In this document: positions 1-64,000 of the stretch, piece after piece
Position numbering within the stretch: the first letter of the stretch is position 1
Layout: each line of letters opens with the position of its first letter
Assembly (NCBI GenBank): GCA_963844035.1
Contig: CAWJMT010000002.1
Location: 25,780-89,779 of the forward strand
DNA length: 64,000 nt
Direction: 5' to 3'
Source: an uncultured Gemmatimonadales bacterium
Lineage (GTDB): Bacteria > Gemmatimonadota > Gemmatimonadetes > Gemmatimonadales > GWC2-71-9
Program-made: the position numbers and the translations under genes
Notes under the pieces: generated by a model
What the model was told of the DNA's origin: nothing
Database searches by the model: none
The model's input: only the letters and a program-made list of their open reading frames with translations

Positions 1-1848
1 GATCCTCCACCCACGACGTCGAGTCTCCTTGGCGACGTCTCGCCCGACCTCGACACATCGCTGGAGATCGAGTCCACGAGCCTCGCCGATGAGCAGGTCG
101 CCGACGTGGATGGGGGCGTGTTGGAGGGGCTCGAGCCCACGGCGACCTTTTCCGACGCGGAGACTGAGTCGGAGGTGCCGTCGCTGCGGGACGACGTGTC
201 TGCCGCCGACGTCGAACCCCTCGCGGACTTTGAACCCACCACCCCGGCCGATGGCATCGAGGGTGCCCAGGCGGTGGAGGACGATGCGGGCGGCATGGTG
301 GACCTCGAGCCGCTGGTGGATGACGAGCTTGAGATCGAGGCGCCGCCGCCGCCTCCATCCAAGCCGTTTCGGCCGGGCGGTCCGAAACCCGGGTCGCCTC
401 CGCCCGCGCCGCAGAAGGTCGCGCCCGTGGTGCCGCGTCGGCCTGGGGCGCCACCGCCGCGGGTCAGTGCACCGAGCATTGAGGGACCCAAGGTCACGCC
501 GGTCATGCCGAAGCGTCCCACCCCTCCCGTGGTGCCGCCACCCAAGCGCAAGGGCGCGGTCGAGGTCCCGCTCCTCGAGCTCGAGCCGGACTTCGAATCC
601 GCATCGAGCCAGGACGTCGACAACGAGCCCCTGGTGGACCAAGGAACGAAGGGGTTCGTACAGACCGAGTTCGTCGACTCCGACACGGACGCTGGCGTGA
701 GTCGCGGCCGGCGTTCGGGATTCATCGACCTCGGAGTGGACGAGGCGGGTTCTGGCGACCAACCGGGCGCGTTGTCGTTCTCCCAAGTCGAAGCAGCTCC
801 CCTGCCGCCATCGATCGAGCAACTCGAGGGGTTGGTGGCCGACGACCCTGACGACCCCGAGGCGCATCGGGCCCTGGGTGAGGCGTTGATCGAAGCGGGG
901 GACCGCGAGCGCGGGATCGAGGAGTTGGACCACGCCACCGCGGGGTTCGAGAACCGGGGCGAGCTCGCGCAGGCGCAGGACTTGACCGATGAAATTCTTC
1001 GCCTGGACCCGAACAGTGTACGCCACCGGCAGAAGCTGGTGGAGTATGCCTTCAAGTCCGGTGACAAGGCCGCGCTGATCGATGCCTACCTCGAGCTGGC
1101 GGACACGCTGCTGCGTGGCGATCTGCCCGACAAAGCGCGAGCCGTCTACCAGCGGGTGGCCGAGCACGACCGGACCAACGAGCGGGCGAAGGCGGCGCTC
1201 GCGATGCTGGCGCCGGTGACGGCCCCCGCACCCGAGACCAAGCCGCAGTCCCGGGAGCCGCGCGTGGCGCCCAAGGACGCGAAGATGACGGTGCGCGATG
1301 AGCCGGGAGAGCACGGGGATTTCGTCGATCTCGGCGCCATGATTCTGGACGACGACAGCGCCGTCCAGCGCAATACACGGATGACCGTGGCGGATGAAGA
1401 GCCCACGGGCGACGAGGAAAAAGACTTTCGTGAGATGCTGGCTCGGTTCAAGCAGGGCATCGACGAGAACATCGAGGAAACCGATTTCCAGTCGCACTAC
1501 GACCTGGGCGTTGCGTTCAAGGAGATGGGCCTCCTGGACGAAGCGATCGCCGAGTTTCAGAAGGCACTGGCGGCACCGGAGGGAAAACTCCGGACGACCG
1601 AAGCCCTGGGGGCGTGCTTCATCGAGCGCCGCGCGTATGTCGTCGCCGAGTCCATCCTGCGGCGCGGGCTCGACCTGCCTGCCTCCGGTGACAAAGAGCG
1701 CCTTGGGGTGCTCTATTGGCTGGCGCGCGCGCTCGAAGAGGTGGGCAAGAAAGTCGAGGCGCGAGACCTGTACGGGCGCGTCTTCGCGGTCGACATCCGC
1801 TTCATGGACGTAGGGGAGCGCGTGAAGGCGCTGGCGAAGGCGAAGTAG
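1..1848 (+). CDS. TPR-repeat protein with acidic/Pro-rich N-terminal region; 5-prime end probably outside window
   Basis: Frame is open from nt 1 (listed ORF 106..1848). The C-terminal half has TPR-like helix pairs (AHRALGEALIEAGDRERGIEEL, YDLGVAFKEMGLLDEAIAEFQKAL). Confidence 0.6.
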   Translation, partial: DPPPTTSSLLGDVSPDLDTSLEIESTSLADEQVADVDGGVLEGLEPTATFSDAETESEVPSLRDDVSAADVEPLADFEPTTPADGIEGAQAVEDDAGGMVDLEPLVDDELEIEAPPPPPSKPFRPGGPKPGSPPPAPQKVAPVVPRRPGAPPPRVSAPSIEGPKVTPVMPKRPTPPVVPPPKRKGAVEVPLLELEPDFESASSQDVDNEPLVDQGTKGFVQTEFVDSDTDAGVSRGRRSGFIDLGVDEAGSGDQPGALSFSQVEAAPLPPSIEQLEGLVADDPDDPEAHRALGEALIEAGDRERGIEELDHATAGFENRGELAQAQDLTDEILRLDPNSVRHRQKLVEYAFKSGDKAALIDAYLELADTLLRGDLPDKARAVYQRVAEHDRTNERAKAALAMLAPVTAPAPETKPQSREPRVAPKDAKMTVRDEPGEHGDFVDLGAMILDDDSAVQRNTRMTVADEEPTGDEEKDFREMLARFKQGIDENIEETDFQSHYDLGVAFKEMGLLDEAIAEFQKALAAPEGKLRTTEALGACFIERRAYVVAESILRRGLDLPASGDKERLGVLYWLARALEEVGKKVEARDLYGRVFAVDIRFMDVGERVKALAKAK

Positions 1849-1849
1849 C

Positions 1850-2839
1850 ATGCAACCCCAGCTCGCACCTGTGTCCCTGTCCGATATCCAGCGGCCTATC
1901 GCCGGTGAGCTGGACGACGTCGTCACCGCGCTGCACCGCATCATCGTCGCGGATTTCCCGATCATCGCGTCGGCGAACGAGCACCTGCTACGGGTGAAGG
2001 GCAAGCTGTTCCGGCCCACGCTGCTGTTTCTCAGTCAGCGGGCGGCCGGCGTGCCGGAGCCGCGCGCCGTGACGCTGGCGGCGGTGGTCGAGCTGATCCA
2101 CCTCGCCACGCTGGTGCACGATGACGCGGTGGACCATTCTGTGCTGCGGCGCGGCATGCCCACGATCAACGCCCTGTTCTCCCATCAGGTTGCCGTGATC
2201 ATGGGCGACTACCTGTACTCCCGGGCGATCATCGAGCTTGTGAACCTGGGCGACCTGGAGCCGTTGCGCGTGTTCGGGCGGGTCACGAACGAGATGACGG
2301 TGGGGGAAATGCGCCAGCTGGAGGCGCACGACAAGTTGTCGTACAGCGAAGCGCAGTACGACCACCTGATTCGGGCGAAGACCGCGTCGCTGCTCTCGGG
2401 TGCGTGCGAGGTGGGTGCGCTCTCCGCGAGCCGCACCCGCCGGGAGGCGCTCGCCCGTTTTGGGATGCACCTGGGGATGGCGTTTCAAATCACGGATGAT
2501 TTGCTCGACTACACCCAGCCGGAAGAGATCACCGGGAAGCCGTTCGGCCTCGACCTGAAGGAGCACAAAGTGACCCTGCCGCTCATCGCCGCGCTCGACC
2601 GGATGGCCCCGGGGGACCGGCAGCTGGTGGCGCGTTTGATGGAAGCCCCCGATCCGTCCGACGACATTGTCGCGGATGTGATCCGGGCCGTGGAGGCGGC
2701 GGGCGGCCTGGAATACGCCCGGGGGCGTGCGCTCGAGCGGGCGCAGCAGGCGGAGGCCGATCTTGAAGCGCTGGCTCCCACTCCGGCGCGGGACGCGCTG
2801 CGGGACTGCATTACGTACGCCGTCGAGCGGCGCAGCTAA
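1850..2839 (+). CDS. trans-polyprenyl diphosphate synthase (IspB/octaprenyl-type)
   Basis: Intact 329-aa ORF with both Asp-rich motifs: LVHDDAVDHSVLRRG and FQITDDLLD. Confidence 0.9.
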   Translation: MQPQLAPVSLSDIQRPIAGELDDVVTALHRIIVADFPIIASANEHLLRVKGKLFRPTLLFLSQRAAGVPEPRAVTLAAVVELIHLATLVHDDAVDHSVLRRGMPTINALFSHQVAVIMGDYLYSRAIIELVNLGDLEPLRVFGRVTNEMTVGEMRQLEAHDKLSYSEAQYDHLIRAKTASLLSGACEVGALSASRTRREALARFGMHLGMAFQITDDLLDYTQPEEITGKPFGLDLKEHKVTLPLIAALDRMAPGDRQLVARLMEAPDPSDDIVADVIRAVEAAGGLEYARGRALERAQQAEADLEALAPTPARDALRDCITYAVERRS

Positions 2840-2842
2840 GCC

Positions 2843-3115
2843 GTGGCGCAAGGTCCTCGCCGGCCGCTATTTTACCTGGGGGTGCTCGCCGCCGGATTCG
2901 TCCTGGGCGGGTTCTTCCATGCGCTTCTCCGGCACTACCTGCCGCAGGGCGCCGCCAAGGAGTTTTTCACCACGGCCGTGACGCCGACCCTCGGGCCGGT
3001 ACATCTCGACCTCCTGGTGGTATCAATTACGCTCGGGCCGATCGGCTTCGATGTTTCGCTGCTGGCCCTCGTGGGGGTCGCGATCGCCTATTTTGTCGCT
3101 CGATCGCTCTTCTAA
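2843..3115 (+). CDS. small integral membrane protein (possibly DUF4321-like)
   Basis: 90-aa ORF with a GTG start and two hydrophobic segments, tightly packed after the synthase gene. Confidence 0.45.
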   Translation: MAQGPRRPLFYLGVLAAGFVLGGFFHALLRHYLPQGAAKEFFTTAVTPTLGPVHLDLLVVSITLGPIGFDVSLLALVGVAIAYFVARSLF

Positions 3116-3128
3116 GAGAGAGGCGTCT

Positions 3129-3368
3129 ATGCTTGGAGACCTGTCGTTCAGCCACATCCTGATCCTGCTGCTCGTCCTGGTGCTCGTGTTCGGGGCGAGG
3201 CGGATCCCGGAAATCGGGTCGTCGTTGGGCCAAGGCATCCGCGAGTTCAAGCGGAGTCTGAAGGAAGTCACCGATGACCGCCCCGAGCCGCGGAGCGTGC
3301 AGCCGCCCGCTCCCACGGCCTCGTCCTCGCTCCCTACGAGCGGGGACCCGAAGCGCCTCAACCAGTAG
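3129..3368 (+). CDS. tatA: twin-arginine translocase TatA/E family protein
   Basis: MLGDLSFSHILILLLVLVLVFGARRIPEIGSSLGQGIREFKRSLKE is a typical TatA N-terminus. ATG at 3129 lies inside ORF 3051..3368. Confidence 0.85.
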   Translation: MLGDLSFSHILILLLVLVLVFGARRIPEIGSSLGQGIREFKRSLKEVTDDRPEPRSVQPPAPTASSSLPTSGDPKRLNQ

Positions 3369-3390
3369 TCCCGCCCGGCGGACGTAGAGC

Positions 3391-3597
3391 GTGAGCGTGA
3401 GCGGGGGTGAGTTGGTGCTCCTGTTGCTGGTCGCGCTGCTCGCGCTCGGGGCCCGCCGGCTTCCCGAAGCCGGCGGCATGGTGGGGAAGGGACTACGCCA
3501 ATTCCACCGGGCGCTCAACGAGGCACGCGGCGCCATCAGCGACGATGCTCCCAGTCCACCCCGTCCGGCGAAGCGGCCGGAACGGCTGATCGACTGA
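3391..3597 (+). CDS. second TatA/TatB family protein
   Basis: GELVLLLLVALLALGARRLPEAGGMVGKGLRQFHRAL: TM helix, Gly hinge and amphipathic helix. GTG start. Confidence 0.75.
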   Translation: MSVSGGELVLLLLVALLALGARRLPEAGGMVGKGLRQFHRALNEARGAISDDAPSPPRPAKRPERLID

Positions 3598-3613
3598 GGG
3601 TGTGCCCGGGCGG

Positions 3614-5431
3614 CTAGCTGCCGCTCGAGGCCGCCTGCGTAAACAGCTCTTTCCGGCGGTCCACAATCTTGGCCCGCTCCCGCAGGGCCGCCACGTACGC
3701 CTGGACGCGCGCCTGCCGGGCGATTTGCATGAGGCCCTCCCGCTGCTGGTCCTTCTGCCTGGCCCATGTCGCCGAATCCGGGTGTGAGTGGCTCAGCGCT
3801 TCCACGAAGTAGAACCCCGTCTGGCTCTTGATGACGCCCGAGCGCGTTCCGGGTTTGAGCCCGAATGCGGCCCCGATGACGAGCGGATCAGGCCGGATAA
3901 ACGCCGGCGGCGCGAGCCGAGGGAAGGGCCCGACTTTCTGGACGCTCAGGCCGTGTGCGGGTCCCATCTGCAGCAGGCTGCCCTTGTCGCCGAGGGCTTG
4001 CGCGATCTCCCCGGCGCGGCGCTCCGCTGCCTGACGCTTCTTGTCCAACCGGGCCGCGCTCGCGACGCGGTCGCGGATGTCTGCCAGCGGCGGAGTCCCC
4101 GCCGGCGCCAAGGAGTCGAGCCGGAAGACGTAGTAGGCCGGGGCTGCCTCGATCACCGGGCTGGTTTCCCCGACCCGTCCCTCGAACGCCCACACGCTCA
4201 CGTCGGGAATGGCGTAACGGCCGAGCGTCAAGCGATCGCCTTCGACCAGGCGCGTTTGTGCGACCGGCAGTCCCAATTTTTGCGCGACGCCGTCGAGCGC
4301 CGTCCCGTCGGTCTGTTCAGCCGCGAGCTTGTCCAGCGTGTCGGCCCGGGCTTCGACATAGTCGAGATGGTCGCCCGTCAGCTCGATGGGGATGAGAATG
4401 TGGCGGACGTGCAGTGAATCGCCCTTGATGGCGTCGAGCCGGATGAGGTGATAGCCGTAGTTCGTAAGGACCGGCTGGCTGAGCGCTCCCGGTGTCAGCC
4501 GGCGCACGCCCTCCATGAACTGCGGATCAAATCCAGGTTCGTCGCGCTTGATCCAATCCAGGTCCCCGCCGCGCGAACCGCTGGCGGTGTCGGCCGACTC
4601 GCGTTTGGCTACGTCTTCGAACTTGGCGCCCTTCGCGATCTCCGCGCGAATTTTCAGCACACGCTCCATTGCGGCGGCGCTGTCTCGGGCGTACGGCTGG
4701 CGGGGAAGGGCCATATAGCTGAGCGACGCGACCGCCGGCCGCTTGAAGTCCGCCGTGTGGTTGCGGTAGTACTGCTCGACCTCCGCATCCGAGACGGGAG
4801 CATCGTCGTCCGAGATCTGTTCGGGGCGGACCGCGGCCACCACGGCCGTCACGGATTCGTGCTGGTCGCGGTAGATCCGCCACAGCTTCGGGTCGGAGAC
4901 GTACACGTCCGCGGTGAGGTACTGGATCAACTTTGCCTGGGGGATCTGCTCGCGGTAGCGCGACTCGAGCGAACGCAGGAAGTCCGGGTCGCTGGCCGAC
5001 GCGATGTAGCGCTGCCACTTGGTGATGTCGAACTGGCCGTTGGTCTGAAATTCGGAGGACTGCATCACTTCGGGTGGCGGGGAGCTTTGCGCCGCCTGAA
5101 TGACTTCCTGATCGGTGACGGAGATCCCGAGTTTGCGGTACTGGCGGTCGAGCAACAGCAACTGAGTGAGTTGATCCACGACCTGGTTCTGCGCCTGCTG
5201 CTCTTCCTCGCGGGTGAGTGAGCCGCCGGTTTGGCGGCGCACCTGCTCGTACGCGGACTGCAGCGCCGCGTTGTACTCGGTGAGCCGCACATCCCGGCCG
5301 TCGACTCTGAGAACGACGTCACGTGCGCCCTGGAAGATTTCGGTCACCTGCCCGTACGCGAGCCAGCCGATGAAGGTGATGGCGACCACCCAGAAAACGG
5401 GCTTTGCGATTTCGCGCATCGTGCGCATCAT
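3614..5431 (-). CDS. ppiD: periplasmic chaperone/peptidyl-prolyl isomerase, PpiD-like (SurA_N plus parvulin domain)
   Basis: Intact ORF 3614..5485; the likely start is the MM pair at 5431. N-terminal TM segment (KPVFWVVAITFIGWLAY) and parvulin motif (GYHLIRLD). Confidence 0.75.
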   Translation of the reverse strand: MMRTMREIAKPVFWVVAITFIGWLAYGQVTEIFQGARDVVLRVDGRDVRLTEYNAALQSAYEQVRRQTGGSLTREEEQQAQNQVVDQLTQLLLLDRQYRKLGISVTDQEVIQAAQSSPPPEVMQSSEFQTNGQFDITKWQRYIASASDPDFLRSLESRYREQIPQAKLIQYLTADVYVSDPKLWRIYRDQHESVTAVVAAVRPEQISDDDAPVSDAEVEQYYRNHTADFKRPAVASLSYMALPRQPYARDSAAAMERVLKIRAEIAKGAKFEDVAKRESADTASGSRGGDLDWIKRDEPGFDPQFMEGVRRLTPGALSQPVLTNYGYHLIRLDAIKGDSLHVRHILIPIELTGDHLDYVEARADTLDKLAAEQTDGTALDGVAQKLGLPVAQTRLVEGDRLTLGRYAIPDVSVWAFEGRVGETSPVIEAAPAYYVFRLDSLAPAGTPPLADIRDRVASAARLDKKRQAAERRAGEIAQALGDKGSLLQMGPAHGLSVQKVGPFPRLAPPAFIRPDPLVIGAAFGLKPGTRSGVIKSQTGFYFVEALSHSHPDSATWARQKDQQREGLMQIARQARVQAYVAALRERAKIVDRRKELFTQAASSGS

Positions 5432-5518
5432 GCGGTCTTGACTCCTGCTCTGGGTGGGGAAGGGCCATAAGTCTATAAACCGCAACGAGCAAACTCAAGC
5501 GACGGCGACTGTTTCCGA

Positions 5519-5548
5519 TTGACAGCGCCGCCCGGCGTTCACTATCTT
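5519..5548 (+). promoter_or_regulatory. candidate sigma70-type promoter
   Basis: TTGACA (5519-5524), 18-nt spacer, TATCTT (5543-5548), about 28 nt upstream of the GTG at 5576 in the ppiD/TPR divergent intergenic region. Confidence 0.35.
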
Positions 5549-5575
5549 CGTTCAATTCCCACAAAGACTTAGGCC

Positions 5576-7299
5576 GTGGCTCACGCCAGCGAGATCGAGA
5601 AGCTCGAGCGACGCTATGCAGAGAACCCGAAGGGGCGGAATTTCGCGCCCCTGGCAGACGCCTATCGTAAGGCGGGACAACTAGATCAGGCCATCGAACT
5701 GTGTACGAGCGGCCTGGAGCGCCACCCCGACTACGTCAGCGCCTACATCGTATACGGTCGTTGCCTGATTGACCAGCACAACGACGCCGAAGCAGGGACG
5801 ACGTTCCGCAAGGTGCTGGATCTCGACCCCGAAAACGTCATCGCCTTCAAGGTTTTGGCGGAGATCGGTACCCGGGGCGGTCGGCTGGATGAGGCGGTGC
5901 TGTGGCTGACCAAGCTGTTGTCCGCCGACCCGATGAACGGGGAGGCGGCTGAAGCGCTCGCCGCGGCCAAAGGGAAGGTTGCCCTCGCCGCGAAGACCCC
6001 TGCGCCGGTTGCTCCTCCTCCACCGCCACCCCGGCCCCCGGCCCCACCCCAGCCCCCTGTGGCTTCCGCGCCTGCGCCGGCCGCAGCCCCTGCGAAGGCA
6101 CCACGGCCGACCCCGGCACCTCCCCCGGCACCGCCGCCGCTACCCGCTGCTCCGGTGGTGGGCGACATGGCCGACTTCATCCGTGAAGAGGAGCCGTTAC
6201 AGGCGTCCGACATTCAGCTCCAGGGCCAGGGTCAGCGGGCCGCGTCCGGCATTGAGGTCTATGACGGCACGATCGACTTCAGCGGGATATCGACCAACAA
6301 CTCGGCACGGGAAGACGGTATCGAGATCCAGGAAGAGATTGTCATGCAGGCCGACGAGATCCACGTAGAAGGGCTGGCAAGCTCGCAATACGAGGCGAGT
6401 GGCCTCTTCAAGCCGGATTCGGAGCTCGTGGCGGATTCGGAGCCGGTCGCAGGTTTGGAGCCCCAGGAGGAGGATCTCGGCACGGTGGACCTTCCGCTCA
6501 TCATGCCGGACGCGGAGGAGGCGGCACCACCGCGAGTGGAGTGGGAGGCCCCGGCCGAGGTTGTGCCGGCGCGACGGACGCCGTTTCCCCCGAGCCCTCC
6601 GCCCGCGGCGGTGACGCTCTCGGACGACGATGGCGCGGCGGACACCGCGGCCCTGTCGCGAGCTGAGCCGGTGCTGACGGAGACGATGGCCGAGTTGTTT
6701 CTACGGCAGGGACACCAGGAGGAGGCGCTGCGGGTGTACCAGGCGCTGCAGGCGCTCCGCCCGGATGACCGGCGGTTGCAGTCCAAGGTGGCGGCGCTCT
6801 ACCGGTGGGGGTCCGGGCAATTCGGGACGGAGCAGCGGCCCGGTCTCGAGCGGCCAAACGGTGCAGGCGTTCCTGAAGGGGATTCTGGCGAGCAAGCCCG
6901 GCACGGCGGCGGGGCGGGATTCTGGCGCGGCGTCACCGCCGGCGCCGGCCTTCGCCGCGCCCGCCGGCGGACTCGCCCGGGGAGCCCACGCGCGCTGCCG
7001 AGGACGACCTTTCGCTGGACCAGGTGTTTGGCGACGACGCGTCCAGTGCGCCCGCTCCACGGCCAGCGGGCACGCCACCCTCCGCAGCCTCACCGGCTCC
7101 GTCCGCGCCGGGCACGGCGGCGCCCGGGGGATTTTCGTTCGATGAGTTCTTCAACGCGGGCGGCGCGCCGGGGTCCGCCGCGGCGCCGGCCGCGCCGAGC
7201 TCCGCCCCGCAGGCGTCGGGCTCGCGGGCCCGGCCCTCGATGGAAGAGGACAGCGACCTGGACCAGTTTCAGAACTGGCTCAAGGGTCTCAAGTCCTAG
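5576..7299 (+). CDS. TPR protein with long Pro/Ala-rich linker; reading frame broken about twice
   Basis: The N-terminus is TPR-like. The sensible frame moves from the 5576 frame (to about 6800) to the 6765 frame (to about 6955) to the 7024 frame, which ends ...[14 protein letters not shown] at 7299. The rest of the listed 746-aa ORF is Arg-rich out-of-frame read-through over aroQ. Confidence 0.6.
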
Positions 7300-7745
7300 T
7301 GCACATCGCGGTCCTGAACGGCCCCAATCTGAATCTGTTGGGAGAGCGCGAGCCGGAGGTATACGGGCGCGCGACGCTTCAGGAGATCGAAACAGCGACT
7401 CGCGCGCAAGCGCGCGCGCTCGGCGTCGACTGCAGTTGGACCCAGACCAATCACGAAGGCGAGCTCGTGGAGGCGATCCAGGGTCTCCGCGGCAAGGCGG
7501 ACGGGGCCGTCATCAACGCGGCGGCGTTTACGCACACCAGCCTCGCGGTGCGCGATGCGCTGCTGGCGGTGAAGGTGCCGTTCGTCGAAGTCCACCTGTC
7601 GAACATTTTCGCGCGGGAGCCGGAGCGGCACCGCTCGCTCCTCGCGGACGTGGCGATCGGGGTGGTCACCGGGTTCGGGCCGGACAGTTATCGGATGGGA
7701 CTCGAGGGCATCGTTCGCCATCTCGCGGCCCGGCGTGGGCGCTGA
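7299..7745 (+). CDS. aroQ: type II 3-dehydroquinate dehydratase
   Basis: [21 protein letters not shown] ... [15 protein letters not shown]; intact 148 aa. Confidence 0.95.
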
Positions 7746-8830
7746 CCCGCGGCGTCCCCGCCACGAGGCGCTCGTCCGGGCGCTCGAGGCGGCGGAGCTG
7801 GACGCGCTGCTGGTGACGTCGCGCGCCAATGTCCGCTACCTCACGGGGTTCAGCGGGTCGGCGGCACTGGCGGTGGCGACACGGGCGGATCTGCTGCTCG
7901 TCACCGACTTCCGGTACGACGAACAGGCTCGCGCCGAGGCGGGAGCGGTGGCGCGAGTGGAGGTGGACGGCGCGAGCGTGTGGGACCGCCTGTTTCGCGA
8001 GCTGCCCACGCTCGGTCCGCTCGCCTGCATCGGCTACGAAGCACAGGCGCTCACGGTGAAGGATGCCGAGCGACTGGCGCAGGCCGGGAAGTCCTGGCGC
8101 TGGACCGCGACGAGCGACCTGGTCGAGCGGCTGCGGGCGAGCAAGGATCCGGGTGAAGTGGCGGCGATCCGTGGTGCGGCAACACTCGCGGGCGAAGCCC
8201 TGGAGGCGGCGCTCGCGCATGTCGGTGTCGGCATGAGCGAGATCGAGATCGCGGGGATTCTGGAAGGGCAGCTGCGGCGGCTGGGCAGCGAGGGCCATCC
8301 ATTTCCGACCATCGTGGCCTCGGGACCGCGTACGGCGCTGCCCCACGCTCGCTCCAGCAAGCGAACCGTAGCGGCGGGAGAGTGGCTGCTGCTAGACTTT
8401 GGGGCTCAAGTCGACGGCTATTGCGCCGACATCACGCGTACGGTGGTTGTCGGGGATCGCGCCAACGACCGCCAGCGGACCCTGTACGATCTGGTGCATG
8501 CGGCGCAGCTGCGGGCACGGTCCGGGCATTCGCGCGGGGATGCCCGGGTGCGAGGCGGACGCGCTGGCGCGCGACCTGATCGAAGCCCGAGGGTTCGGGG
8601 AGGCGTTCGGCCATTCGCTGGGGCACGGCCTGGGTCTCGAGGTGCATGAGGCGCCGCGCCTGTCCAAGACCAATCCCGAACCGTTGCCGGTGGACGCGGT
8701 GGTCACGATCGAGCCGGGCGTCTACGTCCCCGGGCAGGGCGGTGTGCGGATCGAAGACGATGTGTACCTGGGGAGCGACGGTCCGGTGCTGTTGTCGAAC
8801 GGGCGCACGGAATTGACGGAGTTGGTCTAG
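7735..8830 (+). CDS. Xaa-Pro aminopeptidase / M24 family peptidase; one apparent frameshift near 8500-8530
   Basis: The N-terminal creatinase-like part is in ORF 7735..8649 ([13 protein letters not shown]). The metal-binding C-terminus is in ORF 8399..8830 ([37 protein letters not shown]). Confidence 0.85.
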
Positions 8831-8942
8831 GGGCGGATTGACGGGCGGCTCCCGTGGGTAGTCTATTACCAGCGGCTGCGGGCCGGAACGCCGCCGAGTT
8901 CACCTCGCAGGGGGACGATCGCGTGGAGCGCTGCACAGCGGC

Positions 8943-9468
8943 ATGAACTTGGACATTATCGCGCGGCTGGTGCAGATCCTCCGGGACGCCCCGGAGTTGG
9001 GCGCCATCGAAGTGCGCCGGGGCCTGTTCGGGGCCTGGTCTGCCGTGCGAGTGTCGCGCGCCGGGCATGCGTCGGGCTCGGGTGATCACGTGGTGGTGGC
9101 GCACGCTTCGACCAGTCCCACCAGCCCACCCGAGCGGGGCACCGCCCGAGCGGAAGGGCGCGCGGACGGGGCGCCCGGCGGGGCAGGGGGAGGGGCGCCG
9201 CGCGCCGGCTCGCGGCGGCCCCGCACTGCTCGAGATCAAGTCACCGATGGTGGGGACGTTTTACGGCGCGCCCCAGCCGGGCGCTGAGCCGTACGTCAAA
9301 GTCGGCAGCCGCGTCGCGACCGGGCAGGTCGTCTGCATTATCGAAGCGATGAAGATCATGAATGAAATCGAGTCCGAGATCCAGGGCGTGATCAAGGAAG
9401 TGTGCTTGGACAGCGCGCAGCCCGTGGAGTTCGGCCAGACCCTCTTCCGAGTGGACCCGCATGGCTGA
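8943..9468 (+). CDS. accB: biotin carboxyl carrier protein of acetyl-CoA carboxylase; apparent frameshift in the linker
   Basis: The N-terminus (MNLDIIARLVQILRDAPELGAIEV) is in frame 8943. The biotinyl domain (EAMKIMNEIE) is in frame 9067..9468. Confidence 0.85.
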
Positions 9469-10627
9469 AGCACCGCAGGGCGCCCAGTTCAACTTCAAGC
9501 AGGCCATCACGCAGATGGTGCAGCGCAACGGCTCCGACCTGCTGCTCAAGGTCGGCAGGCCGGCGACCATCCGCGTGAACGGCGATCTCGTCGGCCTCGA
9601 GACCCAGCCCCTCAAGCCGGAAGAGCTGAAATCGCTCGCCGAGCAGATCATGACCCCGCGTCAGGTGAAGGAGTTCGCCGAGCACAAGGAAGCCGACTTC
9701 GCGATCGGGGTGCCCGGGGTTGGCCGGTTCCGCACCAACGTCTACCAGCAGCGCGGCACCGTCGCGTTCGCATTCCGGGCGATTCCGTACGAGGTCAAGT
9801 CCATCAAGGACCTCGATCTCCCACCGGTGCTCGCCGAAATCGCCGCCCGGCCCAGAGGCCTGGTGCTGGTCACCGGCGTGACCGGGTCGGGTAAGTCCAC
9901 CGCCCTGGCGGCGCTGATCAACCACATCAACTCCACGCGGCGGGTCAACATCATCACGATCGAAGACCCGATCGAGTTCCTGCACCGCGACAATCTCGCG
10001 AACATTTCGCAGCGCGAGGTGGGCAACGACACGTTGTCGTTCAATTCGGCGCTGCGCCACGTGCTGCGGCAGGACCCCGACGTGATCCTGATCGGCGAGA
10101 TTCGCGACATGGACACGCTGGACACGGCGCTCAAGGCGGCCGATACCGGTCACCTCGTGTTCTCGACCCTGCACACGACCGACGCCACCCAGACGATCAA
10201 CCGCGTGATCTCGTTTTTCCCGCCGCACCAGCACGAAGAAATCCGCCACCTCCTGTCCACGGCACTCCAGGCCGTCGTGTCGCTCCGCCTGGTGCCGCGC
10301 AGCGACGGACGGGGCCGTGTGCCGGCCGCCGAGGTGCTCATCAACACCGCCGCGGTGCAGGACAACATCCGCGACGTCAAGAAGCAGCTCTCGATTCCCG
10401 ACCTGATCGCGGATGGCTCCATCCAGTACGGAATGCAGAGCTTCGATCAGTCGCTGTTTCAATGGTTTCAGCAGGGCGTGATCAGTTACGAGAGCGCGGT
10501 CTTCTACGCCACCAACCCCAGCGAGTTCGCGCTCAAGGTGTCGGGTGTGGATTCGGCAGCGAGCAAGGCGTTCGGCGGTTCGTCGGGCGGAGCGGCAGGC
10601 CGGATCGCGACCGACCTGACCCCCTGA
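9461..10627 (+). CDS. pilT: type IV pilus retraction ATPase PilT family
   Basis: Intact 388 aa with Walker A ([14 protein letters not shown]), [10 protein letters not shown], and [15 protein letters not shown]. Overlaps the accB stop by 8 nt, and its TGA overlaps the accC ATG. Confidence 0.9.
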
Positions 10628-11986
10628 TGTTCACAAAAGTCCTCATTGCCAACCGCGGGGAGATCGCCCTGCGGGTGATCCGCGCGTGCAAGGAATTGGG
10701 ACTCGGGACGGTGGCCGTCTACTCCGAGGCGGACCGGGAATCGCTGCACGTCCGGTTCGCGGACGACGACGTGTGCATCGGGCGCGCCCCCTCGCGCGAC
10801 AGCTACCTCAACATTCCACGGCTCATCGCGGCCGCGGAAATCACGGGCGCCGACGCGATTCATCCGGGATACGGATTTCTCGCGGAAAACAGCGAGTTTG
10901 CCGACACGGTGGCGGCCTCGAATATCACGTTCATCGGTCCCACGGCGGAGCAGATCCGGCAGATGGGCGACAAAGCCGCCGCCCGCAAGCTCGCGCACAA
11001 GCTGAAGGTCCCCACCGTGCCCGGCTCTCCGGGCCCGGTGGACGATGTCGACGCGGGGCTCAAGGTGGCGCTCAAGATCGGGTTCCCCGTGATCGTCAAG
11101 GCCGCGGCGGGCGGGGGCGGCAAGGGGATGCGCGTGGCCACCGATGAGGACCAGTTCCCGCAGGCCTTCGGGCTCGCCAAGCAGGAGGCCCTGGCCGCAT
11201 TCGGCTCGGACGAGGTCTATATCGAGAAATACCTCAGCCCGGCCCCGGCACGTCGAAATCCAGATCATGGGCGACTCGCATGGCCGGATCATGCACCTGT
11301 GCGAGCGCGACTGCTCGGTGCAGCGGCGCCATCAGAAGCTCATCGAAGAGGCGCCGAGCCCGGCCCTGGACCAGACGCTCCGGGACGACATGGGCGACGC
11401 GGCGATCCGCCTGGCCGAAGCGATCGGCTACGTCGGGGCGGGGACGATCGAGTTCCTGCTCGACGAGGACGGGTCGTTCTTCTTCATGGAGATGAACACC
11501 CGGATTCAGGTCGAGCACCCCGTGACCGAGATGTGCACGAACTTCGATCTGGTGAAGGAGCAAATTCGCGTCGCCGCCGGCGAGCCGCTGTCATTGGTCA
11601 TGAACGGCAGCCGGCTGCGCGGCCACGCGATTGAATGCCGCGTCAACGCGGAAGACCCCGCGCGCAACTTCCAGCCGTGTCCCGGTCTGATTACGGCGTA
11701 CCATCCGTCAGGCGGGCCCGGCGTCCGTGTGGACACGCACATCTACGCCGGGTACACCGTCCCCCCGTACTACGACTCGCTGCTCGCCAAGGTGATCGTG
11801 CACGGAAACTCCCGGCAGGAAGCGCTCGCTCGCATGCGACAGGCGCTCGATTCGTTTATCATTGAGGGCGTCACCACGACGATTCCGTTTCTCAGTCGAG
11901 TTATGCGCCACCCCGACTTTATCGCAGGCAAGGTGGATACGAAGTTCCTCGAGCGCGAGCCGCAGCTGCTCACCGGCCACGGATGA
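10627..11986 (+). CDS. accC: biotin carboxylase; one frameshift at the C/G run 11238-11248
   Basis: [21 protein letters not shown]... in frame 1 up to EKYLS; ...[11 protein letters not shown]...[13 protein letters not shown]... in ORF 11144..11986. Confidence 0.92.
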
Positions 11987-12702
11987 AAATTGACGTTCAT
12001 TTCACGCCAACCGGGCTGACTCCGGGTGACCTGAGCGGACGGAGCATTGTGGTGCTCGATGTGCTCCGCGCCACGACGACGGTCATCACGGCGCTCGCCA
12101 ACGGCGCGAAGGAAGTGATCCCGGCCGCCACCTCCGAAGAAGCGGTCCGGGTCGCCTCGAACCTTGAGAGGGACGGCGTGCTGCTGGCGGGCGAGCGCAA
12201 GAGCATGAAGATCGAAGGGTTCGCGCTCGGCAATTCGCCGCTCGAGATGACGCCCGAGGCCGTAGCGGGGAAGACGATCGTCCTGGCCACCACGAACGGG
12301 ACCCCCGCCCTCGTGGCGGCGCAGGGCGGCGACCCCGTCCTGGTGGGGGCGCCTGCGAATTTCAACGCCCTGGCCACCCGGGCGCGCGAGTGCCTGGTGG
12401 AGAAGGGGGAGCTGGTCATCGTCTGCGCCGGGCGGGAGCGGCAGTTCGCTCTCGAGGACGCGTATACGGCGGGGCGCCTCGTGAAGGCGGTAAAGAAAGG
12501 CCTCGGCAAGCTCGAGCTGAACGACGCAGCGCGCGCCGCGCAGTACCTCACCGGCGCGTACGACGACTGGGCCGATGCGTTCGCCGGGACGGCGGCGGCG
12601 CGGCAGCTGGAAGAAGCGAACCTCAGCGCCGATGTCGAGTTCTGTGCCACGCCGAACCGGTTCGGCTCCGTCCCCCAGTACGCCGAGCGGCGCATCACGT
12701 GA
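11983..12702 (+). CDS. comB: 2-phosphosulfolactate phosphatase family protein (ComB-like)
   Basis: Intact 239 aa: [38 protein letters not shown]. Confidence 0.75.
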
Positions 12703-14924
12703 CCCCACGGGTGCGTGAGGAGCTGATCGGCATCGGGGCGCTGGTGATCGGCGTCTTCCTTGGCCTGACGCTCCTCGGCACTCAGGTGACAGGCAGCTGG
12801 GGTCGCGGACTCGGTCACGAGCTGCGGATGTTCTTCGGTGCGGGGGCCGTACTCATCCCGGTGATGGGTCTCGTGTGGGCCGCCGCGGCGTTCGAGCGTC
12901 TCGGTTCGCTGTCAGCCCTGCGCGCAGCGGCACTCGGTGCCGGCCTCGTGCTCCTGGTCCCCTACGGGATCGGCGTCGCGACCGGGGTTCGGGTGGATGG
13001 CCTCGCCGCGGATTACCTCGTGTGGACCACGTCCCAGCGGCTGGCCGGCCTCCTCGCAGGATTCCTGGCGGGGGGCATCACGGGAGTGATCGGGACCGCC
13101 GGTGGCGCGCTCGTGGGCCTGTTCGCGGTCTCAGCCCTCGGGATCCTCACCATCGGGTGGCATCCGCTGGTGGGGCTGCGGGCGAGGGAAAAGGGCAGCG
13201 GCAAGGCCGAAGCGGACAAGCCCGCTCCAAAGCGCAAGCGTGAGATCACCGCTCCCGCAGAAGTCGTCGAGGACCCTGACGACGATGTACCCTACCCTCC
13301 TCCCGTACCGCCCTCCACCAAGAGCCGCCGATCAAAAGTCGTATCCGCCAAGCCCGAATGGACGCCTGACGGTGCGCTGATCCCGCCGCTCGATCTCTTG
13401 AATGTCCCGTCCCCGGAAGCAGTGGACGCGGGTGCGGCACAGATCGACCGGATGGGTGAGAAGCTGATCGAGACGTTGCAGACATTCCGCGTGGAGGCCT
13501 CGGTCGTCGACCGGACGGTCGGCCCCGTCGTGACGCAGTACGAGGTGGCGCCGGGGCGGGGGGTGAAAGTCGGCCGGATCGCGGCGCTCGCCGACGACCT
13601 GGCGCTCGCGATGCGCGCGCAGAGTCTCCGCATCGTCGCGCCGATTCCGGGGAAGGCGGCGGTCGGCATCGAGGTCCCCAATCCGACGCCGCGAATGGTG
13701 GTGATCCGCGAGCTGCTCGACACGCCGGAATTCCGCCGGCCGAACCGCGCGCTCCCGGTGGCACTCGGACGAAACCTCGAGGGTGAGGCGGTGGTGGACG
13801 ACCTTGCCAAGATGCCGCATCTCCTCATCGCGGGCGCGACAGGATCGGGGAAGTCCGTCTGCATCAACACGATCATCACGAGCCTGATCTACTCGCATCC
13901 ACCGGAAGCCCTCCGGCTGCTGATGATCGACCCGAAGATGGTCGAGTTGTCGATGTACGCCTCGCTGCCGCACCTCGGACATCCGGTCGTGACGAACAAC
14001 CACAAGGCCGCGACCGTGCTCAAATGGGCGGTGGCCGAGATGGACCGGCGCTACAAGCTGCTCCATGCGAACCACGCCCGGAATCTCGGGGACTTCAATA
14101 AGAAGGTGAAGGACGGGAAACCGCTCGTGCACGCCGACGGGACGGGGGAGGTCACGCGGGTGGACGGCGTGAACATATCCTCCGGTCCCCGTCCGCCGTC
14201 TCCCTACACGAGCGGGATTCTGCCCTACGTCGTTCTGATCGTGGATGAGTTGGCGGATTTGATGCTGACCGTCCAGGGGGAGATCGAGACCCCGCTCGCG
14301 ATCCTGGCGCAGAAGGCGCGAGCCATCGGCATTCATCTGATCCTCGCGACTCAGCGTCCATCGGTGAACGTCCTCACGGGCTTGATCAAGGCGAACTTTC
14401 CCTGCCGGATCGCGTTCCGAGTTTCTGCGAAAGTGGACAGCCGCACGATCCTCGATCAGAACGGCGCCGAGGCGATGCTCGGGAACGGGGACATGCTGTT
14501 CCTCCCACCGGGCAAGAGCGAGCCGGTACGCATTCAGGGCGCGTTCATCTCCACGGAAGAAACCGAGCGGCTGATGGACTGGTACCGGGCCCGCGCGCCG
14601 CAGGCGGCGAACGCGGAGCAGGGCAAGCGCGAGATCGAGCAGCAGATCGCGGCGATCGAAGCAGCGGAAGCGCGGGAGCACGGAGACGGGACCGGGGAGG
14701 CCGGGACGCCCGGCGACCGGGACTCGCTGTTCCGGCAGGCGGCCGAGGTGTGCATCCAGAACCAGCTGGGCTCGACGTCGCTGTTGCAGCGCCGCATGAG
14801 CATCGGGTACGGACGGGCGGCTCGGATCATCGATCAGCTCGAGCAAGCCGGAATCCTCGGGCCCGCGAACGGCTCGAAGCCGCGGGATGTGCTGGTGGGG
14901 TTGGAAGAGCTGGATGGAGTCTAG
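12699..14924 (+). CDS. ftsK: DNA translocase FtsK
   Basis: The GTG at 12699 overlaps the comB stop. N-terminal TM segments, a Pro-rich linker, the motor domain (HLLIAGATGSGKSVCIN) and a gamma domain (LGSTSLLQRRMSIGYGRAARIIDQLE). Confidence 0.93.
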   Translation: MTPRVREELIGIGALVIGVFLGLTLLGTQVTGSWGRGLGHELRMFFGAGAVLIPVMGLVWAAAAFERLGSLSALRAAALGAGLVLLVPYGIGVATGVRVDGLAADYLVWTTSQRLAGLLAGFLAGGITGVIGTAGGALVGLFAVSALGILTIGWHPLVGLRAREKGSGKAEADKPAPKRKREITAPAEVVEDPDDDVPYPPPVPPSTKSRRSKVVSAKPEWTPDGALIPPLDLLNVPSPEAVDAGAAQIDRMGEKLIETLQTFRVEASVVDRTVGPVVTQYEVAPGRGVKVGRIAALADDLALAMRAQSLRIVAPIPGKAAVGIEVPNPTPRMVVIRELLDTPEFRRPNRALPVALGRNLEGEAVVDDLAKMPHLLIAGATGSGKSVCINTIITSLIYSHPPEALRLLMIDPKMVELSMYASLPHLGHPVVTNNHKAATVLKWAVAEMDRRYKLLHANHARNLGDFNKKVKDGKPLVHADGTGEVTRVDGVNISSGPRPPSPYTSGILPYVVLIVDELADLMLTVQGEIETPLAILAQKARAIGIHLILATQRPSVNVLTGLIKANFPCRIAFRVSAKVDSRTILDQNGAEAMLGNGDMLFLPPGKSEPVRIQGAFISTEETERLMDWYRARAPQAANAEQGKREIEQQIAAIEAAEAREHGDGTGEAGTPGDRDSLFRQAAEVCIQNQLGSTSLLQRRMSIGYGRAARIIDQLEQAGILGPANGSKPRDVLVGLEELDGV

Positions 14925-15000
14925 GTGTCAGGTGTCAGGTGCCAGGTGTCAGGTGTCAGGGATGACTGCAGCGCCTGACACCTGACACCTGACACCTGCA
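14924..15000. repeat. inverted array of tandem heptamers (GGTGTCA x5 / TGACACC x3) forming a long hairpin; possible ftsK terminator
   Basis: Left arm ggtgtcaggtgtcaggtgccaggtgtcaggtgtcagg (14924-14960), loop gatgactgcagcg, right arm cctgacacctgacacctgacacctg (14974-14998). Confidence 0.7.
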
Positions 15001-15067
15001 TGAGAAGGGCACCGTCGGCATAGATTCGCTTACGGTTGCGTGCCGGCGCACCGCTAGCTTCGGCTGC

Positions 15068-15460
15068 GTGAAAAGCGGCCTCCGCAGCGACCCGACAGAA
15101 TGGACCGACGAGCGGCAGAAGCGGGGGCTCGCCGGGGAGGAGCAGGCGATCCGCTACTTCCTGTCCCGCGGTTGGGCGCTGGTGGCGCACCGGTTCCGTG
15201 TCGGTCGCGCCGAGATCGACCTGATCGTGCGGCGCGGCGACCTGGTGGCATTCGTTGAGGTGAAGACGCGGCGTGGGACGGCGTTTGGAAGTCCGTTCGT
15301 CGCGGTGACCGGTCCCAAGCGGCGGGAATTGGTGAAGGTGGCACGTGTCTGGGTGGACCGGTTCGGGCGGCCCTCGGACGTCTATCGGTTCGACTGCGTG
15401 GGCGTCGTGGACGGGCGGCTGGATCACCTTGAGGATGCGTTCAGGCCCGGCTGGCGCTAA
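15068..15460 (+). CDS. yraN: YraN family (UPF0102) endonuclease-like protein
   Basis: GEEQAIRYFLSRGWALVAHRFRVGRAEIDLIVRRGDLVAFVEVKTRR. Confidence 0.8.
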   Translation: MKSGLRSDPTEWTDERQKRGLAGEEQAIRYFLSRGWALVAHRFRVGRAEIDLIVRRGDLVAFVEVKTRRGTAFGSPFVAVTGPKRRELVKVARVWVDRFGRPSDVYRFDCVGVVDGRLDHLEDAFRPGWR

Positions 15461-15510
15461 ATCCACCTTCGGTATATATTCGGGCCCACCCTTACTGAGG
15501 CCCGCAACAC

Positions 15511-16590
15511 ATGTCGAGGACTCTCATGGCGACCGAAAACCGGATAGCCCCCAAGCTGTCCGACGATCGCCGCAAGGCGCTCAACCTCGCCATCACCCAG
15601 ATCGAGAAGACGTGCGGCAAGGGCTCGATCATGCGGATGGGGGCCGACAGCCCCCAGGTACGGGTGGAGGCGATCCCGACCGGGGCGATCAACCTGGATG
15701 CCGCGATCGGGATTGGGGGCATCCCCCGGGGCCGGGTGACCGAGATCTTCGGTCCCGAGTCGAGCGGTAAGACGACGCTGGCGCTGCACGTGGTGGCCAA
15801 CGCGCAGCGGTTGGGGGGGGCCGCGGCCTACATCGACGCCGAGCATGCCCTCGACGTCGAGTACGCCAAGAAGCTGGGCGTGGACATCGATAACCTGCTG
15901 GTGTCGCAGCCCGACACGGGCGAGCAGGGACTCGAGATCACCGAGATCCTGGTCCGTTCGGGGGCGGTGGATGTCGTCGTGATCGACTCGGTGGCTGCCC
16001 TCGTGCCGAAGGCGGAGATCGAGGGAGAGATGGGCGACTCGCTGCCCGGGCTCCAGGCCCGGCTGATGAGCCAGGCGCTGCGGAAGCTGGCGGGCGCCAT
16101 CAACCGCTCGCATACGGCCGTCGTGTTCATCAACCAGCTGCGCGAGAAGATCGGCGTGATGTTCGGCAATCCCGAGACCACGAGCGGGGGACGGGCCCTC
16201 AAGTTCTACGCGTCGGTGCGGCTCGACGTGCGCCGCATCGCGCCGGTCAAGGATCGCGAGGTCGTGATCGGCAACCACATTCGCGTGAAAGTCGTGAAGA
16301 ACAAGGTGGCGCCGCCGTTCCGGCAGGCGGAGTTCGACCTCATGTTCGACGAGGGCATCAGCCACGAGTCGCTGCTGGTGGACATCGCCTCGGAGGTCGG
16401 GATCATCGAGAAGTCAGGTGCCTGGTACGCGTACGGGAAAGAACGGATCGGGCAGGGTCGCGAGAACGCGAAGTTGTTCCTCAAGGATCACCCGGACCTC
16501 GGCGCGGAAATCGAAGCCAAGGTCAAAGTGCACCTGGGGATGAAAGCGCCGCCGCTTGCCGATGAGGAGGCGCCCGCGCCGGAGGAGTAG
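15511..16590 (+). CDS. recA: recombinase RecA
   Basis: Intact: [62 protein letters not shown]. Confidence 0.97.
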
Positions 16591-17227
16591 GTGCCGATCG
16601 TCACGGGACTCGCCCCTGATCCACGACAGCCGGGATACCGGCTGGTGGAAGTGGATCGGGGGCGTTTTGCGTCCCTGCCGGCCGAGGCGCTGGCGACTCT
16701 CCCGGAGCCTCTCACGCCGGGTATCGAGCTTCCCGCCTCCGCTGTTCGCGCGGCTGCAGGAGCTTGCCGATGTCGAGGCTGCCTGGCGCGCGGCCCTGCG
16801 CGCGCTTGCGGCCCGAGGACGGGCGCGGGGCGACCTGCGGCGTCGCCTGATCCAAAAGCAACACCCGCCATCAGCGGTCGATGCCGCGCTCGCCCGGCTC
16901 GACGCGCAGGGGCTGCTCGATGACCGGCGCTTTGCCATGGAGTACGCTGCGCGGCACGCAGCCCGTGGGCGAGGGCCGGCGCGGCTCGTCGCCGACTTGC
17001 AGCGACAGGGTGTCGATCGCACCCTGGCGGACAAGGCGGTCGTGGAGGCGCTGGAGAGCGAGGGAGTCGATCCTGAGCGCGCGTTGCGCACGCTCGCCGA
17101 GCGGCGTGCGTCGCAGCTCGGGGCGCTCGCGGTCCCGGTCCGGAAGCGGCGGCTGCTGGCCTACCTGGCGCGGCGCGGATACCGCGTCGGCGAAGTAAAG
17201 GATCTGGTCAACGCGCTGTGCCGTTAG
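16591..17227 (+). CDS. recX: recombination regulator RecX; one apparent frameshift near 16725-16745
   Basis: Lies immediately after recA. The N-terminus is in frame 16591; three-helix repeats are in ORF 16556..17227 (LDDRRFAMEYAARHAARGRGPARLVADLQRQGV). Confidence 0.8.
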
Positions 17228-17275
17228 GGCGGCCGGGAGGGGTGATAACCGCCCCACCCCGGTATATTTAGCCCG

Positions 17276-19890
<2,615 letters not shown>

Positions 19891-19894
<4 letters not shown>

Positions 19895-20190
19895 CCCGGC
19901 GCGAGCTGCTGGAGTGGCTCGGCACCCGCCGTCCCGTGCCGCCCGCCGATCTGCGCGCTCACCTCGACGCCGCGGTCAAGGACGGCGCGGAGCCATTGCC
20001 GCAACATCTGGCCCGGCTCGGAAGCGAGCTCCTGACGTGGGTGGCCCGGCAGCCGACGGGCGGGCGAGAGCTCGCGCTCGATCTCCTCGCCGCCGATGCA
20101 TTTGTGACCTACGCGTTCGAAGCCCAGGCAGAGGCCGACGTGGATGGACTCGCGCGGCTAGCACAGGCCGTCACCGGAGGAAACGCATGA
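19891..20190 (+). CDS. hypothetical small protein
   Basis: 99-aa ORF whose ends overlap the alaS stop and the gmhA start (ATGA junctions). No recognisable motif. Confidence 0.45.
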
Positions 20191-20774
20191 GCACGACCCT
20201 GACGCCCGCCGAGCAGGCGCGCAAAGAGTTCACCGCCCTGGCGACGCTTGCCGGGCGCATAGCGGCGGAGCACGCCGACACCGTCGTCCGGTTGGCGGGC
20301 GTGTACGCAGCCGCGCTCAAGCGTGGCGGCACCATCTTCTTCGCCGGGAACGGCGGGAGCGCCGCCGACGCCCAGCACGTCGCGGCCGAATACGTCATCC
20401 GCTTTACGCACGACCGGCGGGCGTTGGCGGCGGTGGCCATCACCACCGATACGTCCGTTATCACCGCGGGCGCGAACGATCTGGGGTTCGACGAGATCTT
20501 CGCGCGGCAGACCGAGGCGCTGGTCCGCAAGGGCGACCTGCTGGTGATCCATTCCACCAGCGGCGGCAGCAAGAACATGATTCGCGCCGTGGAGGTGGCG
20601 AAGGCCAAGGGCGCGACGGTGGTCGGGATTCTCGGCAAGGACGGGGGACCGGTCCGGGCCATGGTCGACGACTACATCGTGATCCCGTCGGCCGAAACCA
20701 CGCACATCCAGGAGCTGCACCTCGCCGTCGAGCACGTGATCGTTGCACTCGTGGAACGGGAGCTCGGGGTCTGA
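20187..20774 (+). CDS. gmhA: SIS-domain D-sedoheptulose-7-phosphate isomerase-like protein
   Basis: FFAGNGGSAADAQHVAAEY, AITTDTSVITAGANDLGFDEIFARQ, IHSTSGGSKN, HIQELHLAVEH. Confidence 0.75.
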   Translation: MSTTLTPAEQARKEFTALATLAGRIAAEHADTVVRLAGVYAAALKRGGTIFFAGNGGSAADAQHVAAEYVIRFTHDRRALAAVAITTDTSVITAGANDLGFDEIFARQTEALVRKGDLLVIHSTSGGSKNMIRAVEVAKAKGATVVGILGKDGGPVRAMVDDYIVIPSAETTHIQELHLAVEHVIVALVERELGV

Positions 20775-20794
20775 CCTCCAAGGCGGTCGAGGGC

Positions 20795-21966
20795 GTGACG
20801 TTTCCTGAACGACTATCGATTCCACCGGAAGTGCTGGACATCGCCCGGACCCTCGAAGGGGCGGGTTACGAGACCTGGTGCGTCGGCGGCGCGATCCGGG
20901 ACAACCTGCTCGGCGTTGCAAACCACGATTTCGATCTGACCACCGCTGCGCCTCCGCAGGAGGTGCGCCGGTTGTTCCCGCGCACCGTCCCGGTAGGCAT
21001 CGAGCACGGTACCGTCGCGGTGCTCGATCCGCGCGACAAGCTCCACGAGGTGACGAGCTTCCGAAAGGACATCCGCACCGATGGCCGCCACGCGGTCGTC
21101 GAATTCGGCGTGTCCCTCACGGACGACCTCGCGCGCCGCGATTTCACTATCAACGCCATCGCGTATCATCCGCTGAAGCACGAGTGGCGCGACCCGTTTG
21201 GGGGGGAGGCCGATCTTCAGAAGAAGCTGATCCGCTCGGTCGGGGATCCCAACTGGCGGTTTCAAGAGGACTATCTCCGGATTCTGCGGGCGCTCCGGTT
21301 CAGCGCGCGCTTCGAGTTCCGGATCCATGCCCCGACGCTCGAGGCGGCGAAGGCGAATGTCGCAGGGTTGGGGCACCTCTCCGCGGAGCGGGTGCGGGAC
21401 GAATGGTTCAAAGGGATCGCCACGTCGGTTCGGGTCTCGAAGTCGCTCGCCCTGTGGCAGGAGGTCGGCGCGATCCGCATCTGGCTTCCGGAAGTCTCGT
21501 TGCAGGGGGAGGAGGGACGAGGGAAGCGTGAATTGGACGCGCTGCCCCGAGATGCGGTGCTGATCACCGCGTTCCTCTCACGCGATCCCGCCGCCACCTT
21601 GACGCGTCTCAAGTGCTCGAACCAGGACATCGAGCGCGGCCGGGCGATCGGGCACTGGCGCGACAAGTATCCCGACCCGAAGCATCTTCCCGGCCGTGCG
21701 GCGCTGGTTGTCCCAGGCGGGAGGGTACGCCGACGACCTGCTTACGCTTCCCGCGTCCCCCGTCCCCCTTGCAAAGGTCGTTGCGTCCATCCGCGCGGCG
21801 CAAGGATCCCCTGACGCTCAAGGATCTCGCGGTGACGGGGGATGATCTGCTCGCCGCGGGCGTTCGGCCCGGTCCCGACGTCGGGGCCACGCTCGAACGC
21901 CTGCTGGCCGAGGTGCTCGAGAACCCGTCGCACAATACGCACGCATATCTTCTGTCGCGTGTCTGA
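20795..21966 (+). CDS. CCA-adding enzyme / poly(A) polymerase family tRNA nucleotidyltransferase; two apparent frameshifts at 21690-21800
   Basis: GGAIRDNLLG...DFDLTT and RDFTINAIAY are in ORF 20795..21814. The C-terminus (LTLKDLAVTGDDLLAAGVRPGPDVGATLERLL) is in ORF 21613..21966, bridged by a third frame. Confidence 0.8.
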
Positions 21967-21973
21967 CGCGCTG

Positions 21974-22681
21974 ATGTACGCCCTGCTCGCGGCGCTCGCC
22001 AACGTCGGCGGAGCGCTCGTCCTGTCACGCGGGGCGACCCGTGGCGTGCTGGTGATCGAGCACTCGGTGGCGTTCGGGGCGGGGTTCATGCTGGCGGTGG
22101 CGATCACGGAGATCTTGCCGGAGGCGCTTCGCACGCAGCGGGTCCGGCAGCACCGGCGCTCGTGCTGGCAGGCTACCTCGCGGTGCACCTGACACAACAC
22201 ACCGTCACGCCGCACTTCCACTTCGGCGAAGAGACTCACGCCGTGCAGCCCATGGCGGGGACGAGCGCGTTGGTCGGGCTGCTGCTGCACACGTTCTTCG
22301 ACGGGGTCGCGATCGCGAGCGCGTTCCCCGTGGGACCGGTGCTGGGCACGATGGTGTTTTTCGCAATCCTGACTCCACAAGTTCCCCGAGGGGCTGACAA
22401 TCGCCAGCCTGATGATGGCGGCCGGTCGGTCCGCGCGGGCGGCGGTGGCGTCGGCGGGGCTGCTGGGGCTCGCGACGGTGGTTGGAGTAGTGGTGACCGA
22501 TTAGGTCGGGTTCCTCGTGCGGCACGGCCTCGCCGTGTCCGCCGGCGTGACGATCTACGTGGCGGCGTCGAACCTGGTGCCGGAGTTCCAGGGGAAGAAG
22601 GGGTGGAAGTTGCCGACGGCGTTCTTTCTCGGGGCTGGAGTGTTCTTTCTTACGAAGACGGTGCTGGACGCCCTGCTCTAG
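21974..22681 (+). CDS. ZIP family metal transporter; frame broken at least 3 times (candidate pseudogene)
   Basis: The protein is split over three frames: MYALLAALANVGGALV...; HTFFDGVAIASAF; LHKFPEGLTIASLMMAAG; and AVSAGVTIYVAASNLVPEF. Confidence 0.65.
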
Positions 22682-24426
22682 CCTGGCGCGGGGCCCGCCT
22701 GCGAGTTGCCGCTTGATCCATCCGACGACCCGCGGGCCAAGGGCCCGCCGTGTGGTCTGCCGAGCCCACCCTTTGACCCGCAACGCCTGGATCCCCGGGG
22801 AATCACCCACGAGCACCTCCACGAGTGTGGGGTAGGGGCTGGTCACGGCGACCCGTAACTGAGGCCGGACATCGCCGGAGAGTCGTACGTACTGCGTCCC
22901 CAGCGCCCGGGCGAACGACGCGAGATCGGGTGTGCGAAGGGTCACGTCGTGGGCGCGACCGAACTCCGCGAGCTGTTGGAGCCGGATCTGATTGAGCTGA
23001 CCGTCATTGAACACGATCACCGTCAGGGCGATGCCTTCGCGCACGGCGGTGAGCAGCTCCGTTCCGGCCATCACGAGGCCACCGTCGCCGATGACCGCTA
23101 CCACCGGTCTGGTCGGCGCGGCGAGCCGGGCGCCGATCGCCGCCGGGATTCCGTAACCCATCGATTGGAAGTCGTTCGGAACGATGAGCCCGCGGCGAGC
23201 CCGCACTTCGTAGTAGAGCCGCGCGAGCGACTGATGCAATCCGCTGTCGGTGACGAGGATGCCGTCGTCCGGCAGGGCTTGGCGCAGCGCCGCAAACAGC
23301 GCTGCACGCCGTGCCGCCGGCCACGTCCGGGAAGCGGGGCTCTGGAGGCCCGTGCGCAGGCGACGCGCGTAACTGGTCCCGCCACGTAGCCAGCTCCGCT
23401 GCAGACCACTCGGACCGGCGCTGCGGATCGTCCCTCGCATCTCTGCACCAGCCGCTCGAACACCTGCTCCGCGCGCGCACACACCGCGAGCTGCGCGGGG
23501 TAGTTCGCACCCAACACGCTGGTCGCCGTGTCCACGTGAATGAATCGATCAGGCGGCAGCTGCAGGGCGAATCCCGCAGTGCCGTTTTGGGCCAGCTTGC
23601 ACCCGACGGCGAGGATGCAGTCGGCACGCTGCAGCAGCTGGTTCAGGCGGACCACGTTGCCGCGGACGTGGTCGAACCCCAACGCCAGGGGATGATCTTC
23701 CGGCAACACTCCGCGTCCCGCGGGCGTCGTCACGACGGGCACCGTCCACCGCTCTGCCAGGCGGCGCAGATCGGCTGCCGCTCCGGCTGCTCCCTGGCCC
23801 GCCAGGATTACCGGCCGTCGCGCCGCCAGGAACCGCGCGGCGACCGCATCGATCTCCGTTGCGTCACCTCCAGCAAACGGTGCTGTGACGAGGGGAGTGT
23901 CCGCGGCCGTGCCCGACATCGCTTGCGCCGATGTGTGCAACATGACGGGCCCCGGCTCGCCCTGGGTGGCCAACTCGTATGCGCGTACCACGGCCGGCCC
24001 CAGCTCTTCCGCCCGCTCAACCTCTACGACTCCCTTGACGAGCGGACGGGCGATCGCAGCCTGGTCGATCGCTTGGTGGCGAAACGCACGCCCTGGTCCC
24101 TGCGCCGGCTGGCCGGTGATGAGCAGCAGCGGCACCGAGTCGAGCTTCGCTTCCGCCAGGCCCGCCAGCGTGAAGGCGAACCCGGGCCCGGGGATAGTGA
24201 CCACGACGCCCACCTTGCCGGATGCGCGCGCATATCCGTTTGCCATGAAGGCGGCACCCAGCTCATGCGTCGTGAGGATCGAGCGGAGCGTGCTGCGGCG
24301 CAACGCATCGTACAGCTCCACATTCTGGGTCCCCGGGACCCCGAACACGTACTCGACGCCCAGGGCCGCGAGCGTCGTGCACAAGATCTCTGCACCATGG
24401 AGCGCGGCGGGGCTCACGCCGCCCAC
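22679..24426 (-). CDS. thiamine-pyrophosphate-dependent enzyme (acetolactate synthase large subunit-like); frameshift near 23400; 3-prime end uncertain
   Basis: N-terminal TPP Pyr domain (VFGVPGTQNVELYDAL, HELGAAFMANGYARASGK) is in ORF 23098..24426. The PP-binding motif (VIGDGGLVMAGTELLTAVREGIALTVIVFNDG) is in ORF 22205..23482. Confidence 0.8.
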
Positions 24427-24444
24427 CGCAGGACGTCTCGAACC

Positions 24445-25759
24445 CTAGACACCAGCACGTTCCCCAGCGGTCATGGTGCTCGAGTTCGCCGAGAAGATGC
24501 TCGTTGCTCCGGTCGGGGCGTGGCGCTGCGGCAGCTTCACGATCGCGGCATCATCCGGCACGGTCAGGCGAACCATGAGATTCCGCAGTTGACGGCTCAA
24601 CATCGTGCGCAGGTCGTTCCACACCGGATAGGGGTCGTTCCAGCGAAACAGGGGTCCGCAAGCGCCCAACACCGAGCGCACCCAGCCGGCGAATGAGAGG
24701 TGACCGCGTTGGCGCAGTTCGCGATAGGCGTGGTAATCGTAGTACAGGTATGCGCACCGTCGTCCTACCTGGTACGACGTCACGGGCTCAACCGGCAGGC
24801 CGAGCGCTTCGCGATATGCCATCATCACGACGTCGACCCCGCACTGTGCTGCGAAGGCCACGTACCACCACGGCCGCACGTTGACTTCGATCAGCTTGAA
24901 CCGGTGGTCGCGTTCGTCGTACTTGAACTCGGCGCTGAAAATCCCGCGAAAGCCCACGTGGTCGAGCAGACGACCCAATGATTCCCGGGCGTCGGTGACT
25001 TCGCTCAGAGGTACGCTGACCGTCAGTGTGTTGTTGCCGAAGTCGAGCGGGTACATCCGCAGGCGGCGCCGGGCGAACAGGGCGGCCAGCCGTCCTTTGG
25101 AGTCGATGAAACCGTCAAGATGGTAGTGGCGGCTGGGCGGACCGGGAATGTACTCCTGGAACAGCAGGGTGTGCCCTTCATTCCGCGCTTCTTGCCAGCG
25201 CTGCGCCGCCTCGTGATGGGACCGGACCCAGAAGCCCTTTGTCCCGAACCGGCGGAAGAAGCGCTGCGAGTCGTGGGGCTTGAGGAACGCATGCGTCAGC
25301 GCGTCGCCCGGAATCGCGGCGACGTCGGCCGCGCTGTTCGAGCAAGAGCGTCCGTGGGTGTGGCACGTTCGGCGGCACGCTAACGCCTCAGCGAGCTGCC
25401 CTTTGTCGGCAAGCCGCTCGAGCACGTGCACGGCGCGAGGCACGCTGGGGAACTGCTCGGTGATCGGACCCTGCAGGGCCGCAATGCGCACCGCCCAGAA
25501 GTCCGAGCAGGGAATCAGCACCGCGCGCGGAACAGGCAGCCCCTCGAGGTAGGCGGCAAGGTCGTGCTCCGGCGTGGCGGCGCTCCGCGAGGGCGGCGCT
25601 GGCTCGGAACCAACGGGACTGAGAGACGAGGTGCGGGTCGTCGCTGACGACATATGCAGGCACACCTGCGGCCTGCAGGATGCGGACGACGCCCAGCGCG
25701 GTGGGTCCGTTGCCGAACACCAGCGCTGGGACGCACCCGGGCATCCCGGTGCGGGTCAT
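24445..25759 (-). CDS. ATP-grasp domain protein (COG3919-like); frameshift near 25610
   Basis: The N-terminus (MTRTGMPGCVPALVFGNGPTALGVVRIL) is in ORF 25388..25759. The ATP-grasp core (LLFQEYIPGP...FSAEFKYDERDHRFKLIEVNVRPW) is in ORF 24445..25665. Confidence 0.7.
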
Positions 25760-26037
25760 TGTGCTGGCTCCTCTACGTTTTTGTGTGAAGCTGCGGTGGG
25801 GCGCGGGGGTAGGGAGGGCAAGGGGCGTGCCTGAGCCGCGGGAGGCGCGCAGGCGCGCTGGGTCCGGTTTGGGAGGTCCATCTGTTACGCGGGCACGACA
25901 ACGAGTACGCCAGCGTTAGGTTGCTGCTGCAAGTTTCGAGTTGCGCCGCTGGTGCGCCCCACGACACTTGTTGTACGTTGCAACGCAGGGAATGCATCCA
26001 CTCGTCATCGCCGCCACCCCGATTCGGGATTCTTCTA

Positions 26038-27434
26038 GTGCCGGTGTCTGACCCCAGCCTCTTTTCGCGCTCCGCCGAGCCGCTCGCGGCACGCATGCGC
26101 CCGCGCACCCTGGAGGAAGTCCTCGGACAGGATCACCTGCTCGGCCCGGGGAAAGCACTGGGGGAGCCGATCCGCCGGGGGGACTTGGGCTCCTGCATCT
26201 TCTGGGGCCCCCCGGGCTCAGGGAAGACGACGCTCGCCCGCATCATCGCACGCTACACCGCCCGCCATTTCGAGCCGTTCTCGGCGGTCACCGAGGGTGT
26301 CGCCCGCGTCCGGGAGATCATCAAAGGCGCGGAAGACCGCCTCCAGCACGAGGGACGGGGCACGATCCTGTTTTGCGACGAGATCCACCGCTTCAATCGA
26401 GGCCCAGCAGGACGCGTTTCTCCCCTGGGTCGAGAACGGCGTCGTCGCCCTGATCGGCGCTACCACCGAGAATCCGAGTTTCGAGCTGACGGGAGCGCTC
26501 CTATCTCGCTGCCGGGTCTTCGTTCTCGAACCGCTCAGCGAAGCGGACGTCCGCTCGGTGGTGCAACGGGCGCTCGCCGATGCGGAGCGCGGGCTCGGTG
26601 CGCTACACCTCGGGATCGACGACGACGCGCTCGCGCTGTTGGCGCGGGAAGCCGACGGGGATGCCCGGCGCGCCCTGCAGGCGCTCGAAGCGGCGGCGGA
26701 GTACCTGATGGGCAAGAGGGAAGAGGACGCGGGAAGGGTACGGCCGCGACCGGCGCCGTTTGACCGCTGACCGCGCTGTGATCGCCGATGCGCTGCAGCG
26801 CCGGTTACCGCGGTCCGACAAGAGCGGCGAGGAGCACTTCAACCTCATTTCGGCGCTGCACAAGGCCGTCCGCGGGAGCGACGTGGAGGGGACGCTGTAC
26901 TGGCTGGCACGGATGCTGGCCGGAGGCCAGGATCCCCTGTACATCGCGCGCCGCCTCGTGCGCATCGCATCGGAGGACGTGGGCCTTGCCGACCCGCGGG
27001 CGCTGCAGGTGACGTTGGCCGCCAAGGATGCCTATCACTTTCTTGGCACGCCGGAGGGCGAGCTCGCGTTGGCGGAAGCAGCCGTCTACCTGGCGACCGC
27101 CCCGAAGTCGAACCGGGTGTACGAAGCGTTTGGACTTGCCACGGACGCCGCCCAACAACACCCAGCCGAAGGGGTGCCGCTGCATCTCCGGAACGCATCC
27201 GACCGGACTGATGCGCGAGCTTGGGTACGGTGCCGGGTACAAGTACGCCCACGCGTACGTCGACGCGTACGCCCCGCAGGAGTACTTGCCGGAGGTGTTG
27301 CGAGGCGCGGTGTGGTACGTGCCCTACCGAGTCCGGCTACGAGAAGACTGTCAGGGAGCGGATGGAGTGGTGGGCGGGACTGAAGAAGAAGGCGACGGAA
27401 GGAGGGAAGCGACGGAATGGGGATGGACCAATGA
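26038..27434 (+). CDS. rarA: replication-associated recombination protein A (RarA/MgsA AAA+ ATPase); at least 4 apparent frameshifts; both ends approximate
   Basis: [84 protein letters not shown], and [11 protein letters not shown] are spread over frames 25921, 26297, 26760, 27028 and 27221. Confidence 0.85.
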
Positions 27435-27927
27435 GCTCGTGCCGAGTGTCCGGCTCACTTTCCGTCGTACCGTCTTTCCGTCGCCGTGCTGGTACTGGTG
27501 ACCGGCTGCGCGACCGTTGGTCACCTCTCGTTCATCGAGCCCACCGTGGAGCTCAAGCAGATCAACATCACGGGACTGGGGCTGTCCGGGGGGACGCTGG
27601 ACCTGGTGTTCGACGTGTACAATCCCAACGCGTATCGGTTGCGTTCGACGCGGACTCGAGATCGGGCTCGATTTGGAGGGCAGGCACTTTGGCGACGCAC
27701 TGCTCGAGCGGCCTCTCGACCTGTCGCCCACGAACCACAGCCAGGTGATCGTGCCGGTGCGTTACGAGTGGGCGGGGATCGGCGCCGGTGCAAAGGGCAT
27801 TGCTCCGGCGGCAGGCGATCGGGTACGGCGTGACCGGGGCGGTGCTGCTCGACACACCGATCGGCGAGCGAGCGGGTGGCCGTGCAAGGGACGGGGCGAG
27901 GTTCCGCTCGGTGCGTTGGTGAAGTAA
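27431..27927 (+). CDS. LEA_2/NDR1-HIN1-like (water-stress domain) lipoprotein; frameshifted
   Basis: Lipobox (LVLVTGC), then VELKQINITGLGLSGGTLDLVFDVYNPNAY and HSQVIVPVRYEW, split over the 27486 and 27517 frames. Confidence 0.5.
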
Positions 27928-27930
27928 GCG

Positions 27931-29098
27931 CCCGAGGAGTCGCGATTGCCAGTGCGCCCACCACCCACACCGAGGATGGCGCCCCCCCACTGCGAGATCG
28001 GCGTAGGGAGCAGCCCAACGAGCGGCGGCAGGACTCCGAGGCTCACGAGGATCGCGCCGCCCCCCCACAACGCAGGGCGTGAGCGCGCGCACAGGCCGAC
28101 GGGTGCCAGCAGCCCAGCCAACCAGCAGGCATCAAGCAGACGTGCGAGCCAGGGCGGGAGGTGCTCCGGGTAGAGGAGGATCCCCCAACCGCGCCCGGCA
28201 GTGAACCCCAGCTCACGCATGGGGGCCCCGTTGAGCGTGACCCAGTAGTGTCCCGCCTCGCCCCACACGGTGACGTCCAGCGAGTCCCTCGGCCCGATGC
28301 TTTGCAGCGCCTGGAAGACGCGCAGGTCGGGTTGGTCGAGGCGCCAGGCGGTCGAGCGCGTGCGATAGCGAAATACGAGATCCGCGCGATCGACACCGAG
28401 GAGCACTATCTCTCGCTGTTCGTTCGTCGTACACGCTGAGCAACGGCGCGAGTGCTTGCACTGGCGGTCCGGCGATGGCCCGCACGTGCAACATGGCTCC
28501 AGTGAGCAGCAGGTTTCGCACGGTGTCCGAGTTTGCAAGCTGCCGCGGCGGCAGCGGAAACGGGCCCAGTGTCGCGCTGAGCACGCGACCGCGATACCAC
28601 TCCAAATGGCCGAGGTTTGGGGTCCACTGCTCCCAATAGATCGATCTCGGAAGCGATGGCTCGTAGGAGGAAGCCAGTGGTGGCGACCGCGAGAGGTGCC
28701 GCGCTCGCGACGCAGAGCGCAAGGACGATTGTGGCGCCCCGGGACAGATTCCGGAGTCGCGGCGCATATCTGGCGAGCATGTACCCGAGAGCGCTACCGG
28801 TGGTGTTCGTCAGGACATCCCCGATACTCGAGTCCCGACCTGGAATGAACAGTTGCGCGAATTCGATTCCCGCCGACAAGAGCGCGCCGACGAGACATGC
28901 GCGCTCGAGGCGTCGATCACTCAGGGCCAGGACGACTCCAAGCGGGAGGAACAGGACGACGTTGAGAATCGACGTCCGCCACCCCTCGCTCGCCGCAGAC
29001 CAGACACCCGAGCATGGGCTGGGCCACCCACCACCGCTCGGCAGGAGCGTAAGGGCCAGGATGGCGGCCAGCACGATGGCCACCGGTGCAGCGGCCAT
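27931..29098 (-). CDS. VanZ-like membrane protein with an extra C-terminal region; frameshifted; 3-prime end not resolved
   Basis: ORF 28406..29098: NVVLFLPLGVVLAL...IEFAQLFIPGRDSSIGDVLTNTTGSALG. Downstream protein-like sequence is in ORFs 28213..28767 and 27762..28538. Confidence 0.55.
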
Positions 29099-29201
29099 GG
29101 CTCACGACAGGAGCGGGTCCGGCGCCTGACCGGGATCTCGAGCATGTAAGGGATCTACATGGACCGCATGTCGGAGCACGCATGGTTGGCAGGCAGCGGC
29201 G

Positions 29202-29770
29202 GTGAAGGGTGAGTACGTCAACGCGTGGCACTGGGCGCTACTTCTTGACGACGTAAGTTCTGCGAGGGAGCAAGGTCACCGCCCGGGGTCCAAGCACCCG
29301 GAGCGTCCACGGCCGAGGAGGACCTTTCCCGTGACAGCTTCTTCGACCTTACTCCCCGCAGTTATGTCTCGCCGCCTGACCAACAACGCTGCGACCGTCC
29401 GGCGGATTCTCACCGCGTTGGCGTGTGCAAAGTTGGTGCCAATCTGGTGAGGCACTGAGGCTGGGCTCGCGGCGGGCCGAAACGAGCCGAGTGAGGCGAA
29501 GGTGTCGCAGGCGGGCATCACGGGCCACGGGAGATGATACAACACCGCCACGAGTTTGGAGAGCGAGATTGAGAAGGAAAGAGCGACGCTGGGATCATGG
29601 CGAGGCCAAGCGACGGCGCACGCGTGGCATCCACCTTGCAACGCCCATTCCCGGCGCGTGGGGGGGTGGGCGTGTGTTGCCGGTCCTTCTCCTGGTCCAA
29701 AACACTCTCCTGCGTCGCCGCCACCCTGTTTGTCGAAGCCTTCAACCACCCTGCGTTGCACAGAAGAGGC
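29202..29770 (+). pseudogene. possible degraded Rrf2/YwnA-like transcriptional regulator
   Basis: The only recognisable piece is ...PVTASSTLLPAVMSRRLTNNAATVRRILTALACAKLV, which resembles the Rrf2 wHTH (TNPvvVRRiLg.L..AgLV). The flanks need several frame changes. Confidence 0.25.
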
Positions 29771-29777
29771 ATTTCAC

Positions 29778-30143
29778 GTGGGTTTTTCATCTCCAGCCGA
29801 GCCCGGAACTCCCGCGCGACGCGTGATCGCAGACCGCCGAGGCGGCGCTGACCAACGCGTCACCCGCAGGCGTTCCGTCTTGGCCTCAGTCTCGTCCGAC
29901 TTGCGGAGGCGCGTGGACCGGCGCGGCGGAGCCGAGCGGCGGAGTACGCTCGAGCGTCGCAGCCGCTCTATTCGATATGCATTCACAGAACGTCCCAGAG
30001 AGCACTTCCGGGACGCGCTCCAGCTGTTGGAGCAGATGACCGCGGTCAGCGAACTCGATACCGAGGCTCGCGGAGATCTCGGGGCGGCCCTGCAACGGCT
30101 CCGCCGCGCACTCGGAGTCTTGGAGCGTCGTACCGAGACGTAA
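29778..30143 (+). CDS. small Arg-rich protein with duplicated RRx(2-3)DRRGGA[DE]xR motif and helical C-terminus
   Basis: GTG at 29778 inside ORF 29556..30143: RRVIADRRGGADQR...RRRVDRRGGAERR...HFRDALQLLEQM...LQRLRRALGVLERR. Sits at the head of the EPS locus. Confidence 0.4.
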   Translation: MGFSSPAEPGTPARRVIADRRGGADQRVTRRRSVLASVSSDLRRRVDRRGGAERRSTLERRSRSIRYAFTERPREHFRDALQLLEQMTAVSELDTEARGDLGAALQRLRRALGVLERRTET

Positions 30144-30312
30144 TCCGCGACTCCTGGCACTTGGGATCGCCCCGAATCTGTAGCTGGGATGCAGCAGTCC
30201 GCCCCCGTTTCTGGAGGGCCCGCCGAGCCCACCAAACACAGCGTAACACCATAGTTGGCAACGATATACGCGCCAAAACCCAGGCGCGGACTTTCAGCCC
30301 GGCTCTTGCCCC

Positions 30313-30993
30313 GTGACGACCGCGAAACCGGGAGCTAGCGGAGCCGGTGTGCGCACCGGGGATCTGCCTTGGGAGGCCCGACGGGATGGAGGGAGGACGG
30401 GTGTGAGAGCCGCCGGCCGGCTGGCGCTCCGGACGTGGGAACGATTGGCTCACCCGTTTCGTCGGTGGGCTGTGTTGCGTCGCCTGAACCGGCGTCCATC
30501 ACCGGGTTCGGTGCTGGTTGTCTGTCACGGCAACATCTGTCGCAGTCCCTATGCGGCTGCTGTTCTCCAGAGCCGGCTCGTGCCGCGTGGAGTTGAGGTG
30601 GCGTCCGCCGGCTTCATTCAGCCGGGTCGCCCCTGTCCGGACGCGGCGGTGGCGGTGGCGGCCGCCCGCGGGTTCGATCTGTCCGCGCATCGCTCGCACC
30701 TGCTTGCCACGCCGGAGGTGCACCGCGCGGATCTGATCCTGGTCATGAGTACGGCACAGCACTGGGCCATACGTGCGCTCTTCGGGCGCCGTGGCCACGA
30801 CGTGATCGTACTCGGCGACCTGGATCCAGAACCGATTGAGGCAAGGGAGATTCGCGATCCCGTCGAGCAGCCGAAGGAGATCTTCGCATTGAGCTATTCA
30901 AGAATAGACCGATGCATCGGGGAATTCGTGCGCGTCACCGCTGGGCGGACCCAACCCGTGACGATAAGCGATCGCCGCGAGCAGACCGCGTGA
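30313..30993 (+). CDS. low-molecular-weight protein-tyrosine phosphatase (start uncertain)
   Basis: P-loop VLVVCHGNICRSP (CX5R-S) and a downstream DP motif. Confidence 0.8.
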   Translation: MTTAKPGASGAGVRTGDLPWEARRDGGRTGVRAAGRLALRTWERLAHPFRRWAVLRRLNRRPSPGSVLVVCHGNICRSPYAAAVLQSRLVPRGVEVASAGFIQPGRPCPDAAVAVAAARGFDLSAHRSHLLATPEVHRADLILVMSTAQHWAIRALFGRRGHDVIVLGDLDPEPIEAREIRDPVEQPKEIFALSYSRIDRCIGEFVRVTAGRTQPVTISDRREQTA

Positions 30994-31866
30994 TCGAGCA
31001 CCATTTCACGGTTGACGTGGAGGAGTACTTCCAGGTCTCGGCGTTTGAGCCGCACGTGGCGCGGGCCGACTGGGGCACGTTCGAGAGCCGTGTGGTCCCG
31101 CCCATGCTCAGGCTCCTCGACCTGCTCGAGCGCCACAACGCACGCGGGACATTCTTCGTGCTGGGATGGGTCGCCGAGCGACACGCGTCCCTGGTCAAGG
31201 CGATTGCCGCCGCGGGTCATGAGGTGGCCTCCCATGGTTGGGATCATCGCCGGATCACACAGCAAACGCCCGATCAGCTGCGGGAGTCGGTCAGGCGTAC
31301 GAAGGACGCGCTCGAAGCGATCGTCGGCGTACCGGTAGTCGGGTTCCGGGCCCCAAGCTTTTCCATCGTGCCGGGCCGAGAGTGGGCGTTGGACGTGCTC
31401 TTGGAGGAAGGCTACCTGTACGACTCGAGCCTGTTTCCCATCGCGCGTCGGGGTTATGGCTATCCTGACAGCCCGCGGGATCCGCACGTACAGACGGTCG
31501 CCCGCGGGAGCCCTGGTCGAGCTCCCGCCCACGACGTTGCGTCGGGGCGGGGTGACCCTCCCCGCTGCCGGCGGCGCATACTTTCGTCTGTTTCCCTACG
31601 CGCTTGCCCGGGCGGCGTTCCGCGACTCCGCCGACCGGGGTGTCTCGGGGACGTTCTACATCCATCCCTGGGAGCTGGACCCGGATCAGCCGCGATTGCC
31701 GGTGTCGTGGACAGCGCAGGCGCGGCACTACGGCGGCCTGACGCGCACCATGCCGCGGCTCGAGCGACTCCTGACCGAGTTCCGCTTTAACTCCGTGCAT
31801 GGGGCCGGCACCGTGGCCCGGCTGCTCCCACGCATGGCCAACGCGCTCGAGCCCAGCCACCCGTGA
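30990..31866 (+). CDS. polysaccharide deacetylase, PEP-CTERM-locus subfamily-like; frameshift near 31490
   Basis: HHFTVDVEEYFQVSAFEPHV...TFFVLGWVAERHASLVKAIAAAGHEVASHGWDH, then ...YFRLFPYALA...FYIHPWELDPDQP in ORF 31456..31866. Confidence 0.85.
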
Positions 31867-32891
31867 CCCTTACTGTCGAGCGGTTCTCCGGTCTCGGCGC
31901 CGAGTGGGACGCGTTCGTCCGCCTTGCGGAGGGAGGCACGCATTGCCACCTCTGGGGGTGGAAGGCGGTCATCGAGCGGGTGCTCGGTCACGAGTGCCAC
32001 TACCTGGCGGCTCGCTCTCCCGAGGGCAGGCTCGTGGGCGTGCTTCCGCTCGTCTGCGTGTCCAGCCGGTTGTTCGGGTCCTACCTCGTCTCGATGCCCT
32101 TTCTGAATTCCGGGGGCGCGCTGGGTAGCGACCGGGCGGTGCAGGCGCTGGTTGCTCGAGCTATCGAGCTCGCCAGGACCGACGGCGTCGAGTTGCTGGA
32201 AATCCGCAGCCGCACCCCGCTTCCGCTGGATCTTCCCGTGTCACATCGCAAGATCACAGTGGTCCGGGACCTCGTGCCCGGCGACCCGGTCCGGGTGTGG
32301 GAAAGCCTGCGGGCAAAGGTGCGCAGTCAAATCCGTCGCCCGCAGAAAGAGGGCATTCAGGTGCGGTTCGGCCCCGATCAGGTCGGCGCCTTCTTCCGGG
32401 TGTTCTCGCAGCACATGCGTGACCTCGGCACCCCGACGCAGCCCCGGCGCTTGTTCGACGCCTTGGTCGATGCGTTTCCGGCCGACGTCTGGTTCGGATG
32501 CGCGTATGACGGCACCCGCCCGATTGCGGCAGGGTGCGGGTTTCGCTGGAATGGTGAGTTCGAGATGACCTGGGCCTCGTCGCTGGCGCGGTACAACGCC
32601 ATCGCTCCCAACATGCTGCTCTACTGGGCGTTCATGGAGCGGGCCGCTGCGGATCGCCTTGAGGTCTTCAACTTCGGCCGCTGCACACCGGGCAGCGGCA
32701 CGCACCGGTTCAAGCAACAGTGGGGTGGACGGGACGTGCCCCTGTGGTGGTATCAGCGCACGGCGGGGCAACGCGCGGCAACCCCTTCGCCCGACGACAA
32801 AGCCTTCGCGTGGGGGCCGCGCATGTGGAAGCGGCTGCCGCTGCCCATCGCCAACATGCTGGGACCGCGCGTCGTGCGCCTGATCCCGTGA
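31863..32891 (+). CDS. FemAB-family protein (PEP-CTERM system-associated type)
   Basis: Intact 342 aa, directly after the deacetylase as in exosortase-type loci: HCHLWGWKAVIERVLGHE...GVLPL...LFGSYLVSMPFLNSGG. Confidence 0.8.
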   Translation: MTLTVERFSGLGAEWDAFVRLAEGGTHCHLWGWKAVIERVLGHECHYLAARSPEGRLVGVLPLVCVSSRLFGSYLVSMPFLNSGGALGSDRAVQALVARAIELARTDGVELLEIRSRTPLPLDLPVSHRKITVVRDLVPGDPVRVWESLRAKVRSQIRRPQKEGIQVRFGPDQVGAFFRVFSQHMRDLGTPTQPRRLFDALVDAFPADVWFGCAYDGTRPIAAGCGFRWNGEFEMTWASSLARYNAIAPNMLLYWAFMERAAADRLEVFNFGRCTPGSGTHRFKQQWGGRDVPLWWYQRTAGQRAATPSPDDKAFAWGPRMWKRLPLPIANMLGPRVVRLIP

Positions 32892-34099
32892 TGCTCCGGC
32901 ACCAGCTTCCCGCCTACTCGCCGCTCAGCGGCGCCTCCCTCGGGCGCGCGCTCCTGCATGCGTTCGGCCCCGGGATGGATGGACAGGCTGAGCTGACCGC
33001 GATGCTCGAGCGGGAATATCGCGCCGATCGGGCTCTGCTCCTTGGAAGCGGCACCCAGGCCCTGCAGGTCGCCATCGCGCTCGCCATGCGGCACGTGGGC
33101 GATGCGGTCGTTGCGCTTCCGGCGTTCAGCTGTTTTGACGTGGCGGCCGCGGCTGTAGGCGCGCACGCGAGGATCAAGTTCTACGATCTCGACCCGACCA
33201 CTCTGGCGCCCGACCCGCGGTCGTTGGAGAGCGCGCTGGCGAGGGGCGCTCGCGTTGCGGTCATCGCCCCGCTGTACGGTTTCCCGGTCGATTGGGACGC
33301 GCTCGCAGACTTGCTCGTCCGATACGGCGCCATGGCCGTCGAAGATGCGGCACAAGGCGATCACGCCGAATGGCGGGGCCGGAAGCTGGGGAGTCTCGGC
33401 CCGATCAGCGTGTTGAGCTTCGGGCGAGGGAAAGGGTGGACGGGCGGCAGTGGCGGGGCGCTCCTCATCCGGGATCAGGCACCGTGGCAGGGGTTGCGAG
33501 ACACACTGATGGAGATGTCGAGCGGGACAGGGACGTCTCGCTGAGGTTCGCGTCCTCGGCGCGCTGGCGGCCCAGTGGGCGCTCGGCCGGCCGGAGTGTT
33601 ACGCGATCCCGCGCGCGGTGCCGCGGCTCCAATTGGGCGAGACCGTATATCACGATCCCGTGCCGCCGCGAGGGATGACCCGTGCGGCCTCCGCGTGTCT
33701 CGCGGCCAACCGGCCAGCGGCCGCGGAGGAGGCGGCGACGCGGCGCGCGACGGCGCTGGCGTTGCTTGCAGCGATCGGCTCCGGACGCGGGTGCGAGCCA
33801 TTCGGCCGCTCGCGGGGGCGACACCCGGATTCTGCGGTTGCCGCTGCGGCTCGCGGTGGCTTTCGGGGGTTTGCGACCCCTGCGACCGCAGGCCGCCTGG
33901 GGATTGCGCCGAGCTACCCGTCGGTGCTCGGCGCCATCCCGGAGGTGCGTCCATGGATGGATGACGCAACGTCCCAGCTGGCCGGGAAGCGACGGAGCTG
34001 GTCCGCACGCTCTGCACGGTGCCGACGCACTCCCTTGTCACATTGGGAGAGCGTGCCCAGTTGATCCGCGAGATCGAAGCCTATGAGCAGCGGACATGA
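32891..34099 (+). CDS. DegT/DnrJ/EryC1/StrS family aminotransferase; at least 2 frameshifts
   Basis: GSGTQALQVAI, PAFSCFDVAAA, VIAPLYGFPVDWDAL, AVEDAAQG, VLSFGRGKGWTGGSGGALL. The C-terminus (...LVTLGERAQLIREIEAYEQRT) is in another frame. Confidence 0.8.
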
Positions 34100-34273
34100 G
34101 GTCGAGCCTTCCGGCTCCCCATGGCCGCGTGACCTGGCACCAATGTTGCCGTCCACCCTGCGACGGCCGAACCTGGAAGGAGCGGAGTCTATGGCACCGC
34201 GGATTGAGCGTGGCACGAGCGTGACACAAGGGCACGAAGTGAGGGCGCCGCAGCGCGCCGCCGCGAGGCCGGC

Positions 34274-35767
34274 GTGACCGCGTCCGTAGCTCCGTCCCCA
34301 CCAATGAGCCCGCGCGTTCGCACGCCGGGACGGCGCCTGGTCGTGCTCAGCTATCACTTTCCGCCCGACGGCACCGTCGGCGGATTGCGCTGGTCGGGTT
34401 TCACCAAGTACCTGAGCGCGATGGGGTGGACCTGCTGGGTGATCACCGCGGCTCCAGCTCCGGATCCCGGGACCTTGCCCGCGGGTGTCATCGTACGATC
34501 GTACCCCCGGCGCCGCACGCTGAATGATTTGTACAACTGGCTGCGGCGGCCTCGGGGCCAGCGAGAGGCAGCGTTGCGATCCGGCACGGACGAGGCGGCG
34601 CCGCCACCACCCAGGAAGCCGAATGTGCTTCGGGCGTGTATCGACCGGCTGCGGTTGGAAGTCTCCATGCTGCTGTTCCTCCCCGACGAGGGCCGCGGGT
34701 GGATGCTGCGCGCCGCCTGGCACGCGCGGCGGTTGATCGTGCAGGTGCGTCCCGATGCGATCGTGAGCAGTGGTCCGCCGCACTCAGCCCACGTCGCCGC
34801 TTGGCTGGCGACCCGGGGCACGCAAACGCGATGGCTTATGGATCTTCGGGATCCTTGGGTCAGCCCTATCCCCTCGTGGTGGAGCTCCCATGCGAAGAAC
34901 CAAAGCCACGTGACGAGGTGGTTGAACCACGCGCTGGAGCGCCTCGCCATCAAGTCCGCGAGCGGCGTGGTGTGCACCAACCCTGAGCTTGTCGAGGCGA
35001 TGGCGGTTCGGTATCCCGGCGCCACGTTCGACTGGGTATCGAACGGAGTGGATCGGGATCTCCTGCCTCCTCGCACGCAGGCCCGCTTTCCCGGCTTCGG
35101 GATCGTGTACGCGGGCTCTCTATATGGAGCACACGACCTCGGACCAGTGCTCACCGCCCTCCGAGCCTTCCTGGATCGCAATCCGCGCGCCGGGGAGCAG
35201 GGGACTACGCTGCGGCTCGCGGGAACGATCGAGCCGTCCCACGGCGAGCGGTTGCGGCGTCAGATTCGGGCGCTGCGTCTCGAGGCCCACGTGGAGTTTC
35301 TCGGCATCTTGAAGCGGGAGGCAGCGCTCCAGCTCGTCGCGCGGTCCCGGCTTGTGATTGTGTTGGCGCAGACCTTGGCGCACCAGGTGCCGGCGAAACT
35401 GTTCGAGTCCGTGGCCATGGAGATCCCGACCCTCGTCTTCTGTTCCGCCGGGAGCGCGGCGCACTCGGCCGCGGCGCGCGCGGGTGCTACTGCGGTGCGG
35501 TCGGAGGACCTTCAGCGGACCGTCCACGCGATGGAGGACGCCTGGTTGGGACGCACGCCGGTGCCTCAGCCCACGACGCCGATCGACCACGGTCAATTGG
35601 CAGCCCAGGTGGAGCAGCTGATCGCCCCGCACGGTCTGCGGACGACGGCCCTGGGTCTGAGATTGCGGGAGAGTGGTATCGCCGCATTCCGCCGTCGTCA
35701 GGTCGGCGTCGAGCGACCCCCGGAGCCGCCGGAAGGCGACACGGTGTGCTGTAGCAGGTCTACGTAG
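34274..35767 (+). CDS. glycosyltransferase family 4 (group 1); exact ends uncertain
   Basis: Intact ORF: RRLVVLSYHFPPDGTVGGLRW...; C-terminal GT1 fold (FGIVYAGSLYG...LRLAG...KLFESVAMEIPTLVF). Confidence 0.75.
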   Translation: MTASVAPSPPMSPRVRTPGRRLVVLSYHFPPDGTVGGLRWSGFTKYLSAMGWTCWVITAAPAPDPGTLPAGVIVRSYPRRRTLNDLYNWLRRPRGQREAALRSGTDEAAPPPPRKPNVLRACIDRLRLEVSMLLFLPDEGRGWMLRAAWHARRLIVQVRPDAIVSSGPPHSAHVAAWLATRGTQTRWLMDLRDPWVSPIPSWWSSHAKNQSHVTRWLNHALERLAIKSASGVVCTNPELVEAMAVRYPGATFDWVSNGVDRDLLPPRTQARFPGFGIVYAGSLYGAHDLGPVLTALRAFLDRNPRAGEQGTTLRLAGTIEPSHGERLRRQIRALRLEAHVEFLGILKREAALQLVARSRLVIVLAQTLAHQVPAKLFESVAMEIPTLVFCSAGSAAHSAAARAGATAVRSEDLQRTVHAMEDAWLGRTPVPQPTTPIDHGQLAAQVEQLIAPHGLRTTALGLRLRESGIAAFRRRQVGVERPPEPPEGDTVCCSRST

Positions 35768-36870
35768 ATGCTCGCGTAGTGCGCCACCATGTGCGAGATG
35801 TCGTACAGGGCGGCGGCGCGGGCGGCGGCCTGTGCGCCGAGCCGCTGCGCCGCTTCAGGGTCCTGGAGCAGGCGATCGAGGGCACCCGCCAGTGCCTCGG
35901 AATTGCCCGGCTCGACCAAGAGTCCCGCTGCGCCTTCGCCCAACGCCGTAGGTACCTCGCCGACCCTCGTGGCGATAATTGGGCGGCTCGCGAACATTGC
36001 TTCGAGGAGCGCGAGGGGCAGACCCTCGGACAACGACGGCATCACGAAAATGTCCGCGCTGCTCAGTAAGTTCGGGACATCAGCACGCAAACCCAGGAAG
36101 TGGACTCGGTCGGCGATGTGGTGCTCGCGCGCCCACGCTTGGAGCTCGTCCGCGAGCTCTCCGCGGCCCGCTAGCGCAAGGTGCACGTTGGGATACCGGT
36201 CGGACAGCGAGGCGAGCGCGGCGAGCAGCACGCGGTGGCCTTTGACGGGATAGAGATTGCCGACCGCGAGCAGGAGTCGTTGGTCGGGTGCGAGTCCCAG
36301 CTCCGCGCGCAGCGATGAGTCCGCGTGGGCGCGCGGTCGCACACCGTTTGCGACTACGGTGATACGAGAGAGGCGGACCCGGAGATCAGTGCTCAAGCTG
36401 CCGGCCAATCGCTGCGAGACGGCGACGAGGCTCCCGCTGGCCGCGACGGCCAGCCGCATCGCGAGTCGACGACGCAGCGCCGCGGCGTAGTAGCGGCTGC
36501 CATGCATGGTGATCACATGCGGGATACCCGCACGCCAGGACGCCCATGCGCCGTAAACGGCCATCGAGAATTCGTGGCTGTGGGCGATGGCCGCGCGGTG
36601 GCGTCGCAATGTCGCGGCAAGCCATTTCGCGCAGGTGGGGGACACCGGTCGCTCCAGCCGAAAATGCTCGACCACCACCCCCGTCCCGCTCAGCTCGCGC
36701 TCGAGCCAACCTTCCCCATTCGCGGGAAGAATCACCAGGTTCTCGGTTCCCGCGGCCTGGAGCCTGGTCGCGATGTTCGCCACCGTTCGCTCCGCGCCGC
36801 CTGGCCCGTCGGTCTCGATCAGATGCGCGATCGAGAGCCCGCGCAGCCGCTCGAGGGGCGCCGCCGTCAT
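35698..36870 (-). CDS. glycosyltransferase family 4
   Basis: Start MTAAPLERL at 36870 (ATGA overlap with the upstream gene). GGAERTV, LLAVGNLYPVKGH, VMPSLSEGLPLALLEAMFASRPIIATRVGEVP. Confidence 0.85.
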   Translation of the reverse strand: MTAAPLERLRGLSIAHLIETDGPGGAERTVANIATRLQAAGTENLVILPANGEGWLERELSGTGVVVEHFRLERPVSPTCAKWLAATLRRHRAAIAHSHEFSMAVYGAWASWRAGIPHVITMHGSRYYAAALRRRLAMRLAVAASGSLVAVSQRLAGSLSTDLRVRLSRITVVANGVRPRAHADSSLRAELGLAPDQRLLLAVGNLYPVKGHRVLLAALASLSDRYPNVHLALAGRGELADELQAWAREHHIADRVHFLGLRADVPNLLSSADIFVMPSLSEGLPLALLEAMFASRPIIATRVGEVPTALGEGAAGLLVEPGNSEALAGALDRLLQDPEAAQRLGAQAAARAAALYDISHMVAHYASIYVDLLQHTVSPSGGSGGRSTPT

Positions 36871-37783
36871 CCGCGGACCGCCCGGTGGGGGCTCCAACCT
36901 GCGATCCAGGTTTGGAATGCTGCGTCGGAAATGTGTGCGGGGATATTCACGCGCGGCGCGGCCCAGGGATCGGTCTCGTGAGTCGTCAGATGCGCATCCA
37001 GGGTCAACGCCATTGTGTAGCCCGCCGCGCGGGCGGCGTCGCGCACGCGCTGGTCCCACAATCCATATGGATAGGCGAAGAACTCCGCGAGGACGCCACT
37101 GCGGTCGGCGAGCGTCTCACGGCTGTCGACCATCTCGCTGCGCAGTTCCGCGTCATTCAAACGCGGCAGGGCGCGATGGGTAGCGGTGTGGACACCCAGA
37201 TCGAGGCCGCCACGAACCGCCTTGCGAATGACGTCCCAAGTGGCGGGCAGCGTCAAGGGTGGGCGGGAGGGGGCGGGCGTGACGCCGAGGTCCTGCAGGA
37301 TCAGCCGACCCGTCGCCACGCAGATCGCCGAGCCAGCGCGCGGACGATGGGCCGCCGGCCCGCCGGGCGGCGTCCGGGTGATCCCACCAAAAGGGCGCGG
37401 GGGCCGATGCGCGCGCTCCGTCGACCGACAAACACCGTGGCGGGCAGGCCGCAACTCCGCCAGGACGGGCCACGCGTATTCGAACACGCCGCGGTACGCG
37501 TCGTCGAAGGTGATGGCCGCCAGCCTCCGCAGCGACTTCCCGGCGCGCATCCGGGCGATCAATTCACGCAGCGGAACGACGGAGTAGCGCGCAGCGAGAC
37601 AACATCATCTGCTCCCGGAACCGGGACTGGGTGATGTGGAGCCCGGTGTTGGCTGAGCTCGGGCGGCTCCTCGGCAACGACGTTGTGATAGCACAGGACG
37701 ACCGCAGCGTTGCGAAACTGCCGAACGGCCGCGGGCAGGCCAAGGGCTCGCAGTCCGGCGTAGTATAAGGAAGCGGCGTTCAT
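36867..37783 (-). CDS. polysaccharide deacetylase (NodB homology); several frameshifts
   Basis: The N-terminus (MNAASLYYAGLRALG...VLCYHNV) is in ORF 37559..38695. ITFDDAYRGVFEYAWPVL and FAYPYGLWD are in ORF 36867..37562. Confidence 0.7.
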
Positions 37784-37867
37784 GCGAGAGAATCTACATT
37801 CAACTCGCGCCGGCTCGCGACGCGCGCCGGTGTGGCGGGAGACGTGCATGGCTGAGGGCTTGGGGAC

Positions 37868-39109
37868 GTGCCGATGAACGCTAGACCGCGGGTCATGGTG
37901 CTCTCGCAGTGTCTGCCGTATCCCCCGCAGAGCGGGGTTCGCACCCGGACGTTCAATATTCTTCGACAGCTCCAGCGCGAGTTCGACGTTACCGTGATCC
38001 CATTCTCTCGAGCCGTGCACCAGCCATCGGCTGCCGATCGGGAGGTTGGACGTGAAATGCTGGCGCGGGTGGTGACAGAGATCGCCGTTCCCGTGCCGAT
38101 CCCGAGCGAGCAGTCGGTAGCGCGGCGTGTGTGGGACCACCTGCGCAGCGTGCTGACGCACCGGCCGTACACCTCCTATGAGTACCGCAGTGGTGACTTC
38201 CGCCGGCAGCTGCGCGCGCTGCGGCGGCGCAGCCCACCGCAGCTGGTGCATCTGGACAGCTTCGATCTCACCGATTGGCTCGAGGAGCTGCCGGACGTTC
38301 CAGTGGCCTGTACCCACCACGACATCGAGCCGCTGTTGCTGAGGCTGCGGGCGACGCGGATGTCGCGGCTGGGAGTCGGTCCTTACTTGCGGCATCAAGC
38401 CGACCTGATGGAACAGCTCATGCGGGTGGCGTGTCCGGGATTCGATTTGAACGTCATGATGTCCGAATTGGACGCCGGCCGCCTCCGGGAAATCGCTCCG
38501 CAGTCGAAGACGCACGTGGCCCAGAACGGGGTGGACACGGATTACTTCCGTCCCATGCCGGAGGTACCGCCAATCCCGGGGCGTGTGCTGTTTCTCGGGC
38601 CCACGTATCAGTTCGCGAACCGGGACGCGGTCGAGCACCTGGTGGATGACATCCTCCCGGAGGTTCGATCCTGTTGCCCGACCGCGTCCGTCCAACTGGT
38701 GGGGCGGAACGCCGACGCGGACCGGAGGCGTTGGGAGAGCGTTGCGGGCGTCCGCTGCGCAGGGCAGGTGGAGGATGTGCGCCCGTTCCTGGCTGAGGCG
38801 CCATGCGTCGTCGTGCCCATTCGAGTGGGAGGCGGAACGCGTCTGAAGATCCTCGATGCCTGGGCGATGGGCAAAGCGGTGGTGTCAACCGCTACGGGGT
38901 GCGAGGGCCTGGATGTGGTGGATGGCGAGAACATTCTCATTCGCGACACTCCGCGATCATTCGCGGACGCCGTCTGCAACGTGCTGGAGGATCGCGCGCT
39001 ACGGGAGCGGCTGGGGTCGAATGCCCGCGCGACGGTGAGTGCGAAATACGCCTGGACCCGGGTGGGTCAGGAGCTGTGTGCCGCCTACCGGGGACTCGTG
39101 TCGGTCTGA
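37868..39109 (+). CDS. glycosyltransferase family 4 (resembles the PEP-CTERM/EpsH1-associated sugar transferase type)
   Basis: Intact 413 aa: RVMVLSQCLPYPPQSGVRTRTFNILRQL...; C-terminal VVPIRVGGGTRLKILDAWAMGKAVVST. Confidence 0.8.
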   Translation: MPMNARPRVMVLSQCLPYPPQSGVRTRTFNILRQLQREFDVTVIPFSRAVHQPSAADREVGREMLARVVTEIAVPVPIPSEQSVARRVWDHLRSVLTHRPYTSYEYRSGDFRRQLRALRRRSPPQLVHLDSFDLTDWLEELPDVPVACTHHDIEPLLLRLRATRMSRLGVGPYLRHQADLMEQLMRVACPGFDLNVMMSELDAGRLREIAPQSKTHVAQNGVDTDYFRPMPEVPPIPGRVLFLGPTYQFANRDAVEHLVDDILPEVRSCCPTASVQLVGRNADADRRRWESVAGVRCAGQVEDVRPFLAEAPCVVVPIRVGGGTRLKILDAWAMGKAVVSTATGCEGLDVVDGENILIRDTPRSFADAVCNVLEDRALRERLGSNARATVSAKYAWTRVGQELCAAYRGLVSV

Positions 39110-39250
39110 CGCAGTAGAAGTTTCCCACAGAAACGCTGTCCGTCGAGTTACCTCCTTACCATCGAACACTTTACACATTGCCATCGCGGCCGTGCTGTAG
39201 GTCACGGACCAGAAGCCCAGGCACGGCCATTTTTGGCCCGTCTTAAAGCA

Positions 39251-39340
39251 CGCTGCTCAGAGCAAAGCCGCTGAAAGGCGGTGACGCAGAGCCACGGGAC
39301 TACCGCGAGAGGCTTCGCCACGTCCGCCGGGCCGCCAGCG
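39251..39340 (+). promoter_or_regulatory. c-di-GMP-I (GEMM-I)-like riboswitch aptamer, copy 1
   Basis: CGCUGCUCAGAGCAAAGCCGCUGAAAGGCGGUGACGCAGAGCCACGGGACUACCGCGAG..UUCGCCACGUCCGCCGGGCCGCCAGCG. Has the GCAAA, GNRA-capped hairpin, GACGCAxAGCC, CGGG.CUA and GCCGGGCyGCC hallmarks. Confidence 0.75.
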
Positions 39341-39381
39341 ATCGACGAATGGGTCGACGTGGTGGGCCGGCGTTTTCATTT
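39327..39381 (+). terminator. intrinsic terminator/expression platform of riboswitch copy 1
   Basis: CCGGGCCGCCA (39327-37) pairs with UGGUGGGCCGG (39360-70) and is followed by CGUUUUCAUUU. The 5-prime arm overlaps the aptamer 3-prime end. Confidence 0.6.
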
Positions 39382-39401
39382 ATGGAGGGCGGAGCTAGAC
39401 G

Positions 39402-41908
39402 ATGACGTTCAAGTACAAGCTGTCGTGCCGCCTGGCTCTGCTCAGAGATGCCGCTGCCGCTGCTCGCGGCGGCCGCCCTGGTCGCATGCGAGATCCCCGT
39501 CGTCAGCAGTGATCCAGCTGTCTCAGTCGTCCAAGTCGTCGTCGTCCCCGAAAGCCTCAGTCTCGACGCAGCTCAACAACAGAAGTTCGCAGCCTATGGC
39601 CGTTCCGCGAGCGGTGACAGCTCCGCCGTCACCGTGACCTGGAGTGCGACCGGGGGCAGCATTACGTCCGACGGGATGTTCGCCGCCGACACGGCCGCCG
39701 GGGACTTCCTGGTGTCGGCGACCAACGCCGCGCTCAAGCTCTCGGGCTCGTCGCGGGTGCGCATCCGGCCGCGTCCGGTCGCGTCGGTGGCCGTGACGCC
39801 GGCATCGGCGAGTGTGGTGTGGCGCAGACGATCCAGCTCGCCGCCACCCCGCGCGATGCGAACGGCAACGACGCTGTCGGGCCGGGTGGTGACGTGGGGG
39901 AGCAGCAACGCGGCCGTCGCGACGGTGAGCGCGAGTGGGCTCGTGACCGGCGTCGCGGCCGGTGCGGCGACGATTACCGCCACGAGCGAGGGCAAGAGCG
40001 CCACGTGCGGCGGTGACGGTCACGCCGGCGCCGGTGGCGTCGGTGACCGTGAGCCCGACACTGGCAAGCGTGCCGGTGGGGCAGACGGTGCAGCTCACCG
40101 CGACGCCGCGGGATGCGAACGGGAACGCCCTGACGGGGCGGGTCGTGAGCTGGGCGAGCAACAACACGGGGGTGGCGACGGTGAGCGGGAGCGGGCTCGT
40201 GACCCCGGTCGCGGCCGGCTCGGCGATCATCACGGCGACGAGCGAGGGCAAGAACGGCACGGCCGGGATCACGGTGACGCTGACGCCGGCGGCCGTGGCG
40301 TCGGTGAGCGTGAGTCCGGCGTCGGCGAATGTGATCGCGGGGCAGACCGTGCAGCTCACCGCGACGCCGCGGGATGCGAGCGGCAACGCGCTGTCGGGCG
40401 CGTCGTGACCTGGAGCAGCAGCAACAGCGCCGTGGCGACGGTGAGTGGCAGCGGGCTCGTGACGGGCGTGGGCGCCGGGTCCGGCGACGATCACGGCGAC
40501 GAGCGAGGGTCAGAGCGGCACGGCGGCGATCACCGTGCGCCGGCGCCAGCGCCGGTGGCGTCGGTGAGCGTGAGTCCGGCGCCCGGCGAGCGTGACGGCC
40601 GGGCAGACGGTGCAGCTCACGGCGACGCCGCGGGATGCGAGCGGCAATGCCCTCACGGGACGCGTCGTGACGTGGGGCAGCAGCAACACGCGCTGTCGCG
40701 ACGGTGAACGGCAGCGGGCTGGTGAGCGGCGTCGCGGCCGGGTCGGCGACGATCACCGCGACGAGCGAGGGAAAGAGCGGCACGTCCCTGGTGACCGTGA
40801 CTCCGGTGCCGGTGGCGACGGTGAGCGTCAGCCCGGCCGCGCCGAGCGTGGCGGCGGGGCAAACGGTGCAGCTCACCGCGACGCCGCGGGACGCGAACGG
40901 GAACGCGCTCGACGGGCGGGTCGTGACCTGGGGGAGCAGCAACACGGCGCGTCGCTACGGTGAACGGCACGGGGCTTGTGACGGGGGTCGCGGCGGGGTC
41001 GGCGACGGTGACCGCTACCAGTGAAGGCAAGAGTGGCAGCGCCGCCGTGACGGTGACGGCGACGTCGGGTGGCGGGACCGTGCTGTTCGAGGAGCACTTC
41101 GAGGACAACTCGTTCGCGTCGCGCGGCTGGTATGACAACACCAGCCCGCCCACCACGACCGCGGAGCACGCGCCCGGCAGCAGTACGCGCGCCTTGCAGC
41201 TGCACTTCACCCAAGGCGCCACGACTGCGGTGTCCGGTGGCTCGGCGCGGCATTTGTTCACCGCCTCGTCCACGGTCTACATCAGTTATTGGGTGAAATA
41301 CAGCACCAACTGGGTCGGCTCGGGCGAGGCGTATCACCCGCACGAGATCATGCTCCTGAGCGATCAGGACGGGGCCTATGACGGTCCGTCGACCAGCTGG
41401 CTCGCCGCCTATGTCGAGCACAACTACCAGAACGGCGGCATTCCGCGCCTGGCGTTGCAAGACAGCAAGGCCATCAACACGATCCTTCGGCACGCCGCCG
41501 TTCAACTTGAGCGGCGTTACCGAAAACCGCTCGACCTGCGGCTGCAACGGCGTCGTGGAACCGAACGTCGTCACGAGCTGCTTCAGCTTTCCGCCCTGGT
41601 ACAACGACAAAGAGATCATCTCGCCGACGAAGATTGCGCCGACGGCGTGGCGGAATCAGTGGATCCACGTGGAGGCCTACTTCCAGCTGAACTCGGTCGT
41701 CGGCGGCATCGGCGTGCCCGACGGCGTGATGCAGTACTGGTTCAACGGGACGCTGATGATCGACCGGCACGACATCCTGATGCGCACCGGCGCGCGCCCG
41801 ACCCTGAAGTTCAACCAGTTCCTGATCGCGGCGTACATCGGCGACGGGTCGCCGGTGGACCAGTACATGTGGATTGACGACCTCACGGTGGCCACGGCGA
41901 AGCCGTAG
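39402..41908 (+). CDS. lipoprotein with about 6 Big_2 (bacterial Ig-like) repeats and a C-terminal jelly-roll polysaccharide-lyase-like domain (type A); at least 10 apparent frameshifts
   Basis: MTFKYKLSCRLALLR... then ...LVACEIP lipobox. Repeats follow the pattern VSPAsAsV.aGQTVQLTATPRDAnGNALtGRVVTWgSSNtaVATVsgSGLVTGVAAGSATITATSEGKSGTAaVTV. The C-terminus runs LFEEHFEDNSFASRGWYDN...YHPHEIMLLSDQDG...WIHVEAYFQLNS...QYWFNGTLMIDRHD...WIDDLTVA. Confidence 0.75.
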
Positions 41909-41955
41909 CCGGAGGTCGGAAAGAGCAGGACGCAGGCGACAACTGATTCGACATA

Positions 41956-42045
41956 CGCTGCTCAGAGCAAAACCGCCGAAAGGCGGTGACGCAGAGCCAC
42001 GGGACTACGGCGAGTTCGCTCGCTACGTCCGCCGGGCCGCCAGCG
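41956..42045 (+). promoter_or_regulatory. c-di-GMP-I (GEMM-I)-like riboswitch aptamer, copy 2
   Basis: CGCUGCUCAGAGCAAAACCGCCGAAAGGCGGUGACGCAGAGCCACGGGACUACGGCGAGUUCGCUCGCUACGUCCGCCGGGCCGCCAGCG. Confidence 0.75.
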
Positions 42046-42083
42046 ATCCCCCGGGGTCGATACTGGCGGCCCGTTCGTTTTGG
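42034..42083 (+). terminator. intrinsic terminator/expression platform of riboswitch copy 2
   Basis: GGGCCGCCAG (42034-43) is perfectly complementary to CUGGCGGCCC (42063-72) and is followed by GUUCGUUUUGG. Confidence 0.65.
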
Positions 42084-42115
42084 CCGAACTGAAGCGAGAG
42101 GGAGAGACGAGTTTC

Positions 42116-44714
42116 ATGACATTCCTGCACAAGCTGGCACAGCGCCTGGCTCGACTGAAGACGGCCCTCATCGTGGGTGTCGTCGCGGCGATCGCGTGCG
42201 AGATACCGTTGCCGGTGGACCCATCAGGCACCATCGCGATGCTACTCGTCTCGCCCAAGGCGGTGACCACCCGCGCCGGGCAGATGGCGGATTTCGTGGT
42301 CGTCGGTCTGACCACCAGCGGTGACACGGCCAGCGTCCCCGTGACCTGGAGTGTCACCGGGGGGACGATGGTCGACACGAGCACGCAACGGCGGCAAGCA
42401 CTTCGGCAAGTACAAGGCGCCAATGTCCCCAGGGCGTTACAAGGTCGTGGCCCAGTCCGGCGGCGTCGCGGACTCCGCAGTCGTCGACGTGAGCGCTGTG
42501 CCCGTGGCGACGGTGAGCGTCAGTCCCGCGTCGGCCAGTGCGACGGTGGGACAGACGGTGCAGTTGACGGCGACGACGCGCGACTCCACCGGTGCCTCGC
42601 TGAGCGGCCGAATTGTGACGTGGGCGAGCAGCAACTCCGGTGTGGCGACGGTGAGCGCCAGCGGGTTGGTGACCGGCGTCGCGGCCGGCGCAGCGACGAT
42701 TACCGCCACGAGCGAGGGCAAGAGCGGAACCGCGGCGGTGACCATCACGCCGCCGCCGGTGGCGTCGGTGATCGTGAGCCCGGCGGCCGTGAGCGCCGCC
42801 CTAGGCCAGACGGCCCAGTTCACGGTCACGGCTGGAAGATGCGAGCGGGAACGTCCTGACGGGGCGGGCGGTGAGCTGGACGAGCAGCAACACGGGGGTG
42901 GCGACGGTGAGCGGTAGCGGGCTCGTGACCCCGGTCGCGGCCGGCTTGGCGATCATCACGGCGACGAGCGAGGGCAAGAACGGCACGGCGGGGATCACGG
43001 TGACGCTGACGCCGGCGGCGGTGGCGTCGGTGAGCGTGAGCCCGGCGTCCGCGAATGTGATCGCGGGGCAGACGCTGCAGCTCACCGCGACGGTGCGGGA
43101 TGCGAGCGGGAACGTGCTGCTAGGGCGCGTGGTGACGTGGGCCAGCGACGACGCCGGAACGGCGACGGTGAATGGCAGCGGGGTGGTGACGGGCGTTGAC
43201 GCGGGCACGGCGACGATTACGGCGACGAGCGAAGGCCAGAGCGGCTCGGCGGCCGTCACGGTCACCGTACCGGTGGCCACGGTGAGCGTGAGTCCCGCGT
43301 CCGCGAGCGTGATCGCGGGGCAGACGGTGCAGCTGACCGCGACGCCGCGCGATGCGAACGGGAACGTGCTGACGGGGCGCGTGGTGACGTGGGCCAGCAG
43401 CAACACCGGGCGGGCGACGGTGAATGGCAGTGGGCTCGTGACGGGCGTGAGCACCGGGACGGTGACGATCACGGCCACGAGCGAGGGGAAGAGCGGGACG
43501 GCGGCGCTGACGGTGACGCCGGTGCCAGTCGCCACCGTGACGGTCAGCCCGGCGACGCCCAGCGTGTCGGTCGGGCAGATGGTGCAGCTGACGGCCACGA
43601 CCAGGGATGGCAACGGCAACGTGTTGACCGGCCGCGTCATCACGTGGTCGAGCAACGCCCTTGGGACCGCCACGGTGAGCGGCAGCGGGCTGGTGACGGG
43701 TGTCGCTGCCGGCCCGGTCACGATCACGGCGACGAGTGAGGGGCAGAGTGGCTCGTCGGCCGTCACCGTCACGCCGCCGGCGCCCGTCGCCACGGTGAGC
43801 CTGAACCCGGCGACGCCCAGCGTGGCGGCGGGGCAGACGGTGCAGCTGACCGCGACACTCAGGGATGCCCTCGGCAACCCGCTGACCGGCCGCGTCATCA
43901 CGTGGTCGAGCAGCGCTGTGGGGACCGCGACGGTGAGCGGCAGCGGGTTGGTGACGGGCGTCGCCGTCGGGTTGGCGACGATCACGGCGACGAGCGAAGG
44001 CCGGAGCGGCACGGCCGCGGTGACGGTGGTGACCCCGCCGCCGCCCGGCACCACGTGGCCGAACGAGCCGGCGGGCTTTACGACCGTCACCGATTTCGGC
44101 TTCAACAATTTCAGCTCGGGCGGCTGGCAGACGAATTCCGGGCCGACCATCGCGACGGACTCAGTGCTCCGATCTCGCCGTCCACCGTCGCCCAGTGGTT
44201 CTATCGGCAGGGGTTTGGGGCCGGCGCATCGCCGGGCACGGTGTTTAACACCTCGTCGGTTGCGGGGGATCATTTCATCGGCTACGAGTTCAAGTACTCG
44301 AATCCCTACAGCAACCAGGCGGTGGGGACCAAGCAGTGGTATCCCTACAATCACGACCGCGGACTACTTCGTGCTCTTCAACAGTAGCTCGAAAATCCAG
44401 GTGGACCTGCAGGTGCCGGCGGCGCAGGGTGGGAGCTACAACCTGTACCGCCAATGTGAACGATCCGACGATCACGCTCGGCGTGTGGCACAAGTTTGAG
44501 ATGTACTTCAAGCGCTCGAGCAGTCCGACGACGGCGGATGGTATCGTGCGGTGGTGGATCGACGGGCAGCTGTGCGGCAACTACACGAACGTGAGGTGGC
44601 CGAGCACTGGGTTCGACGAATTGCGGTTCTGCGCCGACGTGGGGCGGGATCGGTGGCAGCGTGGCGTTCGACAGCTACTGGTGGGTCGATCACATCCACG
44701 TGAGCGAGCCGTAG
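42116..44714 (+). CDS. lipoprotein with about 7 Big_2 repeats and a C-terminal jelly-roll polysaccharide-lyase-like domain (type B); several frameshifts
   Basis: MTFLHKLAQRLARLK...AIACEIP lipobox. The 542-aa ORF 42871..44499 is almost all Big_2 repeats. The C-terminus runs WPNEPAGFTTVTDFGFNNFSSGGW...FKYSNPYSNQAVGTKQWYP...VWHKFEMYFKRSS..GIVRWWIDGQL...WVDHIHVSEP. Confidence 0.75.
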
Positions 44715-44956
44715 AGCTCCACCTGTGTGAGCCACCGCACACGGAAGACTGGTCAGACAAAAGCGCAAGTACACCAGAATGCAGCGAGCACAGGTGTAGC
44801 GCGTCGACGCAACTCTCGCTCTTGTCGACGGGTAGGTTGCACCACTTGTGCGGGTCACGAGCTCCTACTAGTCTGTCGTCCGTTGAATGTGCGCGGCAAT
44901 TTGTAGCCAGCACGCCTCGCGCGAAAATGGTTGTCGCACCCCGCTGAAACCAGCAC

Positions 44957-45044
44957 AGCTGACAAGAGCAAATCCGTCGAAAGACGGTGACGCAGAGCTA
45001 CGGGACTAACGCGAGCTTCTCGCCACGTCCGCCGGGCCGCCAGC
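44957..45044 (+). promoter_or_regulatory. c-di-GMP-I (GEMM-I)-like riboswitch aptamer, copy 3 (first of a tandem pair)
   Basis: AGCUGACAAGAGCAAAUCCGUCGAAAGACGGUGACGCAGAGCUACGGGACUAACGCGAGCUUCUCGCCACGUCCGCCGGGCCGCCAGC. Confidence 0.72.
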
Positions 45045-45085
45045 ACATCGAGAAGTCATCGAGCTGGCGGCCGTTTCGTTTGTGG
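45035..45085 (+). terminator. intrinsic terminator/expression platform of riboswitch copy 3
   Basis: GGCCGCCAGC (45035-44) is perfectly complementary to GCUGGCGGCC (45063-72) and is followed by GUUUCGUUUGUGG. Confidence 0.65.
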
Positions 45086-45162
45086 AAGTAGTGGTGCTGT
45101 TCTGTTGTTCTGTTGTTCTGTCGCTAACACGTCTGTTCGGAAGGATCGCCCCTCCCCAAGAG

Positions 45163-45262
45163 GAGTGCGACAAGGGCATAGCCGGCGAAAGCCGGTGACG
45201 CAAAGCCCCGAGGCTACCGCGCGGATCAGCCGCGTCACGCCAGTCGAGCTGCCGAACCTCAC
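45163..45262 (+). promoter_or_regulatory. c-di-GMP-I (GEMM-I)-like riboswitch aptamer, copy 4 (divergent; second of the tandem pair; no obvious terminator)
   Basis: GGGCAUAGCCGGCGAAAGCCGGUGACGCAAAGCCCCGAGGCUACCGCGCGGAUCAGCCGCGUCACGCCAGUCGAGCUGCC. Ends about 24 nt before the ATG at 45286, next to the GAGGGG Shine-Dalgarno sequence. Confidence 0.55.
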
Positions 45263-45285
45263 TCTCCAGTCTCGAGGGGCGTACA

Positions 45286-48200
45286 ATGACGTCCACAAGT
45301 CGGTTGTCGATCCGACTGGCCATGGCCAGTCGCGCAACGGTAGTACTCAGCGCCGTCGCCAGCATGGCATGCGGTTTGGGGGATCCCTCAAGCAGCGTGT
45401 CCAGCAGGCCGACGTTCGCCACGCCTGGTGCAGCACCAGCCACGGTCTTGTTACAGGAATCCTTTGAGGATAACGCGTTTGCGTCGCGCGGCTGGTACGA
45501 CAATGCAAACCTAGCGACCACGACGGCCCAGCACGTCCCCGGGAGTACGCGCGCCCTGGAAGCTCACTTCACCCCCGGTGCGACCACGCCCACCTGGGGC
45601 GGCGCGGCGCGCCACCTGTTCACGCCGACCCCTACGCTGTATGTCAGCTATTGGGTCAAGTACAGCACCAATTGGGTGGGCTCGGGCCGCTCGTACCACC
45701 CGCACGAGTTCCTGGTGCTGAGCGATCAGGACGGCGATTGGGATGGCCCGTCGAACAACTGGCTGACGTTCTATGTCGAGCACAACTACCAGAACGGCGG
45801 CATCCCGCGGTTGGCGCTTGCAGGACAACAAGGCGATCAACACGACCTTGGGTGCCCTGCCACTGAACCTGGTCGAGCGCGACGGAGAATCGCTCGACCG
45901 CAGGGTGCAACGGCGTGGTGGAGCGAATGTCGTCACGACCTGCTTCAACATGCCGCCCTGGTACAACGACAAGGAGATACCGCCGCCCAGGTCGCGTTCC
46001 AGCCCAACCCTGGTCCAGGTTACAAGAGGCGACTGGAATCATGTCGAAGTCTATGCTCAACTGAACTCAGTGTCGGCGGGGATCGGCCAGGCCGACGGTG
46101 TATTGCAGTATTGGTTCAACGGCACGCTCGTGATCGACCGGCACGACATGCTGTTCCGCACTGGCGCGCGTCCCAATATCCAATTCCGCCAGTTCCTGAT
46201 CGCGCCGTACATCGGCGATGGCTCGCCGGTCGATCAGTACGCCTGGTTCGACGACCTCACCGTCGCCTCGGGGCAGATCGCCGGCGTCCCGAGTCCGTCG
46301 GTCTCGTTGGTGACGATCAATCCCGCCGTAGTCAGCGTAGTCGTCGTGCGGCACGACCCAGCTGGCGGCGACGGTCAATGATTCGGCCGGAAGCGCATTG
46401 GCCGGGCGTGCTTCCACGTGGGTGAGCAGTGCGCCCGCGGTTGCGACGGTGAGCGCGAGCGGGCTCGTGACGGGGATCGCCGCCGGGTCGGCACGATCAC
46501 GGCGACGAGCGAGGGGAAGAGTGCGACGGCGAGCCTCACGGCGACCAGCACCGCCACGAACCCGGGAACGGTGACCGACCTGAAGGTCGCGAGCGTGACG
46601 AACAACTCGGTGAGACGCTCACGTTCACCGAGGTGAACGACGGCAGCGGCAATCCGGCGAGTTACGACATCCGCGGGGCGGCCGGGACATTCGCGTGGGG
46701 GCTCGGCGGTCTCGGTATCGCAGGGCACGTGTGCGACGCCCGTGGCCGGGACGGCGATTGGCGCGGCGCGGAGCTGTACGCGCTCGGCTCGTCCCGCGAC
46801 CGCGTACCAGTTCCAGCTGGTGCCCTCCGGGACGCTCAACGTGAACGCGACGTTCGGCGCGCTCTCGAACGTGGCGAGTGGGACGACCGCTACGGGACCC
46901 GGGGCACCGCTGCCGGCGCTGGTGGCGACCGTGAGCGTGACTCCCGCCGCGGCAAACGTCACCGTTGGGTAGGGTCCCGTCAACTCGCGGCGACACCGGC
47001 CCAGCGGGGGCAGCGTGCTGACCGGCCGCACGGTCACGTGGGCGAGCAGTGCGCCCGGTGTGGCGACGGTGGACGCGGTGGCCGGTTACAGGACTCACGG
47101 CCCGCGCAGCACCATCACGGCCACGAGTGAAGGGAAGAGCGGGAGCGCCGCGATCGCCGTCGCCAGCGTCCCTGTGGCCACGGTGACGTGTGACTCCCTC
47201 GAGCGGGAGTGTCATGGTGGGGAGCACGCAGCAGTTCACGGCGACTCTCAAGGATGCGGGCGGCGTGACGCTCACCGGGCGGACGGTTGTGTGGGCGAGT
47301 AGTACACCCGCGGTTGCGACGGTGAGCGCGAGCGGGCTCGTGACAGGGATCGCCGCCGGGTCGACCACGATCACGGCGACGACCGAAGGGAAGAGTGCGA
47401 CGGCGAGCATAACGGTGACCAGCACCGCCACGAAACCGGGCGCGGTGACCGACCTGAAGGTCGCGAGCGTGACGAACAACTCGGTGACGCTCACGTTCAC
47501 CGAGGTGAACGACGGCAGCGGCAATCCGGCGAGTTACGACATCCGCGGGGCGGCCGGGACATTCGCGTGGTGGTCGGCGGTCTCGGTATCGCAGGGCACG
47601 TGTGCGGCGCCCGTGGCTGGCACGGCGATTGGGGCGAAGCGGAGTTGTACGGTGCTGGGGTTGAATGCGGCCACGGCCTACCAGTTTCAGCTGGTGGCAT
47701 TACGGGGGACGCTCAACGTGAACGCGACGTTCGGCGCGTTGTCGAACGTGGCGAGTGGGACGACCGTGACGGGACCCGGGGTGCCTCCGCCTCCGCCTCC
47801 AGCGCCGGTGGCGACCGTGAGCGTGACTCCAGCCGCGGCGAGCGTCACGGTTGGTGGGGACGGTGGCGCTGGCGGTAGCTTCTACGCGATGCCAGCGGGA
47901 ACGTGCTCGTCGGGCCGCGGGGTCACGTGGTCGTCCAATGCGCTCAGCGTGGCGACCGTGAACGTGAACGGGCTCGCGACGGCGCTGGTCGTCGGCTCGG
48001 CCGCGATCACGGCGACGAGCGAAGGCCAGAGCGGCACGGCCGCAGTGACCGGGCTGACCTCACCACCTCCACCCGCGGGCGGGGCGTGGGCGAATGAGCC
48101 GACCGGCTTTACGACGGTGACCGATTTCGGCTTCGACAACTTCAGTTCGGGCGGCTGGCGTACGAATTCCGGGCCGACCATTACGACGGATGCGAGTGCC

Positions 48201-48749
48201 CTGGTGTCGCCGTCGAACGTGGCCCAGTGGCGGTATCCGCAGGGGTTCGCCGCCGGCGCCTCGCCTGGGGACGGTCTACTACGGTCCGACCACGCCGGTC
48301 ACGGATCATTTCATTGCCTATGACTTCAAGTACTCGAATCCCTACAGCAACCAGGCGGTGGGGACCAAGCAGTGGTATCCCACAATGCGACGGCGGACTA
48401 CTTCGTGCTGTTCAACAGCAGCTCGAAGATCCAGGTGGACCTACAGGTGCCGGCGGCGCAGGGCGGGAGCTACAACCTGTATGCCAACGTGAACGATCCG
48501 ACGATTACGCTCGGTGTGTGGCACAAGTTTGAGATGTACTTCAAGCGCTCGAGCACTCCGACGACGGCGGATGGGATCGTGCGGTGGTGGATCGATGGGC
48601 AGTTGTGCGGCAGCTTCCACACGAACGTGAGATGGCCGAGCACTGGGTTCGACGAATTGCGGTTCTCACCGACGTGGGGAGGGTCGGCGGCAGCGTCGCG
48701 TTCAACAGCTTCTGGTGGGTCGATCACATTCACGTCAGCAAGGCCGTAG
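45286..48749 (+). CDS. large modular lipoprotein: N-terminal type-A lyase-like domain, Big_2 and FN3-like repeats, C-terminal type-B lyase-like domain; many frameshifts
   Basis: MTSTSRLSIRLAMASRATVVLSAVASMACG lipobox. The type-A domain (LQESFEDNAFASRGWYDN...YHPHEFLVLSDQDG...WFDDLTVA) is followed by Big_2 units, an FN3-like unit (PGTVTDLKVASVTNNSVTLTFTEVNDGSGNPASYDIR) present twice, and a type-B C-terminus (WANEPTGFTTVTDFGFDNFSSGGW...WVDHIHVS). Confidence 0.7.
46434..46965 (+). repeat. copy 1 of an about 870-bp-period internal duplication (Big_2 + FN3 module) in the 45286 gene
   Basis: Long near-identical nucleotide runs shared with 47307-47850, for example gtgagcgcgagcgggctcgtgac.gggatcgccgccgggtcg and ttcaccgaggtgaacgacggcagcggcaatccggcgagttacgacatccgcggggcggccgggacattcgcgtgg. 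Confidence 0.85.
47307..47850 (+). repeat. copy 2 of the internal duplication
   Basis: Offset of 873 nt from copy 1 (cccgcggttgcgacggtgagcgcgagcggg at 46434 and at 47307). Confidence 0.85.
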
Positions 48750-48794
48750 GGTTCAAGGCCCCTGCCGTAATGAGGGGGAGGGGTTTCTCTGGGA

Positions 48795-48826
48795 GGGCTG
48801 CCGCCCGGAGCGTTGGGCGGCGGCCC
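48795..48826 (+). terminator. GC-rich hairpin after the 45286 gene (terminator candidate without a clear U-tract)
   Basis: GGGCUGCCGCCC (48795-806), loop ggagcguu, GGGCGGCGGCCC (48815-826): 12 bp including one G-U pair. Confidence 0.4.
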
Positions 48827-48884
48827 GCCAAGAACGTCAAAAGTGTTGACCGTACCGGACCGCGGTGAAACATTAGGGGCGCGG

Positions 48885-49701
48885 ATGAGCCGGTTTGTGT
48901 GGTCGCACTCGCTGCGGACGAGGGTATCCCTCGTTCTCTTGTCAGGCCTCGTGCCACTCGCATGCGGCCCGTCGTCAGACTCGGATGGACCGTGGCCGAA
49001 CGAGCCCCGGGGCTACACCGTGTACTCCGACTGGGCGATGGATTCCGCGCCCCCCGCCAACATCCCCGACGGGCCTATCCGGGCACCAGCACCTGGCGTG
49101 CCCGAACAGGTCTGCCGGGGGACCCCGACGGCTGGATCGAGCTCGCTGCGGATGCAAGCGGTGCTCATTCGGCCACGGCCGTGTATCAGTTCGCGTACCC
49201 GACCGGGATGCGAGACGGTGCGGGTCCCGGGCAGATTTGGAGTGCCCTCCCCAATTTCAACCGCGTGTACGTTGGCTTTTGGTGGAAGCTGTCCGATCCG
49301 TGGCAGTATCACGACGTCGGCGATAAGCTCGGCTATTTGTGGGCCGGCAGCAGCAACATGTTCCTGATTCAGTATGGCAGTCCCCCCAGTCTGCGCTGCG
49401 TATGTGCAGTTCTTCGGTCTCTCAATGGCTCTATCCGAACGTCAACTCCACGACCGTCACTCGCGGCGTGTGGCATCGCGTCGAGCTCTTCGCTCAGTAC
49501 ATCCCGGGACAGAAGGGTCGCGTGAAATGGTGGCTCGACGGCGTGCTGCAGGGGGACTACGGGACGTGGTCTGCCGGCGCCATCCCCGGACAGTTCACTG
49601 AGTTGTCGTTTCGATCCGGTGCTGGGGCGGTAACAGACGGCTCAGTGAAGGGCGAGACGGATTACTTCTGGTTCGACGACATCCACATCAGCGGCCAGTA
49701 A
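48885..49701 (+). CDS. stand-alone type-B lyase-like jelly-roll lipoprotein; at least 2 frameshifts
   Basis: MSRFVWSHSLRTRVSLVLLSGLVPLACG lipobox; GPWPNEPRGYTVYSDWAMD; YQFAYPTGMRDGAGPGQIW...FWWKLSDPW; VWHRVELFAQYIPGQKGRVKWWLDGVL...YFWFDDIHISGQ. Confidence 0.65.
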
Positions 49702-51047
49702 CGTCCGGTGCGCCGGTCGCGTGACTTTGCGCAGCGCGATCGCGAGGGCGAGCAAGGCGTAGAGCATCCCTCGTGGTAGGCGGCGAGCGAAAGAACGCAC
49801 CGACGGCAAAGCCCAGCAGCGACGCAGCCAGCGCTTGTGGGCGAGGGCTCCCGCTCCGTTTGCGTGCATGGCGCGATCGCCGGGCGATCTCCCTGAGGGC
49901 TCGCCACGCCGTGGCGAGCATCAAGACAAACCACAAGAGACCTGGCACGCCGAGCTCTGCCCCAACCTGTACGTACGTGTTGTGCGCGGCGCTTCACTGA
50001 TCCGATCCCGGCGTTCTTGACGGGCTGCGAGAGGAGAATCGCGCCTTCAGCGACCGGGAAGTTATCGGCGCCGACGCGGGCTCCAAGGAATGGGTGTTGT
50101 CCATGTACCTGATGACCGCGCTTCCAGATGGCAACGCGTCCGCGTTCTTCGTTTCGTTGTAGTCCTCCTCGGAGTCGAAGATCGTGCTCATCTGAGTCCA
50201 GTATCGGTCGCTCGCGATTGCGAGGAACACCGCCGCGACGACCGCGACACCGAGCACGCGCCAGCGAATCGGGATCGTCGAGGTAGCGGAATAGGATGAA
50301 CAGCGCGACCGGCACCAAGGCGATGAAGCTCCCACGGGAGCCCGACCAAATGAATCCGACAATGAGCGCGCCCACGCCTGCGGCCGCGAGCAGCCGATTG
50401 AGAAGGGCTCGTCGCGCCAGCGTGAAGTACAAGCCGAGGGGCAGGGCGGTAACCACGAGGGTCGCGAAGTCGTTGGCGTCATAGTAATAGATGGTGCCGA
50501 GCCGCCAGGATGCTCCCCCGACATCGAAGCGAAGCAAGACCACCAGCGCGTACAATGCCGCGCCGGCGAAGTACATGAATGCCAGGCGCTCGACGTCCTT
50601 CGTATTCCGCACCGCTCCCACGATGAGTAGGTAGAGAATCACGGTCTTGATAAAGCGGTCCGTGAGGAGGTCGAATACGGCCCCGGGATACAGGGCACCA
50701 GGAATCGAAAGCGCGATCCACAACAGCAGTACCAGGAGGTACTTCGTCGTGGGCGCGAACAGCAGACCCAAACGCCGCGCCCCCGTGTGGTGGAGCGCGT
50801 ACAGGCAGATCGCGGCGGCTCCGCTGACAAGGGGCAACTTGACCAGCGTCAGGATGGGGAAGAGCTCGTGGATGCGACCGACGGCCGTGAGGAGGTGAAG
50901 GGCGATACAAACGAGCAGCAAGTCCCAAGCGCGGTCGCGGGCCTGGGGTATGGCGGGGCTCGGACTGGGCCTAACCTGCGGTCCAGGCCCCGCCGAGTGG
51001 GTGACGCCCGACATCGGACCTACCGCAAGCGTGCGACTAGCGTGCAA
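49688..51047 (-). CDS. O-antigen ligase/polymerase-like (Wzy_C) polytopic membrane protein; several frameshifts; 3-prime end uncertain
   Basis: Multiple TM helices (LLLVCIALHLLTAVGRI, YLLVLLLWIALSIPGALY, LYALVVLL), IWSGSRGSFIAL, and HNTYVQVGAELGVPGLLWFVLML by conceptual translation in the frame of ORF 49688..49948 (the listed ORF starts at MPGLLWFVLML). Confidence 0.65.
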
Positions 51048-52060
51048 GGATGCCTTCCGTCGTGCGCAGGGGCGCTATCACGGGCGTCGGACGCACGGGC
51101 GCCTCTTGGACCGTCACCGCCTGCTCGGCCGCCGCCAGGCAGGCGGCGGAGAGCGTCGCATCGTAGCGACGCGGACGGAGGATTGCCCAGGCGGCAAGCG
51201 GCTCCGGCAAGCGGCCACGCGCGGCAGCCAGCGCGAAGCGCGCCATCTGCAGTGCCGTCGCGATCAGGCTGATCGGGACCCACACAAGACGGCTGCGCCA
51301 CCCACGTGCGCGGAACGCATCGCGCAGGTTTCCCCTCGTTGCGATCGTGGGATCGAAGAGATTCAACACCGGAGGCGCCTGCTCGAATTCCGTGGCACAC
51401 CACGCGATCACTCCCGCGGCGCGCCCGACCTCGCAGGCTGCGAACGGCAGGCCGGGCCGCCCGAGCGCCAGATGCCAGGGACCGAAGAGACGGCGTCCCA
51501 CCAGTCCCGGAAGCTCGATGTGCTCCCAGTCGATCAACGCGCCCGGCCGGACGATTCGCGCGTCGATTGCTCCCGCGCGTTGCGCCGCCGTGACGACCTG
51601 CTCGGCGGTGCACTTGCCCCACGTGTAGGGTCCGAGCGTCTCCGATTTGGAGGCCACGGGCGTCCGTTCGTCCTGCCGTTCCCACGGGCTGTGGGGCGGC
51701 TCGAGCACTGAGAGACTGCTCACCAGCACGAGGTGGCGAACCCGTGCGGCAGCCATCGCGCCTACAAGGTTCTTGGTGGCGTCAACGGTATTCTTGCGAT
51801 GAGCGTCGATACCAGCTGCAGTCTCGGCGGCTGCGTGAACGACCACCGCTACGCCGTTGAGCGCGCCATCCGGGTACGCCCCGACTGAGATCGCCGCGGA
51901 TCCACTCGGCGAGGTGCGGGTTGTCGGGCGTCTCCGAGCGCCCGATGCCGCGAACCCGCCAGCCGCGCCGCGCGAGCTGCGCGACGATCTCGCGGCCAAG
52001 AAATCCGCTGGCTCCTGTCACCAACGCGAGCGGACGCTCTGCCGTGCGGCCCGACTTTCG
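51037..52060 (-). CDS. NAD-dependent epimerase/dehydratase (SDR) domain, in frame with the upstream Gfo/Idh/MocA region; frameshift near 51850-51990
   Basis: Rossmann motif ALVTGASGFLGREIVAQLARRGWRVRGIGR in ORF 51782..52588. The rest (VVVHAAAE...YTWGKCTAE...) is in ORF 51037..51999. Confidence 0.7.
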
Positions 52061-53126
52061 TGCGATGAGCGTGGCCGGCGAGGGCACCTGGTGGCGCACT
52101 GCGGTTACCAGCTCCTCGTAGATCTTGACGACGCGGTGCAGCTGGTCCGCGGGCACGGGAGACCTGCCCTCACCTCGCGATACCGCCCCGTAGAACGCGT
52201 CGAACAAGCCGGCGAGCCCAGCGTACCCCGCGCCGCGCTGAAAGCGTCGCGCGAGACTCGCGATCGACCGCCCGAACAGCTGTGTTGCTTCGACCAGCGG
52301 ATTCCCGAGTTTTTCGAGCGGCGACGTACCGTCATTGCCGGCGCCGATCACCATTCCCCGCACGAAGTCGGCCGTAACGGCGCCCCCACAGCCGGTAATC
52401 GTGAGCGAGGATGCCACTGGGCGCGCGCGCAAGCTGATCAACAATCGAGCGGTGACAGTCGGCCTGGCGCAGCAGCACGTGGAGCTCGATGGGGGTGGCG
52501 AGTACGGAAACGACCTCAGGGGTCGAACCGGCGGGAGCGACCCGTTCGAGCGCAGCGAGGAGCGTGTACAGGGGATGCGGCAGGACATCGAGCAGCTGGG
52601 CCGCCAGCGCGCGGACGCTAGCGCGATGGAGCGTCAGCGTGGGCGATCGGAACGCGAAGTAGCTGTCCACCCCAACGATGGGTCCGAGCGCGGCCGGCTT
52701 GGGTGAGCGCCTGCTCGAACGCGGGGTCGCGAAGCAGCTGGTGACCAGGACACACGAGGAGGCGTCGTTCCTGCGCCAGACGGAGCAGCTCGTCCGCCTC
52801 GGCTTCCGTCTCGACGAACGGCTTCTCGACGTAGACGTGGGCGCCGCCGAGCAGTGCTTGCCGCGCAACGTCGAAATGCGTCCCGGCCGGCGTGCAGATG
52901 TGCACGACATCAGGCTTACCCTCCGAGAGCAGCGCCGCCACCGTGCGGGTAGGGCGCGGCGTCGGCCCCGGCCTCGCGCGCGAAGTCGCCCGCCGCGGCG
53001 CGCGCTCACATCGCAGACCCCTGTGACGCGGTGACCGGTCGGCACGTGCCTCAGTGCCTGCAGATGGACGCGGGCCATGGCCCCCGCCCCGACAAAGGCA
53101 ATCCGCAGCTCGGTTCGGTTCGACAC
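52061..53126 (-). CDS. Gfo/Idh/MocA family oxidoreductase domain; frameshifted; no stop before the epimerase domain
   Basis: LRIAFVGAGAMARVHLQAL (ORF 52332..53183), PDVVHICTPAGTHFDVARQALLGGAHVYVEKPF (ORF 52618..52941), and a C-terminal part in ORFs 52332 and 51782. Confidence 0.7.
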
Positions 53127-53399
53127 GCTGCTCCTCGGGTTGATCGTTGGGATCCGGTGGCCGACTTCACGTCGCGCTCGCAACCATCACCGGCGCGCAC
53201 CGCACCATGCAAGACAGGCGCCACTCGTATGTCGTGACCCCGCAGGGGTTTCGCGTCATTTCTCAGGCTTTGGGGCTGGGAGTGTGGTAGGATTGCCACA
53301 CCTTCCTGCGCCCCGCTCCAGGCCCATGCTCCGGTACGGTAGGTGCAGTGGGGGGCGGGGCGTATACTGCTGTCGCACCGCGCAGTCCTGAGGAGGGAC

Positions 53400-54574
53400 A
53401 TGGGCCAGGCGATCTTGATTACCGACGGGACGGAGCGCTCCGCGTTGGCCACGGCTCGGGCTTTAGTGAGCAGCGGCTACCGTGTGCACGTGGCCGCACC
53501 GCGCCGATACTCGCTCGCCGCGGTGTCTCGAGGTGTGCACTGCTCAGTACTCGAGCAGACGCCGCACACGGATCCCGCAGGGTACGTCGCGGCCCTCGGC
53601 GGATTGGTCACCGCTCATGGGATCGATGTCTTGCTCCCGATGACCGATGCCAGCGTCGAAGCCGTTCTCGAGCACCGTCGCGCGCTCCCTCCTGACGGTC
53701 GCGCTCCCGTTCCCCGATCTTGCCCCTACCACCGGGCGTCGGACAAACTGCCGGTGCTGGAATTGGCGCGCGCCGCCGGCTTCATGGTGCCGGAGACGGT
53801 GGTGCTCGACTGCGCGGATCAGGGCGATCCCTGGCCGGACGGGCTGTTCCCGGCGGTGGTGAAACCGCATCGGTCGCGTGGTGGCCGTGGGCGGCGGCGC
53901 CGCCGCTGAGCGTGAGCTTCGTGCGACGACGCCGCCGAGTGCCGTCGGGCACTGGCGCGCTTGCCGCCGGCCGGCGTTCCCGTCTTGCTGCAGCACCGCG
54001 TGGCGGGGGTCGGGGAAGGGTTGTTCGCGCTGCGTTGGGAAGGCCGCACGGTGGCCCGCTTTGCGCACCGCCGCCTGCGCGAGAAGCCGCCCGCCGGCGG
54101 CGTGAGCGTGTATCGCGAGAGCATTGAGCCCGATCCCCGGCTGGTGAGTGCCGGCGAGCGGCTGCTCGACGCACTCGACTGGAACGGGGTGGCGATGATC
54201 GAGTGCAAACGCGACCCCGAGACCGGACGCCACATCATCATGGAAATCAATGGACGCTTCTGGGGCTCGGTGCAGCTGGCGATCGATGCCGGAATCAACT
54301 TTCCTGTTCTCCTGGTGGCGTGTGCCCTCGGCCAAACTCCGGCCCTCCCTGCCGGGACCGGGTACCGGGTCGGGATTCGCAGCCGGTGGTTCTGGGGCGA
54401 TGTCGACCATCTCTACCTGCGTCTCACACGCTCCGGAGCCGAGCTGCAGGTGCCCAACACTACGACTCGCGGCTGCGCGCGGTGCTGCGCTTCCTGACGA
54501 TTCACCCGGGACGCGATCGCTGTGAAGTGTGGCGCTGGGGTGACCCCGCGCCGTTCGTGGTGGAGACTCTTTGA
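53400..54574 (+). CDS. ATP-grasp domain protein; at least 2 frameshifts
   Basis: MGQAILITDGTERSALATARALVSSGYRVHV...; VLLQHRVAGVGEGLFAL...WNGVAMIECKRDPETGRHIIMEINGRFWGSVQLAIDAGINFP (ORF 53961..54497). Confidence 0.7.
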
Positions 54575-54731
54575 GCGACTGGCCTCTAGCCGCGTTTCCC
54601 CGCAGTGTGAAAAACACGGCCATCGGGTGGTTCGCGGTGTTCGATGGCAGGCGGCGGAGGAACAGGCTGGACAGCACCGGCTCGAGGGGCGAGAGGGGGA
54701 GGCGTAGCGGACCCGCGCCCATCGGAGCGAC

Positions 54732-55414
54732 TCACCCGCACGCGCCGCGTTCTCCCCAAAACTCCTGATGGACGAGGAGCCCAGCCTCAGGGAAACCGAG
54801 CAAGCGCTCCGCGAGCGCTCCGTCGTCGTAGTGGCGCTCAAAGAATACCGGCTCGGAACCGTGTTGCGCCCTCTCGTAGACCGCTGTCTCAACGAAGGTC
54901 TCTCGATATGCGGTGTCGTACGGCGTTGTGACGACTACCAGGCCGCCCGGTTTGACGACACGAAGCAGCTCTGCCATGGCGGTAGTATCTCCCGGTCGGG
55001 GATGTGCTCGAGGACGGACACCGAGAACGCCGCGTCAAAGGTTGCGTCCGCGTAGCTCAACCTGCGCCCGTCCTGCACCTCGGACCAAACCTTGCCGGGG
55101 CCGCGTCCTTCCCGTCCCTGAGCCCTCGCGCACCGACTGCTTAACGCGATGGCTTCGGGCAGAATATCCACTGCGGTGACCTCGCAGCCGCGACCTCGCG
55201 CCAAGATCACAGCAAGATCTTTGGGGCTTCCGAGGTCGAGAATGCGTGCGCGGTCCAAGCCAGCCAAGCGATTCCAGACGTCGGCAAACTCGGCGATCCG
55301 CCAGTAGCTGACCGGAAGGAGCAACCGTTTGATGCCAAGGATTGGCTCGCGGCGCAGGCACCCGGTACAGACACGCATGCCTGCGGCCCACATTGCCAAC
55401 CGTGCCGATGGCAT
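54732..55414 (-). CDS. class I SAM-dependent methyltransferase; one frameshift near 54960
   Basis: ILDLGSPKDLAVILARGRGCEVTAVDI (motif I-like), FDAAFSVSVLEHIPD, then ELLRVVKPGGLVVVTTP in ORF 54732..54977. Confidence 0.7.
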
Positions 55415-55415
55415 C

Positions 55416-57337
55416 TCAGCCACCTGTGACTGCATAGGGCGTTGACGGCGCCGTCTCAACGTACAGGCGATGCCAGGTCGAGAAGCACAGCAGCGCCCAG
55501 AGGATTCCCTCACGATTGCGCCGGCGCGTCATATGGTCGTCGAAGAGCCGGCCCACCGTGGTCGAGTCAAAATAGCCGAGTCGCTTGAGCCGGTCGGCTG
55601 ACAACTCGTCGCCGAGCACGTCCCGTAGCTCGTCACGCAGCCATGCCGACGTCGGCCCGACAAACCCCCTCTTGGGGGCGTGCAGGTGCTCGCGGGGCAG
55701 GCGATCACGCAGGGCGCGCTTGAGTAGTCGCTTGCTGCGCCACCACCCGATCTTGACGTGATCGGGAAGACCGAAGATGCGTTCGACCAAGACGTGGTCC
55801 ACGAGAGGCACTCGAACCTCGGTGGGTGCGCCATCGAGAGCCGATCGCTCAGGGCCAGGATGTCGTCCGGTTAGAACGTCTTGTCTGTAGTCCAGGTCAA
55901 TCCGGCTCGCAATCCAGTTCTCGCGGGCCCCTCGTGGTGCAACCGCTCGAATTGATCCTGGGCCGATGTTCCGTGGATTTGCTGGTCGACCGCCGCGCTA
56001 TCGAGGGTGGCCCGGTCGCGGTCGTCCAGACGGCTGATGAACGAGAAGAAACGATTGGCGGTGCCGTTCCGCCCCGGGCGTAGGAAGCGCTTGAGGCGAT
56101 CGACGCCAAGCCCGCCGCCCTGCGGCTCACGCAGCCGATTGGCGAGGGAACTGGCCATCCGTTGCACACCGTGCGGCAGGCGGGTGTAGTGCTGGCCGAG
56201 CAGGACGCCGATGTGGCGACGATAGCCCGCGAACAACTCGTCGCCGCCAATTCCCGTGAGCGCCACCTTGTAGGACGCGCCGACGGCTTGGGACAACACC
56301 CAGGTGGGGATCGCGGAATCGTCGGCGTGAGGCTCGTCCAGGGCCCGCACGATCGGCTCGAAGATGTTCCGGACATCGGGCCGGATGTCCACCACGGTCA
56401 ATTTCGCGCCCCAACGGGTCGCGAGCTGCCTCGCGAGACCGGTTTCGTCCGCTGCTGCCGCTCCCGATCCCAGATACCGTGCCGTGAACGCATGCGGCGT
56501 CTGGCCGAGGGCTGCCATGCTTGCGACCACTGCAGAGGAATCCACACCTCCCGAGAGAAACGCGGCGACCGGGACGTCGCTGACGAGGTGGGCTGCCACG
56601 GAGTCGTCGAGCCACTCGACGATCTGTCGTTCGACATCGGGCGGAGTGGCAATCTCGCTCGCCGGTAGGTCCCAGTAGCGCTCGACGGTGACTTCGCCCG
56701 TGGCGCGCCAGGTGAGCGAGTGACCGGGTTCGAGCTTTCGCACGTCCGTAAACGGGGTAGCGGGTGCCGGGATGTACCCGAGCTGGAAGAACGCGTTCAG
56801 CGCCTCCCAGTCCAGCGTCCGGTTGCTGAGACCCACGGCCAGTAGTGCCTTGAGCTCGGACGCGAACCCGAGCCCCCACGGCCCCGAAGTCACGTAGAGT
56901 GGTTTGATGCCGAAGCGGTCCCGCGCCAGGAACAGCGATCGCGCGCGGCTGTCCCAGATGGCAAAGGCAAACATCCCACGTAGCCGGTGAACGCAGGCCG
57001 CGCCGTCGTCCTCGTAGAGGTGCAGGACGGCTTCGGTGTCGCTGTTGGTCCGGAACTCGTGGCCGCGGGCGATCAACTCCCGCCGCAGCTCGCGGTAGTT
57101 GTAGATCTCGCCGTTGAATACGATGACCTTGGAGTTGTCTTCGTTGAAAATCGGCTGATGGCCACCGGCGAGATCGATGATGCTGAGGCGCCGCATGCCG
57201 AGCCCGACCCCATCGGCCACATGGATTCCCTCGTCGTCAGGACCCCGCCGCTGCAACGCCATACACATGTCGTGGACGGTGGCAGCGGCAACCGGGCGGC
57301 GCCGGTCGTGATGAACGATTCCTGCAATGCCACACAT
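55416..57337 (-). CDS. asnB: asparagine synthase (glutamine-hydrolysing), EPS/exosortase-locus-type amidotransferase; frameshifts near 55810-55900
   Basis: MCGIAGIV (Ntn Cys2), RRLSIIDL, FNGEIYNY, LSGGVDSSAVVA. The C-terminus is in ORF 55416..55811. Confidence 0.88.
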
Positions 57338-57549
57338 AGACCTGGGTCGGGTTAGGGAGGTCGCGCTGCCGCTCTAGGTGCAATAGTCGGACCACCTGTC
57401 GTGTTAGGCAGCGTTGTTCGGTGCTCTTGGAAGTGTTGCACCCGTGCCACAGTTCGGCTGACCGCTCGTCGTCGCGCAACGGAGTGAGACCCCGGGGGAG
57501 CTACATCGCACCGCAGGCCCCGGAATTGCTACCTGGGTGCCGGACGATC

Positions 57550-58677
57550 ATGATCATTCTTCACGTACTGGCCCCCGGCACGCGTTGGCGGCCTTGAGCG
57601 CGTGGTCCTGTCGCTGGCCACCGGCCAACGGGCGTCCGGGCACCGGGTGTGCGTTGCAGTCGTGCTCGACCCAGCGGGCTGCCGAGCACCCGTTCGTACG
57701 CTCGCTGCAGGGCAGGGATCTCGAGGTCGCACCGGTTCAGGTCGCCCCCAGGTCATATCTCGCCGAACGTGCGCGCAATCGCCGACCTGTGCGATCGCCT
57801 GCGTCCTGACGTTGTCCACACGCATGGATATCGCGCTGACGTGGTGGATGCGGGCGTCGCCCGGCGTCTGGGAGATCGCGACGGTGACGACGGTGCACGG
57901 CTTCACGGGTGGAGACTGGAAGAATCGCGTGTACGAGCGCCTGCAGCGGCGCGCGTTCAGGCGGTTCGACGCCGTCGTTGCCGTTTCGCATCCGTTGGGC
58001 GAGTCGCTGGCGCGCGGACGGGGTGCCGCGGACGCGTCTCCACGTCATCCAGAACGCCTGGGATGGTGCCGTGACCTTCCTCGACCGCCCGGCTGCGCGT
58101 CGTGCCCTCGGGGTTCCTGACGGCGGCCTCCGGATCGGGTGGGTGGGCCGCATGAGCCTGGAAAAGGGCCCCGATGTCATGCTTGAGGCGCTCGCGCTCC
58201 TCGGTGACGTTCCGGTATACCTGTCCATGCTCGGTGATGGGCAGGCGCGCGCCGGATTGGAGCGGCGTGGAGAGCTGCTCGGGGTCGCCGGACGGACCAC
58301 GTGGCACGGGACCGTCGCTGAGGCCGCTCGGCTGTATTCCGGCCTTTGACGTTTTTGTCCTGAGCTCGCGCACTGAGGGCACGCCGATGGCCCTGTTTGA
58401 AGCGATGGCCGCCGGCGTGCCCGTCGTGGCGACGGCCGTCGGCGGCGTGCCGCAGGTTGTCTCTCCCGCTGAGGCTCTGCTCGTCCCCAGCGAAGATCCA
58501 GCGAGCCTCGCGACGGCGATTCGGGACACGCTGCGGGATCCGGTGGCGGCGCGCGATCGCGCCGGCGCGGCGCGGCGGCGGCTCGAGCAAGGGTTCGCCG
58601 TCCAGCCGTGGCTCGAGCGCTACGAGACGCTGTACGGCGCCATCGGACGGCGCGGTGCGGCGCTCGCAGGCCGATGA
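57550..58677 (+). CDS. glycosyltransferase family 4; many frameshifts
   Basis: MIILHVLAPG / GGLERVVLSLATGQ / HTHGYRADVV / VSHPLGESLA / IGWVGRMSLEKGPDVMLEAL / FVLSSRTEGTPMALFEAMAAGVPVVATAVGGVP, spread over all three frames. Confidence 0.75.
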
Positions 58678-58689
58678 ACCACGCTCGCC

Positions 58690-59871
58690 GTGGCCGCGCT
58701 CGCGCTGGCGGTTGCCCTGGTCGTCTACGCGTATATCGGGTATCCGGGGCTGCTCAAGCTGGTGGCGTTGCTCCGGCCGAGGCGTCGCCCGACGAATGCG
58801 CCTGCCTCCTGGCCGGCCGTGAGCATCACGATCCCCGTGTACAACGAAGCCGCAACGATTGCTGCGACGCTACGCCGGACGTTGGAGATCGACTATCCCC
58901 CGGAGCGCCGCCAAATCGTGGTCGTGTCCGACGCCTCCACCGACGGTACCGACGAGATCGTTCGAGGGTTCGCCGACCGCGGCGTGGAGCTGTTGCGCGT
59001 GCCGGTGCGGGGCGGCAAGAGCGCCGCTGAAAACGCGGCGCTGCCCTTGTTGCGCGGCGAGATCATCGTGAATACCGACGCCTCGATCCATGTCCCTGCC
59101 CATGCGCTCCGGCCACTGATCGCTGCGTTCACGGATCCCACGGTTGGGCGTGGCCTCCGGCCGGGACGTGAGCGTCACCACGCTCGGCGACCAGAGCAAC
59201 CAGGGGGAGTCTGGGTATGTCGGGTACGAGATGTGGCTCCGCGACCTGGAAACGCGCGTGGACGGGATCGTCGGTGCGTCGGGATGCTTCTACGCGATTC
59301 GCGCCGACCTGCATCAGGTCCGCGTGCCCGACGGCCTGAGTCGCGACTTCGCGGCCGCCCTGGTCGTTCGAGAACATGGGCTTCGAGCGGTTTCGGTACC
59401 GGAAGCGATCTGCTTCGTTGCCCGCACCGCCTCGCTGCGCAACGAATTCCGGCGCAAGGTACGGACGATGACGCGGGGGATGCAAACCCTGATCTTCAAG
59501 CGTCGGCTGCTCAATCCCGCGCGCTTCGGCCTGTTCGCGTGGATGCTGTTCAGTCACAAGGTGTGCCGCTGGCTGGCGCCGTGGGCAGGGGTCGTGGCGC
59601 TGGTGGCTCTGGGGGCGCTCAGTATCACGGTGCCGTGGGCGCGCTGGCTGCTCGGAGGGGTGGCGGCGCTGGCGGTCGCTGGCGCCGTGGGTTGGCTCTG
59701 GCCCGCCGCGCGTGCCGTGCCCAGGGTGCGTGGCGATCCCGCGCCTATCTGATCAGCGGCAATGTCGCCGCTCTGCTCGCATCGATCGGGGCAGTGCGCG
59801 GGACCCGCCACGCCACGTGGGAGCCGACACGCCGCGACGTGGTCAGCGCTCGCCAGCCCGGGTCAGCCTGA
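58690..59871 (+). CDS. glycosyltransferase family 2 with C-terminal TM segments; at least 2 frameshifts
   Basis: VSITIPVYNEAATIAATL, IVVVSDASTDGTDEIV, GGKSAAENAAL, IVNTDASIH; then GASGCFYAIR...RTMTRGMQ in ORF 59144..59752. Confidence 0.8.
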   Translation: MAALALAVALVVYAYIGYPGLLKLVALLRPRRRPTNAPASWPAVSITIPVYNEAATIAATLRRTLEIDYPPERRQIVVVSDASTDGTDEIVRGFADRGVELLRVPVRGGKSAAENAALPLLRGEIIVNTDASIHVPAHALRPLIAAFTDPTVGRGLRPGRERHHARRPEQPGGVWVCRVRDVAPRPGNARGRDRRCVGMLLRDSRRPASGPRARRPESRLRGRPGRSRTWASSGFGTGSDLLRCPHRLAAQRIPAQGTDDDAGDANPDLQASAAQSRALRPVRVDAVQSQGVPLAGAVGRGRGAGGSGGAQYHGAVGALAARRGGGAGGRWRRGLALARRACRAQGAWRSRAYLISGNVAALLASIGAVRGTRHATWEPTRRDVVSARQPGSA

Positions 59872-59876
59872 CGCGA

Positions 59877-61383
59877 CTAGCCTCGCATCGCCACGAGATC
59901 GTACTTCCCGCTCGGCAGCCGTGGCAGGTCTTCCCGCACCTCGAACCGGGTGGGTTGCATGTAGCGCGGCAGCTCGAGGGTCGCATACGCCCGCAAGCGA
60001 TCGAGCGATCCACCCGCCGCCATCACGACGAACGCGAGGATCGCCTCACCGCGCTGCGCGTCGGGCTCGGAGGTGACCACACACTCAACGATCTCACCGG
60101 ACGCGGAGAGCACGTTGGCGATTTCGTCGGGACTCACGCGATAGCCCAGCGTCTTGATCATCCGGTCCCGGCGACCGACGAAATACAGGAAGCCCGCCTC
60201 GTCACGCTTCACCAGATCGCCGGAGAACACGACTCGCTCGCTGTCGGGAGTACCCGCCGGACGGAGCGGATTGGGGCGGAACGCCCGCGCAGTTGCTTCC
60301 GGGGCGTTCCAATATCCGAGCGTCACCGTGGGTCCGCGATGCACGAGCTCACCCACCTCTCCGGTGTTACAGGGCGTGAGGTCCTCGCGCAGCACGAGGA
60401 TCTCCGCGCCAGGGATCGCGCGGCCCATTGAGTCGGGATGGCGATCTACTTCCTCTGGCGGGAGGAAGGTGCTTCGCAAGACTTCGGTAAGGCCGTACAT
60501 GAGGAACAGCTTGGCGTCGGGCTGTGCCTCGCGCAGCTGGCGGACCGCCTTCACGGGCAGATGGCCGCCCGCGTTCGTCATTATGCGCAAGGACGGCAGT
60601 GGCTGCTGGCTGAACGATGCCAGAGTTCAAAAGCTGCGCCCAGAGTGGCGGCACCGCCGCGAGGACCGTGACCTGGTGTGTCCGGAGCGCGCTCACGACC
60701 TGAGCGATGAGCGGGGACCGTTCGACGACGAGCGTCGCACCGCTCCCCAGGGCGCACAGGACCTGGCTCATCCCGTACACGAAACTGAAGGGCAGAAGGC
60801 TCGCGATGCGGTCGTCCGCGGTGATCCCGAGGTAGCCGATCACGGTCTCCATGGCCGCGCGCAGGTTGCCGTGCGACACGGTGACACCCTTCGGCGCTCC
60901 GGTCGAGCCCGAGGTGTACGTGATCTGCGCCGGATCCATCGGGACTCGCGGCACGACCGCGAACGTCGCTGCTCGCGGCCACGTCGCGGATGTCGAGCAC
61001 GCGGCAGGCGATTTCGAGGGGCCGGGGTTGGCGCTCGAGCATGGTCGCGTGGGTGAGCAATGCCGTGGCGCCCGCATCCCCCAGCATGTGCTCGATCTGG
61101 CGGGGGCGCAGCGATTCGTTGATGACGATGGCGATGGCACCGGTTGCGAACACGCCGAAGAACGCAGCCACTGCGTCCGCGCTGCCATCGAGAAACAGCC
61201 CCACGCGGTCGCCCGGCCGCACGCCGGCGCTGGTCAACGCAGCCGCCACGCTGGCGGCCCGCGCGTGCAGGCCTCCATACGTGCATGCACCCGATCGATC
61301 GATCACCGCGATCCGGTCGGGGTGCGACGCCCCCCATGCCAGACCACGGCGGCGAGATTGGCCGGGGGCAATTCGTCGGTCAT
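59877..61383 (-). CDS. AMP-forming acyl-CoA ligase (adenylate-forming; exosortase-A-locus type); several frameshifts
   Basis: ITYTSGSTGAPKGVTVSH (AMP-binding motif), MYGLTE, GELVHRGPTVTLGYW, SGDLVKRDEAGFLYFVGRRDRMIKTLGYRVSPDEI, LPRLPSGKYD. Confidence 0.85.
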
Positions 61384-61530
61384 CGAGTGCCCGCGACGGT
61401 CGTGGAGGACGCAGCCCCCTGCCGTCCCGATGAGAGGTGTGTAATCTTCTTGCGCGCCACAACACCCAACGTGACGCACGGCGCGACGTGCTCGGGGCTG
61501 AGGCCTCATCCTTGCAGACGAGGTGTTGGA

Positions 61531-61800
61531 ATGAATGAGCAAGACATCGTGTCCCGGACGCGAGCATACATCCAGGAGTCGTTTCCCCAGATGCGCCCCG
61601 GTTTCGTTTTTGGCGATCGCGACCCGCTGTTCGCGAACGGCATCATCGACTCTCTGGGCGCCTTCGCCCTCGTCGCCTTCCTGTCGCGCGAGTTCGATAT
61701 CACCGTTGGCGATGACGAGATGACCGAGCAGAACATCGGTACGCTAGCCGATATCGCCCGCTACGTGCTCTCGAAGCGCGGCAGTCGCGGGCCAACGTAG
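61531..61800 (+). CDS. acyl carrier protein
   Basis: 89 aa: MNEQDIVSRTRAYIQESF...LFANGIIDSLGAFALVAFLSREFDI, with the DSL phosphopantetheine-attachment motif. Divergent from the ligase gene. Confidence 0.8.
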   Translation: MNEQDIVSRTRAYIQESFPQMRPGFVFGDRDPLFANGIIDSLGAFALVAFLSREFDITVGDDEMTEQNIGTLADIARYVLSKRGSRGPT

Positions 61801-62484
61801 ACCCGACTCGGGCTCGCCCGCTGGCGCGTTCGTACCCGCGCCGCAGCCGATCGATAGCGGACCCGGTGGAGCAATGGTCCTTCGGCCGTCGTCACGGCGC
61901 AGGCACAGATCGGCCGGCAGCAGTGTCGAGGCGTCATCATACAGGCGCCGTCCTGCCACCCAGTCAAACGGCATATCGGGGGCGAGGCCGCGCAACGCCA
62001 GCATCGCCCCGGCCAGTGTCGTCACCGCCGGGTCGGTTGCGGCGGCCTCGCAGGACATACTGTCAAGCCGCGTTGCGACGCGCTCGAACTGCGAAAGATA
62101 TTCGAGCCCTTCCCCCACGCAGGATGCGAAAGCCTGGCCTGCGGCAAGGCCGACGCCGGACACACTCGCCAGACCTCCGCGCCACCACGGTGTGATGCAG
62201 GCAGGATCGACTTCGGCGCCGAAGCTAGTACTGGGCGCGTCGGGTGCCTTGATTTGAAGTATGCGCGCGAAGCGTGACGCGCCGCGCAGCAGATGCGCAA
62301 GCTGGAATGATCCGGAGGCCGGTGCGTGAGGCGTCGGCAACTCCGCCGACAGCATCCGCAGCAACTCGACCGCCAGGGTTTCGTCGGGTGGGGCCCGTCC
62401 CAACAGGAAGTCGGCAGCCGTGGCCATCTGCAGTCGCAGCCCGGCCATCTCCGGATAGGGATCGGTCGTCGCGCGAAACGACAT
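61744..62484 (-). CDS. YcaO-like family protein, N-terminal portion only (truncated, or frameshifted into the ACP gene)
   Basis: SGVGLAAGQAFASCVGEGLEYLSQFE fits the YcaO G.G.....A..S..GE..E..S motif. ...LSIGCGAGTN...ALREHVAGD fits the S.G.A.G/ERDA region. The stop at 61744 lies inside the 3-prime end of the convergent ACP gene. Confidence 0.45.
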   Translation of the reverse strand: MSFRATTDPYPEMAGLRLQMATAADFLLGRAPPDETLAVELLRMLSAELPTPHAPASGSFQLAHLLRGASRFARILQIKAPDAPSTSFGAEVDPACITPWWRGGLASVSGVGLAAGQAFASCVGEGLEYLSQFERVATRLDSMSCEAAATDPAVTTLAGAMLALRGLAPDMPFDWVAGRRLYDDASTLLPADLCLRRDDGRRTIAPPGPLSIGCGAGTNAPAGEPESGLRWPATAALREHVAGDIG

Positions 62485-62570
62485 CGGCTGCCTTCATCGT
62501 CTCCATCGCTATCCTTCCATATTTCATTGTCCGATGCGACGGCCGCGGCGGGGGGCAGATCACGCTGGGC

Positions 62571-63224
62571 TCACGCGGTCACCCTCAATATTCCATAGAT
62601 CGCTGCAGGGATCGATTGCATGGTGGCTGCCGACACGACTGTTGCACGGAGCATGGGTTTCGTGGTTGCGATAAAGGCGAGTCTCGCCGACTGCCCCGTG
62701 CGGAGAGCCGTCTCGCACTGCGCGACAGCCTGACGAATGGCTGGTCGTATCGTGCTGGGGCGCCGGAGGCGAGTTCCTGACGATCTCCCATACCGGACGA
62801 CGCTGCGAGGGCAACGAGCCCGTTTCCGCCCGACTTGCAGCCGACATCCACCTACCTTGGGCTTCTGCTGTCGGGTGCGGATTTCGACGACGATCGTGCG
62901 GCTGCCCACGAAAGCCGGTATCTGATCGTGCGTCGCTGCCCGGAGGCCGTTGCGGTAGCCGGTATATTCCTTCCCGGCGACGGTTATGCCATCGTGTCTA
63001 TCGTTGGTACGGATGTAACCATGCAGGCCGGCGGCCGCCTGGCACACAGCCGTGGCGTGCGACGCGGGCGTGAGGTCCGCCGCGATGTCCCCGACCCGGC
63101 ACCCGATGCCGCCGCCGCAACCGCTTGGCATATCAGCGGCACGCGACATCCCTGGATTGGCGAGTTCTTCGCGCAGCGGCCTCTTCTCACCGTCGACCGC
63201 GGCGATGCATCTGCCGGCTAGCAC
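62571..63224 (-). CDS. hypothetical protein with Cys/Gly-rich N-terminal motif (start possibly 63149; central part probably frameshifted)
   Basis: ORF 62571..63224: MSRAADMPSGCGGGIGCRVGDIAADL...GITVAGKEYTGYRNGLRAATHDQIPAFVGSRTIVVEI... and a plausible C-terminus (AIRQAVAQCETALRTGQSARLAFIATTKPMLRA). I cannot assign a family. Confidence 0.35.
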   Translation of the reverse strand: MLAGRCIAAVDGEKRPLREELANPGMSRAADMPSGCGGGIGCRVGDIAADLTPASHATAVCQAAAGLHGYIRTNDRHDGITVAGKEYTGYRNGLRAATHDQIPAFVGSRTIVVEIRTRQQKPKVGGCRLQVGRKRARCPRSVVRYGRSSGTRLRRPSTIRPAIRQAVAQCETALRTGQSARLAFIATTKPMLRATVVSAATMQSIPAAIYGILRVTA

Positions 63225-63370
63225 GGTTTAGTTGCCCCGATATCGAATCCTGTGGCGCTGCACGCTCCGGTTTAAGTCGCTTCGATGGCGGAACCTCAAA
63301 TGTTCGGCTGACGATAGGATAACGGCATCGCTGATAGAGCACTGCTGTAACCCAATCGGAGGGGGCACAG

Positions 63371-64000
63371 ATGAATGCGATGACGCCGTACGTTGCGGTG
63401 GGGTCCACGTCCTCAACCTCGCCGGCCGTGACGCGGGCCGCCAGCATCGATTCGATAGCGGGCAAGCTTATCGCCGGCCACGGCGCGCTGGGATTTCTGC
63501 CCGAGCAGGACCTGCGTGCGCTGATGCAATGGACGACCATACGGCACTTTCAGCGCCGCGAAACGATCTTCCGGCGCGGCGATCCAGGACGTTCCGTCAT
63601 TCTGGTGCAGCAGGGCGATGTCAAGTTATCGACCACACTGGCCAACGGCCGTGAGGCGGTATTCGATGTCCTCGGGCCCGGCGGATGCGTCGGCGAAGCT
63701 GCCGCACTAAACCGGCAGCCGCGCGAAGCCGATGCGACGGCACTCACGCGCGGGCGCTTGCTGGCAATCGATGGACGACAGTTCAAACAGGTGATCGAGC
63801 GCAGACCCGAGGGGCTGCTGGCGATCATGCAACTGCTCAGCGAGCGACTGCAGAGTGCGAGAGACCAATTGGCGGACGCATTCGCACTTTCCGTTCCGGC
63901 TCGCCTGGCGAAGGCGATGAACCGGCCCGGCCATCGCGGTCATCAGACCTGCACCGCGGTGGCTCAGTTCGGTTGCGCCTGTCGCAGAGCGAGCTAGGCT
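63371..64000 (+). CDS. Crp/Fnr family transcriptional regulator (cNMP-binding domain); frameshift near 63920; continues beyond the window
   Basis: FQRRETIFRRGDPGRSVILVQQGDVKLSTTLANGREAVFDVLGPGGCVGEAAAL...ATALTRGRLLAIDGRQF. The expected HTH part (..VRLRLSQSELG) is in another frame at the window edge. Confidence 0.75.

Follow-up and report, generated by a model that had tools for sequence, protein, structure and literature searches.

A GEMM-I aptamer for cyclic dinucleotides ahead of a surface-lipoprotein gene in an uncultured Gemmatimonadales bacterium, most likely a transcriptional ON switch

The DNA analysed here, a stretch of 64,000 nt from an uncultured Gemmatimonadales bacterium (the window), carries at nt 39251–39340 a region that is, with high probability, an aptamer of the GEMM-I type for cyclic dinucleotides. 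It belongs to the leader of a surface-lipoprotein gene and most likely works as a transcriptional ON switch, with a guanine-containing cyclic dinucleotide as the ligand. The region is a genuine member of the known c-di-GMP-I (GEMM-I) riboswitch family. A cmscan search of the whole window against Rfam 15 gave, at gathering thresholds, four matches, all to RF01051 (c-di-GMP-I) and all on the + strand; the one at nt 39251–39339 covered model positions 1–87 of 87 with 57.7 bits, the gathering score being 35 bits, and an E value of 1.2e-8 computed for 64 kb and 4227 families, far beyond chance. A c-di-GMP-I-like riboswitch had been proposed from a string of leader motifs, which is indeed present in the sequence, with a search against RF01051 as its test, and the score bears the proposal out. 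The annotation itself is routine, as a curated family was matched above threshold.

The aptamer (39251–39340, + strand, delimited by the Rfam match and by covariation) includes helix P1, formed by 39251–55 (CGCUG) with 39336–40 (CAGCG). The junction CUCAG, followed by an A at 39261, lies between P1 and P1a (39262–63 with 39286–87); the hairpin P1b (39267–82) is closed by a GAAA loop (39273–76); the conserved, intercalating A47 and then a G48, where the family consensus has A, occupy 39288–39289; and P2 (39291–39300 with 39322–33) encloses a small distal hairpin (39305–18). A C at 39335 aligns with C92 of Vc2, for which pairing with a guanine of the ligand has been described (PMC6140456, PMC5888326). 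The putative receptor region for the GAAA loop, in P2, reads CUACC...CACG, versus CUAAG...UAUG in the consensus.

The original prediction had likened this leader to the Vc2 aptamer of Vibrio cholerae (RF01051, PDB 3IRW; G20A mutant, PDB 3MUM and 4YB1). The same elements do occur in the same order, and the fold, the GAAA-capped hairpin, GACGCA, A47 and C92 are common to both; however, AGCAAA is aligned here to GGCAAA, that is, an A replaces G20. Wild-type Vc2 has G20 and A48, whereas the 39251 RNA has A20, G48, C82, C90, another distal hairpin and a terminator-based platform. The A at 39261 was placed at the G20 position through the Rfam consensus alignment (model position 11); the Vc2 numbering, by which it is position 20, was verified with C44, A47 and the tetraloop A33 as reference points, and fits A14, A41 and C75 of Gs1761 (PMC5888326, PMC6140456). 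In Vc2, c-di-GMP is recognised by G20 at the Hoogsteen face of one of its guanines and by pairing of its second guanine with C92, A47 being intercalated between the two (PMC6140456). Thus, A47 and C92 are retained at 39251, the G20 that favours c-di-GMP in discrimination is replaced, and the combination of A20 with C92, by which GEMM-Ib is defined (PMC6140456), is found. Because the Rfam family includes A20 members, the A at 39261 leaves membership of RF01051 intact, but c-di-GMP specificity cannot be presumed from that membership. With C92 and A47 canonical, the sequence points to a guanine-containing cyclic dinucleotide as the ligand.

An intrinsic terminator overlaps the 3′ end of the aptamer. 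The MFE fold of 39318–39384 is a 19-bp hairpin spanning 39325–39372 (+ strand) with −36.3 kcal/mol, followed by the U tract UUUUCAUUU at 39373–39381. Both arms of the GC-rich stem noted originally (39327–37 with 39360–70) fall within this hairpin, and the sharing of its 5′ arm with the aptamer, likewise anticipated, amounts to 16 nt (39325–39340) spanning position 82, G83, the 3′ strand of P2, C92 and the 3′ strand of P1. The MFE fold of the leader forms the terminator hairpin instead of P2 and P1; in terms of secondary structure only, that is, without tertiary structure or ligand, its energy is −63.7 kcal/mol versus −32.7 kcal/mol in the aptamer fold, making the terminator about 31 kcal/mol more stable. 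The leader at 39251 therefore has a GC-rich hairpin with a U tract that is mutually exclusive with the aptamer, as expected of an ON-type terminator platform. A simple terminator scanner missed the 39325–39372 hairpin because of its loop limit of 8 nt, although it did detect the equivalent hairpin behind a second aptamer (at 41956, described below). The Shine-Dalgarno sequence GGAGGG (39384–89) and the ATG at 39402 lie downstream as had been proposed (39384–39404, + strand), the encoded N-terminus being MTFKYKLSCRLALLRD. No promoter was detected upstream of 39251 by a sigma-70 scan.

In the mechanism proposed here, 39325–39340 would pair with 39355–39372 when the ligand is absent, forming the terminator ahead of the U tract, so that transcription would end before the ribosome-binding site. 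With the ligand bound, 39325–39340 would form part of P2, of the C92 pocket and of P1, the terminator would be blocked, and the polymerase would enter the gene. Since the terminator reuses the 3′ side of the aptamer, a bound aptamer would block termination, which predicts an ON switch; this direction is the most likely one in view of the terminator overlap and its conservation in relatives. The design resembles that of the GEMM-Ib riboswitches of Geobacter (Gs1761/pgcA, PDB 4YAZ; Gm0970), in which, as in the 39251 RNA, position 20 is an A (A14 in Gs1761) and position 92 a C (C75), and which occur in tandems and have surface-protein, pili and polysaccharide targets. The Geobacter switches are described as terminator-based ON switches, the logic having been shown experimentally for Geobacter pgcA; the same design is predicted here. 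The host phylum is another one, however, and the cGAMP selectivity described is that of the Geobacter aptamers. Also unlike the 39251 RNA, Gs1761 presumably has AAA at positions 47–49, U90 and a different P1a.

The leader had been assigned to a Big_2 lipoprotein gene, and such a gene does lie downstream, but the ATG at 39402 is out of frame with it. The ORF starting at this ATG ends after 37 codons, and the Big_2 lipoprotein ORF (39448–40707; Pfam Big_2, E 6e-18) lies in a different frame, in which, from 39448, the lipobox LVAC and the Big_2 repeats are encoded. The whole coding region (39448–41877, + strand), delimited by Pfam, by tblastn with the orthologue from a related locus (L160) and by three-frame translations, is frame-broken as sequenced, the tblastn homology to the L160 orthologue running through frames 1, 2, 3 and 1 with shifts at about 39445, 40010, 40700 and 40940. 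The product start from the ATG at 39402, MTFKYKLSCRLALLRD, matches MTFTYKLSCRLALIRD of the intact L160 orthologue and then leaves the frame; a match is also seen with lipoprotein N-termini encoded behind related aptamers. Gene 2, behind the second aptamer, has frame shifts near 42400 and 42830. Frame-broken Big_2 lipoprotein genes were thus observed behind aptamers at 39402–41877, 42116–44499 and 45286–48323, the breaks often lying within near-identical repeats, and they represent either repeat assembly errors or pseudogenes.

Because the gene downstream is broken, the 39251 copy may regulate a dead gene. That it is a relic, an intact aptamer whose controlled gene has become a pseudogene, appears improbable: the four shifts in gene 1 and the similar frame breaks downstream of the second and the fourth aptamer are in its favour, but the FtsK, AlaRS and glycosyltransferase genes of the same window are full length, the breaks sit in near-identical Big_2 repeats, typical places for assembly error, and the aptamer and the terminator are without signs of decay, the aptamer scoring 104.7 bits with a model built from the four aptamers of the window, this copy among them. 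The intact L160 orthologue of gene 1 is a protein of 545 aa that has a lipobox and three Big_2-type repeats and ends in a Polysacc_lyase_14 domain (nt 1400–2143 of its locus; 36.7 bits, cut-off 27), which suggests that the regulated lipoproteins may be enzymes cleaving matrix polysaccharide; in the corresponding part of the window's own copy (40960–41877), the match to this domain was below significance.

Three further aptamers (41956, 44957 and 45165) are situated within the same 6 kb on the + strand. The second, with A20, lies at 41956–42044 (Rfam 65.0 bits; folds and terminator scan), and its terminator at 42034–42072, identified by folding, and the U tract complete a unit of 41956–42082, followed by an ATG at 42116 with the product start MTFLHKLAQRLARLK. 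The third, also with A20, is the first unit of a tandem and lies at 44957–45044 (62.9 bits; folds), with a terminator at 45035–45072, a U tract and a whole unit of 44957–45083. The fourth, of a G20/A48 type, lies at 45165–45256 (66.6 bits; folds; unit 45165–45288), 208 nt from the third, start to start; it has the Shine-Dalgarno sequence GAGGGG at 45274–79 and the start codon ATG at 45286. In its MFE fold, the 3′ strand ACGCCAGUCGAG of the aptamer pairs with the Shine-Dalgarno-containing CUCGAGGGGCG; as the 3′ strand would thus mask the Shine-Dalgarno sequence, ligand binding should free it, predicting again an ON switch. The units stand in direct succession, 39251 before gene 1, 41956 before gene 2, and 44957 with 45165 before gene 4, and each of the successive units would gate the next. 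For the gene at 45286–46425, a look-up of the exact protein retrieved no entry. A short, pyrimidine-rich direct repeat, TGTTCTGT, is present in about three copies at 45098–45125, downstream of the third aptamer's terminator and ahead of the fourth aptamer. The array lies within a polysaccharide-type locus (31863–39109 and 49662–59871), in which glycosyltransferase genes (three of the GT4 and one of the GT2 type) are accompanied by genes for a FemAB-like acyltransferase, an asparagine synthase and an epimerase; an O-antigen-ligase-like protein encoded there is weakly similar to the exosortase-associated TIGR03097.

Relatives of these aptamers were collected in two ways. The covariance model built from the four aptamers of the window was searched in the window and in 80 loci anchored on homologues of the glycosyltransferase encoded upstream (37868–39109), whose 80 best homologues came almost all from Gemmatimonadota MAGs, with a top identity of 57%, which places the window in an undescribed member of this phylum, in agreement with the distribution of the aptamer pattern. 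Forty aptamers were found, a sample selected through a neighbouring gene and not through riboswitch type and hence referred to as the unbiased set, and in several loci the aptamer follows the same glycosyltransferase gene by about 250 nt, as in the window. A pattern scan of a database in which each bacterial or archaeal species is represented by a single genome yielded 99 stretches with the exact pattern of the A20/G48 type, almost all from Gemmatimonadales or Longimicrobiales MAGs, and the covariance model found 111 aptamers in pattern-derived loci.

The fold is conserved among these relatives. In the unbiased 40, 93.7% of the cells of the Rfam structure were paired and 14 of the 22 pairs showed compensatory changes on both sides; none of 500 shuffles scored as high and slid controls were only 19–40% paired. 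Fitting of the alignment to the model biases it towards the structure. In P1, G-C was replaced by U-A and A-U in seven relatives. A47 and C92 (39288 and 39335 here) were invariant in all 142 distinct relatives having the position.

These relatives fall into two classes. The unbiased set comprises 21 aptamers with A20/G48 (class A) and 19 with G20/A48 (class G), with no mixed types; in the window, the copies at 39251, 41956 and 44957 belong to class A and that at 45165 to class G. Class A reads CGCUGCUCAG-A20-GCAAA around position 20, GACGCA-G48-AGC at positions 47–49 and ...GCCGGGCC-GCC-AGC at the 3′ end, and its local context CAG-A20-GCAAA equals that of Vc2-G20A; class G reads (G/A)CAAn-G20-GCAAA, GACGCA-A48-AGC and ...AGUCGRGCY-RCC-GAA, respectively. 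G48 and C90 are invariant in class A, and both differ from the family consensus. The expression platforms also differ. A hairpin using the 3′ part of the aptamer as its 5′ arm, followed by a U-rich tract, was present in 86 of 108 distinct class A aptamers, the U tract starting a median of 27 nt past the aptamer end, and class G is followed within 16–29 nt by GGAGGGG and an ATG, often after a CCUC able to mask the Shine-Dalgarno sequence. Arrays within 350 nt were of the orders AG (13 cases, that at 44957/45165 among them), AAG (1), AA (5) and AAA (2), with no GA or GG, so that mixed tandems run A then G in 14 of 14, counts that are slightly inflated by a few loci sharing contigs.

G48 was considered as a pocket change coupled to A20, an association that is perfect within Gemmatimonadota but is weakened by aptamers elsewhere. 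The genome scan found 26 stretches with G20/G48 (L180–L205), in Virgibacillus, Clostridia, Deltaproteobacteria and two Gemmatimonadaceae MAGs, so G48 is tolerated in a G20 background too; pattern scans found at least 120 copies of A20/A48, mostly in Bacillota, against 99 of A20/G48, almost all in Gemmatimonadota. Thus, G48 is not exclusive to A20. Replacement of an A49-U90 pair by G48-C90 is likewise not compelled, since C90 occurs in half of the G20/A48 aptamers as well.

As to what A20 reads, PMC6140456 describes an A at this position as pairing with the adenine of 3′3′-cGAMP and as marking GEMM-Ib aptamers that bind cGAMP or are bispecific. According to PMC6140456, PMC8835794 and PMC6456294, the Kd values of Vc2-G20A are 53 nM for c-di-GMP and 120 nM for cGAMP, and those of Cbe 1-2, a natural A20 aptamer from Clostridium beijerinckii, are 30 nM and 463 nM, with binding through a protonated adenine; the Geobacter A20 aptamers are given there as 1200- to 1600-fold selective for cGAMP. 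A20 alone is therefore insufficient for selectivity, as Vc2-G20A and Cbe 1-2 bind both ligands. Judged from the precedents of Vc2-G20A, Cbe 1-2 and Gs1761, the 39251 aptamer should accept 3′3′-cGAMP as well as c-di-GMP. For the signal in the cell, c-di-GMP, bound with lower affinity, is given about an even chance, cGAMP a somewhat smaller one and any other compound a small one.

One reading makes the A20/G48 aptamers, including 39251–39340, dedicated 3′3′-cGAMP riboswitches, functionally GEMM-Ib, and leaves the sensing of c-di-GMP to the G20/A48 aptamers found in the same genomes; on this view, the 44957/45165 tandem would be an AND gate in which cGAMP permits transcription and c-di-GMP permits translation. 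This is a real possibility, though it falls below an even chance. A20 with C92 is the pair that reads cGAMP (PMC6140456), and the classes segregate without intermediates, occur together in one genome and in one leader, keep a fixed order in mixed tandems and use different platforms. In addition, pilM of another lineage is preceded by an A20/G48 aptamer, and pilMNOP belongs to the cGAMP regulon of Geobacter. On the other hand, Vc2-G20A and Cbe 1-2 bind c-di-GMP as well as or better than cGAMP, and since the two classes are two old lineages, their perfect segregation could be phylogenetic. The Hypr GGDEF enzymes that synthesise cGAMP have been described for Geobacter, myxobacteria "and others", and our literature search found no paper linking Gemmatimonadota with GEMM riboswitches or Hypr enzymes. 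Their specificity residue (Ser/Thr348) is located 24 residues before GG; a scan for the motif GG[DE]EF found no GGDEF protein of any kind in the window and 179 loci (1.87 Mb), which are parts of genomes only, and so has no bearing on a cGAMP synthase, whether a Hypr GGDEF or a DncV-like enzyme.

Alternatively, both classes sense c-di-GMP, A20 being an adaptation of affinity and kinetics in which weaker and faster binding suits a co-transcriptional terminator and the tight G20 aptamer suits translational control at equilibrium; the chance of this being correct is just short of even. The replacement G20A lowers the affinity of Vc2 for c-di-GMP from picomolar to 53 nM (PMC6140456), terminators go with class A and Shine-Dalgarno sequestration with class G, and the targets, surface lipoproteins, Big_2 proteins and a possible polysaccharide lyase in a polysaccharide locus, are classical c-di-GMP targets. 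A20/A48 aptamers are, moreover, abundant in Bacillota and, like 39251, are natural A20 aptamers; the one tested example, Cbe 1-2, binds c-di-GMP tighter than cGAMP, although it has A48 and the 39251 subclass has G48. Against a role of A20 in tuning, reversion to G20, a single transition, was seen in none of 113 distinct class A sequences, most of which were retrieved with a pattern requiring A20, the unbiased ones numbering 21; and a few class A aptamers control a Shine-Dalgarno sequence and not a terminator, so that the type of platform does not fully explain A20. The broader claim that Gemmatimonadota carry a phylum-typical A20/G48 subclass of GEMM-I sensing 3′3′-cGAMP or another mixed cyclic dinucleotide, and not c-di-GMP, is regarded as unlikely.

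Under either ligand, the window and about 150 related aptamers reveal a pattern across Gemmatimonadota, a poorly studied soil phylum, in which riboswitches for cyclic dinucleotides control many surface-lipoprotein genes, with several such genes per polysaccharide locus, through two aptamer types that differ at a ligand-reading nucleotide, have separate platforms and, when combined, keep to one order. If A20 reads cGAMP, riboswitch-based cGAMP signalling would extend to a new phylum, cGAMP would be a housekeeping second messenger beyond the group of Geobacter and myxobacteria, and the A-then-G tandems would be natural two-input gates, AND gates for two messengers, with cGAMP acting on transcription and c-di-GMP on translation of surface lipoproteins. 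If A20 reads c-di-GMP, the A20 type would be a clear natural case of one aptamer family tuned for kinetic versus equilibrium control.

The pilM-linked aptamers mentioned above are of the A20/G48 type and lie on low-GC contigs outside Gemmatimonadota, labelled Clostridia and Blastocatellia; in L040 the aptamer (4374–4462) precedes a PilM gene (PF11104, E 6e-75) at 4708–5772, and in L050 it is located at 1666–1754, an arrangement that recalls the cGAMP-controlled pilMNOP of Geobacter. Three-aptamer arrays with a period of 155–158 nt stand before a single lipoprotein gene in three loci, as AAA in L018 (1983–2385) and L072 (4761–5163) and as AAG in L012 (6984–7416). A conserved N-terminus, M-[PT]-F-[TK]-[FH]-K-L-S-x-R-L-A, precedes the hydrophobic stretch and the lipobox Cys in the lipoproteins encoded behind class A aptamers, at 39402–39449 and 42116–42160 in the window and in many other loci (e.g., L141, L131, L065, L071 and L022); it was matched by no Pfam or NCBIfam model and may be a lineage-specific extended signal peptide.

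Follow-up and report, generated by a model that had tools for sequence, protein, structure and literature searches.

Riboswitches of the c-di-GMP-I family (GEMM-I; Rfam RF01051), typified by Vc2 of Vibrio cholerae, fold into a three-helix junction in which the GAAA tetraloop of the first arm docks on a receptor-like bulge of the second, and they contact their ligand through G20, A47 and C92. A47 and C92 recognise and stack on the G-beta base, and position 20 contacts the alpha base; an A at position 20 is the known signature of cGAMP (A14 in Gs1761). Position 48 (A42 in Gs1761) is also part of the pocket (PMC6274999). In Geobacter, the GEMM-Ib cGAMP riboswitches (Gs1761, pilM, pgcA) occur in tandem copies and control extracellular or surface functions, and the one upstream of pilM is an ON switch in which aptamer and terminator are mutually exclusive (PMC9262584). 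Having A20 does not by itself make an aptamer selective for cGAMP, as Vc2 G20A still binds c-di-GMP, with its affinity reduced from picomolar to 53 nM, and naturally occurring aptamers with A20, Cbe 1-2 among them, prefer c-di-GMP over cGAMP (PMC6140456). Rfam also holds GEMM-I pocket variants with an unassigned ligand, namely c-di-GMP-I-GGC and c-di-GMP-I-UAU (PMC12452182). Tandem arrangements are common in the family, with 347 c-di-GMP-I doublets reported in a review that also covers triplets and two-input gates, and the logic gates in Table 2 of that review do not include a cGAMP/c-di-GMP pair (PMC9481103).

We searched the window, that is, the whole 64 kb stretch of DNA analysed here, which comes from an uncultured soil bacterium that probably belongs to the Gemmatimonadota, with the Rfam covariance models. 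Four matches were returned, and only four, all of them to RF01051 and all at the sites where an initial annotation, made from the letters alone, had placed four similar leader copies. They scored 57.7-66.6 bits, the curated gathering threshold of the family being 35 bits, with E-values between 1e-8 and 7e-11 when computed over the full window, and each copy covered the full model (positions 1-87). The aptamers and the genes that follow them are:

39251..39340, + strand, aptamer 1, c-di-GMP-I family (Rfam RF01051 match 39251-39339, 57.7 bits, E=1.2e-8; our own model R1, 105.6 bits)
39402..41908, + strand, gene 1, with a lipoprotein-type signal peptide, Big_2 repeats (Pfam E=6e-18) and a C-terminal beta-jelly-roll lyase-like domain (fold match)
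41956..42045, + strand, aptamer 2, c-di-GMP-I, A20/G48/C90 subclass (Rfam match 41956-42044, 65.0 bits, E=1.9e-10; R1, 110.2 bits)
42116..44714, + strand, gene 2, with a signal peptide, at least five Big_2 repeats (Pfam E=1.6e-59) and a C-terminal domain unlike that of gene 1
44957..45045, + strand, aptamer 3, A20/G48/C90 subclass, first of a tandem pair (Rfam match 44957-45044, 62.9 bits, E=6.2e-10; R1, 100.4 bits)
45165..45256, + strand, aptamer 4, canonical c-di-GMP-I pocket, second of the tandem pair (Rfam 66.6 bits, E=7.4e-11; orthologues known)
45286..46280, + strand, gene 3, with a lipoprotein signal peptide (…ASMAC) and a lyase-like domain as in gene 1; aligned to 15 homologues

All four elements are intergenic and lie in 5′ leaders, in the same orientation as the genes. 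Like Vc2, they have the three-helix junction, the GAAA tetraloop with its receptor-like bulge (CUA[A/C]...[C/U]A[C/U]G), the conserved junction strands GCAAA and GACGCA, A47 and C92, and they precede cell-surface genes. We are confident that the four leaders are c-di-GMP-I (GEMM-I) riboswitches, each with its own expression platform. Their fold has long been known and described, so this is no new kind of element but a well-characterised riboswitch class recovered from raw sequence. The finding is real but ordinary, and what is unusual is the pocket variant in three of the copies, one of them in tandem with a standard copy. A literature search on the phylum returned no paper on c-di-GMP riboswitches in Gemmatimonadota.

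The initial annotation had argued for a conserved RNA fold from the way in which the four copies differ, and this covariation reasoning was confirmed. On a structure of 28 pairs, the four copies alone have standard pairs in 93.8% of cells, compared with 23-45% when the partners are slid by 1-3 columns, and 7 pairs are changed on both sides, a number reached in 0 of 500 shuffles. In the GNRA hairpin (CCGCU-GAAA-GGCGG, CCGCC-GAAA-GGCGG, CCGUC-GAAA-GACGG and CCGGC-GAAA-GCCGG in copies 1 to 4), the fourth pair is C-G, C-G, U-A and G-C, respectively, and the loop is closed by U.G in copy 1 and by C-G in copies 2-4, just as had been described. The stems of the inner hairpin are likewise kept (GCGAG/UUCGC, GCGAG/CUCGC, GCGAG/CUCGC and CGCGG/CCGCG), and its loops were correctly given for copies 1-3 (AGGC, UUCG and CUU) but not for copy 4, where the loop is the 5-nt AUCAG and not AUCA. 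Two further statements need correction. The block GACGCAxAGCC is not invariant in copies 1-3, as copy 3 reads GACGCAGAGCU, in which a C-G pair becomes U.G, and the blocks taken to be single-stranded are mostly strands of helices: GCAAA and GACGC pair through their GC dinucleotides, and ACGUCCGCCGGGCCGCC makes up the junction as well as the 3′ strand of the second helix. Besides the pairing in some of these blocks, the annotation had overlooked the known riboswitch class and the fact that the nominal pair A49-C90 is a conserved mismatch.

The larger alignment that had been proposed as a check also came out in favour of the fold. Taken from other genomes, 121 distinct relatives have 92.7% of their cells paired (77% in shuffles and at most 42% with slid partners), with compensatory changes at 21 of the 28 pairs; when the sampling was widened across metagenomes, giving 119 distinct sequences, 25 of the 28 pairs showed such changes. 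The same helices came out of a MAFFT/RNAalifold alignment made independently of our own model, with compensatory changes at 16 of its 22 predicted pairs. Covariation thus backs helices P1, P1a/P1b (with the GNRA loop) and P2/P3, and together with RF01051 matches well over threshold it bears out the claim of a functional structured RNA as opposed to a coding or purely DNA-level repeat. The GAAA loop is present in 123/123 sequences, although the search pattern itself required it.

We then located the expression platforms by folding, as a simple promoter/terminator scan caught only part of one terminator; the scan mostly missed them because their stems have long or branched loops. The elements are:

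39325..39381, + strand, terminator of riboswitch 1 (stem 39325-39372, U-tract UUUUCAUUU 39373-39381; RNAfold -36.3 kcal/mol)
42030..42082, + strand, terminator of riboswitch 2, GGGCCGCCAGCGAUC...CUGGCGGCCC then GUUCGUUUU (RNAfold -33.3 kcal/mol; found in part by the terminator scan)
45030..45082, + strand, terminator of riboswitch 3, GGCCGCCAGC...GCUGGCGGCC then GUUUCGUUUG (RNAfold)
45151..45163, + strand, CCUC...GAGG element upstream of aptamer 4, making up regions 1 and 2 of the four-element arrangement in which this aptamer lies (kept in 10 orthologous leaders)
45253..45288, + strand, platform of riboswitch 4: P1 3′ strand with anti-Shine-Dalgarno CGAACCUC at 45253-45260, Shine-Dalgarno sequence GAGGGG at 45274-45279 and ATG at 45286

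The 5′ arm of terminator 1 is the 3′ strand of aptamer 1 itself, CGCCGGGCCGCCAGC, and a terminator overlapping the aptamer 3′ strand was found in copies 1-3 and in 111 of 132 related aptamers. In copies 1-3 the aptamer 3′ strand GGGCCGCCAGC doubles as the 5′ arm of an intrinsic terminator. In the ligand-free state, this terminator would form and transcription would stop; with ligand bound, the strand would be held in the aptamer and RNA polymerase would read into the gene. Because the terminator reuses the aptamer 3′ strand, we predict that copies 1-3 are transcriptional ON switches, inferring the direction of regulation from the computed overlap. The platform of copy 4 is of another kind, as it has neither a terminator nor a U-tract and ACGCCAGUCGAG pairs with CUCGAGGGGCGU (RNAfold). 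Here the anti-Shine-Dalgarno CCUC on the P1 3′ strand has two possible partners, the 5′ GAGG of an extended P1 and the ribosome-binding site, the latter of which ligand binding would set free, and this CCUC/GGAGG layout is conserved in 10 orthologous leaders. Copy 4 is likely a translational ON switch, an inference less certain than that for the other copies: RNAalifold pairs the conserved upstream CCUC with the Shine-Dalgarno sequence, and the ON direction is insecure because this pairing could also occur with ligand bound.

The pockets of the four copies are of two types. Copy 4 has the complete canonical set of contact nucleotides (G20, A47 and C92), with A48 and U90, whereas copies 1-3 keep A47 and C92 but have A at the Vc2 G20 equivalent (model position 11), together with G48, a C90 that is mismatched with A49, and a junction, CUCAGA, that sets them apart. 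Across the related aptamers, G48 occurs only with A20 (12/22 A20 aptamers versus 0/90 with G20; Fisher p=1.5e-10), and the A20/G48/C90 aptamers have a conserved J1/2 sequence of their own, CUCAGA. On these alignments, A20/G48/C90 is a discrete subclass, widespread in Gemmatimonadota and Nitrospirota, whose combination was never found with G20 in the samples examined. For copies 1 and 2, the predicted minimum-energy fold contains an alternative GCUC/GAGC helix. Such OFF-state pairing cannot be the full explanation for the retention of G48 and CUCAGA, because copy 3 keeps G48 without CUC, as do at least 8 relatives, judging from column counts. With the GEMM-Ib riboswitches of Geobacter, copies 1-3 share A20 next to A47 and C92, a predicted transcriptional ON design with a strand common to terminator and aptamer, tandem copies and control of surface functions. 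They differ from GEMM-Ib in G48/C90, in the G-C/C-G base of the GNRA helix and in their genes, which encode Big_2/lyase-like lipoproteins and not cytochromes or pili. At the position-48 equivalent Gs1761 presumably has an A, with U as its pairing partner, in agreement with the published numbering of that RNA.

Copies 3 and 4 form two complete riboswitches in one leader, copy 3 with its terminator at 44957-45082 and copy 4 with its Shine-Dalgarno platform at 45165-45288. As they would act in series upstream of gene 3, expression of the gene would need both to be ligand-bound. Two complete riboswitches with their own platforms in series on one gene are also what is described for the 347 c-di-GMP-I doublets (PMC9481103), but the pair in the window combines unlike pockets, which differ at positions 20, 48 and 90 (A20/G48 then G20/A48), and unlike mechanisms (termination then translation). 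The order is fixed: an A20/G48/C90-type aptamer followed by a standard G20 aptamer was found in at least 11 loci (the window and loci L018, L045, L062, L068, L072, L082, L105, L157, L215 and L239), so that the subclass repeatedly precedes a canonical aptamer.

Which ligands are read by the two pockets is a matter of probabilities. Copy 4 is predicted to bind c-di-GMP, and copies 1-3 are predicted to bind c-di-GMP, 3′,3′-cGAMP or both, a choice that sequence alone cannot decide; because the canonical G20 is absent, it does not justify labelling copies 1-3 as c-di-GMP sensors. The reading that survives best, to which we would give somewhat less than an even chance, is that c-di-GMP is the ligand of all four aptamers. 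In that case the A20/G48/C90 pocket would be a lower-affinity, faster-exchanging one that suits kinetic termination, the G20 pocket would suit an equilibrium translational switch, and the tandem would sharpen the response to one ligand or set two thresholds. The binding of c-di-GMP by Vc2 G20A and the preference of Cbe 1-2 (PMC6140456) agree with this, and so do the high frequency of same-class doublets (PMC9481103) and the association of A-type aptamers with terminators (the 111 of 132 given above) and of their G-type tandem partners with Shine-Dalgarno control. The occurrence of two discrete pocket types in fixed order, with no intermediates and with G48 in 0/90 G20 aptamers, speaks against it, as does the fact that A at position 20 is the hallmark of cGAMP-responsive variants in the literature.

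These last observations are what a second reading builds on, in which copies 1-3 would prefer 3′,3′-cGAMP or have dual specificity, like Geobacter GEMM-Ib, and copies 3 and 4 would make a two-input AND gate needing both cGAMP and c-di-GMP. We regard it as tentative and somewhat unlikely. Besides A20 at the alpha-base contact, it would account for the restriction of G48, a pocket position (PMC6274999), to A20 aptamers, for the recurrence of the A-then-G tandem in 11 loci and for the separate expression platform of each tandem member. Nevertheless, A20 by itself leads to dual specificity and not to cGAMP selectivity, as Vc2 G20A and Cbe 1-2 illustrate, and the aptamers of the window retain G-C/C-G at the foot of the GNRA helix, a place where single substitutions reportedly alter selectivity. 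3′,3′-cGAMP is made by Hypr GGDEF enzymes, in which Ser replaces the guanine-reading Asp, or by DncV-type enzymes. No GGDEF gene was seen in the scanned parts of the window, and no cGAMP synthase, be it a Hypr GGDEF or a CD-NTase, came to light, the search covering the GGDEF ORFs of the window and of the fetched loci. The canonical Asp was present in 7/7 GGDEF ORFs of the window and 240 loci, which favours c-di-GMP for all four aptamers, although with 7 ORFs only the count is uninformative. The stronger form of this proposal, in which A20/G48/C90 GEMM-I RNAs are a distinct specificity class (for 3′,3′-cGAMP or another dinucleotide rather than c-di-GMP) and the A-type terminator followed by the G-type translational switch is a natural RNA AND gate of two messengers controlling lyase-like lipoproteins, is one that we likewise regard as somewhat unlikely. 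Should each pocket respond to its own messenger, the pair would be a natural logic gate for two messengers and evidence of cGAMP-type signalling far beyond Geobacter.

It is improbable that neither c-di-GMP nor 3′,3′-cGAMP but some further ligand, for instance a different cyclic or linear dinucleotide, is sensed by the subclass. The subclass is indeed set apart by three pocket changes that go together and by a conserved CUCAGA of its own in J1/2, it occurs mostly in phyla with unstudied riboswitch ligands, and the GGC and UAU variants (PMC12452182) offer a precedent; yet A47 and C92, at the G-beta base, are unchanged, and the associated genes (surface proteins, PilZ, PilM) are of the sort usually linked to cyclic-di-purine signalling.

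The content of the controlled genes agrees with second-messenger control of cell surface and matrix. Their products are exported lipoproteins that combine Ig-like Big_2 repeats with a domain resembling polysaccharide lyases. The AlphaFold model of a homologue (pLDDT 77) matches alginate and glucuronan lyases of PL36, PL14 and PL20 (E=2.6e-10 to 5.7e-8), and the C-terminal domain of gene 2 matches Polysacc_lyase (PF14099) weakly, at E=1.3e-5, without reaching the cut-off of that family. Around the genes there are XrtA/PEP-CTERM markers (TIGR03019 above cut-off, TIGR03006 and TIGR03108 partial), by which we place them within an XrtA/PEP-CTERM exopolysaccharide locus. Cyclic-dinucleotide riboswitch control is thereby put before Big_2/polysaccharide-lyase-like lipoproteins of such a locus in a little-studied soil phylum. 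The reading frames of genes 1 (tblastn frame changes) and 2 are broken several times in the assembly and that of gene 3 has one frameshift near 45820-46080 (tblastn frames), reflecting either assembly indel errors or decaying genes. In a search of sequencing runs for this sequence, the best runs had no more than 5-6% of the sampled words in common with it, and none contained this genome.

Genes 1-3 are paralogues, and their leaders were probably copied along with them. That the leaders are a mere DNA-level repeat or part of a coding sequence, devoid of RNA function, is contradicted by compensatory helix substitutions in over 200 independent sequences that span several phyla, by the strong Rfam scores and by the intergenic positions of the elements, which point the same way as the genes and have terminators or a Shine-Dalgarno sequence behind them, and we consider its probability negligible. 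The gene neighbours of the related aptamers include surface proteins, PilZ and PilM, and Big_2 domains are encoded by 51 of the 112 ORFs downstream of them.

When the full 64 kb window was scanned with Rfam, exactly four matches exceeded the curated gathering score of 35. Each is to the aptamer of the c-di-GMP-I (GEMM-I) riboswitch, RF01051, and together they occupy the same places as the four leader copies described in the initial annotation:

39251-39339, + strand, aptamer copy 1, Rfam RF01051, 57.7 bits
41956-42044, + strand, aptamer copy 2, Rfam RF01051, 65.0 bits
44957-45044, + strand, aptamer copy 3, Rfam RF01051, 62.9 bits
45165-45256, + strand, aptamer copy 4, Rfam RF01051, 66.6 bits

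The reading of the leaders as a functional structured RNA is upheld, and the element is a riboswitch of a class already known, so that the four copies are new members of the c-di-GMP-I family. Judged at the level of sequence, copy 4 shows every feature of the family, and copies 1-3 show all of them except G20, where a cGAMP-type adenine stands instead. On re-reading, the listed hairpin and sequence details were right apart from three small corrections: the inner-hairpin loop of copy 4, given as AUCA, reads AUCAG; one block called invariant across copies 1-3 differs in copy 3, which has GACGCAGAGCU instead; and much of the blocks labelled single-stranded is in fact helix strand.

Covariation was tested on an architecture of 28 pairs: P1, a two-pair P1a, a six-pair GNRA-capped P1b and a second arm in two parts that carries the terminal hairpin. 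Among the four copies, standard pairs fill 93.8% of cells; sliding the partners by one to three columns lowers this to 23-45%. Both sides change at seven of the 28 pairs. Larger samples were tested too, because four paralogues can have recorded few independent changes. Relatives were collected by a pattern search, with one genome per species, which gave at least 120 loci, and, among the matches listed, those carrying the aptamer were overwhelmingly Gemmatimonadales and Longimicrobiales MAGs. A covariance model built on the four copies then found 123 aptamers in the window and the first 99 loci, and 26 further ones in other loci, among the matches listed. Over 121 distinct sequences, 92.7% of cells were paired (77% in column shuffles and at most 42% with slid partners), and compensatory changes occurred at 21 of the 28 pairs (457 cells). 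A second, broader sample drawn from metagenomes, in which the subclass signature was not demanded, gave 119 distinct sequences with the same paired fraction (92.7%) and compensation at 25 of 28 pairs. Because both alignments were fitted to our model, RNAalifold was also run without constraint on a MAFFT alignment of 48 sequences; it returned P1a, P1b and the second arm in both its parts, with 16 of the 22 predicted pairs compensatory. Pairs that vary without compensation, which in a larger alignment would have counted against the fold proposed from the four leaders, were not seen, with one exception, the nominal pair between A49 and position 90. In the A20/G48/C90 subclass, to which copies 1-3 belong, this pair is an A.C mismatch that has been conserved (114 of 120 sequences, among the matches listed).

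The pocket itself differs between the copies. Position 11 of the RF01051 model, equivalent to Vc2 G20, is A in copies 1-3 (A-type) and G in copy 4 (G-type), and copies 1-3 also bear G48 and C90. The Gs1761 counterpart of position 48 is A42, within the pocket and close to the beta guanine (PMC6274999). With positions 20 and 48 left free in the metagenome sample, G48 was found only alongside A20 (in 12 of the 22 sequences with A20 and none of the 90 with G20; Fisher p=1.5e-10) and always with C90, and another A20 group retained A48; A20/G48/C90 is therefore a discrete subclass, marked by a junction of its own, CUCAGA, and occurring mainly in Gemmatimonadota and Nitrospirota among the matches listed. 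Its carriers include the complete Gemmatimonadales genomes OZ252244.1 and OY969570.1. The A20/A48 group, found in five metagenome contigs (L162, L178, which is labelled human gut, L203, L208 and L220), has the junction CGAUAAUAGCAAA and the 3′ end GCCAGUUACCGAAAGG, stands clearly apart from A20/G48/C90, and often occurs in tandem.

In Vc2, the ligand's alpha base is read by G20, and A at this position is the signature of the 3′,3′-cGAMP-responsive GEMM-Ib riboswitches (A14 in Gs1761), yet A20 alone leads to dual specificity, with binding by Vc2 G20A at 53 nM for c-di-GMP and 120 nM for cGAMP, and Cbe 1-2 prefers c-di-GMP (PMC9481103, PMC6140456). For copies 1-3, a preference for c-di-GMP, with tuned affinity, is a plausible reading that we favor tentatively. 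That they prefer cGAMP or have dual specificity is somewhat less likely, and a ligand other than these two is improbable.

The minimum-energy fold of the leaders of copies 1-3 is a long hairpin followed by a U-rich tract. The 5′ arm of this terminator hairpin is the aptamer 3′ strand, GGGCCGCCAGC, which takes in the last part of the second arm, the C92-containing junction and the 3′ strand of P1:

39325-39372, + strand, terminator stem of copy 1, minimum-energy fold
about 42033-42073, + strand, terminator stem of copy 2, minimum-energy fold
about 45035-45072, + strand, terminator stem of copy 3, minimum-energy fold

Since the strand is shared, aptamer and terminator are mutually exclusive and ligand-dependent read-through is predicted, which would make copies 1-3 transcriptional ON switches. 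A terminator sharing the aptamer 3′ strand follows 111 of 132 distinct related aptamers among the matches listed. The platform layout is like that of the Geobacter pilM cGAMP riboswitch, whose documented mechanism is a mutually exclusive aptamer and terminator (PMC9262584). GCUC, from the P1 end and the junction start, pairs with G48-A49-G50-C51 in the minimum-energy fold of both leader 1 and leader 2:

39255-39258 with 39289-39292, GCUC/G48-A49-G50-C51 pairing of copy 1 (same in copy 2), minimum-energy fold

Such a helix might form in the absence of ligand, as an alternative peculiar to the A20/G48 subclass, yet G48 is also kept in copy 3, where the CUC is missing.

The aptamer of copy 4 is not followed by a U-tract. 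The CCUC that closes its P1 3′ strand (45253-45260) is able to pair with GAGGGG (45274-45279), the Shine-Dalgarno sequence, which lies seven bases 5′ of the ATG (45286). The layout CCUC, GAGG, aptamer, CCUC, GGAGG (the Shine-Dalgarno sequence), AUG is common to ten orthologous leaders:

45151-45163 and 45253-45279, four-element layout around copy 4, kept in loci of other genomes or metagenomes (L018, L045, L062, L072, L082, L105, L157, L215, L239)

This arrangement reads like an attenuator, with pairings 1:2 and 3:4 set against 2:3. The former two would conceal the ribosome site, and the ligand would stabilise 2:3, an extended P1, leaving the site exposed. RNAalifold also yields a 1:4 pairing, which would have the opposite effect if formed, so we infer with moderate confidence that copy 4 is a translational ON switch.

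The riboswitch genes are surrounded by an XrtA/PEP-CTERM exopolysaccharide locus:

about 25800-37600 and 49600-57400, XrtA/PEP-CTERM exopolysaccharide locus
30840-31787, XrtA-system deacetylase, partial match
31791-32891, FemAB-family marker TIGR03019, above cut-off
49662-51047, putative O-antigen-ligase-like protein
55871-57373, amidotransferase TIGR03108, partial match

Glycosyltransferases, a DegT aminotransferase and a low-molecular-weight phosphatase are also encoded there, and recA, alaS and ftsK lie on the same chromosome; the G+C content of the window is 67%. The gene after each leader starts with a lipoprotein-type signal peptide, and genes 1 and 2, downstream of copies 1 and 2, contain Big_2 Ig-like repeats. 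Genes 1 and 3 (the latter downstream of copies 3 and 4) share a C-terminal domain of ~280 residues that had no Pfam match; soil metagenomes contain >250 homologues, frequently as fusions with Big_2 or fn3 domains. The AlphaFold model of an intact homologue is a beta-jelly roll (pLDDT 77), whose best PDB matches are the alginate lyase Aly36B, the PL14 lyases vAL-1 and Aplysia AkAly30, and a PL20 glucuronan lyase (E from 2.6e-10 to 5.7e-8). The C-terminal domain of gene 2 (44050-44714) is unlike that of genes 1 and 3, with no tblastn match to P0010, the homologue used for those genes, and a weak, sub-threshold match to Polysacc_lyase PF14099 (E=1.3e-5). Big_2 is present in 51 of 112 ORFs 3′ of related aptamers, where PilZ, PilM and PL14 domains were also found, among the matches listed.

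Reading-frame changes recur in genes 1-3 (39402-41908, 42116-44714 and 45286-46280) and in the next Big_2/fn3 gene (46350-48323), every 400-500 bp or so in genes 1 and 2 and a single time in gene 3. recA, alaS and ftsK (~6.5 kb together) are intact, and several genes of the exopolysaccharide locus appear truncated. The frame changes could reflect either true gene decay or indel errors spread unevenly over the assembly, such as at G/C runs or within a strain-variable region.

The tandem in the window consists of copy 3 (A-type, terminator) and, 120 nt 3′ of it, copy 4 (G-type, Shine-Dalgarno control), and the same order, A-type then G-type, is found in at least ten loci (L018, L045, L062, L068, L072, L082, L105, L157, L215, L239), the tandem of L068 being A, A, G. 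Orthologues of copy 4, the G-type partners all have a lipoprotein signal peptide downstream, and in at least L018, L045 and L068 the gene downstream of the tandem has the lyase-like domain of genes 1 and 3. The opposite order occurs in L030 and L117, and A-then-A pairs occur too; the loci were retrieved with the A-type pattern, so that the tally covers tandems with an A-type member. A review of tandem riboswitches counts 347 c-di-GMP-I doublets, with no cGAMP/c-di-GMP gate in its list (PMC9481103), and we found none in the literature searched, an absence that is no proof of novelty. The spacer between the copy 3 terminator and copy 4 holds a short tandem repeat, (GTTCTGTT)x3, at 45099-45122. 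In the Gemmatimonadales MAG locus L068 (311-7419), six aptamers lie within 8 kb, three single A-type copies each 5′ of a gene and then the A-A-G triplet, an arrangement that mirrors the layout of the window. Another locus, L096 (1981-2388), has three A-type aptamers at 64 nt spacing, each with its own terminator.

Follow-up and report, generated by a model that had tools for sequence, protein, structure and literature searches.

Why should a run of surface lipoprotein genes lie in the middle of a locus for exopolysaccharide (EPS) synthesis, and which signal would switch them on? The question is posed by a block of four lipoprotein genes among the EPS synthesis genes of a Gemmatimonadota genome from soil, here analysed within a window of 64,000 nucleotides. 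As the sequence-only reading had it, the block sits between a glycosyltransferase gene and an O-antigen-ligase-like (Wzy-like) gene (Table 1). Orthologs of the GT4-type flank adjoin the module in loci L036 and L052. The Wzy-like flank carries at least four frameshifts in its 3′ half and its window copy has no Pfam match; its ortholog in L011 (10048-11511) matches Wzy_C at 2e-23, and orthologs keep their position in L004, L005, L009, L011 and L036. The window further holds, as EPS neighbours, a polysaccharide deacetylase, an Acetyltransf_6 gene, DegT, a second GT4 gene, an epimerase, AsnB and a GT2 gene. We consider it probable that this is a conserved Gemmatimonadota module, in which a Wzy-type EPS locus carries four lyase-like lipoproteins, gated by cyclic dinucleotides, whose heads act on the cell's own polymer.

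Table 1. Coordinates of the lipoprotein block and its flanks within the window.
Feature	Position	Strand	Details
Upstream flank, GT4-type glycosyltransferase, intact	37868..39109	+	Pfam Glyco_trans_1_4 1.9e-21; Glyco_transf_4
Riboswitch 1, GEMM-I aptamer, A20 class	39251..39339	+	RF01051 57.7 bits, E 1.2e-8
Terminator hairpin and U-run of riboswitch 1	39325..39382	+	-36.3 kcal/mol, z -3.7, then UUUUCAUUU
Gene 1, lipoprotein (MTFKYKLSCRLALL...LVAC), about 5 Big_2, C-terminal type-A jelly roll (about 41060-41905)	39402..41908	+	at least 5 frame changes
Riboswitch 2, GEMM-I aptamer, A20 class	41956..42044	+	RF01051 65.0 bits, E 1.9e-10
Terminator hairpin and U-run overlapping 3′ strand of riboswitch 2	42033..42083	+	centroid hairpin -33.2 kcal/mol, then GUUCGUUUUGG; terminator scan agrees
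Gene 2, lipoprotein (MTFLHKLAQRLARL...AIAC), about 6 Big_2, C-terminal type-B jelly roll (about 44040-44711)	42116..44714	+	6 frame changes
Riboswitch 3a, GEMM-I aptamer, A20 class, first member of tandem	44957..45044	+	RF01051 62.9 bits, E 6.2e-10
Terminator hairpin and U-run overlapping 3′ strand of aptamer 3a	45035..45083	+	hairpin -28 kcal/mol, then GUUUCGUUUGUGG
Riboswitch 3b, GEMM-I aptamer, G20 class, second member of tandem	45165..45256	+	RF01051 66.6 bits, E 7.4e-11
Predicted translational expression platform of 3b	45257..45288	+	CCUCACUCUCC, SD GAGGGG 45274-45279, ATG 45286
Gene 3, lipoprotein (...VASMAC), type-A jelly roll at N-terminus (about 45430-46275), type-B at C-terminus (about 48070-48745)	45286..48749	+	at least 10 frame changes
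Gene 4, short lipoprotein (...VPLAC), divergent type-B jelly roll only	48885..49701	+	2 frame changes
Downstream flank, Wzy / O-antigen-ligase-like polymerase gene	49662..51047	-	ortholog L011 matches Wzy_C

Each lipoprotein appears to consist of one or two lyase-like β-jelly-roll domains on a stalk of Ig-like Big_2 and fn3 repeats. The lipobox-type signals (LVAC, AIAC, SMAC, PLAC) are present, with the Cys conserved in homologs, and a domain search finds both kinds of repeat. That the block encodes four same-strand proteins stands only after conceptual repair: all four genes lack an uninterrupted reading frame in the window, but the four-gene model is backed by the syntenic Gemmatimonadales MAG L052, where the same four genes are intact. 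Gene 1 is 79% identical to the homolog P0001 over its N-terminus and type-A domain, and the ortholog of gene 2 (L052:2622-5345) encodes 907 aa. Gene 3, in which Big_2, fn3, Big_2, fn3 and Big_2 repeats separate the two jelly rolls, has lost its natural stop through one extra G; its ortholog (L052:5806-9336, 1176 aa) keeps the A...B architecture. Gene 4 (ortholog L052:9585-10496, 303 aa; PF14099 29.5 bits) lacks its own riboswitch and probably shares a transcript with gene 3.

The sequence-only reading had given three of the four genes their own c-di-GMP riboswitch-like leaders. Three genes do have leaders that Rfam assigns to RF01051, but the aptamers number four, because gene 3 has a tandem pair, and they fall into two classes. 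All four score well above the gathering threshold of 35 bits (57.7-66.6 bits; E 1e-8 to 7e-11), and across 50 related aptamers 92% of cells are paired, with double changes at 16 pairs, values reached by none of 500 shuffles. Riboswitch 1 has an A at model position 11, the equivalent of Vc2 G20, as do 2 and 3a in their class, while riboswitch 3b has the G of the canonical c-di-GMP pocket.

The two classes are also coupled to different expression platforms. Genes 1, 2 and 3 each open with an A-class GEMM-I aptamer whose 3′ strand would be shared with the 5′ arm of an intrinsic terminator, as in riboswitch 1, where that strand is CCGCCGGGCCGCCAGC; among 33 leaders of loci found with a type-A seed, a hairpin reusing GCCGCCAGC and followed by a U-run lies 3′ of every A-class aptamer. 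Since the terminator reuses the aptamer's 3′ strand, bound ligand should prevent termination, and the A-class leaders should thus act as transcriptional ON switches. In 3b, CCUCACUCUCC is the 3′ strand of P1 and doubles as anti-Shine-Dalgarno, so that a ligand-stabilised P1 should free the ribosome-binding site of gene 3, making 3b a translational ON switch; the arrangement CCUC (anti-SD)...GGAGGGG...ATG, with a matching GAGGGA 5′ strand, is common to 20 G-class leaders (3b and 19 others) as a four-strand design. With both an A-class and a G-class aptamer in its leader, gene 3 would thus be expressed only when both switches are ON.

Which ligands these are is suggested by the pockets. The G-class pocket (G20, A47, C92) would be that of c-di-GMP, whereas the A-class pocket (A20, A47, C92) appears to be of the type that accepts 3′,3′-cGAMP and defines cGAMP-type (GEMM-Ib) riboswitches; in vitro, we would expect the affinity of A-class aptamers for cGAMP to equal or exceed that for c-di-GMP. 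Because the three terminator-type aptamers have an A20 pocket, it is unsafe to name c-di-GMP as their ligand. The most serious competing view, which we regard as quite possible though not as the favoured one, is that all four aptamers respond to c-di-GMP only, that A20 tunes affinity (nM versus pM) to suit a kinetically controlled terminator switch, and that the tandem of gene 3 merely sharpens a single-ligand response. Indeed A20 alone does not confer cGAMP selectivity, as both Vc2 G20A, which retains c-di-GMP binding at 53 nM, and Cbe 1-2 bind both ligands (PMC6140456), and homotypic c-di-GMP-I doublets (347) and triplets (12) are common and make the response more digital (PMC9481103). Likewise, all three GGDEF genes judged genuine in 1.1 Mb of Gemmatimonadota DNA are canonical, with D at the PleD-D344 position, and one of them immediately precedes an A-class riboswitch; a cGAMP synthase did not turn up in this sample, which is far too small for exclusion, and we found no report of Hypr GGDEF or cGAMP in Gemmatimonadota in the searchable literature. 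Against a single ligand, however, the A/G position is a known specificity determinant (PMC6140456; PMC6456294; PMC9481103), to the point that the single change A20G flips the specificity of Gmet_0970 (PMC6456294). Moreover, A occupies position 20 in 111 of 111 aptamers of A-class sequence (34 from type-A-seeded loci, where the base was not selected, and 77 from a search whose pattern fixes A), while the neighbouring G class keeps its G. The order of the classes is also fixed: among more than 130 related loci, 17 of 22 tandem leaders run A20-then-G20, as against one G-then-A, which suggests non-redundant inputs.

What the heads do can be approached from their fold. AlphaFold (AF2) models of the two jelly-roll types (pLDDT 84.5 and 85.7) have the same top Foldseek matches in the PDB, namely the lyases PL36 Aly36B, PL20 glucuronan lyase and PL14 vAL-1 (E 3e-10 to 1e-7), so the proposed polysaccharide-lyase-like jelly-roll fold is supported; TM-scores reach only 0.43-0.58 and catalytic residues are not mappable. 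The two types, earlier thought unrelated, are homologous families (hhalign probability 98.2%, E 4.6e-14). Pfam and NCBIfam hold no family for either head. At the sequence level a type-A HMM matches Aly36B (E 0.009), PF21294 (PL14) scores 37 bits on the L052 type-B domain (cut-off 27), and the HMM searches that matched Big_2 and fn3 left PF14099 just below cut-off on the window copies. Such heads could instead be adhesins or lectins, that is, non-catalytic carbohydrate-binding jelly rolls on an intimin/invasin-like Ig stalk that, once the cyclic dinucleotide rises, fasten the cell to surfaces or to the EPS it makes itself. We think this unlikely, even though the stalks give Big_1, Big_2 and Invasin_D3 matches typical of adhesins, lectins (Emp47p, ERGIC-53, legume lectins) and toxin receptor-binding domains occur lower in the Foldseek lists, type B has very few invariant residues, and riboswitch-controlled adhesins are a known theme for both c-di-GMP-I and c-di-GMP-II (PMC9481103). 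By structure and by sequence alike, both domains nevertheless match lyases best, and type A, a family of 913 detected homologs, conserves charged and aromatic residues as enzymes do: an alignment of 56 homologous sequences, which share 60-96% identity with its first row, has 56 invariant columns, many with polar residues (R, H, E, Y, Q, D, K).

Related genomes bear on the same point. The survey of homolog neighbourhoods suggested earlier gave a positive result, as 24 of the type-A-seeded loci have RF01051-type aptamers beside the homologs, with nearly all A-class aptamers directly 5′ of type-A, type-B or Big_2 lipoprotein genes. An independent metagenome scan seeded on the A20 aptamer alone gave 66 single A, 10 AG, 2 AA, 1 AAA, 1 GA and 1 GG leaders, with long Big_2-stalked lipoproteins downstream whose C-terminal domains vary (jelly roll, β-helix, PLC-like phosphoesterase, metallophosphatase). 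A20 aptamers thus control more than jelly-roll proteins, and the clear enzyme domains of siblings sharing stalk and riboswitch suggest that the jelly rolls, too, are enzyme heads rather than adhesins.

Enzyme heads might still serve foraging on polysaccharides of foreign origin, for example uronic-acid polymers from algae, fungi or bacteria, their position in an EPS locus being incidental. Orthologs of the window's EPS genes occur within 6 kb in only 13 of 54 loci, many homologs lie outside recognisable EPS loci, in structure the heads come closest to alginate and glucuronan lyases that serve nutrition, and in L001 a type-A homolog without a riboswitch adjoins a SusC/SusD-like transporter pair. 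Yet partial EPS synteny recurs in those 13 other loci, as a Wzy-plus-epimerase pair or a deacetylase/acetyltransferase/DegT set, and regulation through a second messenger of the biofilm type, instead of through a sensor of substrate, points to a role in lifestyle, so that we find foraging rather improbable.

The broken reading frames call for an explanation of their own. With intact homologs as queries, tblastn reveals at least 22 frame changes across the four genes, and three more lie inside 160 nt of gene 3, for a total of at least 25 in 10.3 kb; one-base indels are directly visible between two type-B paralog copies. Housekeeping genes at 0-21 kb (FtsK, RecA and AlaRS, of 2.5, 1.1 and 2.6 kb) are intact, and the frameshifts are therefore regionally concentrated, as real gene decay would also give. 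Most likely the consensus is in error here, over a part of the metagenome assembly that is rich in repeats and varies between strains. That the frameshifts are real and the block an array of pseudogenes in decay, with function retained only in relatives (L052, for example), is the least probable alternative, for although frame changes are dense here beside intact housekeeping and adjacent GT4 genes, amino-acid conservation is otherwise whole (the stitched type-A sequence keeps 80 of 80 invariant columns in a 20-sequence alignment with homologs), the correct frames showed no in-frame nonsense codons, the indels are of 1 nt and pair up locally, the aptamers and terminators have been kept without a flaw, and other EPS-region genes at 22-62 kb (TPP enzyme, DegT, epimerase, AsnB, Wzy) are split too, which fits poor consensus over a strain-variable region.

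We thus return to a probable gated module that would act on its own polymer. As the cyclic dinucleotide rises, the cell would display glycan-cleaving, or at least glycan-binding, heads, with which it would trim, release or remodel the acidic polymer that the neighbouring genes produce; this role in EPS remodelling is what we infer for the lipoproteins. Of the earlier interpretation, the conserved module, the riboswitch leaders on three genes and the EPS setting survive, whereas unbroken genes, unrelated heads and a single aptamer class do not. That reading did not recognise the combination as a described system, and although the arrangement recurs in related genomes, we likewise found no description in the searchable literature of a riboswitch, an Ig-stalked lyase-like lipoprotein and an EPS locus together. 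Its switches do have a counterpart: for pilM, an ON mechanism in which aptamer and terminator are mutually exclusive is documented (PMC9262584), and the A-class leaders of the window, as transcriptional ON switches predicted from sequence and comparison, resemble the pilM and pgcA riboswitches of Geobacter.

The only Rfam matches at gathering threshold in the window (Rfam 15, cmscan) are four copies of the c-di-GMP-I (GEMM-I) aptamer RF01051, whose gathering score is 35 bits; all lie on the forward strand within the block of four lipoprotein genes (see table). The sequence-only reading had assigned leaders of this kind to three of the four genes, and that gene count stands, but the aptamers number four, two of them (3a and 3b) forming a tandem pair, with 120 nt between, upstream of gene 3. 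A covariance model built from the four was searched against 52 loci encoding the type-A domain, one of the two jelly-roll head families of these proteins, and against two extra loci, and found 46 further aptamers. Across 50 related aptamers, helices P1a, P2 and P3 are backed by compensatory changes (92.1% of cells paired, double changes in 16 of 22 pairs); these values were reached in 0 of 500 shuffles, while slid controls were 17-44% paired.

Two sequence classes are evident in the aptamer alignment, class A (CGCUGCUCAG-A-GCAAA...GACGCAGAGCC...GCCGCCAGC) and class G (GCGCGACAAA-G-GCAAA...GACGCAAAGCC...AGUCGAGCCGCCGAA), where the base set off by hyphens lies at position 11 of the Rfam model. 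This position corresponds to G20 of Vc2, which recognizes the ligand's alpha base; in c-di-GMP-I riboswitches the ligand is contacted by G20 (Hoogsteen to G-alpha), A47 (intercalation) and C92 (Watson-Crick with G-beta). All four window aptamers possess A47 and C92, and three carry A at the G20 position. Because G20 is restricted to aptamer 3b, only one of the four has the c-di-GMP-specific pocket. The combination of A20 with a retained C92 is shared by the three window aptamers and all 31 other class-A aptamers of the type-A-seeded loci, which were not selected on that base; the 77 aptamers of a second set, seeded by a class-A aptamer pattern, are also A20, but there the search pattern itself fixes the A. 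The classes differ at a second pocket-proximal site, where the base after the intercalating A47 is G in class A (GACGC-A-G-AGC vs GACGC-A-A-AGC in class G), and the 3' partner of the first P2 pair (alignment columns 45/109) is C in class A and U in class G. A third GEMM-I subclass, with G20 (CUCCGAAAA...ACCGAA), uses the Shine-Dalgarno sequence itself as its P1 3' strand (GAGGAG, AUG 6-8 nt later) and is predicted to be a translational OFF switch; behind it, three of the loci have a gene for a conserved secreted protein of 365 aa, and the remaining two a gene for a receiver-domain-like protein.

Coordinates of features in the window and in homologous loci (L numbers) fetched from other genomes and metagenomes
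Feature	Location	Strand	Details
Aptamer 1	39251-39339	+	RF01051, 57.7 bits; class A
Gene 1	39402-41908		frame path 2>0>1>2>0>1; 5 changes (tblastn, intact homologs)
Aptamer 2	41956-42044	+	RF01051, 65.0 bits; class A
Gene 2	42116-44714		frame path 1>2>0>2>0>1>2; 6 changes (tblastn, intact homologs)
Aptamer 3a	44957-45044	+	RF01051, 62.9 bits; class A
Aptamer 3b	45165-45256	+	RF01051, 66.6 bits; class G
Gene 3	45286-48749		at least 7 changes (tblastn, intact homologs) and three more within 45900-46060
Gene 3 internal duplication	46390-47260 vs 47262-48135		89-99% identity
Gene 4	48885-49701		2 changes (tblastn, intact homologs)
FtsK/RecA/AlaRS comparison range	12390-19894		intact
Split or truncated genes	22205-24426, 32720-33544, 49662-50300, 51037-52588, 55871-57337		TPP enzyme, DegT, 3' half of Wzy-like gene, epimerase, AsnB
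YcaO-domain and truncated AMP-binding ORFs	60581-62484	-	far end of EPS region
Triple leader, L052	5398-5830		A, A, G; upstream of gene-3 ortholog
Possible triple leader, L094	730-1099		may be A, A, A
GGDEF gene, L128	10004-10477		canonical
Class-A riboswitch, L128	11003-11095		controls Big_2 + beta-helix lipoprotein
Type-A homolog P0078 locus, L001	3291-10113		beside divergent SusD/RagB + TonB-dependent-receptor pair
Third GEMM-I subclass, L025	437-528	-	
Third GEMM-I subclass, L031	1002-1091	-	
Third GEMM-I subclass, L028	9240-9333		
Third GEMM-I subclass, L034	6660-6753		
Third GEMM-I subclass, L039	3086-3181		

The two classes are coupled to different expression platforms. Directly after every class-A aptamer comes a strong hairpin followed by a U-run, the 5' arm of the hairpin being the aptamer's own 3' strand; for the three hairpins in the window the folding energies are -36, -33 and -28 kcal/mol, and the design is universal across the compared loci. 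This is a terminator that competes with the aptamer 3' strand, as in the GEMM-Ib ON switches, and a mutually exclusive aptamer/terminator ON design has been described for pilM (PMC9262584). Class-G aptamers end 10-30 nt ahead of the start codon in a four-strand design, CCUCU ... AGAGGGA (P1 5' strand) - aptamer - GCCGAA-CCUC (P1 3' strand, serving as anti-Shine-Dalgarno) ... GGAGGGG (Shine-Dalgarno) ... AUG. From these sequences we infer ON logic for both platforms: aptamer and terminator would be mutually exclusive in class A, and in class G a ligand-stabilized P1 would free the Shine-Dalgarno sequence. Gene 3 would be gated twice, because a class-A terminator platform and a class-G Shine-Dalgarno platform both precede it. 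A promoter scan yielded nothing above chance.

Linkage between these leaders and the lipoproteins is conserved. In the type-A-seeded loci an aptamer lies directly upstream of 26 of the 79 type-A or type-B genes with usable upstream sequence; the remaining genes are mostly downstream members of same-strand arrays, and seemingly orphan aptamers precede the same MTFLHKLAQRLA... lipoproteins, which run off contig ends. For an independent test of the linkage, metagenome contigs were scanned with a 20-nt pattern from the class-A aptamer only, which returned more than 120 loci, 80 of them taken into the analysis. By covariance model, the leaders in this aptamer-seeded set are of type A (66), AG (10), AA (2), AAA (1), GA (1) and GG (1), and the ORFs downstream encode long, Big_2-rich lipoproteins. 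Eleven complete ones have type A or type B at the C-terminal end; other C-terminal heads are a right-handed beta-helix (L068, L075, L128), a PLC-like Phosphoesterase domain (L066) and a Metallophos domain (L089). Because a scan with the aptamer alone leads to Big_2 lipoproteins with such varied heads, we consider that the class-A aptamer marks a putative regulon of surface proteins whose Ig stalk bears interchangeable heads, most of them enzyme-like. With both sets combined, 17 of 22 tandem leaders have the A-then-G order, against one with G then A. Triple leaders also occur, one of them A, A, G and another that may be all A.

The 52 type-A loci, recovered by scanning 185,579 GTDB species-representative genomes, are all from metagenome-assembled genomes (MAGs), almost all Gemmatimonadota, so that this two-peptide-pattern scan points to no obvious cultured host. 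Locus L052, on a 1.16-Mb contig of a Gemmatimonadales MAG, is syntenic with the window block and has its genes intact: an aptamer precedes a 698-aa lipoprotein (Ig and type A), a second aptamer a 907-aa lipoprotein (six Big_2 and type B) and a triple aptamer a 1176-aa lipoprotein (type A, Big_2, fn3, Big_2, type B), followed by a 303-aa lipoprotein (type B) and, on the opposite strand, a GT4 gene. Since L052 carries the same genes intact, the four-gene model first drawn from the window is correct as a concept.

In the window itself (G+C ~67%), an ORF listing contained no long ORF for any of the four proposed genes, and the Big_2 and jelly-roll peptides switch frames. A GC3-based Viterbi frame model proved too crude, as the Big_2 repeats look coding on both strands, and the frame paths were taken instead from tblastn against intact homologs. 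When the type-B copies, which are 92% identical, are aligned, isolated 1-nt indels appear, one of which abolishes the natural TAG of gene 3. FtsK, RecA, AlaRS, a polyprenyl synthase and two GT4 genes are intact, and several genes of the EPS region are split or truncated (see table); because housekeeping genes are spared in this way, the indels can be placed mainly in the 22-62 kb EPS region, where they are densest at 39.4-50.3 kb. Such a regional pattern points to a poor consensus across a strain-variable EPS island and not to read error spread uniformly. Real gene decay may also account for split genes of this sort. We nonetheless take the indels for errors of the consensus sequence, in a stretch of metagenome contig that is rich in repeats and varies between strains, because the stitched type-A sequence matches all 80 invariant columns of a 20-sequence alignment with homologs and the window aptamers and terminators are pristine. 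Gene 3 further contains an internal tandem duplication of ~873 nt (a Big_2 + fn3 unit) where its L052 ortholog has a single fn3; the duplication could be recent, or an assembly artefact.

All four window proteins begin with pattern-level lipoprotein signals (a positive segment, a hydrophobic segment and Cys), with lipoboxes ...ALVAC|E, ...AAIAC|E, ...ASMAC|G and ...VPLAC|G, and the lipobox Cys is conserved in the homologous proteins P0001, P0031, P0057 and P0078 and in all four L052 orthologs; the proteins are presumably surface exposed. Of the domains proposed for them, Big_2 (PF02368, 198 bits, five stretches on one window fragment) and fn3 (PF00041, 31.9 bits) exceed their gathering scores, and Pfam also detects fn3 in the L052 orthologs, together with 1, 6 and 5 stretches of Big_2. 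The lyase profile PF14099 narrowly fell short, at 29.5 against a cut-off of 29.9 on the best window copy. Pfam and NCBIfam gave nothing at threshold on the window type-A and type-B copies. For type A there was no PF14099 or PF21294 match at threshold, and neither a Pfam domain over the type-A region nor an NCBIfam match among the homologs found; PF21294 (PL14) scored 37.1 bits against a cut-off of 27 on the type-B domain of the L052 gene-3 ortholog, covering only profile positions 139-190 of 215.

Type A (~280 aa) has 913 homologs at E<=1e-3, the best 120 being 59-80% identical, and a 56-sequence alignment has 56 invariant columns, including Y-H-P-H-E, Y-x-E-x-x-Y-Q-N-G-G, T-E-x-R-S-x-x-G-C-N-G and D-R-H-D. 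Its AF2 model is a beta-sandwich (pLDDT 84.5, pTM 0.86) whose best Foldseek matches in the PDB are Aly36B (PL36, E 3e-10), Chlorella-virus vAL-1 (PL14, TM 0.57/0.65), the T. reesei glucuronan lyase (PL20), TtX122 and an Aplysia PL14 enzyme. Type B (~230-300 aa, 64 homologs) is more diverse, and its model (pLDDT 85.7) has the same top matches, Aly36B, 2zzj and vAL-1; for both models the top entries are 6kcv/6kcw, 2zzj and 3a0n/3gne (E 3e-10 to 1e-7, TM 0.43-0.65). The fold assignment rests on AF2 and Foldseek, because Pfam and NCBIfam gave nothing at threshold on the window copies and a type-A profile search of PDB sequences picked only Aly36B, marginally (E 0.009). The predicted structures are thus nearest to PL36, PL20 and PL14 lyases, in agreement with the lyase-like jelly-roll fold suggested earlier. 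The accompanying view that the two jelly rolls are unrelated is rejected, since hhalign relates type A to type B at 98.2% probability; by profile comparison they are two branches of one superfamily. For a catalytic role, the conserved candidates of type A are Y-H-P-H-E, Y-x-E-x-x-Y, Q-D and R-H-D, and that of type B is an invariant Lys. The models point to a putative lyase activity of the heads, which may act on the cell's own EPS.

The surroundings of the block are those of a polysaccharide locus. Upstream lie a polysaccharide deacetylase, an Acetyltransf_6/FemAB-like gene, DegT and two GT4 genes, and downstream a Wzy-like gene, an NAD-epimerase/dehydratase, AsnB and a GT2 gene. By tblastn against the homolog loci, orthologs of the window EPS genes adjoin the module in 13 loci. 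Among these, the Wzy-like and epimerase pair likewise lies downstream, on the opposite strand, in L004, L005 and L011 (where the Wzy-like ortholog is a clear Wzy_C protein), the Wzy-like gene alone does so in L009 and L036, and the deacetylase/acetyltransferase/DegT set is found whole or in part in L002, L022, L025 and L031. The proposed link to EPS loci holds for these 13, but some homologs lie elsewhere. In L001 a type-A homolog sits beside a divergent SusD/RagB and TonB-dependent-receptor pair, with no riboswitch despite a 375-nt upstream gap, in what looks like a polysaccharide-utilization context. Insertion of the block by a mobile element is rejected, as its GC (0.63-0.71) is like that of its surroundings, there are no flanking repeats or integrase, and the EPS synteny is conserved. 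At the far end of the EPS region, the YcaO-domain and AMP-binding ORFs may represent a RiPP-like or other small biosynthetic unit.

Of greatest interest is whether the A20 aptamers sense cGAMP. cGAMP riboswitches carry A at the G20 position (PMC6140456), an A20G change in Gmet_0970 turns cGAMP selectivity into c-di-GMP selectivity (PMC6456294), and G vs A predicts the preference of Desulfobacca aptamers (PMC9481103). However, A alone can be bispecific, as in Vc2 G20A (53 nM for c-di-GMP, 120 nM for cGAMP) and in Cbe 1-2 (PMC6140456). A tblastn search with a GGDEF consensus found only three genuine GGDEF genes in ~1.1 Mb of fetched loci, all canonical, and none in the window; no cGAMP synthase was found in the same ~1.1 Mb, a small sample of partial genomes. 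In L128, the canonical GGDEF gene lies ~500 nt upstream of a class-A riboswitch, an adjacency that slightly favours c-di-GMP as the physiological class-A ligand. Because no synthase was found and we found no literature tying Gemmatimonadota to GEMM-I or Hypr GGDEFs, we hold cGAMP to be a possible but not the probable physiological ligand of the A20 aptamers, and the ligands of both classes, as read from the pocket bases, are putative. Rather unlikely, in our view, is the joint reading in which A20 aptamers are cGAMP sensors and G20 aptamers c-di-GMP sensors, and an A-then-G leader is a two-input AND gate (cGAMP would permit transcription, c-di-GMP translation) within a new regulon of surface enzymes on Ig stalks, among them two families of polysaccharide lyases whose substrate is the cell's own EPS. 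If true, riboswitch cGAMP signalling would extend from Geobacter-type Deltaproteobacteria to soil Gemmatimonadota. Sensing of cGAMP by the A20 aptamers would provide the first riboswitch evidence of such signalling outside the Geobacter lineage, as well as a natural cGAMP-AND-c-di-GMP gate, missing from the published tandem-riboswitch catalogue.

Gemmatimonadota are abundant in soils and, to our knowledge, their signalling and surface biology is almost unstudied. The module offers a putative cyclic-dinucleotide regulon legible from sequence, with dozens of leaders ahead of one modular surface-protein family. Its two head types are large families, neither of them assigned in Pfam, NCBIfam or CAZy, and both are promising candidates for new families of polysaccharide lyases. 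The sequence-only reading was largely right, with corrections for the relatedness of the heads, the number of aptamers, the frameshifts in the window genes and the pocket of the class-A aptamers. The analysis establishes the aptamers with both their classes and platforms, a conserved architecture of the genes, the fold assigned to the heads and the linkage of leaders to genes. Already known were the riboswitch family and its A20 variant, as were leaders with tandem aptamers and surface proteins under riboswitch control. As far as we can tell, the novelty lies in a regulon specific to this phylum, in two lyase-like families carried by Ig stalks and in the fixed heterotypic tandem of A20-terminator and G20-translational units.

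The four window aptamers resemble c-di-GMP-I of Vibrio cholerae (Vc2) in their three-helix architecture, GAAA tetraloop, A47 and C92, and aptamer 3b also in G20, but A replaces G at position 20 in three of them, and neither a Gemmatimonadota host nor a target family of Ig-stalked, lyase-like lipoproteins appears in the described associations that we found. With Geobacter GEMM-Ib (Gs1761/pgcA, Gmet_0970, pilM) the class-A aptamers share A at the G20 equivalent, a retained C92, the aptamer-exclusive terminator (predicted ON), frequent tandem copies and extracellular or surface targets that include polysaccharide genes; the phylum is another, and the window class differs at further positions (e.g. 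GACGCAGAGC vs Geobacter GACGCAAAGC). Tandem logic gates and the pseudo-cooperative c-di-GMP-I doublets and triplets (Sherlock et al. 2022; B. thuringiensis triple tandem) likewise have two or three aptamers per leader, each with its own platform, but the pair described here is heterotypic: its first unit is of the A20 terminator kind and its second of the G20 Shine-Dalgarno-sequestering kind, an order fixed across many genomes, and a c-AMP-GMP/c-di-GMP pair is absent from the published logic-gate table (PMC9481103). The heads find their best Foldseek matches, at a similar size of ~230-280 residues, in PL36 (Aly36B), PL20 (T. reesei glucuronan lyase), PL14 (vAL-1, Aplysia AkAly30) and Teredinibacter TtX122; they are only 9-17% identical to these matches, at TM-scores of 0.43-0.58, have no CAZy, Pfam or NCBIfam family and, unlike the matches, are joined to lipoprotein signal peptides and to long stalks of Big_2 and fn3. 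Finally, riboswitch-controlled adhesins (COG4932 surface-anchor proteins behind c-di-GMP-II tandems, the B. thuringiensis collagen-adhesion protein) also place a large, repeat-rich surface protein under a second-messenger riboswitch, often in tandem, whereas the heads of this module are enzyme-like and its proteins are anchored by a lipobox rather than by sortase/LPXTG.

What the first reader, a model, noticed from the sequence alone, without database searches (positions are those of the whole stretch)
41956..42083. Second copy of the same riboswitch-plus-terminator leader before the next Big_2 gene
41956-42045 is nearly identical to copy 1 in the conserved single-stranded positions but differs in the stems and loops (ACCGCC/GGCGGU; inner hairpin GCGAG-UUCG-CUCGC). 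GGGCCGCCAG (42034-43) and CUGGCGGCCC (42063-72) form a perfect 10-bp stem followed by GUUCGUUUUGG. GAGAGGGAGAG and the ATG at 42116 come next. Two adjacent genes therefore each carry their own copy rather than sharing one operon leader.
Basis: partly seen in the sequence, partly recalled or inferred. Interest (0 to 1): 0.75.

Follow-up and report, generated by a model that had tools for sequence, protein, structure and literature searches.

The report
Cyclic-dinucleotide ON riboswitch, A20 subtype
This is a real cyclic-dinucleotide riboswitch that sits before a surface-lipoprotein gene of a soil Gemmatimonadota-like bacterium and probably lets transcription continue only when the signal molecule is bound; it is a known kind, but it has the pocket base typical of cGAMP-sensing relatives rather than of c-di-GMP sensors.

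Summary
Window 41956-42044 matches Rfam RF01051 (c-di-GMP-I / GEMM-I) at 65 bits against a 35-bit cut-off. A 10-11 bp G+C-rich hairpin (42033/34-42072/73) plus GUUCGUUUUGG follows, then a Shine-Dalgarno site and the ATG at 42116. It is one of four such aptamers on the + strand, not two.

The terminator's 5' arm is the aptamer's own 3' end. Aptamer and terminator therefore exclude each other, and ligand binding should prevent termination (an ON switch). The terminator fold is the thermodynamic default.

In 125 related leaders, mostly Gemmatimonadota MAGs, 94 keep this overlap, against 6 in a control. P1, P2, P3 and the terminator arm all covary.

Copies 1-3 have A at the position equivalent to Vc2 G20, the GEMM-Ib (3',3'-cGAMP or bispecific) signature, plus a G-C closing pair in P3. 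Copy 4 is canonical (G20). The order A-type then G-type, as in copies 3 and 4, recurs in at least 102 distinct metagenome sequences.

The ligand (cGAMP, c-di-GMP or both) was not tested. The promoter was not found. The downstream genes encode Big_2 lipoproteins; their many frameshifts look like assembly errors.

Verdict: a new member of a known kind, of moderate interest.

The parts
41956..42045 (+). GEMM-I-fold aptamer (copy 2, A-type). P1 pairs 41956-41960 (CGCUG) with 42041-42045 (CAGCG).
   Evidence: RF01051 at 65.0 bits, E = 1.9e-10. On 106 homologues 91.7% of cells pair, 18 of 28 pairs show compensatory changes, and 0 of 500 shuffles reach this.
41966..41966 (+). A at the position equivalent to Vc2 G20 / Gs1761 A14. 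It is the last nucleotide of J1/2, immediately 5' of P2, and is the base that reads one base of the ligand.
   Evidence: In the Rfam alignment model position 11 is consensus G and is A here. The mapping uses the helix boundaries in PMC6274999 and the G20/A14 equivalence in PMC6140456.
41967..41992 (+). P2 hairpin: the GC...GC outer pairs, then the 6-bp stem ACCGCC/GGCGGU with a GAAA tetraloop at 41978-41981.
   Evidence: All six inner pairs show compensatory changes across homologues.
41993..42040 (+). A41993 is the A47 equivalent (J2/3). P3 runs from G41994 to C42038; this closing G-C pair replaces the canonical A-U. The distal hairpin is GCGAG-UUCG-CUCGC. G42039 and C42040 form J1/3, and C42040 is the C92 equivalent.
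   Evidence: C at alignment column 97 is invariant in 106 of 106 A-type sequences although the search pattern did not require it. Canonical copy 4 has A...U at the same place. The P3 register follows Gs1761 A42-U73 (PMC6274999).
42033..42073 (+). Intrinsic-terminator hairpin. The 5' arm CGGGCCGCCAG (42033-42043) overlaps the 3' strand of P3 and most of the 3' strand of P1. The 3' arm CUGGCGGCCCG is at 42063-42073. An inner hairpin lies at 42044-42062.
   Evidence: It is part of the minimum-free-energy fold. The terminator state scores -68.7 kcal/mol against -49.2 with P1 enforced. 94 of 125 homologues have a complementary arm plus a T-rich tail, against 6 of 125 in the control. The arm covaries with the P1 3' strand.
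42073..42083 (+). Imperfect U-tract GUUCGUUUUGG (6 U in 11 nt).
   Evidence: Read from the sequence. The terminator scan lists the site.
42096..42118 (+). Shine-Dalgarno region GAGAGGGAGAG (42096-42106) and the ATG start codon (42116-42118).
   Evidence: Read from the sequence. The N-terminus MTFLHKLAQRLARLK matches that of homologous regulated genes.
42116..44714 (+). Regulated gene B. It encodes a lipoprotein-type signal (lipobox AC), Big_2 repeats and a C-terminal polysaccharide-lyase-like jelly-roll domain. As assembled, the reading frame hops at least five times.
   Evidence: Pfam Big_2 hits reach 1.6e-59; Polysacc_lyase is weak at 4e-05. Frame hops are shown by the GC3 plot. The C-terminus and stop codon were read.
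39251..39381 (+). Copy 1 (A-type): aptamer 39251-39339, terminator hairpin 39325-39372, then UUUUCAUUU. It precedes gene A (ATG at 39402, stop at 41906-41908).
44957..45083 (+). Copy 3 (A-type): aptamer 44957-44044 region continuing to 45044, terminator stem 45035-45044 with 45063-45072, then GUUUCGUUUGU.
45165..45288 (+). Copy 4 (canonical G-type, G20 with an A-U closing pair), in tandem after copy 3. It has no terminator. A CCUC segment and the Shine-Dalgarno site GAGGGG lie before the ATG at 45286, which suggests control of translation.
   Evidence: RF01051 at 66.6 bits. The conserved flanks appear.

Best explanation
Window 41956-42083 is the 5' leader of a Big_2 lipoprotein gene. It is a cyclic-dinucleotide riboswitch of the GEMM-I fold that works by transcription attenuation.

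Proposed mechanism:
1. As the RNA is made, the aptamer (P1, P2, P3) is complete at 42045.
2. If the ligand binds in the three-helix junction, it locks P1 and the base of P3. These helices contain nucleotides 42033-42043.
3. Those same nucleotides are the 5' arm of the terminator. When they are held in the aptamer, the 3' arm (42063-42073) has no partner. The polymerase reads through the U-tract and the gene is expressed.
4. Without ligand, the far more stable terminator hairpin forms and the transcript ends near 42078-42083.
It is therefore an ON switch.

Ligand: the pocket has A at the Vc2-G20 position, with the A47 and C92 equivalents unchanged. J1/2 (CUCAGA) is otherwise like that of Vc2. 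This makes it a natural counterpart of the Vc2 G20A mutant and a relative of the GEMM-Ib riboswitches. I therefore expect it to bind 3',3'-cGAMP, and to bind c-di-GMP more weakly than a canonical aptamer does. I lean to cGAMP, or to dual sensing, as the physiological input (about 0.5). c-di-GMP alone is about 0.4.

Shown here: family membership, structure with covariation, the overlap of aptamer and terminator and its conservation, and the kind of gene regulated.
Inferred: the direction of switching, the site of termination and the identity of the ligand.
For: - Rfam RF01051 at 65 bits over the full model.
- Covariation in P1, P2 and P3 on 106 homologues: 91.7% of cells paired, 18 of 28 pairs with compensatory changes, 0 of 500 shuffles as good, and slid controls at 23-47% paired.
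- The terminator is part of the minimum-free-energy fold. It is 19.5 kcal/mol more stable than the P1-enforced fold.
- The overlap of aptamer and terminator is kept in 94 of 125 homologous leaders, against 6 of 125 in an upstream control.
- When the P1 3' strand changes (AAAG, GGCG, AUGG, AGAA), the terminator arm changes to match.
- The orthologue L105 is about 96% identical over aptamer plus terminator. Its changes lie in the inner loop or give G-U pairs.
- A at model position 11 maps to G20/A14 (PMC6140456; PMC6274999).
- Natural A variants bind cGAMP or both ligands (PMC6140456; PMC9481103).
- The cGAMP riboswitch pilM of Geobacter is an ON switch in which aptamer and terminator exclude each other (PMC9262584).
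- In 100 of 102 distinct mixed tandems the first aptamer keeps A and the second keeps G. This argues that the two types are not interchangeable.
- Soil metatranscriptome contigs cover 41955-42093 (4 differences) and 41949-42384 (33 differences). Homologous leaders are therefore transcribed, both alone and joined to the coding region.
Against: - No binding or transcription assay exists for this RNA or for any Gemmatimonadota homologue that I could find.
- The U-tract is imperfect (GUUCGUUUUGG).
- No promoter was identified.
- No cGAMP synthase is known for this phylum, and the window holds no GGDEF gene.
- The Vc2 G20A mutant binds c-di-GMP slightly better than cGAMP in vitro: 53 nM against 120 nM (PMC6140456). 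A20 alone does not prove cGAMP sensing.
- The RNA evidence comes from related organisms in metatranscriptome assemblies. These can contain DNA and carry no information on transcript ends.
Confidence: 0.8

Rival explanations
1. It is an ordinary c-di-GMP riboswitch. c-di-GMP is the only physiological ligand. The A at the G20 position merely lowers affinity, through a protonated A pairing with G, so that the switch responds at higher c-di-GMP levels than canonical aptamers do.
For: - It scores well against the c-di-GMP-I model.
- The Vc2 G20A mutant still binds c-di-GMP at 53 nM (PMC6140456).
- The regulated genes are surface Big_2 lipoproteins beside an exopolysaccharide gene cluster, which are classic c-di-GMP targets.
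- No cGAMP synthase is known in this phylum.
- A low-affinity plus high-affinity tandem for one ligand would also explain why A-type and G-type aptamers are kept side by side.
Against: - A is kept in 100 of 102 first aptamers of the mixed tandems and in all three singlet or first copies here.
- In every tested natural case the A gives gain of cGAMP binding (PMC6140456; PMC9481103).
Confidence: 0.4
2. It is a cGAMP-selective GEMM-Ib riboswitch in the strict sense, like Geobacter Gs1761 or Gm0970, with c-di-GMP excluded.
For: - The A20, A47 and C92 equivalents and the G before C92 match the Gs1761 pocket (A14, A41, G74, C75).
- It has the same ON-switch terminator design as pilM.
- A canonical G-type aptamer coexists with it in the same leaders.
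Against: - J1/2 is CUCAGA, like Vc2. It is not the A-rich A9-A14 junction of Gs1761, in which A11, A12 and U13 contact the ligand.
- The P3 closing pair is G-C, not A-U.
- Several natural A20 aptamers are bispecific (PMC6140456).
Confidence: 0.25
3. The hairpin at 42033-42073 is not a riboswitch-controlled terminator. It is the ordinary terminator of the upstream gene (stop codon at 41906-41908), and the aptamer is a relic or acts in some other way.
For: - Only 47 nt separate the upstream stop codon from the aptamer, and no other terminator follows that gene.
- No promoter was found for gene B.
Against: - The hairpin's 5' arm is built from aptamer nucleotides and covaries with P1 in unrelated genomic contexts.
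- In L105 the upstream flank is unrelated, yet aptamer and hairpin are conserved together with the downstream gene.
- Copies 1 and 3 have the same design after quite different upstream regions.
Confidence: 0.05

Closest known systems
c-di-GMP-I riboswitch (GEMM-I, Rfam RF01051), type example Vibrio cholerae Vc2
   Same: It has the same three-helix fold: a GNRA tetraloop in P2, a receptor in P3, and the A47 and C92 equivalents. J1/2 is CUCAGA against CACAGG in Vc2. It passes the family's gathering score by 30 bits.
   Different: The G20 equivalent is A. The P3 closing pair is G-C instead of A-U. Canonical aptamers discriminate against cGAMP, whereas G20A variants do not (PMC6140456).
GEMM-Ib, the 3',3'-cGAMP (c-AMP-GMP) riboswitches of Geobacter (Gs1761, Gm0970/pilM)
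   Same: It has A at the G20-equivalent position and the same J2/3 and J1/3 pocket bases. It is a transcriptional ON switch in which aptamer and terminator exclude each other (PMC9262584; PMC6274999). It regulates surface and extracellular proteins.
   Different: The J1/2 sequence differs: Gs1761 has an A-rich junction with A11, A12 and U13 contacting the ligand. The P3 closing pair differs. The host phylum is Gemmatimonadota-like rather than Desulfuromonadota. Selectivity is untested here.
Vc2 G20A mutant and natural bispecific A20 aptamers (Clostridium beijerinckii Cbe 1-2; Desulfobacca acetoxidans cluster 3)
   Same: The pocket is that of a canonical GEMM-I aptamer with the single G-to-A change. 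Such RNAs bind both c-di-GMP and cGAMP (PMC6140456; PMC9481103).
   Different: Those cases are isolated sequences or engineered mutants.
Tandem c-di-GMP-I riboswitches (347 doublets and 12 triplets in PMC9481103; Bc3-5 of Bacillus thuringiensis, PMC4759541)
   Same: Copies 3 and 4 of this window are a doublet upstream of one gene.
   Different: The published doublets are treated as sensing one ligand, for a sharper response. The doublet here pairs an A-type aptamer carrying a terminator with a G-type aptamer carrying a Shine-Dalgarno-level platform. Table 2 of PMC9481103 lists no c-AMP-GMP/c-di-GMP gate.

Membership tests
c-di-GMP-I / GEMM-I (RF01051) | Score at or above the curated gathering threshold of the covariance model, over the full model | tested here: met
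   65.0 bits against 35; model positions 1-87 of 87; E = 1.9e-10.
c-di-GMP-I / GEMM-I (RF01051) | P1-P2-P3 three-way junction supported by covariation; GNRA tetraloop in P2 | tested here: met
   On 106 homologues 18 of 28 pairs show compensatory changes, 91.7% of cells pair, and 0 of 500 shuffles match. The GAAA loop is at 41978-41981.
c-di-GMP-I / GEMM-I (RF01051) | Ligand-contacting triad G20 / A47 / C92 (Vc2 numbering) of the c-di-GMP-selective pocket | tested here: not met
   The A47 and C92 equivalents are present (41993 and 42040). The G20 equivalent is A (41966) (mapping). The fold is that of the family, but the c-di-GMP-selective pocket is not.
c-di-GMP-I / GEMM-I (RF01051) | Binds c-di-GMP | not testable with these tools
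   This needs in-line probing, ITC or a reporter assay.
GEMM-Ib (3',3'-cGAMP riboswitch) | A at the position equivalent to Vc2 G20 / Gs1761 A14 | tested here: met
   A41966 is the last nucleotide of J1/2 before P2. A is also present in 100 of 102 first aptamers of mixed tandems, where the search pattern did not impose it.
GEMM-Ib (3',3'-cGAMP riboswitch) | Selective binding of 3',3'-cGAMP over c-di-GMP | not testable with these tools
   A20 is necessary but not sufficient. The Vc2 G20A mutant and Cbe 1-2 bind both ligands (PMC6140456).
GEMM-Ib (3',3'-cGAMP riboswitch) | The host makes 3',3'-cGAMP (a Hypr GGDEF or a DncV-type synthase) | tested here: inconclusive
   The 64-kb window has no GGDEF motif. 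Only two GGDEF domains were found in 1.67 Mb of fetched loci, both with the canonical Asp. The rest of the genome is not available. No literature was found for the phylum.
Transcriptional ON riboswitch (the aptamer acts as anti-terminator) | The terminator hairpin shares nucleotides with aptamer helices, so the two folds exclude each other; a U-rich tract follows | tested here: met
   Nucleotides 42033-42043 belong both to P3/P1 and to the terminator's 5' arm. The feature is conserved and covaries in homologues.
Transcriptional ON riboswitch (the aptamer acts as anti-terminator) | Ligand-dependent read-through, with short terminated transcripts | tested here: inconclusive
   Metatranscriptome contigs of related organisms cover the leader alone and the leader joined to the coding region. 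They give no end positions and no information on ligand.

The most novel reading that the evidence does not exclude
The A-type aptamers of Gemmatimonadota, including this one, are dedicated sensors of a second cyclic dinucleotide, most likely 3',3'-cGAMP. That would reveal an undescribed cGAMP signalling pathway controlling surface lipoproteins in this phylum. Where an A-type aptamer with a terminator is followed by a canonical G-type aptamer with a Shine-Dalgarno-level platform, the pair would form a natural two-input AND gate: cGAMP at the level of transcription, then c-di-GMP at the level of translation. This arrangement is seen at 44957-45256 in this window and in at least 102 distinct metagenome sequences.
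Probability: 0.35. Interest if true: 0.75.

Novelty: new member of a known kind. Interest (0 to 1): 0.45.

Why it matters
For annotation, the leader should not simply be labelled as a c-di-GMP riboswitch. The base that reads the ligand is the one found in cGAMP-sensing and bispecific relatives.

If the A-type aptamers respond to cGAMP, cGAMP-riboswitch signalling would extend from Geobacter and its relatives to Gemmatimonadota, an abundant but poorly studied soil phylum. It would also point to a regulon of Big_2 surface lipoproteins with lyase-like, phosphoesterase and other C-terminal domains, next to exopolysaccharide genes.

The repeated units of one riboswitch per gene, and the conserved A-type then G-type tandems, give a simple natural system for testing how cells combine two cyclic-dinucleotide signals.

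If the ligand proves to be c-di-GMP only, this is an ordinary, well-behaved example of a common riboswitch class.

Tried and rejected
- Promoter search. The sigma-70 consensus scan found nothing between 41800 and 41956. Position-specific information content over 99 upstream flanks aligned at P1 showed no motif. K-mer enrichment gave only GTCACG, in 12 of 94 flanks, and it is absent before copy 2. No promoter is claimed.
- Source genome. An exact-protein look-up of the window's RecA found nothing. Sequencing-run searches found only related soil populations holding at most 12% of the sampled words. Taxonomy therefore rests on the homologous loci being mostly Gemmatimonadota MAGs.
- cGAMP synthase. 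There is no GGDEF motif in the window, and too few GGDEF domains in the fetched loci to be informative.
- Primary GEMM-Ib papers (PMC4418906, PMC4418907) are not held. The determinants were taken from PMC6140456, PMC6274999, PMC9262584 and PMC9481103.
- Rfam register for the first P3 pair (A at 41995 paired with C42038) was rejected. That pair would be an invariant mismatch in 106 of 106 sequences. The Gs1761 register (A42-U73) gives G41994-C42038, a standard pair.
- Pseudogene reading of the downstream genes was rejected as the main explanation. Illumina contigs of related populations carry 1-nt indels at 40398, 40691 and 40950, which are the frame-hop sites.
- The minus-strand ORF 41962-42423 (153 aa) was dismissed. 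It did not reach the GC3 threshold of 0.80 used, and it overlaps the structured leader.

Full report
**Observation**

- A GEMM-I-like core lies at 41956-42045.
- GGGCCGCCAG (42034-42043) pairs with CTGGCGGCCC (42063-42072), followed by GTTCGTTTTGG (42073-42083).
- GAGAGGGAGAG lies at 42096-42106 and the ATG at 42116.

The same scan finds three more hits on the same strand: 39251-39339 (57.7 bits), 44957-45044 (62.9 bits) and 45165-45256 (66.6 bits). The window therefore holds four aptamers before three genes, and the last two are in tandem.

A loose core pattern matches only these four places, against 0.07 expected from shuffles.

**Structure**

I searched one genome per species for the core AGAGCAAA-N6-GAAA-N6-GACGCAGAGC. 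Most are Gemmatimonadales or Gemmatimonadota MAGs; some are Longimicrobiales, Nitrospirota, Eisenbacteria and others.

I aligned 106 distinct sequences and tested the structure P1/P2/P3.
- 91.7% of cells are paired, against 23-47% when partners are slid by 1-3 columns.
- 18 of 28 pairs show compensatory changes.
- No shuffle out of 500 reaches the observed values.
- P1 (41956-41960 with 42041-45) covaries, for example CGCUG/CAGCG, CUUUG/CAAAG and CCAUG/CAUGG.

The aptamer is real and under selection.

**Expression platform**

The minimum-free-energy fold of the leader contains an 11-bp stem, 42033-42043 with 42063-42073, capped by a small inner hairpin and followed by the U-rich tract.

Nucleotides 42033-42043 are also the 3' strand of the base of P3 and most of the 3' strand of P1. 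The two folds therefore exclude each other. The terminator fold scores -68.7 kcal/mol and the fold with P1 enforced scores -49.2. Termination is the default, and a bound ligand must hold the aptamer together to let the polymerase pass. This makes it an ON switch.

The design is conserved.
- In 125 homologous leaders with enough downstream sequence, 94 have an arm complementary to the aptamer's 3' end plus a T-rich tail within 90 nt. A control using the upstream side gives 6.
- Where the P1 3' strand differs, the terminator arm differs to match: AAAG with CUUU, GGCG with CGUC or CACC, AUGG with CCAU, AGAA with UUCU.
- Copies 1 and 3 of the window have the same design.
- The published cGAMP riboswitch pilM of Geobacter metallireducens works this way (PMC9262584).

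**The pocket**

The Rfam alignment shows that model position 11, a conserved G, is A in copies 1-3 and G in copy 4.

I mapped the positions using the published helix boundaries of Gs1761: J1/2 ends with A14 just before P2; J2/3 is A41; P3 starts with A42-U73; J1/3 is G74-C75 (PMC6274999). I also used the stated equivalence of A14 with Vc2 G20 (PMC6140456). The mapping gives:
- A41966 is the G20 equivalent.
- A41993 is the A47 equivalent.
- G41994-C42038 is the first pair of P3, replacing the canonical A-U.
- G42039 and C42040 form J1/3, and C42040 is the C92 equivalent.

The C at 42038 is invariant in all 106 aligned sequences although the search pattern did not require it. The canonical copy 4 has A and U at those places. 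The A-to-G and U-to-C differences are therefore one compensatory pair.

J1/2 is CUCAGA. By my recollection of the Vc2 sequence this is CACAGG with the last G changed to A. The published contacts show that it is unlike the A-rich junction of Gs1761.

The literature states that G20 reads one guanine of c-di-GMP and that cGAMP riboswitches have A there. The Vc2 G20A mutant binds both ligands, c-di-GMP at 53 nM and cGAMP at 120 nM. Several natural A variants are bispecific (PMC6140456). A natural A variant in Desulfobacca gains cGAMP affinity (PMC9481103).

The element is thus a GEMM-I-fold aptamer with a GEMM-Ib-like pocket. Its ligand cannot be settled by sequence.

**A-type and G-type are kept apart**

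In the fetched genome loci I found ten canonical aptamers (G20 with A-U). Seven of them lie 150-210 nt downstream of an A-type aptamer, counting the window's own copies 3 and 4.

I then scanned metagenome contigs for GACGCAGAGC followed, after 125-155 nt, by a canonical aptamer.
- In 100 of the 102 the first aptamer has A at the G20 position, which the pattern did not impose.
- 83 have a terminator arm plus T-tract between the aptamers.
- 95 have a CCYC...GRGG hairpin just 5' of the second aptamer.

The second aptamer has no terminator. It is flanked by CCUC-type segments and a strong Shine-Dalgarno site, which suggests control of translation.

Such strict maintenance of A in one partner and G in the other argues that they differ in function, either in ligand or in affinity. 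I found no description of this mixed tandem. Table 2 of PMC9481103 lists no c-AMP-GMP/c-di-GMP gate, and tandem c-di-GMP-I doublets are treated there as sensing one ligand.

**Regulated genes and surroundings**

Gene B starts at 42116 (MTFLHKLAQRLARLK..., lipobox AC) and ends at 44714. It has Big_2 repeats and a C-terminal polysaccharide-lyase-like domain.

Intact homologues behind the same riboswitch type carry Big_2 repeats with a PL14-like, phosphoesterase or other C-terminal domain.

In 37 of 118 downstream ORFs the N-terminus follows the motif M-x-F-x-[FH]-K-L-[SA]-x-R-L-A. NCBIfam does not know this motif.

Upstream of the three cassettes lie glycosyltransferases, a FemAB-like acetyltransferase and an ATP-grasp protein, which together look like an exopolysaccharide cluster. 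Further upstream lie recA and alaS.

The reading frames of genes A, B and C hop repeatedly. Illumina contigs from related soil populations carry single-base indels at 40398, 40691 and 40950, which are frame-hop sites. The frameshifts are therefore probably assembly errors, not decay. The aptamer itself is free of indels relative to the orthologue L105.

**Own leader, own promoter?**

A relative (L066) shows the same layout.

In L105, the close orthologue of copy 2, identity is about 96% over aptamer and terminator. Similarity starts exactly at P1, and the upstream flank is unrelated. The unit of riboswitch plus gene therefore behaves as a cassette.

I found no promoter. Only 47 nt, with no terminator, separate the upstream stop codon from the aptamer. 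Transcription may enter from the upstream gene, in which case this riboswitch acts as an internal checkpoint.

**Transcription**

No RNA data exist for the source organism. Soil metatranscriptome assemblies do contain related contigs: one covering 41955-42093 with 4 differences, and one covering 41949-42384 with 33 differences. Homologous leaders are therefore transcribed, alone and joined to the coding region. The much higher depth over the aptamer core cannot be interpreted, because that core is shared by many loci.

**Verdict**

The element is a new member of a known kind: a GEMM-I-fold, transcriptional ON riboswitch.

The added value lies in three points: the A20-type pocket, which opens the question of cGAMP or dual sensing in Gemmatimonadota; the conserved cassette design; and the neighbouring mixed tandem. 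Binding and termination assays would settle the ligand and the direction of switching.

Noticed in passing
window 44957-45288: Copies 3 and 4 form a mixed tandem. An A-type aptamer with its own terminator (stem 45035-45044 with 45063-45072) is followed about 120 nt later by a canonical G-type aptamer without a terminator, before the ATG at 45286. The same order recurs in 7 fetched genome loci and in at least 102 distinct metagenome sequences (100 of 102 with A in the first aptamer). I found no published description.
   Followed up: partly
window 45140-45288; also L018, L044, L060, L070, L080, L102: The canonical G-type aptamers share conserved flanks. A CCCCUC...GAGGGAG hairpin lies just 5' of the aptamer. 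After it come GCCGAACCUC and a strong Shine-Dalgarno site (GGAGGGG) a few nucleotides before the start codon. This looks like a translational platform with competing CCUC/GAGG pairings. The mechanism was not worked out.
   Followed up: partly
window 39400-49500: The Big_2 genes change reading frame every few hundred bases, while recA, alaS and other genes in the window are intact. Illumina soil contigs of related populations show 1-nt indels at 40398, 40691 and 40950, which are frame-hop sites. The frameshifts are probably assembly errors in this repeat-rich, G+C-rich stretch.
   Followed up: partly
window 39402-39446 and 42116-42160; homologues: The regulated lipoproteins share an N-terminal motif, M-[PT]-F-x-[FH]-K-L-[SA]-x-R-L-A-x-[ML]-[KR], before the hydrophobic stretch and lipobox Cys. 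It occurs in 37 of 118 downstream ORFs. No NCBIfam model matches it. It may be a lineage-specific export or sorting signal.
   Followed up: partly
window 39195-39206 (GTAGGTCACGGA); L024, L028, L036, L047, L048 upstream flanks: A GTCACG-containing inverted repeat (for example TGACCTAGGTCACGG) lies about 45-55 nt upstream of some A-type aptamers, including copy 1 but not copy 2. GTCACG occurs in 12 of 94 flanks against 3.5 in the background. It may be a protein-binding site or a promoter element.
   Followed up: no
window 24445-39109: A probable exopolysaccharide biosynthesis cluster lies directly upstream of the riboswitch cassettes on the same strand: GT4 glycosyltransferases at 34274-35767 and 37868-39109, a FemAB/GNAT-like protein at 31863-32891, and an ATP-grasp protein at 24445-25665.
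   Followed up: partly
window 45098-45125: A short tandem repeat (CTGTTCTGTTGTTCTGTTGTTCTGTC, unit GTTCTGTT-like) sits between the terminator of copy 3 and the hairpin before copy 4.
   Followed up: no
L105:1270-1626 against window 41780-42135: Similarity to the close orthologue begins within 2 nt of the first base of P1, and the upstream flank is unrelated. This suggests that riboswitch plus gene is shuffled or duplicated as a cassette whose 5' boundary is the aptamer itself. L105 is filed under a Solirubrobacterales bin, probably mis-binned.
   Followed up: no
window 45286-49500: Gene C does not seem to end at 46381-46425. After a lyase-like N-terminal domain the coding signal continues, with frame hops, into Big_2 and fn3 domains and a second lyase-like C-terminal domain near 48300-49500. 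No further riboswitch was found there.
   Followed up: partly
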